Shown here piece by piece: positions 1 through 37,860 of a stretch of 37,860 nucleotides of DNA. The stretch comes from Heptranchias perlo (Eukaryota): the NCBI RefSeq assembly GCF_035084215.1, contig NW_027138693.1, forward strand, positions 1 through 37,860, given 5' to 3'. The translations under genes were made by a program, and so were the position numbers. Numbering within the stretch: position 1 is the first letter of the stretch; every line of letters begins with the position of its first letter. The notes below the pieces were generated by a model that saw nothing but the letters and a program-made list of their open reading frames with translations, was not told the DNA's origin and did no database searches.

Positions 1-3000
1 TGGGGGGAGTGAGAGTCGGTGAGTGAGGGGGGGAGTGAGAGTCGGTGAGTGAGTGGGGGCACTGAACGTCGGTGAGTGAGGGTGGAGTGGGGAGTCGGTG
101 AGTGAGGGGGGGTAGTGAGAGTCGGTGAGTGAGGGGGGACTGAGAGTCGGTGAGTGAGGGGGGGGAGTGAGAGTCGGTGAGTGAGGCGGGGAGTGAGAGT
201 CGGTGAGTGAGGGGGGAGTGAGAGTCGGTGAGTGAGGGGGGAGTGAGAGTCGGTGAGTGAGGGGGGAGTGAGAGTCTGTGAGTGAGGGGGGACTGAGAGT
301 CTGTGAGTGAGGGGGGGATTTAGAGTCGGTGAGTCAGGAGGGGGCTGAGAGTCGGTGAGTGGGGGGGGAGTGAGAGTCGTTGAGAGAGGGGGGGGAGTGA
401 GAGTCGGTGAGTGAGGGGGGGAGTGAGAGTCGGTGAGTGACGGGGGACTGAGAGTCGGTGAGTGTGGGGGGAATGAGAGTCGGTGAGTGAGGGGGGGACT
501 GAGAGTCGGTGAGTGAGGGGGGAGTGAGAGTCGGTGATTGAGGCGGGGGAGTGAGAGTCGGTGAGTGAGGGGGGAGTGAGAGTCGGTGAGTGAGGGGGGA
601 GTGAGAGTAGGTGAGTGAGGCGGGGAGTGAGAGTCGGTGAGTGAGGGGGGAGTGAGAGTCGGTGAGTGAGGGGGGAGTGAGAGTCGGTGAGTGAGGGGGG
701 AGTGAGAGTCGGTGAGTGAGAGGGGAGTGAGAGTCGGTGAGTGAGGGGGGAGTGAGAGTCGGTGAGTGAGGGGGGAGTGAGAGTCGGTGAGTGAGGGGGG
801 AGTGAGAGTCGGTGAGTGAGGGGGGAGTAAGAGTCGGTGAGTGAGGGGGGGAGTGAGAGTCGGTGAGTGTGGGGGGGAGTGAGAGTCGGTGAGTGAGGGG
901 GGGAGTGAGAGTCGGTGAGTGAGGGGGGGAGTGAGAGTCGGTATGTGAGGGGGGGAGTGAGAGTCGGTGAGTGAGGCGGAGAGTGAGAGTCGGTGAGTGT
1001 GGGGGGAGTGAGAGTCGGTGAGTGAGGTGGGAGTGAGAGTCGGTGAGTGAGGCGGAAAGTGAGAGTCGGTGAGTGTGGGGGGAGTGAGAGTCGGTGAGTG
1101 AGGGGGGGGGAGTGAGAGTCGGTGAGTGTGGGGGGGGAGTGAGAGTCGGTGAGTGAGGGGGGGAGTGAGAGTCGGTGAGTGAGGGGGGGAGTGAGAGTCG
1201 GTGAGTGATGGGGGGAGTGAGAGTCGGTGAGTGAGGGGGGAGTGAGAGTCGGTGAGTGAGGGGGGGGAATGAGAGTTGGTGAGTGTGGGGGGGGAGTGAG
1301 AGTCGGTGAGTGAGGGGGGGAGTGAGAGTCGGTGAGTGAGGGGGGAGTGAGAGTCGGTGAGTGAGGGGGGGATTTAGAGTCGGTGAGTGACGAGGGGGCT
1401 GAGAGTCGGTGAGTGAGGGGGGAGTGAGAGTCGTTGAGTGAGGGGGGAGTGAGAGTCGGTGAGTGAGGGGGGGAGTGAGAGTCGGTGAGTGAGGGGGGGC
1501 ACTGAGAGTCGGTGAGTGAGGGGGGGAGTGAGAGTCGGTGAGTGAGGGGGGGAGTGAGAGTCGGTGAGTGAGGGGGGACTGAGAGTCTGTGAGTGAGGGG
1601 GGAGTGAGAGTCGGTGAGTGAGGGGGGGAGTGAGAGTCGGTGAGTGAGGGGGGAGTGAGAGTCGGTGAGTGAGGGGGGAGTGAGAGTCGGTGAGTGAGGG
1701 GGGAGTGAGAGTCGGTGAGTGAGGGGGGAATGAGAGTTGGTGAGTGTGGGGGGGAGTGAGAGTCGGTGAGTGAGGGGGGAGTGAGAGTCGGTGAGTGAGG
1801 GGGGAGTGAGAGTTGGTGAGTGAGGCGGAGAGTGAGAGTCGGTGAGTGAGGGGGGGGAGTGAGAGTCGGTGAGTGTGGGGGGGAGTGAGAGTCGGTGAGT
1901 GAGGGGGGGAGTGAGAGTCGGTGAGTGAGGGAGGGAGTGAGAGTCGGTGAGTGAGGGGGGGAGTGAGAGTCGGTGAGTGAGGGGGGGAGTGAGAGTCGGT
2001 TAGTGAGGGGGGCACTGAGAGTCGGTGAGTGAGGGGGGGAGTGAGAGTCGGTGAGTGAGGGGGGGAGTGAGAGTCGGTGAGTGAGGGGGGGTGTGAGAAG
2101 GGGAGTGAGAGTCGGTGAGTGAGGGGGGGTGTGAGAGTCGGTGAGTGAGGGGGGGACTGAAAGTCTGTGAGTGAGGAAGGGGCTGAGAGTCGGTGAGTGA
2201 GGGGGGGACTGAGAGTCGGTGAGTGAGGGGGGGGAGTGAGAGTCGTGGAGTGAGGGGGGGTGTGAGAGTCGGTGAGTGAGGGGGGAGTGAGAGTCGGTGA
2301 GTGAGGGGGGGAGTGAGAGTCGGTGAGTGAGGGGGGGGAGTGAGTGTCGGTGAGTGAGGGGGAGAGTGAGAGTCGGTGATGTGGGGGGAGTGAGAGTCGG
2401 TGATTGAGGGTGGAGTGAGAGTCTGTGAGTGAGGGGGGACTGAGAGTCTGTGAGTGAGGGGGGGTGTGAGAGTCGATGAGTGAGGGGGGATTGAGAGTCG
2501 GTGAGTGAGGAGGGGGCTGAGAGTCGGTGAGTGAGGGGGGAGTGAGAGTCGGTGAGTGAGGGGGGGAGTGAGAGTCGGTGAGTGACGGGGGGGCACTGAG
2601 AGTCGGTGAGTGAGGGGGGGGGGAGTGAGAGTCGGTGAGTGAGGGGGGGAGAGAGAGTCGGTGAGTGAGAGGGGGGGAGTGAGAGTCGATGAGTGAGGGG
2701 GGGAGTGAGAGTCGGTGAGTGAGGGGGGGAGTGAGAGTCGGTGAGCGAGGGGGGGAGTGAGAGTCTGTGAGTGAGGGGGGTGTGAGAGTCGGGAAGTCAG
2801 GGGGTAGTGAGAGTCGGTGAGTGAGGGGGGTAGTGAGAGTCGGTGAGTGAGGGGGGGATTGAGAGTCGGTGAGTGAGGGGGGGAGTGAGAGTCGGTGAGT
2901 GAGGGGGGGGAGTGAGAGTCGGTGAGTGAGGGGGGGACTGAGAGTCGGTGAGTGAGGGGGGAGTGAGAGTCGGTGAGTGAGGGGGGGACTGAGAGTCGGT

Positions 3001-6000
3001 GAGTGAGGGGGGAGTGAGAGTCGTTGAGTGAGGGGGGGAGTGAGAGTCGTTGAGTGAGGGGGGACTGAGAGTCTGTGAGTGAGGGGGGGACTGAGAGTCG
3101 GTGAATGAGGGGGGAGTGAGAGTCGGTGAGTGAGGGGGGAGTGAGAGTCTGTGAGTGAGGGGGGACTGAGAGTCTGTGAGTGAGGGGGGGACTGAGAGTC
3201 GGTGAATGAGGGGGGAGTGAGAGTCGGTGAGTGAGGGGGGGAGTGAGAGTCAGTGAGTGAGGGGGGGCACTGAACGTCGGTGAGTGAGGGTGGAGTGGGA
3301 GTCGGTGAGTGAGGGGGGGAGTGAGAGTCGGTGAGTGAGGGGGGGAGTGAGTGTCGGTGAGTGAGGGGGGTAGTGAGAGTCGGTGAGTGAGGGGGGGAGT
3401 GAGAGTCGGTGAGTGAGGGGGGAGTGAGAGTCGGTGAGTGAGGGGGGGGGACTGAGAGTCGGTGAGTGAGGGGGGGAGTGAGAGTCGGTGAGTGAGGGGG
3501 GAGTGAGAGTCTGTGAGTGAGGGGGGACTGAGAGTCTGTGAGTGAGGGGGGGTGTGAGAGTCGGTGAGTGAGGGGGGGATTTAGAGTCGGTGAGTGAGGA
3601 GGGGGCTGAGAGTCGGTGAGTGGGGGGGAGTGAGAGTCGTTGAGTGAGGGGGGAGTGAGAGTCGGTGAGTGAGGGGGGGAATGAGAGTCGGTGAGTGAGG
3701 GGGGAGTGAGAGTCGGTGAGTGAGGGGGGAGTGAGAGTCGGTGAGTGTGGGGGGGAGTGAGAGTCGGTGAGTGAGGGGGGGAGTGAGAGTCGGTGAGTGT
3801 GAGGGGGGAGTAAGAGTCGGTGAGTGTGGGGGGAGTGAGAGTCGGTGAGTGAGGGGGGGAGTGAGAGTCGGTGAGTGTGTGGGGAGTGAGAGTCGGTGAG
3901 TGAGGGGGAAGTGAGAGTCGGTGAGTGAGGGGGGGGAGTGAGACTCGGTGAGTGAGGGGGGGGGAGTGAGAGTCGGTGAGTGTGGGGGGAGTGAGAGTCG
4001 GTGAGTGAGGGGGGAGTGAGAGTCTGTGAGTGAGGGGGGACTGAGAGTCTGTGAGTGAGGGGGGGGTGTGAGAGTCGGTGAGTGAGGGGGGATTTAGAGT
4101 CGGTGAGTGACGAGGGGGCTGAGAGTCGGTGAGTGAGGGGGGAGTGAGAGTCGTTGAGTGAGGGGGGAGTGAGAGTCGGTGAGTGAGGGGGGGAGTGAGA
4201 GTCGGTGAGTGAGGGGGGGTGTGAGAAGGGGAGTGAGAGTCGGTGAGTGAGGGGGGGTGTGAGAGTCGGTGAGTGAGGGGGGAGTGAGAGTAGGTGAGTG
4301 AGGCGGGGAGTGAGAGTCTGTGAGTGAGGGGGGACTGAGAGTCTGTGAGTGAGGGGGGGTGTGAGAGTCGGTGAGTGAGGGGGGGATTTAGAGTCGGTGA
4401 GTGAGGAGGGGGCTGAGAGTCGGTGAGTGAGGGGGGAGTGAGAGTCGTTGAGTGAGGGGGGAGTGAGAGTCGGTGAGTGAGGCGGGGAGTGAGAGTCGGT
4501 GAGTGAGGGGGGGAGTGAGAGTCGGTGAGTGAGGGGGGAGACTGAGAGTCGGTGAGTGAGGGGGGGAGTGAGAGTCGGTGAATGAGGGGGGAGTGAGAGT
4601 CGGTGAGTGAGGGGGGGAGTGAGAGTCGGTGAGTGAGGGGGGGAGTGAGAGTCGGTGAGTGAGGGGGGGAGTGAGAGTCGGTGAGTGAGGGGGGGGAGTG
4701 AGAGTCGGTGAGTGAGGGGGGGAGTGAGATTCGGTGAGTGAGGGGGGAGTGAGAGTCTGTGAGTGTGGGGGGGACTGAGAGTCGGTGAGTGAGGGGGGAG
4801 TGAGAGTCGGTGAGTGAGGGGGGAGTGAGAGTCGGTGAGTGAGGGGGGGAGTGAGAGTCGGTGAGTGAGTGGGGGCACTGAACGTCGGTGAGTGAGGGTG
4901 GAGTGGGAGTCGGTGAGTGAGGGGGGGGTAGTGAGAGTCGGTGAGTGAGGGGGGACTGAGAGTCGGTGAGTGAGGGGGGGAGTGAGAGTCGGTGAGTGAG
5001 GCGGGGAGTGAGAGTCGGTGAGTGAGGGGGGAGTGAGAGTCGGTGAGTGAGGGGGGGAGTGAGAGTCGGTGAGTGAGGGGGGAGTGAGAGTCTGTGAGTG
5101 AGGGGGGACTGAGAGTCTGTGAGTGAGGGGGGGATTTAGAGTCGGTGAGTCAGGAGGGGGCTGAGAGTCGGTGAGTGGGGGGGGAGTGAGAGTCGTTGAG
5201 AGAGGGGGGGAGTGAGAGTCGGTGAGTGAGGGGGGGAGTGAGAGTCGGTGAGTGACGGGGGGAGTGAGAGTCGGTGAGTGAGGGGCGGTGTGAGAGTCGG
5301 TGAGTGAGGGGGGACTGAGAGTCGGTGAGTGTGGGGGGAATGAGAGTCGGTGAGTGAGGGGGGGACTGAGAGTCGGTGAGTGAGGGGGGAGTGAGAGTCG
5401 GTGATTGAGGCGGGGAGTGAGAGTCGGTGAGTGAGGGGGGAGTGAGAGTCGGTGAGTGAGGGGGGAGTGAGAGTAGGTGAGTGAGGCGGGGAGTGAGAGT
5501 CGGTGAGTGAGGGGGGAGTGAGAGTCGGTGAGTGAGGGGGGAGTGAGAGTCGGTGAGTGAGGGGGGAGTGAGAGTCGGTGAGTGAGAGGGGAGTGAGAGT
5601 CGGTGAGTGAGGGGGGAGTGAGAGTCGGTGAGTGAGGGGGGAGTGAGAGTCGGTGAGTGAGGGGGGAGTGAGAGTCGGTGAGTGAGGGGGGAGTAAGAGT
5701 CGGTGAGTGAGGGGGGGAGTGAGAGTCGGTGAGTGTGGGGGGGAGTGAGAGTCGGTGAGTGAGGGGGGGAGTGAGAGTCGGTGAGTGAGGGGGGGAGTGA
5801 GAGTCGGTATGTGAGGGGGGGGAGTGAGAGTCGGTGAGTGAGGCGGAGAGTGAGAGTCGGTGAGTGTGGGGGGAGTGAGAGTCGGTGAGTGAGGTGGGAG
5901 TGAGAGTCGGTGAGTGAGGCGGAAAGTGAGAGTCGGTGAGTGTGGGGGGAGTGAGAGTCGGTGAGTGAGGGGGGGGAGTGAGAGTCGGTGAGTGAGGGGG

Positions 6001-9000
6001 GGGAGTGAGAGTCGGTGAGTGTGGGGGGGAGTGAGAGTCGGTGAGTGAGGGGGGGAGTGAGAGTCGGTGAGTGAGGGGGGGAGTGAGAGTCGGTGAGTGA
6101 TGGGGGGAGTGAGAGTCGGTGAGTGAGGGGGGAGTGAGAGTCGGTGAGTGAGGGGGGGAATGAGAGTTGGTGAGTGTGGGGGGGAGTGAGAGTCGGTGAG
6201 TGAGGGGGGGAGTGAGAGTCGGTGAGTGAGGGGGGAGTGAGAGTCGGTGAGTGAGGGGGGGATTTAGAGTCGGTGAGTGACGAGGGGGCTGAGAGTCGGT
6301 GAGTGAGGGGGGAGTGAGAGTCGTTGAGTGAGGGGGGAGTGAGAGTCGGTGAGTGAGGGGGGGAGTGAGAGTCGGTGAGTGAGGGGGGGCACTGAGAGTC
6401 GGTGAGTGAGGGGGGGGAGTGAGAGTCGGTGAGTGAGGGGGGGAGTGAGAGTCGGTGAGTGAGGGGGGGACTGAGAGTCTGTGAGTGAGGGGGGAGTGAG
6501 AGTCGGTGAGTGAGGGGGGGAGTGAGAGTCGGTGAGTGAGGGGGGAGTGAGAGTCGGTGAGTGAGGGGGGAGTGAGAGTCGGTGAGTGAGGGGGGAGTGA
6601 GAGTCGGTGAGTGAGGGGGGAATGAGAGTTGGTGAGTGTGGGGGGGAGTGAGAGTCGGTGAGTGAGGGGGGAGTGAGAGTCGGTGAGTGAGGGGGGAGTG
6701 AGAGTTGGTGAGTGAGGCGGAGAGTGAGAGTCGGTGAGTGAGGGGGGGGAGTGAGAGTCGGTGAGTGTGGGGGGGAGTGAGAGTCGGTGAGTGAGGGGGG
6801 GAGTGAGAGTCGGTGAGTGAGGGAGGGAGTGAGAGTCGGTGAGTGAGGGGGGAGTGAGAGTCGGTGAGTGAGGGGGGGAGTGAGAGTCGGTTAGTGAGGG
6901 GGGCACTGAGAGTCGGTGAGTGAGGGGGGGAGTGAGAGTCGGTGAGTGAGGGGGGGAGTGAGAGTCGGTGAGTGAGGGGGGGTGTGAGAAGGGGAGTGAG
7001 AGTCGGTGAGTGAGGGGGGGTGTGAGAGTCGGTGAGTGAGGGGGGGGACTGAAAGTCTGTGAGTGAGGAAGGGGCTGAGAGTCGGTGAGTGAGGGGGGGG
7101 ACTGAGAGTCGGTGAGTGAGGGGGGGAGTGAGAGTCGGTGAGTGAGGGGGGAGTGAGAGTCGGTGAGTGAGGGGGGGAGTGAGAGTCGGTGAGTGAGGGG
7201 GGGAGTGAGTGTCGGTGAGTGAGGGGGAGAGTGAGAGTCGGTGATGTGGGGGGAGTGAGAGTCGGTGATTGAGGGTGGAGTGAGAGTCTGTGAGTGAGGG
7301 GGGACTGAGAGTCTGTGAGTGAGGGGGGGTGTGAGAGTCGATGAGTGAGGGGGGATTGAGAGTCGGTGAGTGAGGAGGGGGCTGAGAGTCGGTGAGTGAG
7401 GGGGGAGTGAGAGTCGGTGAGTGAGGGGGGGAGTGAGAGTCGGTGAGTGACGGGGGGGCACTGAGAGTCGGTGAGTGAGGGGGGGGGAGTGAGAGTCGGT
7501 GAGTGAGGGGGGGAGAGAGAGTCGGTGAGTGAGAGGGGGGGAGTGAGAGTCGATGAGTGAGGGGGGGAGTGAGAGTCGGTGAGTGAGGGGGGGAGTGAGA
7601 GTCGGTGAGTGAGGGGGGGATTGAGAGTCGGTGAGTGAGGGGGGGAGTGAGAGTCGGTGAGTGAGGGGGGGAGTGAGAGTCGGTGAGTGAGGGGGGGACT
7701 GAGAGTCGGTGAGTGAGGGGGGAGTGAGAGTCGGTGAGTGAGGGGGGGACTGAGAGTCGGTGAGTGAGGGGGGAGTGAGAGTCGTTGAGTGAGGGGGGGA
7801 GTGAGAGTCGTTGAGTGAGGGGGGACTGAGAGTCTGTGAGTGAGGGGGGGACTGAGAGTCGGTGAATGAGGGGGGAGTGAGAGTCGGTGAGTGAGGGGGG
7901 AGTGAGAGTCTGTGAGTGAGGGGGGACTGAGAGTCTGTGAGTGAGGGGGGGACTGAGAGTCGGTGAATGAGGGGGGAGTGAGAGTCGGTGAGTGAGGGGG
8001 GGAGTGAGAGTCAGTGAGTGAGGGGGGGCACTGAACGTCGGTGAGTGAGGGTGGAGTGGGAGTCGGTGAGTGAGGGGGGGGAGTGAGAGTCGGTGAGTGA
8101 GGGGGGGAGTGAGTGTCGGTGAGTGAGGGGGGTAGTGAGAGTCGGTGAGTGAGGGGGGGAGTGAGAGTCGGTGAGTGAGGGGGGAGTGAGAGTCGGTGAG
8201 TGAGGGGGGGGACTGAGAGTCGGTGAGTGAGGGGGGGGAGTGAGAGTCGGTGAGTGAGGGGGGGAGTGAGAGTCTGTGAGTGAGGGGGGACTGAGAGTCT
8301 GTGAGTGAGGGGGGGTGTGAGAGTCGGTGAGTGAGGGGGGGATTTTGAGTCGGTGAGTGAGGAGGGGGCTGAGAGTCGGTGAGTGGGGGGGAGTGAGAGT
8401 CGTTGAGTGAGGGGGGAGTGAGAGTCGGTGAGTGAGGGGGGGAATGAGAGTCGGTGAGTGAGGGGGGAGTGAGAGTCGGTGAGTGAGGGGGGAGTGAGAG
8501 TCGGTGAGTGTGGGGGGGAGTGAGAGTCGGTGAGTGAGGGGGGAGTGAGAGTCGGTGAGTGAGGGGGGGAGTAAGAGTCGGTGAGTGTGGGGGGAGTGAG
8601 AGTCGGTGAGTGAGGGGGGGAGTGAGAGTCGGTGAGTGTGTGGGGAGTGAGAGTCGGTGAGTGAGGGGGAAGTGAGAGTCGGTGAGTGAGGGGGGGGAGT
8701 GAGACTCGGTGAGTGAGGGGGGGGAGTGAGAGTCGGTGAGTGTGGGGGGGAGTGAGAGTCGGTGAGTGAGGGGGGAGTGAGAGTCTGTGAGTGAGGGGGG
8801 ACTGAGAGTCTGTGAGTGAGGGGGGGTGTGAGAGTCGGTGAGTGAGGGGGGGATTTAGAGTCGGTGAGTGACGAGGGGGCTGAGAGTCGGTGAGTGAGGG
8901 GGGAGTGAGAGTCGTTGAGTGAGGGGGGAGTGAGAGTCGGTGAGTGAGGGGGGGAGTGAGAGTCGGTGAGTGAGGGGGGGTGTGAGAAGGGGAGTGAGAG

Positions 9001-12000
9001 TCGGTGAGTGAGGGGGGGTGTGAGAGTCGGTGAGTGAGGGGGGAGTGAGAGTAGGTGAGTGAGGCGGGGAGTGAGAGTCTGTGAGTGAGGGGGGACTGAG
9101 AGTCTGTGAGTGAGGGGGGGTGTGAGAGTCGGTGAGTGAGGGGGGGATTTAGAGTCGGTGAGTGAGGAGGGGGCTGAGAGTCGGTGAGTGAGGGGGGAGT
9201 GAGAGTCGTTGAGTGAGGGGGGGAGTGAGAGTCGGTGAGTGAGGCGGGGAGTGAGAGTCGGTGAGTGAGGGGGGAGTGAGAGTCGGTGAGTGAGGGGGGA
9301 GTGAGAGTAGGTGAGTGAGGCGGGGAGTGAGAGTCGGTGAGTGAGGGGGGAGTGAGAGTCGGTGAGTGAGGGGGGAGTGAGAGTCGGTGAGTGAGGGGGG
9401 AGTGAGAGTCGGTGAGTGAGGGGGGAGTGAGAGTCGTGGAGTGAGGGTGGGACTGAGAGTCTGTGAGTGAGGGGGGGAGCGAGAGTCGGTGAATGAGGGG
9501 GGGAGTGAGAGTCGGTGAGTGAGGGGGGGCGTGAGAGTCGGTGAGTGAGGGGGGGAGTGAGAGTCGGTGAGTGAGGGGGGGAGAGAGAGTCGGTGAGTGA
9601 GGGGGGGAGAGAGAGTCGGTGAGTGAGGGGGGAGTGAGAGTCGGTGAGTGGGGGGGGAGTGAGAGTCGGTGAGTGAGGGGGGGAGTGAGAGTCGTGGAGT
9701 GAGGGGGGGAGTGAGAGTCGCGGAGTGAGGGGGGGGACTGAGAGTCTGTGAGTGAGGGGGGGGAGCGAGAGTCGGTGAATGAGGGGGGAGTGAGAGTCGG
9801 TGAGTGAGGGGGGGCGTGAGAGTCGGTGAGTGAGGGGGGGAGTGAGAGTCGATGAGTGAGGGGGGGAGTGAGATTCGGTGAGTGAGGGGGGAGTGAGAGT
9901 CTGTGAGTGAGGGGGGGACTGAGAGTCGGTGAATGAGGGGGGAGTGAGAGTCGGTGAGTGAGGGGGGAGTGAGAGTCGGTGAGTGAGGGGGGGGCACTGA
10001 ACGTCGGTGAGTGAGGGTGGAGTGGGAGTCGGTGAGTGAGGGGGGTAGTGAGAGTCGGTGAGTGAGGGGGGGAGTGAGAGTCGGTGAGTGAGGGGGGAGT
10101 GAGAGTCGGTGAGTGAGGGGGGAGTGAGAGTCGGTGAGTGAGGGGGGAGTGAGAGTCTGTGAGTGAGGGGGGACTGAGAGTCTGTGAGTGAGGCGGGGAT
10201 TTAGAGTCGGTGAGTCAGGAGGGGGCTGAGAGTCGGTGAGTGGGGGGGGAGTGAGAGTCGTTGAGTGAGGGGGGGAGTGAGAGTCGGTGAGTGAGGGGGG
10301 GAGTGAGAGTCGGTGAGTGAGGGGGGACTGAGAGTCGGTGAGTGAGGGGGGGACTGAGAGTCGGTGAGTGAGGGGGGAGTGAGAGTCGGTGAGGGAGGGG
10401 GGAGTGAGAGTCGGTGAGTGAGGGGGGAGTGAGAGTCGGTGAGTGAGGGGGGGAGTGAGAGTCGGTGAGTGAGGGGGGGAGTGAGAGTCGGTGAGTGAGG
10501 CGGTGAGTGTGGGGGGAGTGAGAGTCGGTGAGTGAGGGGGGGGAGTGAGAGTCGGTGAGTGAGGGGGGGAGTGAGAGTCGGTGAGTGTGGGGGGGAGTGA
10601 GAGTCGGTGAGTGAGGGGGGGAGTGAGAGTCGGTGAGTGAGGGGGAGAGTGAGAGTCGGTGACTGTGGGGGGAGTGAGAGTCGGTGAGTGAGGGGGGGAG
10701 CGAGAGTCGGTGAGTGAGGGGGGGAGTGAGAGTCGGTGAGTGAGGGGGAGAGTGAGAGTCGGTGACTGTGGGGGGAGTGAGAGTCGGTGAGTGAGGGGGG
10801 GAGTGAGAGTCGGTGAGTGAGGGGGGGAGTGAGAGTCGGTGAGTGTGGGGGGAGTGAGAGTCGGTGAGTGAGGGGGGGAGTGAGAGTCTGTGAGTGAGGG
10901 GGAACTGAGAGCCTGTGAGTGAGGGGGGGGGAGTGAGAGTCGGTGAGTGAGGGGGGGGTGTGAGAGTCGGTGAGTGAGGGGGGGATTTAGAGTCGGTGAG
11001 TGAGGAGGGGGCTGAGAGTCGGTGAGTGATGGGGGAATGAGAGTCGTTGAGTGAGTGGGGAGTGAGAGTCGGTGAGTGAGGGGGGGCACTGAGAGTCGGT
11101 GAGTGAGGGGGGGAGTGAGAGACGGTGAGTGAGGGGGTGTTTGAGAGGGGGAGTGAGAGTCGGTGAGTGAGGGGGGGAGTGAGAGTCGGTGAGTGAGGGG
11201 GGAGTGAGAGTCGGTGAGTGAGGGGGGAGTGAGAGTCGGTGAGTGAGGGGGGGAGTGAGAGTCGGTGAGTTCGGGGGGGATTGAGAGTCGGTGAGTGAGG
11301 GGGGAGTGAGAGTCGGTGAGTGAGGGGGGAGTGAGAGTCGGTGAGTGAGGGGGGAGTGAGAGTCGGTGAGTGAGGGCGGGACTGAGAGTCGGTGAGTGAG
11401 GGGGGGACTGAAAGTCTGTGAGTGAGGAGGGGGCTGAGAGTCGGTGAGTGAGGGGGGGAGTGAGAGTCGGTGAGTGTGGGGGGAGTGAGAGTCGGTGAGT
11501 GTGGGGGGAGTGAGAGTCGGTGAGTGAGGGGGGGAGTGAGAGTCGGTGAGTGAGGGGGGGAGTGAGAGTCGGTGTGTGAGGGGGAGAGTGAGAGTCGGTG
11601 AGTGAGGGCGGGCACTGAACGTCGGTGAGTGAGGGGGGGAGTGAGAGTCGGTGAGTGAGGGGGGGAGTGAGAGTCGGTGAGTGAGGGGGGGAGTGAGAGT
11701 CGGTGAGTGAGGGCGGGCACTGAACGTCGGTGAGTGAGGGGGGGGAGTGAGAGTCGGTGAGTGAGGGGGGGAGTGAGAGTCGGTGAGTGAGGCGGGGAGT
11801 GAGAGTCGGTGTGTGAGGGGGGGAGTGAGAGTCGGTGAGTGAGGGGGTACTGAGAGTCTGTGAGTGAGGGGGGTTTGAGAGTCGGTGAGTGAGGGGGGGC
11901 ACTGAGAGTCGGTGAGTGAGGGGGGGAGTGAGAGTCGGTGAGTGAGGAGGGGGCTGAGAGTCGGTGAGTGGGGGGGGAGTGAGAGTCGTTGAGTGAGGGG

Positions 12001-15000
12001 GGAGTGAGGGGGGGAGTGAGAGTCGGTGAGTGAGGGGGGGGCACTGAGAGTCGGTGAGTGAGGGGGGGGAGTGAGAGTCGGTGAGTGAGTGGGGGAGTGA
12101 GAGTCGGTGAGTGAGGGGGGGAGTGAGAGTCGGTGAGTGAGGGGGAGAGTGAGAGTCGGTGAGTGTGGGGGGAGTGAGAGTCGGTGAGTGAGGGGGGGAG
12201 TGAGAGTCGGTGAGTGAGGCGGGGAGTGAGAGTCGGTGTGTGAGGGGGGAGTGAGAGTCGGTGAGTGAGGGGGGAGTGAGAGTCGGTGAGTGAGGGGGTA
12301 CTGAGAGTCTGTGAGTGAGGGGGGTTTGAGAGTCGGTGAGTGAGGGGGGGTGTGAGAGTCGGTGAGTGAGGCGGAGATTTAGAGTCGGTGAGTGAGGAGG
12401 GGGCTGAGAGTCGGTGAGTGAGGGGGGAGTGAGGGGGGGAGTGAGAGTCGGTGAGTGAGGGGGGGGCACTGATGGTCGGTGAGTGAGGGGGGGGAGTGAG
12501 AGTCGTTGAGTGAGGGGGGAGTGAGGGGGGGAGTGAGAGTCGGTGAGTGAGGGGGGGGCACTGATGGTCGGTGAGTGAGGGGGGGGAGTGAGAGTCGGTG
12601 AGTGAGTGGGGGAGTGAGAGTCGGTGAGGGAGGGGGGAGTGAGAGTCGGTGAGTGAGGGGGGAGTGAGAGTCGGTGAGTGAGGGGGGGAGTGAGAGTCGG
12701 TGAGTGAGGGGGGGAGTGAGAGTCGGTGAGTGAGGCGGTGAGTGTGGGGGGAGTGAGAGTCGGTGAGTGAGGGGGGGGAGTGAGAGTCGGTGAGTGAGGG
12801 GGGGAGTGAGAGTCGGTGAGTGTGGGGGGGAGTGAGAGTCGGTGAGTGAGGGGGGGAGTGAGAGTCGGTGAGTGAGGGGGAGAGTGAGAGTCGGTGACTG
12901 TGGGGGGAGTGAGAGTCGGTGAGTGAGGGGGGGAGCGAGAGTCGGTGAGTGAGGGGGGGAGTGAGAGTCGGTGAGTGAGGGGGGGAGTGAGAGTCGGTGA
13001 GTGAGGGGGGGAGTGAGAGTCGGTGATTGAGGTGGGGCACTGAACGTCGGTGAGTGAGGGGGGAGTGGGACTCGGTGAGTGAGGGGGGGAGTGAGAGTCG
13101 GTGAGTGTGGGGGGAGTGAGAGTCTGTGAGTGAGGGGGGACTGAGAGCCTGTGAGTGAGGGGGGGGGAGTGAGAGTCGGTGAGTGAGGGGGGGATTTAGA
13201 GTCGGTGAGTGAGGAGGGGGCTGAGAGTCGGTGAGTGATGGGGGAATGAGAGTCGTTGAGTGAGTGGGGAGTGAGAGTCGGTGAGTGAGGGGGGGAGTGA
13301 GAGTCGGTGAGTGAGGGGGGGCACTGAGAGTCGGTGAGTGAGGGGGGGAGTGAGAGTCGGTGAGTGAGGGGGTGTGTGAGAGGGGGAGTGAGAGTCGGTG
13401 AGTGAGGGGGGGAGTGAGAGTCGGTGAGTGAGGGGGGAGTGAGAGTCGGTGAGTGAGGGGGGAGTGAGAGTCGGTGAGTGAGGGGGGGAGTGAGAGTCGG
13501 TGAGTTAGGGGGGGATTGAGAGTCGGTGAGTGAGGGGGGAGTGAGAGTCGGTGAGTGAGGGGGGAGTGAGAGTCGGTGAGTGAGGGGGGAGTGAGAGTCG
13601 GTGAGTGAGGGCGGGACTGAGAGTCGGTGAGTGAGGGGGGGAGTGAGAGTCGGTGAGTGAGGGGGGGAGTGAGAGTCGGTGAGTGAGGGCGGGCACTGAA
13701 CGTCGGTGAGTGAGGGGGGGGAGTGAGAGTCGGTGAGTGAGGGGGGGAGTGAGAGTCGGTGAGTGAGGGGGGGAGTGAGAGTCGGTGAGTGAGGGCGGGC
13801 ACTGAACGTCGGTGAGTGAGGGGGGGGAGTGAGAGTCGGTGAGTGAGGGGGGGAGTGAGAGTCGGTGAGTGAGGTGTGGAGTGAGAGTCGGTGTGTGAGG
13901 GGGGGAGTGAGAGTCGGTGAGTGAGGGGGGAGTGAGAGTCGGTGCGTGAGGGGGTACTGAGAGTCTGTGAGTGAGGGGGGTTTGAGAGTCGGTGAGTGAG
14001 GGGGGGCACTGAGAGTCGGTGAGTGAGGGGGGGAGTGAGAGTCGGTGAGTGAGGGGGGGAGTGAGAGTCGGTGAGTGAGTGGGGGAGTGAGAGTCGGTGA
14101 GTGAGGGGGGGAGTGAGAGTCGGTGAGTGAGGGGGAGAGTGAGAGTCGGTGAGTGTGGGGGGAGTGAGAATCGGTGAGTGAGGGGGGGAGTGAGAGTCGG
14201 TGAGTGAGGCGGGGAGTGAGAGTCGGTGTGTGAGGGGGGAGTGAGAGTCGGTGAGTGAGGGGGGAGTGAGAGTCGGTGAGTGAGGGGGTACTGAGAGTCT
14301 GTGAGTGAGGGGGGTTTGAGAGTCGGTGAGTGAGGGGGGGTGTGAGAGTCGGTGAGTGAGGGGGGAGTGAGAGTCGTTGAGTGAGGGGGGAGTGAGGGGG
14401 GGAGTGAGAGTCGGTGAGTGAGGGGGGGGCACTGATGGTCGGTGAGTGAGGGGGGGGAGTGAGAGTCGGTGAGTGAGTGGGGGAGTGAGAGTCGGTGAGT
14501 GAGGGGGGGAGTGAGAGTCGGTGAGTGAGGGGGGGAGTGAGAGTCGGTGAGTGAGTGGGGGAGTGAGAGTCGGTGAGTGAGGGGGAGAGTGAGAGTCGGT
14601 GAGTGTGGGGGGAGTGAGAGTCGGTGAGTGAGGGGGGGGAGTGAGAGTCGGTGAGTGAGGGGGAGATTGAGAGTCGGTGAGTGTGGGGGGAGTGAGAGTC
14701 GGTGAGTGAGGTGGGGACTGAGAGTCGGTGAGTGAGGGGGGAGTGAGAGTCGGTGAGTGAGGGGGGGTGTGAGAGTCGGTGATTGAGGGGGGGCACTGAA
14801 CGTCGGTGAGTGAGGGGGGAGTGGGAGTCGGTGAGTGAGGGGGGGGTAGTGAGAGTCGGTGAGTGAGGGGGGGAGTGAGAGTCGGTGAGTGAGGGGGGGA
14901 GTGGGAGTCGGTGAGTGAGGGGGGAGTGAGAGTCGATGAGTGAGGGGGGAGTGAGAGTCTGTGAGTGAGGGGGGACTGAGAGTCTGTGAGTGAGGGGGGG

Positions 15001-17853
15001 AGTGAGAGTCGGTGAGTGAGGGGGGAGTGAGAGTCGGTGAGTGAGGGGGGGATTTAGAGTCGGTGAGTGAGGAGGGGGCTGAGAGTCGGTGAGTGAGGGG
15101 GGGAGTGAGAGTCGGTGAGTGAGGGGGGGAGTGAGAGTCGGTGAGTGAGGGGGGAGTGAGAGTCGGTGAGTGAGGGGGGGTGTGAGAGGGGGAGTGAGAG
15201 TCGGTGAGTGAGGGGGGGTGTGAGAGTCGGTGAGTGAGGGGGGGATTGAGAGTCGGTGAGTGAGGGGGGAGTGAGAGTCGGTGAGTGAGGGGGGAGTGAG
15301 AGTCGGTTAGTGAGGGGGGGACTGAAAGTCTGTGAGTGAGGGGGGGAGTGAGAGTCGTGGAGTGAGGGGCGGTGAGTGAGGGGGGGACTGAGAGTCGGTG
15401 AGTGAGGGGGGGAGTGAGAGTCGTGGAGTGAGGGGCGGTGTGAGAGTCGGTGAGTGTGGGGGGAGTGAGAGTCGGTGAGTGTGGGGGGACTGAGAGTCGG
15501 TGAGTGAGGGGGAGTGAGAGTCGGTGAGTGAGGGGGGAGTGAGAGTCGGTGAGTGAGGGGGGGACTGAGAGTCGGTGAGTGAGGGGGGGACTGAGAGTCG
15601 GTGAGTGAGGGGGGAGTGAGAGTCGGTGAGTGAGGGGCGGAGTGAGAGTCGGTGAGTGAGGGGGGACTGAGAGTCGGTGAGTGAGGGGGGGACTGAGAGT
15701 CGGTGAGTGAGGGGGGAGTGAGAGTCGGTGAGTGAGGGGGGACTGAGAGTCGGTGAGTGAGGGGGGGAGTGAGAGTCGGTGAGTGAGGGGGGACTGAGAG
15801 TCGGTGAGTGAGGGGGGACTGAGAGTCGGTGAGTGAGGGGGGGAGTGAGAGTCGGTGAGTGAGGAGGGGGCTGAGAGTCGGTCAGTGAGGGGGGGAGTGA
15901 GAGTCGTGGAGTGAGGGGGGGTGTTAGAGTCGGTGAGTGAGGGGGGGGATTGAGAGTCGGTGAGTGAGGGGGGGAGTGAGAGTCGGTGAGTGAGGGTGGG
16001 AGTGATAGTCGAGGAGTGAGGGGGGACTGAGAGTCGGTGAGTGAGGGGGGGGGAGGGAGAGTCGGTGAGTGAGGGGGGGAGTGAGAGTCGAGGAGTGAGG
16101 GGGGACTGAGAGTCGGTGAGTGAGGGGGGGACTGAGAGTCGGTGAGTGAGGGGGGGAGTGAGAGTCGAGGAGTGAGGGGGGAGTGAGAGTCTGTGAGTGA
16201 GGGGGGACTGAGATTCTGTGAGTGAGGGGGGAGTGAGAGTCGGTGAGTGAGGGGGGAGTGAGAGTCGGTGAGTGAGGGGGGGATTGAGAGTCGGTGAGTG
16301 TGGGGGGACTGAGAGTCGGTGAGTGAGGGGGGAGTGAGAGTCGGTGAGTGTGGGGGGACTGAGAGTCGGTGAGTGAGGGGGGAGTGAGAGTCGGTGAGTG
16401 AGGGGGGGATTGAGAGTCGGTGAGTGTGGGGGGACTGAGAGTCGGTGAGTGAGGGGGGAGTGAGAGTCGGTGAGTGAGGAGGGGGCTGAGAGTCGGTGAG
16501 TGAGGGAGGGAGTGAGAGTCGTGGAGTGAGGGGGGGTGTGAGAGTCGGTGAGTGAGGGGGGAGTGAGAGTCGGTGAGTGTGGGGGGACTGAGAGTCGGTG
16601 AGTGAGGGGGGGAGTGAGAGTCGGTGAGTGAGGGGGGGGACTGAGAGTCGGTGAGTGAGGAGGGGGCTGAGAGTTGGTGAGTGAGGGGGGGAGTGAGAGT
16701 CGTGGAGTGAGGGGGGGTGTGAGAGTCGGTGAGTGAGGGGGGGAGTGAGAGTCGAGGAGTGAGGGGGGGTGTGAGAGTCGGTGAGTGAGGGGGGGACTGA
16801 GAGTCGGTGAGTGAGGGGGGGAGTGAGAGTCGAGGAGTGAGGGGGGGTCTGAGAGTCGATGAGTGAGGGGGGGAGTGAGAGTCGGTGAGTGAGGGGGGGA
16901 CTGAGAGTCGGTGAGTGAGGGGGGACTGAGAGTCGGTGAGTGAGGGGGGGAGTGAGAGTCGGTGAGTGAGGGTGGGACTGAGAGTCGGTGAGTGAGGGGG
17001 GGAGTGAGAGTCGGTGAGTGTGGGGGGGAGTGAGAGTCGGTGAGTGAGGGGGGAGTGAGAGTCGGTGAGTGAGGGGGGGAGTGAGAGTCGGTGAGTGAGG
17101 GGGGGAGTGAGAGTCGTTGAGTGTGGGGGGGAGTGAGAGTCGGTGAGTGAGGGGGGGAGTGAGAGTCGGTGAGTGAGGGGGGAGTGAGAGTCGGTGAGTG
17201 AGGGGGGGAGTGAGAGTCGGTGAGTGTGGGGGGGAGTGAGAGTCGGTGAGTGAGGGGGAGAGTGAGAGTCGGTGAGTGAGGGGAGGAGTGAGAGACGGTG
17301 AGTGAGGGGGGGACTGAGAGTCGGTGAGTGAGGGGGGAGTGAGAGACGGTGAGTGAGGGGGGGACTGAGAGTCGGTGAGTGAGGGGGGGACTGAGAGTCG
17401 GTGAGTGAGGGGGGGAGTGAGAGTCGGTGAGTGTGGGGGGAGTGAGAGTCGGTGAGTGAGGGGGGACTGAGAGTCGGTGAGTGAGGGAGGGACTGAGAGT
17501 CGGTGATTGTGGGGGGGAGTGAGAGTCGGTGAGTGAGGGGGAGAGTGAGAGTCGGTGAGTGAGGGGAGGAGTGAGAGACGGTGAGTGAGGGGGGGACTGA
17601 GAGTCGGTGAGTGAGGGGGGAGTGAGAGACGGTGAGTGAGGGGGGGACTGAGAGTCGGTGAGTGAGGGGGGGACTGAGAGTCGGTGAGTGAGGGGGAGAG
17701 TGAGAGTCGGTGAGTGAGGGGGGTACTGAGAGTCGGTGAGTGAGGGGGGGAGTGAGAGTCGGTGAGTGAGGGGGGTACTGAGAGTCGGTGAGTGAGGGGG
17801 GAGTGACAGTCGGTGAGTGAGGGGGGAGTGAGAGTCTGTGAGTGAGGGGGGGA
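1..17853. repeat. Giant G-rich tandem satellite, unit AGTGAGAGTCGGTGAGTGA(G)6-9 (25-28 bp), roughly 680-700 copies, running off the left edge of the window
   Basis: The unit can be read continuously from base 1 to about 17853. Recurrent variants include ACTGAGAG, ATTTAGAG, GCACTGAACGTC, GTCTGTG and GTCGTTG. Copy number is estimated as length divided by about 26. Confidence 0.99.
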
Positions 17854-18430
17854 CTGGGGTCTGATCCCCAATTTAAAGGGGTTTGTCCCGTTCCCTGGGG
17901 TCTAATCCCCAGTTTAAAGGGGTTTGTCCCGTTCCCTGGGGTCTAATCCCCAGTTTAAAGGGGTTTGTCTCGTTCCCTGGGGTCTAATCCCCAGTTTAAA
18001 GGGGTTTGTCCCGTTCCCTGGGGTCTAATCCCCAGTTTAAAGGGGTTTGTCCCGTTCCCTGGGGTCTAATCCCCAGTTTAAAGGGGTTTGTCCCGTTCCC
18101 TGGGGTCTAATCCCCAGTTTAAAGGGGTTTGTCCCGTTCCCTGGGGTCTAATCCCCAGTTTAAAGGGGTTTGTCCCGTTCCCTGGGGTCTAATCCCCAGT
18201 TTAAAGGGGTTTGTCCCGTTCCCTGGGGTCTAATCCCCAGTTTAAAGGGGTTTGTCCCGTTCCCTGGGGTCTAATCCCCAGTTTAAAGGGGTTTGTCCCG
18301 TTCCCTGGGGTCTAATCCCCAGTTTAAAGGGGTTTGTCCCGTTCCCTGGGGTCTAATCCCCAGTTTAAAGGGGTTTGTACCGTTCCCTGGGGTCTAATCC
18401 CCAGTTTAAAGGGGTTTGTCCCGTTCCCTG
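17854..18430. repeat. 41-bp minisatellite, 14 copies: CTGGGGTCTAATCCCCAGTTTAAAGGGGTTTGTCCCGTTCC
   Basis: Period of 41 checked (GTTTGTCCCG at 17881 and 17922). Copies are nearly identical with no spacers. Internal inverted repeat CTGGGG-tctaat-CCCCAG. Confidence 0.98.
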
Positions 18431-18468
18431 TCTCACACTGACTCGGCTCTGATCTGTTTTACTCTCAG

Positions 18469-18744
18469 TTACTCCCCAAGTGTTTCTTTCTGTGGACAAG
18501 GCCTCAGACACTAAACCGGCCCAACTCTCCTGCCTGGTCACGGGGTTTTACCCTCGAGATATCGAACTCACCCTCCTGAGAAATGGACGGCCGATCTCAG
18601 ACACTGATTCCACTGGCATCCTGCCCAACCACGATGGCACCTACCAGATCAAGAGATGGGTTGAGATCGGGCCCGAGGACGGAGCCACCTACTCCTGTCA
18701 GGTGGATCACAGCAGCAAAGCAGGAGTGGAGACCCGAGACTGGG
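18469..18744 (+). CDS. MHC class I heavy chain, alpha3 (Ig C1-set) domain exon; 276 bp, phase 1-1
   Basis: Acceptor ctgttttactctcAG (18467-68), donor G|GTAAGA (18745). Translation (V)TPQVFLS...LSCLVTGFYPRDIELTLLRNG...ILPNHDGTYQIKRWV...TYSCQVDHSS...RDW contains the C-x-x-x-GFYP, PNxDGTYQ and YxCxVxH class I alpha3 motifs. The length equals the 276-bp HLA exon 4. Confidence 0.96.
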
Positions 18745-18809
18745 GTAAGAGGATCAGTGAGTGCAGGGGGAGAGTCTGAGGCTGAGGATTAAAGATGTTT
18801 CTATCGCCT

Positions 18810-19509
18810 CTCCTCATTCTTCCTTCCAAAATACATCACTTCACACTTCTCTGTGTTAAATTTCATCTGCCATGTGTCTGCCCATTTCACCAGTCTGTCT
18901 GTGTCCTCCTGAACTCTGTTACTATCCTCCACATTGTTTACTACATTTCCGAGTTTCGTGTCAGCTGCAAACTTTGAAATTATACCCTCTATACCCAAGT
19001 CCAGGTCATTAATATCTCTCAAAAAGAGCAGTGGTCCTAATACTGAGCCCTGGGGAACCCCACTGTAAACTTTCCTCCAGTCTGAGAAACAACCGTTCAC
19101 CACTACTCTCTGCTTTCTGTCCCTGAGCCAATTTACCACTGTCCCTTTAATCCCATGGCTTTAATTTTACTGACAAGTCTATTATGTGGCACTTTATCAA
19201 ATGCCTTTTGAAAGTCCATATACACAACATCCACCTCACTGCCCTCATCAACCCTCTCTGTTACTTCATCAAAGAACTCAATCAAGTTGGTCAAACACGA
19301 TTTGCCTTTAACAAATCTGTGCTGACTTTCTTTTATTAACCCAGACTTTTCCAAGTGACAATTAATTTTGTCCCAGATTATTGTCTTAAAGTTTCCCCTC
19401 CACTGACGTTAGACTGACTGGCCTGGATTTCCCGGGTTTATCCCTCTCCCCTTTTTTGAAAAGTGTGTAACATTTACAATCCTCCAGTCCTCTGGCACCG
19501 TCCCCATAT
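18810..19509 (-). mobile_element. CR1-clade LINE ORF2 reverse transcriptase fragment, frameshifted
   Basis: ORFs 19133-19354 (QH.FVKGKSCLTNLIEFF...VDVVYMDFQKAFDKVPH) and 18801-19139 ([13 protein letters not shown]...ISKFAADTKLG...WQMKFNTEKCEVM) carry CR1 RT motifs. The catalytic ADD is degraded to AAD. Confidence 0.93.
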
Positions 19510-20411
19510 CCGTTCTCTCCCCTCTCTCTCTTTACTCCCAGTGCTCCGTTCCCTCCCTCTCTCTCTTTACTCCCAGTGCTCCGTTCCCTCCCTCTCTCTC
19601 TTTACTCCCAGTGCTCCGTTCCCTCCCTCTCTCTCTTTACTCCCAGTGCTCCGTTCCCTCCCTCTTTCTCTTTACTCCCAGTGCTCCGTTCCCTCCCTCT
19701 CTCTCTTTACTCCCAGTGCTCCGTTCCCTCCCTCTCTCTCTTTACTCCCAGTGCTCCGTTCCCTCCCTCTCTCTCTTTACTCCCAGTGCTCCGTTCCCTC
19801 CCTCTCTCTCTTTACTCCCAGTGCTCCGTTCCCTCCCTCTCTCTCTTTACTCCCAGTGCTCCGTTCCCTCCCTCCCTCTCTCGACTCCCAGTGCTCCGTT
19901 CCCTCCCTCTCTCTCTTTACTCCCAGTGCTCCGTTCCCTCCCTCTCTCTCTTTACTCCCAGTGCTCCGTTCCCTCCCTCCCTCTCTCGACTCCCAGTGCT
20001 CCGTTCCCTCCCTCTCTCTCTTTACTCCCAGTGCTCCGTTCCCTCCCTCTCTCTCTTTACTCCCAGTGCTCCGTTCCCCCCCTCTCTCTCTTTACTCCCA
20101 GTGCTCCGTTCCCTCCCTCTCTCTCTTTACTCCCAGTGCTCCGTTCCCTCCCTCTCTCTCTTTACTTCCAGTGCTCCGTTCCCTCCCTCTTTCTCTTTAC
20201 TCCCAGTGCTCCGTTCCCTCCCTCTCTCTCTTTGCTCCCAGTGCTCCGTTCTCTCCCTCTTTCTCTTTACTCCCAGTGCTCCGTTCCCTCCCTCTCTCTC
20301 TTTACTCCCAGTGCTCCGTTCCCTCCCTCTTTCTCTTTACTCCCAGTGCTCCGTTCCCTCCCTCTTTCTCTTTACTCCCAGTGCTCCGTTCCCTCCCTCT
20401 TTCTCTTTTAC
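19510..20411. repeat. 35-bp pyrimidine-rich minisatellite, about 25-26 copies: CCGTTCCCTCCCTCTCTCTCTTTACTCCCAGTGCT
   Basis: Directly visible tandem repeat with two 39-bp variant units (TCTCGACTCC). It explains the three overlapping repetitive plus-strand ORFs. Confidence 0.97.
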
Positions 20412-20832
20412 TGTTGTCCCTCGGTTTAAATTCCTGAGCACCTCCTCCCCCTCTGCACCGAATTCCCACTCTCACCAAATTGCTGCTTTAAAGCCTTCTC
20501 TCCGTTTCTCAGTTGCCTCTCTCTGTGCTCGAGGTTTCTTGCTGGCCCCACGGTGGGGATTGGTTGAGGGGGTGATGAGGGAGCAGATGTGCTGAGCTCC
20601 TGGGAGAGGGTAACATGTCCCACTCCGGTAGATCCACAGTCAGTCCCCCGGGGCTGCGGCTCATCGCTCCCACTGATCAGCAGGAGAGGCACCTCCGGGA
20701 GACGAGCAGCACCTTCAAAGCCCCATTCCCCAAATCAGGCAAAGTCATGGGCGGCCGACCGGCCTGTCAATCACAGTGTGAGGCCCTCGCAGTGATGGTG
20801 TTCAGGCCCCGCCCCCGCCCGATTTCCCCCAG

Positions 20833-21155
20833 CCCTCTGACCCCTGACCTTCCATCTGACCCTGTACCTCCCTCTAACCCCTGGCCCTCCCTCTGACCCC
20901 TGACCCTCCCTCTGACCCCTGACCCTCCCTCTGACCCCTGACCATCCCTCGTACCCCTGGCCCTCCATCTGACCCTGGCCCTCCATCTGACCCTGGCCCT
21001 CCATCTGACCCCTGCCCTCCATCTGACCCCTGCCCCTTCCTCTGACACCTGGCCCTGCCTCTGACCCCTGCCCCTTCCTCTGGCCCTGCCTCTGACCCTG
21101 ACCCTGGCCCTCCCTCTGACCCTGACCCTCCCTCTGACCCCTGACCCTGGCCCTC
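20833..21155. repeat. Degenerate C-rich tandem repeat, roughly 18-19 bp (CCCTCC[C/A]TCTGACCC[C]TG[A/G])
   Basis: Many imperfect CTGACCC/CTGGCCC units. The minus-strand GQ/RARVRW ORFs are translation artefacts of it. Confidence 0.85.
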
Positions 21156-21647
21156 ACTCTGCTACACTGAAATCTCAGCCTGTATTAAGTGTGATTCCTG
21201 GAGTGGGCCCGAGCCCCATAACCTCTCCCTGAGGGGAGAGTGTTCCCATTGACACCCTCCTTGGGAACTGGGAGTCGCGACTGCCGTCTCTTCCCTCATA
21301 TCCCCCCCTCGCCCCCTCTGCTGATTCTGGCCTTGAGGTGAGACTGGATTTTCGGGGAGGAGGGGGTCTGGTGGGAGCCCCCATTGTAATGAGTCACCAA
21401 CACTCCCATTCTGCAGAGCTGGAGATTGAGGCTCAGTTAAACCAGAGATTCTGTTCTGTCTGAAATGAAGGAAAGTGAGAATATTGTGAGTTTCAGCCCA
21501 CGGTGACAGGGAAATTTTATTCAGAAATACAAGAGATTTCCAAACCTGCCTGTCTATAACGACCAGCACCATATATCTGGGTTACACTGAGTTATTGACT
21601 GGCTGGGATCTGTGTGTCAGGTGAAGGAGGCCGTTAGTCCATTGAAC

Positions 21648-23178
21648 TTTTTTTTTTTTTTTATTCGTTCGCGGGATGTGGGCGTCGCTGGTGAGGCCGG
21701 CATTTATTGCCCATCCCGAATTGCCCTTGAGAAGGTGGTGGTGAGCCGCCTTCTTGAACCACTGCAGTCCGTGTGGTGACGGTTCTCCCACAGTGCTGTT
21801 CGGAAGGGAGTTCCAGGATTTTGACCCAGCGACGATGAAGGAACGGCGATATATTTCCAAGTCGGGATGGTGTGTGACTTGGAGGGGAACGTGCAGGTGG
21901 TGTTGTTCCCATGCGCCTGCTGCTCTTGTCCTTCTAGGTGGTAGAGGTCGCGGGTTTGGGAGGTGCTGTCGAAGAAGCCTTGGCGAGTTGCTGCAGTGCA
22001 TCCTGTGGATGGTACACACTGCAGCCACAGTGCGCCGGTGGTGAAGGGAGTGAATGTTTAGGGTGGTGGATGGGGTGCCAATCAAGCGGGCTGCTTTATC
22101 TTGGATGGTGTCGAGCTTCTTGACTGTTGGAGCTGCACTCATCCAGGCAAGTGGAGAGTATTCCATCACACTCCTGACTTGTGCCTTGTAGATGGTAGAA
22201 AGGCTTTGCGGAGTCAGGAGGTGAGTCACTCGCCGCAGAATACCCAGCCTCTGACCTGCTCTCGTAGCCACAGTATTTATATGGCTGGTCCAGTTCAGTT
22301 TCTGGTCAATGGTGACTCCCAGGATGTTGATGGTGGGGGATTCGGCGATGGTAATGCCGTTGAATGTCAAGGGGAGGTGGTTAGACTTTCTCTTGTTGGA
22401 GATGGTCATTGCCTGGCACTTATCTGGCGCGAATGTTACTTGCCACTTATGAGCCCAAGCCTGGATGTTGTCCAGGTCTTGCTGCATGCGGGCTCGGACT
22501 GCTTCATTATCTGAGGGGTTGCGAATGGAACTGAACACTGTGCAGTCATCAGCGAACATCCCCATTTCTGACCTTATGATGGAGGGAAGGTCATTGATGA
22601 AGCAGCTGAAGATGGTTGGGCCGAGGACACTGCCCTGAGGAACTCCTGCAGCAATGCCCTGGGGCTGAGATGATTGGCCTCCAACAACCACTCCGATCTT
22701 CCTTTGTGCTAGGTATGACTCCAGCCACTGGAGAGTTTTCCCCCCGATTCCCATGGACTTCAATTTTACTAGGGCTCCTTGGTGCCACACTCGGTCAAAT
22801 GCTGCCTTGATGTCAAGGGCAGTCACTCTCACCTCACCTCTGGAATTCAGCTCTTTTGTCCATGTTTGGACCAAGGCTGTAATGAGGTCTGGAGCCGAGT
22901 GGTCCTGGCGGAACCCAAACTGAGCATCGGTGAGCAGGTTATTTGTGAGTAAGTGCCGCTTGATAGCACTGTCGACGACACCTTCCATCACTTTGCTGAT
23001 GATTGAGAGTAGACTGATGGGGCGGTAATTGGCCGGATTGGATTTGTCCTGCTTTTTGTGGACAGGACATACCTGGGCAATTTCCCACATTGTCGGGTAG
23101 ATGCCAGTGTTGTAGCTGTACTGGAACAGCTTGGCTAGAGGCGCAGCTAGTTCTGGAGCACAAGTCTTCAGCACTACA
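21648..23178 (-). mobile_element. 5'-truncated non-LTR retrotransposon (CR1/Jockey-group LINE) with RT domain, 3' end and poly(A) tail
   Basis: ORF 21582-23174: [43 protein letters not shown]15 tract at 21648-21662 is the minus-strand poly(A), preceded by GAACGAAT. Confidence 0.95.
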
Positions 23179-23325
23179 CTTCAGCACTACACCTTCCATA
23201 GAAAGGCCGTATCACCCATCACTATACTTCCACCAGCCGACTCTGAGACTGTGCTGGGGATTCATCACTTGTGGAGGGGACTAGTAATGACTTTGGACTG
23301 ATGGGTAATTCCAATAGCTGCAGAC

Positions 23326-23390
23326 AAGCAACAACTTGTATTTATAAAGTGCCTTTAATGGAGAGAAACGTCCCAAAGTGCTTCCCAGGA
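23326..23390 (-). mobile_element. Possible L2/SINE-type 3' tail remnant
   Basis: caacaacttgtatttataaagtgcctttaa...aaacgtcccaaagtgcttc resembles the reverse complement of L2-type 3' ends. Recognised from memory only. Confidence 0.4.
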
Positions 23391-23564
23391 GTGGAATCAA
23401 AGTCACGCTGAACTTTCTAACCTCCAACTTGCTCTGATCAGACTGCCCATCACATCGCAGACTCGAATCGAACTCAGTCTCAGGCACAGCTTTGGTCTCA
23501 TTACTTCCTAATCAGCAGCGACTGTCGTTATTCATTTCTCTCCTCCTCCTTATTCCCCCCACAG

Positions 23565-23690
23565 ATGGGACGTTCCGAGTGACTCCGGGATCTTCAGAGG
23601 GACCGAATCTGGGTTTAATTGTTGGAATTGTTCTTGCTGCCGTCGCCCTGATTGCTCTCGTCATTGGTGCCGTTGTCTGGAAGAAGAGAG
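23565..23690 (+). CDS. MHC class I connecting peptide plus transmembrane exon; 126 bp, phase 1-1
   Basis: Long polypyrimidine tract then cAG (23563-64), donor G|GTAGGA (23691). Spliced to alpha3 it reads W-D-GTFRVTPGSSEGPNLGLIVGIVLAAVALIALVIGAVVW-KKR: a roughly 24-aa hydrophobic helix followed by a basic stop-transfer motif. Confidence 0.94.
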
Positions 23691-23814
23691 GTAGGAAATG
23701 AGGACAGGATCTGTCCCACACGGGGATGAGCAGGTTCAAATGTTACAGCACAAATGGCAGAACATTAGAGACTTCCCATCGACATGTGGGAAACTCCGAC
23801 ACAGTCCAGTGATG

Positions 23815-24323
23815 GACAGGGACCCGTACAGGGAGTGAAGGGACCGGGGCCCCGTACAGGGAGTGAAGGGACTGGGGCCCCGTACAGGGAGTGAAGGGAC
23901 CGGGGCCCCGTACAGGGAGTGAAGGGACCGGGGCCCCGTACGGGGAGTGAAGGGACCGGGGCCCCGTACAGGGAGTGAAGGGACCGGGGCCCCGTACAGG
24001 GAGTGAAGGGACCGGGGCCCCGTACGGGGAGTGAAGGGACCGGGGGCCCCGTACAGGGAGTGAAGGGACCGGGGCCCCGTACGGGGAGTGAAGGGACCGG
24101 GGCCCCGTACGGGGAGTGAAGGGACCGGGGCCCCGTACGGGGAGTGAAGGGACCGGGGCCCCGTACGGGGAGTGAAGGGACCGGGGCCCCGTACGGGGAG
24201 TGAAGGGACCGGGGCCCCGTACGGGGAGTGAAGGGACCGGGGCCCCGTACGGGGAGTGAAGGGACCGGGGCCCCGTACAGGGAGTGAAGGGACTGGGCCT
24301 GATTGGGGAGTGAAGGGACCGGG
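23815..24323. repeat. 28-bp GC/CpG-rich minisatellite, about 18 copies: GGGACCGGGGCCCCGTAC[A/G]GGGAGTGAA
   Basis: Period of 28 checked (CCCGTAC at 23823 and 23851). Contains the palindromes CGGGGCCCCG and, in G-variant units, CCCCGTACGGGG. Confidence 0.97.
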
Positions 24324-24492
24324 TGAAGAGAGGATATTGTCCGATGCCTGTTTCTCAGTGAGCCTCCTGTGAGTGCCCACAGGGAAATCTGGTCATTGCC
24401 CCTGTTTCTGGAGTAAGTTTGTGTCGGCGAGGGGCTGTGCTGATCGAGGAGCTGTTTGTAACTGAAGTTCCGTCTGTTTCTGTCTCTTGTAG

Positions 24493-24528
24493 GAGGAGAG
24501 AAAAAATCTGGTTACAGCCCAGCAAATC
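24493..24528 (+). CDS. MHC class I cytoplasmic exon 1 (36 bp): (G)GEKKSGYSPAN
   Basis: Acceptor ttctgtctcttgtAG (24491-92), strong donor C|GTAAGT (24529). Phase 1-1, in frame with the TM exon. GYSPA matches the conserved class I Y-x-x-A motif (HLA SYSQA). Confidence 0.9.
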
Positions 24529-24564
24529 GTAAGTGTGCAAATAGTGCAAGGGTGGGTGTATCTA

Positions 24565-25149
24565 TGTGGGTCTCTGTCTGTCTGTGTGTGTCTCGGTGTG
24601 TGTGCGTCTCCGTGTGTGTCTCTCTGTGCATCTTTATCTATGTGTGTGTGTGTCCCTCTCTCTCTCTCTCTGAGTGTGCGTCTCTCTCTGTGCGTCTCTC
24701 TCTCTCTCTCTGAGTGTGTGTCTCTCTCTGTGTGTGTCTCTCTCTGTCTCTCTCTCTCTCTGATTGTGTGTCTCTGCCTGCCTCTCTCTCTCTTTGTGCC
24801 CCTCTCTCTCTTTGTGCCCCTCTCTCTCTGCGTGCGCCTCTCTCTCTCTCTCTGCGTGCGCCTCTCTCTCTCTGCGTGCGCCTCTCTCTCTCTCTGCGTG
24901 CGCCTCTCTCTCTCTCTCTGCGTGCGCCTCTCTTTCTCTCTGTGTGCGCTTCTCTCTCTATCTGCGTCCGCGTCTCTCTGCGCACATGTCTCTCTGCGTG
25001 CACCTCTTTCTGCCTCTCTCTGTGCCTCTCTCTTTCTCTACCTCTCTCTGTCTGTGTGAGTCTCTCTCTCTGCCTCTCTCTTTCTCTCTCTCCTTCTCTC
25101 TCTGTCTCTCTCTCTCCCCCTCCCTCTCTGTCTTTCTTTATCTCTCACT
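24565..25149. repeat. Compound (CT)n/(TG)n/(CG)-interrupted microsatellite, ending at an assembly gap
   Basis: Low-complexity TCTCTC/TGTGTG/GCGTGCGCC runs. Confidence 0.95.
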
Positions 25150-25291
25150 NNNNNNNNNNNNNNNNNNNNNNNNNNNNNNNNNNNNNNNNNNNNNNNNNNN
25201 NNNNNNNNNNNNNNNNNNNNNNNNNNNNNNNNNNNNNNNNNNNNNNNNNNNNNNNNNNNNNNNNNNNNNNNNNNNNNNNNNNNNNNNNNNN
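25150..25291. other. Assembly gap (142 N)
   Basis: Run of N bases. Confidence 1.
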
Positions 25292-25335
25292 GTGTTCTAC
25301 AATGTCTGTTTGACAGAAATCTTTTCTTTTCACAG

Positions 25336-25382
25336 CTGCTGAAAGAGGAGAATCGTCCTCGAACTCATCAGCCCGAGCCTGA
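25336..25382 (+). CDS. MHC class I cytoplasmic exon 2 with stop: (P)AERGESSSNSSARA*
   Basis: Acceptor cttttcttttcacAG (25334-35), in frame after the 36-bp exon. Ser-rich tail, TGA at 25380-25382, then G|GTACGA donor at 25384. That gives a 48-bp exon, the same length as HLA exon 7. Confidence 0.88.
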
Positions 25383-25598
25383 GGTACGAAGTCAATCACT
25401 TGAGTTTAACAGCAGCTGAACGAGCAGCAAACCAGGTTGTGAAGAGCAGCAACTGTGGGCTCAGGGGGTCGGGAGGGAGCTGCTTATATCTGACTGGACT
25501 GAGTCTCCTCACTGGAACGCTGCTTTTTCACTTAACGTTTGTAGAGATTTCTCACTGAGTGAAACCCTGATTCCATAACACAGTCTGTAAAAGACAGA

Positions 25599-26199
25599 GG
25601 GGTAAAAATTGGATCAGGCCTATTATTGGGCGCGGGTAGCGCGATCCGATATTAACCCGAGCCCGATGGCCCCTGTGCAGGCAGGACGAGACAATCGTCC
25701 GGCCTCAGTCCTCACCTTCAGGCAGCGTTGGAAATCAGCGTTGACACAAGGATTCATTGCAATTCGCACTTTACCCTGCAGGGGGAGCCCCAATCTCTTA
25801 AAGGGAGGATGTCTCTTAAACTCTCTTAAAGGTAGCCAGTACCTGTTATTTGTTGAAAATGACATCTGCTGTCTGCTCGGAATCTGAATGGACATCAGAC
25901 ATTGCACACGTAAAACACAGATGCGGGTCCCCTCCCTATGTTTAAAAACTGCTGAGTGACGTTAACAGATTGAATTAAGGTTGCGCACTACTAAATCCCA
26001 CGCTGATTGTATCCATTTTCTCCTTACTTTAAATGCTGCCGGCGTTCGATATTTGCGCCTGCGCTAATACCCATACCAAGGTGGCGTCCGGCACACGTCA
26101 CGCTGGAAACGTGCGTGCGCAGCCAAGGCGCCATCTTGTCACTTCAGGAGGCCGTGTCACGCTGAAACAACGTGCGCGACACGGCCCAATTTCCAGCCC
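25599..26199. mobile_element. Possible non-autonomous DNA transposon/MITE of about 600 bp, Harbinger-like ends
   Basis: Imperfect TIRs: GGGGTAAAAATTGG (25599-612) versus reverse complement of 26186-199, GGGCTGGAAATTGG (11/14 match). Subterminal regions are CpG-rich and the interior is non-coding. The TSD is not clean (AGA/ACA). Confidence 0.45.
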
Positions 26200-27014
26200 A
26201 CAACCCCCAGGGGTGAAGTGGAATTCCTTTGACAGTCACGGTCCACCATTGATCAACTGGGGTTTAATACATCGCAGATCTGGCAATACGAGCTTTTTTT
26301 GTGGGAAGGAAGAGTTTTTTTGAACCCATCATCAGTGTGAATCAGGCCCAGGTGAGGTCAGGGAGAGAGTAAAGCTTCTCTCTGACCCCAGGAATCACCT
26401 GGTGACCTCTTGTTCTATTAAAGGTGCCTGAGCTGCTGCAGCATCCACTTCCCTTCAGCTAACAAACTGAAGGTCCAATCGTTCTGGGCCATCGTCAGGC
26501 CGAGGCTTTAAGTGAATATGTTGGGGGAGTGAGGAGGGAATTCCAGACGTCTGGCTGGGTTGTGGAGGTTAATATTCCTGGCAGCAGTGGAATGAATTAA
26601 TTTAAACAGGGAGAACTGGAGGTTTCGAAACCAGGACTGGTGAGCAACAAACTTCTGGGTCCCGTCAGCTGCTCAGTGAGACCCTGCAGCTGTTTAATAT
26701 ACTGGAGGATGGAATCTGTCACCTTGAGAGGGGGAGCTGGTTGTGCTGAGGATTTGAGGATGGGGATTATACCTCACCTAGGACCCTGGGCCTTAGACTG
26801 ACCCATTGTGCAGTGTACCTTGTGACACTATGCTGGAACACTCGGTCTTCTCTGAGATCTGGTGCTCCTGGAGAGGTTTGATGGGAAGGATTGTGTCCTG
26901 GGCTGGGCTGGCCGTGTTCACTCACATTGCTGCAATCTTTACTTGTGTCTGTAGGGGGCCTGTCCCGTGGCACCTGGAACGGCCACCAATGGTGGGGTGA
27001 AGGGAGTGGGAGGT

Positions 27015-27520
27015 GGACAAGAGGCCAGAATTGGAGGAACGCAGAGATCTCGGAGGGTTGTAGGGCTGGAGGAGGTTACAGAGATAGGGAGGGGGCGAGG
27101 GCCATGGAGGGATTTGAAAACAAGGATGAGAATTTTAAAATCGAGGCGTTCCCGGACCGGGAGCCAGTGTAGGTCAGTGAGCACAGGGGGTGCTGGGAGA
27201 ACGGGACTTGGTGAGAGTTAGGATACGGGAGCAGAGTTTTGGATGAATTCAAGTTTATGGAGGGTGGAAGATGGGAGGCCGGCCAGGAGAGCATTGGAAT
27301 AGTCCAGTCTGGAGGTAACAAAGGCACGGATGAGGGTTTCAGCAGCAGATGAGCTGAGGGAGGGGTGGAGACGGGCGATGTTACGGAGGGGGAAGTAGGC
27401 GGTCTTGGTGATGGAGCGGATATGGGGTCAGAAGCTCATCTCAGGGTCAAATAGGACCCCAAGGTTGTGAACGGTCTGGTTCAGCCTCAGACAGTGGCCA
27501 GGGAGAGGGATGGAGTCGGG
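27015..27520 (-). mobile_element. L2-clade LINE ORF2 C-terminal fragment
   Basis: Minus strand gives LTDLHWLPVRERLDFKILILVFKSLHG and upstream [13 protein letters not shown], both typical L2 ORF2 motifs. Frameshifted. Confidence 0.88.
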
Positions 27521-27618
27521 GGTCTGGGGAACGGAGTTTCTATATCGATCTCTCTCAGTCCCACCTCCTGTACTGGGTGTGAGCCTCCCTGTGAATCTGT
27601 CTCTGTTCCATTCCCCAG

Positions 27619-27940
27619 GCTGATCCTGAGTGAAGTTGATTGGATCCAGAATCTGGATGTTCGGTGTCGCTGGGAGGATTGATTGAGAAACGATCGGGGA
27701 TTGTTAATCGCAATTAGTTTTGATTGATTGTCACTGGCTGCTCTCGCTGTTTTTTGACTGTATTCTGTAATGTTTCCATCATTGAGATGATTTTTGGCTT
27801 TTTTTCTTGGTGATTTGATCGAAATCTCCAGTTGTGTGTTTTGCCATTGAATGTTAAATGAGATGTTTTTAATTGCAGTCGTTGCCTGTGTTCCTGTCGA
27901 TGGGAAATGTTCATTAAACTGATTCAGGGAGAGGTCAGCG
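27619..27940 (+). other. Probable non-coding last (3'UTR) exon of the class I gene
   Basis: Acceptor tctgtctctgttccattccccAG (27617-18), followed by U/GU-rich sequence with ATTAAA at 27913-27918 (alternative AATAAA at 28244-28249). Would pair with the donor at 25384. Confidence 0.5.
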
Positions 27941-29554
27941 GGCCGCTGATTAGTCCCAGATCAGTGCCTCCGTCTCCAACCTCTTCCCCTCGGCAAGGGT
28001 GAAATGTTTTGATTCTCTGCTCAGTTGAAGTTTCTGTTCTTCCCGCCCGTATTGATTGGTGTCTGAAGTGGGCCCTGTGTCTCCCTGGGACTGCGGTTTG
28101 TTAAAGGGAAGGAGCAGCTTCAGGTCTCTGAACCCAGCCAGGCTGTTACTGGCCTGCTGTGTGGGACTAGGGTGGGCAATGGAAATGTTTGGGATTGCAC
28201 TCTGCACCACTCTACTTACTGGCTTCAATTTATACCTGTGGATAATAAAAGCTCTCGCTCTCCAAACTGCAGCTGTGTGTTCACTCTGTCCAGGACCAGA
28301 CCCTGGAACAGAGAGTACCAGGGACACCGGGAACAACTAGATCAGGGGGTGACTCTTAAACCATTACCCTGACCCCCCTTGACCAGTACAATACTAGTCA
28401 GTGACTTACCAGAGCAGCCAGTAACTCAAACTGACCATCACCATCCCACCTGGATAAAAGTTACATGTCCACCCTGAACTCTGTCACTGCTTTCCCATCC
28501 CAGTGCTCCCCCTCTGCTGCCTCTGGGAGATCTTGTCTGTCCCTCCTGCTCTCGTGTCTAGAGTCGGCCAGTGGGCTGGTTACACTATCAGCTGATTGAG
28601 AAAGCACAAGGGGCAGCTTAGCCCTGCTGCCATAGGGTGCCCTCTGAATGTATCTGCAGTGACTGGACAGTGGCCTTACTTACCCTGCCAACCTGAGACC
28701 ACATATCACTGGCTCACTGTGGAACTCACCACATGTCCACTGGCTCCTGGCACTGCCTCTGAACTCAGGGAACGCAGTTACAATAGTCCTTGAAAGATCG
28801 GGAAAGCCAGAGCCAAGAGCTGTCTCCAACCTGTCAGCAACTTAGGAACCACCTTTGGAGACAGCCCTCTTGATTTAGTTGTCCAGGGCCTCCATGGCAG
28901 CAGTGTGGGATGCCAGGCAGCAGCCTGCTCCTGGTCTAGGGCCCTCTTCCTTGGGAGCATCCTGTGCAGGCCTGCTTGGAGTGGCCACACGGCCCATGGA
29001 GGCCTGCAGTGATTTGAAACTCTCCCTCATGGTCAGACCTGTTGTCACCCATGGACTACAGCTGGCCTGAAAGGAGCCGTGTATGGCCGGAGACTCCGAC
29101 ACGCCACCTGTCTGCCCTGTGAGTGGACGCTCAGCGCTCCAGGTCCAGAGTCCACTTGTTGGTGTTTTTTGTAAATCCACATTTTCTGTGGGAAAGGTGA
29201 GTCACTGGAGCTTCAGTGCTCCTGCTCATGTGTTGCATGGTTCCTCCAATGAGCAAGACAACATCGTATCTTCATCAACATCACCTCCCTTCTCCACCTT
29301 ATTTCCTTGTGATTATGTAAATGGAGTAAGTTCTCAGAGCAGAGAATGTTCATTCATTCAAATACACATCAGATCGATTTCTTTCAGAACTGAATATTTT
29401 GGGATACAGTAAATGAGTAATTTGAGACATGACGTTCGAGTAAGAGGCTGGGGAGGAACAGGTGACTTTGGACCTCTGGTTCCCAAATCTCTCCACCACT
29501 GGGGGTTTTCCTCACCTCATCAGTGGGTCTGTTGTAGACACATTGATGGAGATT

Positions 29555-30078
29555 GACTGGGGGGCAGGAATGGCAGCTCAACGTTCCTGGATACAGGGTT
29601 TTTAGACGAGATAGAGAGGGGGATAAAAAAGGAGGGGGGGTGGGCAATATTGGTTAAAGAAACAATTACGGCCGTGAGGAGGGATGATATGTTCAAAGGA
29701 TCATCAAATGAGGTCACATGGGTTGAGCAAAGGAACAAAAAAAGGGGCAGTCCCACTGCTGGGAGTGAACGATAGACCCCCAAACAGTCAGAGGGAGAGA
29801 GAAGAGCAAATATGGAGGCAAATTTCTGAAAAGTGCAAAAACAATGGGGCAGTAATAGTGGGGGATTTCAACGCCCCTGATATTAACTGGGATAGAATCA
29901 GTGTAAAAGGTATGGAGGGTGCAGAATTCATAAATTACATTCAGGAGAACTTTTTTATCCAGTCCGTAGCAAGCCCAACAAGAGGGGGCGGGGGGTCAGT
30001 TCTGGATTTAGTTTTCGGGAATAAAGCTGGGCAGTGGAAGGAGGATCAGTGGGAGAGCATTTTGCTGGGAGTGATCAT
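29555..30078 (+). mobile_element. CR1 LINE ORF2 5' part (APE endonuclease), interrupted by the Harbinger insertion
   Basis: WQLNVPGYRVFRRDR...GGG, RPPNSQRE, VIVGDFNAPDINW, LDLVF and SDH endonuclease motifs. The sequence resumes at 33768 (CAT AATTCAGTTAGATTT = H-N-S-V-R-F). Confidence 0.9.
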
Positions 30079-30610
30079 GGGGCCGATTTTCAGATGGCCG
30101 AGCGGCGGCATTGGGGGCGGGGGGCTCCTAAAATGGCGGAATCTCGGAGCAGTTTCGGAGCCCAGCTCCAACCCGCTGACTTCCGGGTTCCCCAGTGACG
30201 TGTTCGGGTGCGCGCGCAGCTCCCGAATGTGGGACTCCCACCGGCAATTAAAGCCGGCGGGATGCTGCTTTAGATCGTCAGATACTTGAGGTACTTGACA
30301 GACCTCATTGAGTGGAGATTTTGGCAGGGGTGCAATTTTGAAGGATCCTCAGCGTGTTTCCCGTGCTGTGGGAAACACTCCCTCTTGGAGCAGACGTGTT
30401 TCACTCAGCAGCCAGTGGGAGATGCAAAGGATTATTTGACAGGTGGGGGGAAAACCTCATTTATTGCAGCAGGGCACTCTGTCACTTCAGACTAAGTTTT
30501 GTCTGCAACACCTTTGTCTTTCCACTCAAAATTATTAATTTAGACCCTAAACTCTGCTGTACAAACACATTTACCTACTTTGCGGACCCCCTCAAACTCA
30601 CACCGTCAGG

Positions 30611-30785
30611 ATGGGGGGCACCATGGCTGCATTCATCACTTCATCCGAGGACGGGCACCATCACCAGCCTCGCCAGGCACGCCGTCCACCTCCGCCACGT
30701 GGAGCTCCACAACACAGTGCTGCACCACACGCACCTGCACAAAATAGTCGTGGAACTACACATACACCCACTGTAGGGTCACCCA
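30611..30785 (+). pseudogene. Possible N-terminal remnant of the Harbinger transposase gene
   Basis: An ATG-started, Pro/His/Arg-rich ORF lies inside the left end, convergent with the Myb gene, and is followed by an AT-rich spacer with AATAAA (about 30925). No DDE core is visible, so the call rests on position only. Confidence 0.35.
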
Positions 30786-30975
30786 ATGGGTGGCATCAAG
30801 TGTGGGTGTTCATGGAGAACCTCATGAAAGGGACTTATTACACAAGCCAGTCAAGAATGGCCAAGACGTGGCAGTAGTGGTGACAATAATAATATTTAAT
30901 GTGAGTTTAACAAAAATGAAATATAAATAAAAAGCATGACAGTCTGTCAGACCCCCTTGTGCATCCCCTTCGTGC

Positions 30976-33505
30976 TCACAAAACCTTCACCTTTCGCTTC
31001 CGACTACTCCCACGTGGTGCATCCCCTGTGGCTGCAGCAGAGGTAGTGGCAGGTTGCTCTCGTTCATGCCCTGATCGATTAGATGCTTTGGGCCTTCGCC
31101 CTCTGGGTTTCGGTGCCCATGAGGGCCCCTCCAAAGACTGCTCCACCTGCACCTGTGCAGGGGCAGACTCGACCACCTGGAGAGGAGGCAGCATTGTGGG
31201 TACAGGTTGAGAGGGGGGCAATGGGTGAGACGTGGGGGCGCTTTGAGTGGCTTCCCCACTTCCATGCCCCCTTTCGCCATCATCCCTCTCCTGGGCCAGG
31301 CCCACATCACTCCTACCACCCTGCTGGACGACAGTTTGGAGGACATGTGTGAAGTCTTGTCAGGCCAGTGCCAGAGTATCTGCCTGCCTGTTTAAAGCAG
31401 CAGAAAGTTGCTCACCCTGAGTCCGAAGGGCCGTTGTCAGGGTCTGAATGGAATCATTGGTGAGCCGTGCTTGAAGCTCCATGGAGGCTCGCCTTCCCTC
31501 CATCGCAGACATTCCCACACTTACCCACGACACTATCTCAGAGATTCCCTCACGTCCCTGTGACAGTATCTCAGAGATTCCCTCATGCCCCTGTGACAGT
31601 ATCTCAGAGATGCCCTCACGTCCCTGTGACACTATCTCAGAGATTCCCTCACGTCCCTGTGACAGTATCTCAGAGATTCCCTCACGTCCCTGTGACACTA
31701 TCTCAGAGATTCCCTCACGTCCCTGTGACACTATCTCAGAGATTCCCTCACGTCCCTGTGACAGTATCTCAGAGATTCCCTCACGTCCCTGTGACAGTAT
31801 CTCAGAGATTCCCTCACGTCCCTGTGACAGTATCTCAGAGATTCCCTCACGTCCCTGTGACACTATCTCAGAGATTCCCTCACGTCCCTGTGACAGTATC
31901 TCAGAGATTCCCTCACGTCCCTGTGACAGTATCTCAGAGATTCCCTCACGTCCCTGTGACACTATCTCAGAGATTCCCTCACGTCCCTGTGACAGTATCT
32001 CAGAGATTCCCTCATGTCCCTGTGACAGTATCTCAGAGATTCCCTCACGTCCCTGTGACAGTATCTCAGAGATTCCCTCACATCCCTGTGACACTATCTC
32101 AGAGAATCCCTCACGTCCCTGTGACACTATCTCAGAGATTCCCTCACGTCCCTGTGACAGTATCTCAGAGATTCCCTCATGTCCCTGTGACACTATCTCA
32201 GAGATTCCCTCATGTCCCTGTGACACTATCTCAGAGATTCCCTCCTGTACCTGTGCCACCATTCCACTCATGCAGGAGTTGGACTCCTCCATCCTCTGTG
32301 CGATTGTGGAGAGTGCGCGTGGCACTTTTTCCAGCACCTCGTAAATGTGCTGCTGTCCCTCGATCATTCTCCTTTTCATGGTTGGCCCCCAGGGTTCAGC
32401 ATCTGTGTCCTGCTGAGCAGAGCCTGGAGAGGAGTGCTCCCACCGACAGGGACTCTCCACAGCTGCCCCTACCACCAGTGTCTGCTTGTGCTCACATGGG
32501 TGTGGTGACTCACCGTGTGCGACCCCAATTAAGTGAGGACAGGGACCCACCAAGGTGTGAGTAACTGCGCTGGTGGATGGCTCGCTCAGATGTGACGGTG
32601 CCCCCTCAAAGGCCGGCAGGTCCTCTGAGGAATCGCCCTCCACTGTCATGGCAGTCGCTGAAGGCCCTGTAAGAGAACAGAAGGTAATATTAAGCATGAT
32701 GACAGATGTTGAGGTGCTGAAGATGGTGAGGCATGTAAACATCATTTGCTATTGTGAGTGCTGAATGTTAAAGTTCTGTCACCAGATGTTTGTCGGGTGG
32801 CAGCCTCGACATCCCCAACAGACAGGCACTCGAGGGTGCGGCTCAGCTCCAGAGCCTCCTGCTCCGCGTCTGTGAGGACGACCAGATGTTGTGCCCCCCT
32901 CCGGTCTTCGCCCTCTCCCATGCATTCTGGGCTCTCTTCTATAAGGGGAGAAAGTAGAGAGGCGTGAGTGAGTGATGGTGACGTGGCCAACCGCTGAATG
33001 CATTGGTTTGGGTGAGGCTGACCGTGAAAGAGATGCATCAGAGGGTGAGTATGAGACAGAGCCATGAGATTGTATGAGGATTGGGTTGAGTGGTAGTGGT
33101 GGGGTGAGCACTGGGGAGGTGAGGAAGTGCAGGTAAGTTGAGGATGAGGTTTGAGTGGGTGTGAGGAGTGATGTGATAGAGTAGTGTTGGCAGTGCAGAA
33201 GGAGTTGTGGGGTGGGGGCGGTGATGTGGAAGATGGAGTGTAGGAGAATGAGTAAGTGTGCTCACTTTGACTGACCTGGTTAGGTCATTGAAGCTCTTCC
33301 TGCACTGGATCCAGGTGCGGGAGACGTTGCTGCTGCTGGTGACCTCCTCTGCCACCTCGAGCCAGGCCTTCTTGGTGGCAGAGACAGGCCACTTCCTCCC
33401 GTCTGCCGGGTAGAAAATATCCCTCCTCTTCCTCACCCGATCCAGTAGGACCTGGAGTGAGGGATTGTTAAATCTGGGAGCAGCCTTTCCCCTCGGCTGC
33501 TCCAT
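30976..33505 (-). pseudogene. Harbinger-encoded Myb/SANT-like (trihelix, NAIF1-type) DNA-binding protein, 3 exons (33505-33266, 32938-32783, 32666-about 31360 with a shifted tail to 30976), frameshifted
   Basis: Exon 1 has 80 codons: APRFNNPSLQVLLDRV...KKAWLEVAEEV...RTWIQCRKSFNDL (Myb/SANT), donor GTGAGC. Exon 2 begins KRAQNAWERAKTGGG and then frameshifts to LTDAEQEALEL. Exon 3 has an acidic linker and a helical region. A basic SSRKRKVKVL* C-terminus lies in another frame. Confidence 0.82.
31529..32244 (-). repeat. 33-bp in-frame coding minisatellite, 22 copies, encoding GREGISEI[L/V]SQ
   Basis: Unit CCCTGTGACA[C/G]TATCTCAGAGATTCCCTCACGT on the plus strand. 22 units counted in ORF 31360-32745. 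Confidence 0.97.
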
Positions 33506-33767
33506 TCTATAATTTTGGTTCTTTGCTGCAGGAGCAGCCATTGGAGGACTTCCCCTTTAAATAGGGCTCCTCCAGCTGACAGCCTGTGATGTGGGTGCGC
33601 AGGCCGCCCGCTGCGCAGGTTGACGACGGGAAACCCGGAAGCCACGGTAAGTGGCTCCAATTTACCCGCGATCGCGTGGGGAACGGATGGATTTTACTGG
33701 GCGGGTTACCCACGCGCCCAGTCGCCCCCCCCTGCTGCCAACCCACCTCCCTGGTAATATCGGGGCC

Positions 33768-36030
33768 CATAATTCAGTTAGATTTAGCATAGTAATGGAA
33801 AAGGACAAAGATAGAACAGGAGTAAAAGGTCGAAATTGGGGAAAGGGCAATTTTACTAAGCTGAGAAGTGATTTAGCAAAAGTGGACTGGAAACAGCTAC
33901 TTGAAGGTAAATCAGTGTCAGAGCAGTGGGAGACATTCAAGGGGGAGATTCGAGGGGTTCAGAGTAAACATGTTCCCACAAAGAAAAAGGGTGGGACTCC
34001 CAAATCTAAAGCCCCCTGGACGACAAGGAGCACACAGGGTAAGATAAGGCAAAAAAGGGAAGCTTATATCAGACACCGAGAGCTCAATACTGCAGAAAGC
34101 CTGGAGGAGTCTAGAAAGTGCAGGGGTGAAATTAAAAAGGAAATTAGGAAAGCAAAGAGAGGGCATGAAAAAATACTGGCAAGTAAAGTTAAAGAAAACC
34201 CAAAAATGTTTTATAAATACATAAAGAGCAAGAGAATAACTAAGGAAAGAGTAGGGCCGATTAGAGACCAAAAAGGTAACCTGTGTGTGGAGGCGGAAGA
34301 TGTGGGTCTGGTTCTTAATGAATACTTTGCTTCTGTCTTCACAAAGGAGAGGGACGATGCAGAGATTATAGTCAAGGAGGAGGAGTGTGAAATATTGGAT
34401 GGGATAAACAGTGAGAGAGGATGTATTTAGGGGATTAGCATCTTTGAAAGTGCCAGGCCCGGATGAAATGAATCCCAGGCTGTTAAGAGAAGCAAGGGAG
34501 GAAATAGCGGAGGCTCTGACCATCATTTTCCAATCCTTACTGGATACAGGCGTGGTGCCGGAGGATTGGAGGACTGCTAACGTTGTCCCATTGTTTAAAA
34601 AGGGAGAAAGAGATAAACCGAATAATTACAGGCCAGTCAGTCTAACCTCGGTGGTGGGCAAATTATTGGAATCGATTCTGAGGGACAGGATAAATCATCA
34701 TTTAGAAAGGCACGGGTTAATCAAGGACAGTCAGCATGGATTTGTTCAGGAAAGGTCGTGTCTGACCAACTTGATTGAATTTTTTGATGAGGTAACAAGG
34801 AGGGTCGATGAGGGTAGTGCGTTTGATGTAGTCTACATGGATTTTAGCAAGGCTTTTGACAAGGTCCCACCTGGCAGACTGATCAAAAAGGTAAAAGCCC
34901 ATGGGATCCAAGGGAAAGTGGCAAGTTGGATCCAAAATTGGCTCAGTGTCAGGAAGCAAAGGGTAATAGTTGACGGGTGTTTATGCGACTTTTTGTTTCC
35001 AGTGGGGTTCCACAAGGCTCAGTACTGGGTCCCTTGCTTTTTTTGATATATATTAATTATTTGGACTTGAATGTGGGGGGCTTGATCAAGAAGTTTGCAG
35101 ATGATACAAAAATTGGCCATGTGGTTGATAGTGAGGGGGAAAGCTGTGGACTGCAGGAAGATATCAATAGACTGGTCAGGTGGGCAGAAAAGTGACAAAT
35201 GGAATTCAATCTGGAGAAGTGTGAGGTAATGCATTTGGGGAGAGCAAACAAGGCAAGGGAGTACACAATAAATGGGAGGATACTGAGAGGTGTAGAGGAA
35301 CAGAGGGAACTTGGAGTGTATGTCCATAGATCCCTGAAGGTAGCAGGACAGGTAGATAAGGTGGTTAAAAAGGCATACGGGATACTTTCCTTTATTAGCA
35401 GAGGCACAGAATATAAGAGCAGGGAGGTTATGCTAGAACTGTATAAAACATTGGTTAGACCGCAGCTTGAGTACTGTGCACAGTTCTGGTCACCATATTA
35501 CAGGAAAGATGTAATTGCACTAGAGAGGGTACAGAGGAGATTTACGAGGATGTTGCCAGGGCTGGAGAATTTTAGCTATGAGGAAAGATTGGATAGGCTG
35601 GGGTTGTTTTCTTTGGAACAGAGGAGGCTGAGGGGAGATTTAATTGAGGTGTATAAAATTATGAGGGGCCGAGATAGAGTGGATAGGAAGGACCTATTTC
35701 CCTTAGCAGAGAGGTCAATAATCAGGGGGCACGATTTAAAGTAATTGGTAGAAGGATTAGAGGGGAGCTGAGGAGACATGTTTTTCACTCCAGAGGGTGG
35801 TGGGGGTCTGGAACTCACTGCCTGAGAGGGTGGGAGAGGCAGAAACCCTCAACTCATTTAAAAAGTACCTGGATGTGCACTTGAGGTGCCGTAACCTACA
35901 GGGTTATCCCGGACCAAGTGCTGGAAAGTGGGATTAAGCTGGATGGCTCTTTTTCGGCTGGCACAGACACGATGGGCTGAACGGCCTCCTTCTATGCCCT
36001 AACTTTCTGTGATTCTATGATTGCTATGAT
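33768..36030 (+). mobile_element. CR1 LINE ORF2 (linker plus RT) and 3' end; continuation of 29555-30078; inactivated
   Basis: ORFs 33651-34430, 34411-35046 (PGPD, VPEDWRTANVVPLFKKG, NYRPVSLTSVVGK, YMDFSKAFDKV), 34977-35195 ([17 protein letters not shown]) and 35199-35744 (LVRPQLEYC, SLEQRRLRGDLI). CR1-type (TTCTATGA)n-like tail at 36005-36030. Several frameshifts and stops. Confidence 0.95.
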
Positions 36031-36154
36031 TGGTGAACTCTATTATCATTGTATCATGTGACCACCAGGATAACGGGAGGAGAACGAGAGGACCCTGGTC
36101 TTTTTCCGTCCAGCAATTCCTATATTCCTCTTCCTCCATCTCCATCATTATTGG

Positions 36155-37505
36155 ACATAGGATCACGAGGAGGCCATTCAGCCCCTCGAGCCTGTTCCAT
36201 CATTCAATTGGATCATGACTGATCTGTATCTTAACTCCATCTCCCGCCTTGGTTCCATAACCCTTAATACCCGTGTCTAACAAAAATCGATCAATCTCAG
36301 TTTTGAAATTTTCAATTGACCCCCAGTCTCAACAGCTTTTTGGGGGAGAGAGTTCCAGATTTCCACTCCCCTTTGTGTGAAGAAATGCTTCCTGACATCA
36401 CCCTGAACGGCCGAGCTCTAATTTTAAGGTTATGCCCCCTTGTTCTGGACTCCCCCATCAGAGGAAATAGTTTCTCTCTATCCACCCTATCAAATCCTTT
36501 TAATCATCTTAAACACCTCAATTAGATCACCCCTTAATCTTCTATATTCAAGGGAATACAAGCCTAGTCTGTACAACCTGTCCTCGTAATTTAACCCTTT
36601 AAACCCCGGGATCATTCTGGTGAATCTGGGCTGCACCCCCTCCAAGGCCAATCTATCCTTCCTGAGGTGCGGTGCCCAGAACTGAACACAGTCTCCAGAT
36701 GTGGTCTGACCAGAGCTCTGTACAGCTGGAACATAACTTCCTCCCCTTTGTATTCCAGCCCCCGAGATAAAGGCCAACGTTCCATTAGCCTTTCCCAATC
36801 CTTTTTGTATCTCCACTGGCTTTTAATGATTTCTGTACTTGGACTCCCAAATCTCTCTGTTCCTCTCCAGTTCCAAACTTCTCGCCATTTAGAAAATACT
36901 CTGATTGATCTGTCTTCAGTCTAAAGTCGATGACCTCACACTTCCTCACTTTGAACTCCATCTGCCTCGGTTTTACCCACTCACTTTATCGATCGATCAA
37001 CTCATCTCTCAATGTCCCTTTGTTACTTCCTGCTCCCACCTACACTAATTACTCTGCCACCTAACTTAGTGTCATCAGTAAACTTAGATATACAGCTCTC
37101 TATTCCTTCATCTAAATCATTTATAAATATAGTGAAAAGCTGAGGCCCCAGTACAGATCCCTGGGGGACACCACTAGTCACATCCTGCCAATCTGAGTCC
37201 ATTCCCATTATCCCCACTCTCTGTCTCCAACCTCCTGACCAATTCCCGATCCAAGCCTCCAATTCCATCCGCTCTCATTTTTGTTAAGTCTCTTATGTGG
37301 CACCTTATCGAATACCTTCTGGAAAAGTCCATAGAAATAATATCCACAGACACTCCCTTATCCCACGTTAGTTACTGACGCAAAAAATTCCACCAGGTTC
37401 GTTAGACATGACTTACCCGTTACAAATCCACACTGGCTCTCTCTGATCAGATTATATTTAATGAAATGCTCAGTCACTCTGTCCCTGATAACAGATTCTA
37501 GTAAC
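36155..37505 (-). mobile_element. Degenerate CR1 LINE 3' part (RT C-terminus plus 3'UTR)
   Basis: Minus-strand ORFs [26 protein letters not shown]...[11 protein letters not shown] (37023-37268) and CVQFWAPHLRKD...SLEYRRLRGDLIEVFK (36490-36816). Confidence 0.9.
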
Positions 37506-37730
37506 ATTGATGTTTGAGATTTGGGCCCACTGAGGGATGGAGATCAGGAAGAGGGATTGGATGTGGGAGCTGGAATGTAATGTGTACAGGAGAGGCCTCA
37601 GTCTGAATCCGGTAGTGACGATGCTTTTGGATCATGGGAAATGATATATCAAATGTCGAGCTTCAAACCTTCAGCTGACACAGACCCTGTCAATTCTCCC
37701 TCCGCTCCTTCAGATATTGGTCTCCCCAAT

Positions 37731-37860
37731 TGGCTGGAGTCATACCTAGCACAAAGAAAGATGGTAGTGGTTGTTGGAGGCCAATCATCTCAGCCCCAGA
37801 GCACTGCTGCAGGAGTTCCTCAGGGCAGTGTCCTCGGCCCAACCATCTTCAGCTGCTTCA
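37731..37860 (+). mobile_element. 5'-truncated fragment of the same LINE family as 21648-23178, running off the right edge
   Basis: [43 protein letters not shown] is nearly identical to the corresponding segment of ORF 21582-23174. Confidence 0.92.

Follow-up and report, generated by a model that had tools for sequence, protein, structure and literature searches.

A minisatellite of repeated 5′ splice sites in the alpha2–alpha3 intron of shark MHC class I genes is probably a tolerated expansion of the exon–intron junction

A class I gene family of the shark Heptranchias perlo carries, in the intron between its alpha2 and alpha3 exons, a tandem array of 5′ splice sites that reaches about 700 units. 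Comparison of the gene copies, together with RNA contigs, indicates that the array is a locus-specific minisatellite that copies the alpha2 exon–intron junction, and that it has probably been tolerated as a mostly neutral expansion, without a regulatory role. The DNA on which the analysis is centered, referred to as the window, is the entire 37,860-nucleotide contig C526 of the assembly (G000:C526). Its 5′ end falls inside the donor array and, because the window is the whole contig, no upstream sequence can be read from it.

Results

The donor array and the downstream exons of the window

The donor minisatellite, with a unit of 25/26 bp, occupies positions 1–17853 of the plus strand and runs off the 5′ end of the contig; tandem-repeat detection called it at 4–17853 with a period of 26 (25/26) and 693 copies. 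The earlier note had described about 690 consensus donors, each followed by a G-run. The array on the sense strand is real, but the figure of 690 is that of the units: exact G|GTGAGT was found 557 times on the plus strand and 0 times on the minus strand, as compared with a mean of 61 and a maximum of 82 in 100 runs of a first-order Markov control, which is a weak control for a tandem repeat. The statement on the G-runs was overstated as well, as GTGAGTGA is followed directly by six or more G at 396 sites of the window. The GT dinucleotide is retained in 630 of 686 parsed units. Maximal exact matches, determined after compression of the G-runs, uncovered a higher-order block duplication on the plus strand at 93–9301, with an offset of about 4.8 kb (93–4540 recurs at 4908–9301), and a second one with an offset of 2.2 kb near 10372/12608.

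The donor array is separated from the acceptor by a 41-bp minisatellite of 14 copies, also identified by tandem-repeat detection (17854–18430, plus strand), which is found in the window-type paralogs and is missing from the gene on contig C1438. Thirteen of its units have a branch-point-like word followed by CAG, just 5′ of the real acceptor, and no joint to a unit of this repeat was present among the joints listed in the RNA contigs (see below). The intron ends in unique sequence with a pyrimidine tract and the AG acceptor of alpha3 (18431–18468, plus strand), the homolog of which was joined in the RNA contigs. The class I alpha3 exon lies downstream on the same strand as the array, as had been claimed. 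It spans 18469–18744, is open and of phase 1, was recognized by the Pfam C1-set domain and by matches to MHC class I structures, and differs by 0–1 nt from the 10 other copies in the assembly.

The following intron contains a 35-bp minisatellite of acceptor-like units, called by tandem-repeat detection (19509–20408, plus strand). In 21 units a pyrimidine tract and CAG resemble the real alpha3 acceptor, making the repeat a decoy acceptor array in its own right, which the copies b–g on contig C1050 do not have. The exon for the connecting peptide and transmembrane (TM) segment, assigned by its open frame and AG/GT ends, is at 23565–23690, and the alpha3–TM join is seen as loose ends of RNA contigs. 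From the sequence, a first cytoplasmic exon is predicted at 24493–24528 and a second, which includes the stop codon, at 25336–25383; the alpha3, transmembrane and two cytoplasmic exons share a single open frame. The last, untranslated exon is probably at 27619–28249, with polyadenylation hexamers at 27913 and 28244. All of these exons are on the plus strand.

The array begins at the true alpha2 donor in every complete paralog

The assembly contains 11 near-identical copies of the window alpha3 and 11 alpha2 exons of the family, ten of which are paired with a window-type alpha3 and one (C1438) with a different alpha3. Each alpha2 exon already has its own alpha3, and the window carries the sole alpha3 that is without an alpha2; the 5′ end of the window gene's array and its alpha1 and alpha2 exons are absent from both the window and the rest of the assembly. 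Comparison of the 11 complete paralogs placed the start of the array at the true alpha2 donor in all of them; this donor reads CCG|GTGAGTGA followed by a G-run and is itself unit 1. Each later unit repeats the final ~11 nt of alpha2, in slightly altered form, together with the ~15 nt that open the intron. The location of the array in the alpha2–alpha3 intron, conjectured in the earlier note, is thus borne out by its position in the complete paralogs, and the guess that the array is an amplified donor region was right, given that unit 1 is the true alpha2 donor in all of them.

The unit is confined to this family. A 21-nt unit core has 1040 exact matches in the genome and a 41-nt two-unit word has 159, and every one of them falls inside these 12 introns. 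The candidate explanation of a genome-wide satellite in random orientation, which had been named as grounds for discarding the proposal, was thereby ruled out with respect to exact matches, the only kind searched for and one that diverged copies elsewhere would escape.

Nine genes have arrays of 9–50 units; those of C1654, C1438 and the window have 696, about 480 and at least 686 units, respectively, a distribution of 9 to ~700 units over 12 copies from one assembly, in which alleles and paralogs are not separable. All 12 copies, with either alpha3 type, keep the array at the donor; selection could be the reason, and this counts against pure neutrality. The closest copy to the window is C1654, with flanks that are 99.4% identical over 1.1 kb, 98.9% over 6.2 kb and 99.2% over 5.6 kb, yet the two arrays have no common match above 129 compressed letters; the combination of 99% identical flanks with arrays lacking a long common match points to fast array turnover. 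The C1654 array has its own block duplications of 1.6–3.5 kb. Judged by their sequences, the long arrays of the window, C1654 and C1438 grew separately. In C1654, a 1.2-kb insertion with a T-rich end (about 43300–44500) interrupts the first unit of the 41-bp repeat, immediately 3′ of the donor array; it is likely the 3′ end of an antisense retrotransposon, and the window does not have it.

Large repeats are not peculiar to the donor array. Tandem repeats constitute 47% of the 400 kb of C1050 examined, and the 38-kb and 10.5-kb CT-rich expansions on that contig, which are not made of donors, form the 3′ part of two paralogs. Giant arrays are therefore normal in this region. The giant CT/GA-rich satellites in or behind class I genes are at C1050:162834–200966 (38 kb) and 328025–338531 (10.5 kb), and another, of about 95 kb, is at C1438 about 41000–138858.

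The first donor is used in RNA

The RNA evidence consists of contigs from one sample of a single study, sequenced in four runs; that they are RNA was guessed, and spliced joints were seen in them. The C1161 copy (alpha2, 25 units, alpha3) served as the reference. Donor 1 was joined to the alpha3 acceptor, with GT..AG ends, in four of four runs (7, 7, 2 and 7 contigs; 23 in all), the shorter side of the joints being 24–29 letters, below the 31 asked for a firm bridge. All six joints listed start no more than 3 nt from donor 1, and none of the joints listed in the four runs uses an internal donor of the 25-unit C1161 array, with the qualification that contigs lose rare forms and that the arrays of the sampled animal may be of other lengths. 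The loose ends of the contigs include the alpha1–alpha2 and alpha3–TM joins, as well as the second alpha3 type. As the alpha3 exon is identical in nine copies, no joint can be assigned to the window's own gene.

RNA contigs that show no difference from the C1654 alpha2 allele, which precedes an 18-kb array in the assembly, end at donor 1. One of these identical contigs covers the base near the donor that is private to that allele, and the loose ends read the start of alpha3. Contig cover of the start of the C1654 array was near-absent, which is not evidence by itself. In run X3, a 131-nt contig is three letters off the C1654 alpha2 and matches none of the 11 assembled alpha2 exons; it could be from another allele or from the missing exon of the window gene.

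A record of splicing is also preserved in an old retrocopy of a window-type class I gene on C20 (about 51547650–51548070, minus strand), in which the end of alpha2, alpha3 and TM are joined without introns, at about 80% identity (79% to the window alpha3), and in which alpha2 is joined at the native donor. At the family level, in the contigs of this one sample and in the retrocopy, the first donor is the one that is used.

Decoy donors equal the true donor in U1 pairing and their GT mutates freely

Donor strength was scored by U1 duplex energy. The supposition that the decoys would be good partners for U1 held up: the predicted energy is −10.2 kcal/mol for the true donor and for the common decoy, 40 decoys pair better (−11.3), and the gene's other four donors are at −5.7 to −9.3. 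With the true donor and the decoys equal in U1 energy, it must be position and not strength that decides which is chosen. The alpha2 exon is 273 nt long to donor 1, and about 298 and 324 nt with donors 2 and 3. Exon definition favors exons below a certain size, and later donors would thus push the alpha2 exon past the favored size. Reading through donor 1 encounters Gly-Glu-stop in 11 of 11 genes. Any later donor therefore gives a premature stop several junctions before the last one, and the product is a predicted substrate of decay, which would make the array cheap to carry. Steady-state RNA would, for the same reason, be compatible with some leakage.

We found no preservation of the donor motif over neighboring bases in the window units; GT mutates as freely. 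Positions +1 and +2 are changed in 6.1% and 4.1% of the window units versus 1–9% at other positions, a weak comparison since the units are not independent. We considered whether the decoys closest to the true donor are selectively lost, as units 2 and 3 of C1654 and one unit each of C1050a and C1050g are affected, and rejected this, as the loss is not enriched over 11 genes: of the two closest decoys in each gene, 16 of 22 are intact, as against 1080 of 1381 decoys further on, a count in which the first decoy is mis-registered in C1050a and C1050g (one kept its GT with a weakened −1 position, the other lost its GT).

Relation to shark class Ia and a mosaic gene on C1438

The best PDB match of the C1654 alpha1 and alpha2 is, by a wide margin, 6LUP (E values of 6e-34 and 2e-34), which we take to be the nurse shark UAA, a classical class I molecule, although its database name says no more than 'MHC class I protein'. 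For the window-type alpha3, 6LUP (74.5 bits) and 9CH4 (78.3 bits) are matches of similar distance, and this alpha3 is not of the 6LUP type, to which the C1438 alpha3 belongs (96.5 bits). Peptide ends are anchored by residues Y7, Y59, R84, T143, K146, W147, Y159 and Y171 of alpha1/alpha2. These residues are present in C1654, the closest copy to the window, whose own alpha1/alpha2 is not assembled. TAP-like exons were found at C1057:40674–43207 and C1161:87524–87727, on contigs that each carry one window-type gene (9 and 25 units). Near C526, C1654 and C1438, no TAP or PSMB was assignable, the 60 of 168 open frames scanned having given hits to reverse transcriptase and Myb/SANT only. Additional 'MHC-Ia-like' genes in the neighborhood of the shark Ia gene have been mentioned as unpublished (PMC10751288), in a paper whose main text does not contain the word 'intron'. 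The elasmobranch MHC-Ia and 'MHC-Ia-like' genes, as far as that main text describes them, resemble the present family in being several copies, here with TAP-like exons on C1057 and C1161.

The gene at C1438:419–15842 combines a 6LUP-type alpha3 with an alpha1/alpha2 that is near-identical at silent sites to those of the window-type genes. The two alpha3 types are 65% identical in nucleotide sequence, yet alpha1/alpha2 of C1438 differ from those of C1057, C1654 and C1050a at 0–1 fourfold-degenerate sites, and C1438 matches C1057 at 93% over 2 kb, intron included. On the 3′ side of the array, alignment is limited to the alpha3 core and interspersed repeats. The share of C1438 array 30-mers in common with other arrays is 0.50 in the first kb and 0–0.20 beyond, and the shared alpha1/alpha2 stretch, as judged from these alignments, ends inside the donor array. 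Because the C20 retrocopy makes the window-type combination an old one, the most economical interpretation would be that two old alpha3 backbones recently exchanged alpha1–alpha2, with the exchanged tract ending within the array.

C1050 (44528–382707) carries seven class I copies whose alpha3 exons are nearly identical. The five tandem copies b–f share a diverged alpha1, in whose helix N takes the place of the conserved Tyr that precedes Trp, and the copy at 283037–283303 has an in-frame TGA in alpha2. In copy g (373978–382707), alpha1 is nearest to b–f (25–30 nt, versus 68 to C1057) and alpha2 is closer to C1057 (18 versus 24–28), a pattern for which conversion of the alpha2 exon is a possible explanation.

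Discussion

The interpretation that we favor is that the array arose from the alpha2 exon–intron junction and is probably tolerated. A short duplication of the junction would predate the expansion of the family, and slippage and unequal exchange, some of it duplicating kb-scale blocks, would then have lengthened the arrays of three copies separately. The first donor, being made first and closing a 273-nt exon, would win by position, as expected from 5′-to-3′ scanning of the kind seen in human F7. The G-run behind each donor would add bias toward the upstream site; this step is borrowed from other genes, as F7 needed no intronic element in the available text of the two sources (PMC1557585, PMC1919487). 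Leakage to later donors would result in a truncated alpha1–alpha2 product or, more likely, in nonsense-mediated decay. The array may have a small effect on expression, given that mis-spliced RNA could be degraded.

The nearest precedent is the 37-bp VNTR of human F7 intron 7, with 5–9 units (Borensztajn et al. 2006; PMC1557585). As far as the available text of that paper goes, the two repeats are alike in that unit 1 extends across the exon–intron boundary, donors are repeated in the intron and the most upstream one is used. They are unlike in that the shark array has 9 to ~700 units of strong consensus donors with G-runs, is found in a 12-gene family rather than in one gene, and has every later donor blocked by an immediate stop, whereas the activity of the pseudo-sites was assayed in F7 only. 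The same source describes donor minisatellites in human 6-16 (25 pseudo-sites), CBS intron 13 (15–20), LMNB2 (10–15) and PDGF intron 4 (16–18), with the same anatomy as the shark array, which has ~30-fold more units. First-site use as in F7 is reported there for LMNB2 and PDGFA also. In 6-16 and CBS, however, two pseudo-sites, the nearest ones, are used as well (PMC1557585), which counts against a tolerated array with use of the first donor alone; no such use was seen in the shark RNA contigs, among the joints listed. The array thus takes to an extreme a peculiarity that a handful of human genes also show. For the biology of the gene itself it probably means nothing unusual.

With respect to the G-runs, McCullough and Berget reportedly described, in 1997, G-rich enhancers at competing 5′ splice sites. 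In PLP/DM20, G-rich elements between competing donors favor the upstream one, with hnRNP H/F (PMC1919487). That system, in the text available, concerns a regulated choice between two sites; in the shark array the choice is constitutive among hundreds, and the role of the G-runs would be by analogy. Among teleosts, salmonid and cyprinid class I genes, according to the available text of PMC6523485, share with the shark genes a long intron (intron 2), more than 10 kb between domain exons, and mosaic genes; there, alpha1 and alpha2 are shuffled among alleles, whereas in the shark the long intron is that between alpha2 and alpha3 and is built of donor repeats. An immunoglobulin switch-like region was another candidate, a G-rich non-template strand and a multi-kb tandem repeat being found in the shark array too. 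Switch regions have dense WGCW/AGCT hotspots for AID. This analogy was ruled out, with 0 WGCW in 17,853 nt. In the features tested, the array agrees with donor VNTRs of the F7 type, located at an exon boundary, and does not agree with telescripting elements or switch regions.

One could envision that the array tunes the gene, as the earlier note suggested in proposing length-dependent control: extra decoys would divert a share of the transcripts to the degraded stop form, or slow splicing, so that array length sets the class I dose. Such a tuner has the parts it would need, namely decoys that equal the true donor for U1, with 40 better, and that surpass the gene's other four donors, a stop in every mis-spliced product, and a 70-fold range of array length, and the use of pseudo-sites in human 6-16 and CBS (PMC1557585), as well as the tandem-repeat splicing QTL that are common in humans (PMC10078293), provide partial precedents from the text available. 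Nevertheless, we regard it as improbable. Only the first donor appears in the RNA contigs, no internal-donor joint being among those listed in four runs, and the C1654 allele is present there and ends at donor 1; nine of 12 copies have only 9–50 units, and the donor GT mutates freely. Furthermore, F7 uses its first site alone whatever comes after it, according to the accessible part of PMC1557585. If competition is limited to the few nearest decoys, which are present in all 12 copies, then 700 units would add little over 20. We consider it very improbable that the hundreds of decoys act in trans as a sponge for U1 and hnRNP H, or as a telescripting platform against early polyadenylation. A transcript of the window gene would carry 557 strong donors and about 400 runs of six or more G, but the array does not exceed 50 units in nine of the 12 copies, and the sites on a few nascent transcripts would number no more than about 10^4, compared with some 10^6 U1 particles in a mammalian cell. 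The role suggested for intronic U1 in suppressing premature polyadenylation finds no substrate in the three long introns, where AATAAA and ATTAAA occur 0 times.

An alternative of a different kind is that the G-rich array is an end point of gene conversion or crossover, by which alpha1–alpha2 modules are shared between two old alpha3 backbones. The C1438 mosaic, with its contrast between alpha3 and the fourfold sites of alpha1/alpha2, and the drop in array 30-mer sharing after the first kb are what such a hinge would produce. The window array is also suitably G-rich (GC skew of about 0.84 and a mean G4Hunter score of 1.35, on the non-template strand), and domain shuffling of teleost class I makes use of long introns, in the portion of PMC6523485 available. 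Yet alpha1 groups and downstream intron structure mostly agree among the window-type genes, the window's array has no WGCW hotspot, and the data are from one assembly; because a conversion tract can extend no further than the homology does, the pattern is explained without giving the array a special role, and we think the hinge unlikely. A broader version is doubtful as well, in which the array would be an R-loop- and G4-prone, self-copying hinge for class I domain exchange, and the built-in stop and first-donor rule would permit 700 perfect donors harmlessly. As for an assembly artefact, by which the 18-kb length would be inflated or the contig a redundant copy, the contig does end inside the array, lacks an alpha2 partner and has flanks 99% identical to those of C1654. 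Its internal variant pattern, however, is unlike those of C1654 and C1438, the duplicated blocks are not identical, and arrays of 18.1 and 13.7 kb are spanned exon to exon on two other contigs, which reduces the chance of an artefact to nearly nothing.

We return, then, to a junction minisatellite that is probably tolerated. No paper on a shark class I donor array was found in the literature covered, with most subscription papers and the supplement of PMC10751288 outside its scope. The array has ~30 times more units than the largest human case in the available text of PMC1557585, and it explains the assembly breaks in the class I region. With 9 to ~700 donors of equal strength following one exon in twelve near-identical genes, the family constitutes a natural experiment, in which the choice of a 5′ splice site can be tested for being purely first-come or leaking with the number of decoys. 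The array also marks the mosaic boundary between the shared alpha1–alpha2 and the two alpha3 types, which bears on the undescribed shark 'MHC-Ia-like' genes. If the doubtful notion of a hinge were true, the array would keep one pool of peptide-binding alpha1–alpha2 modules common to two ancient alpha3 backbones.
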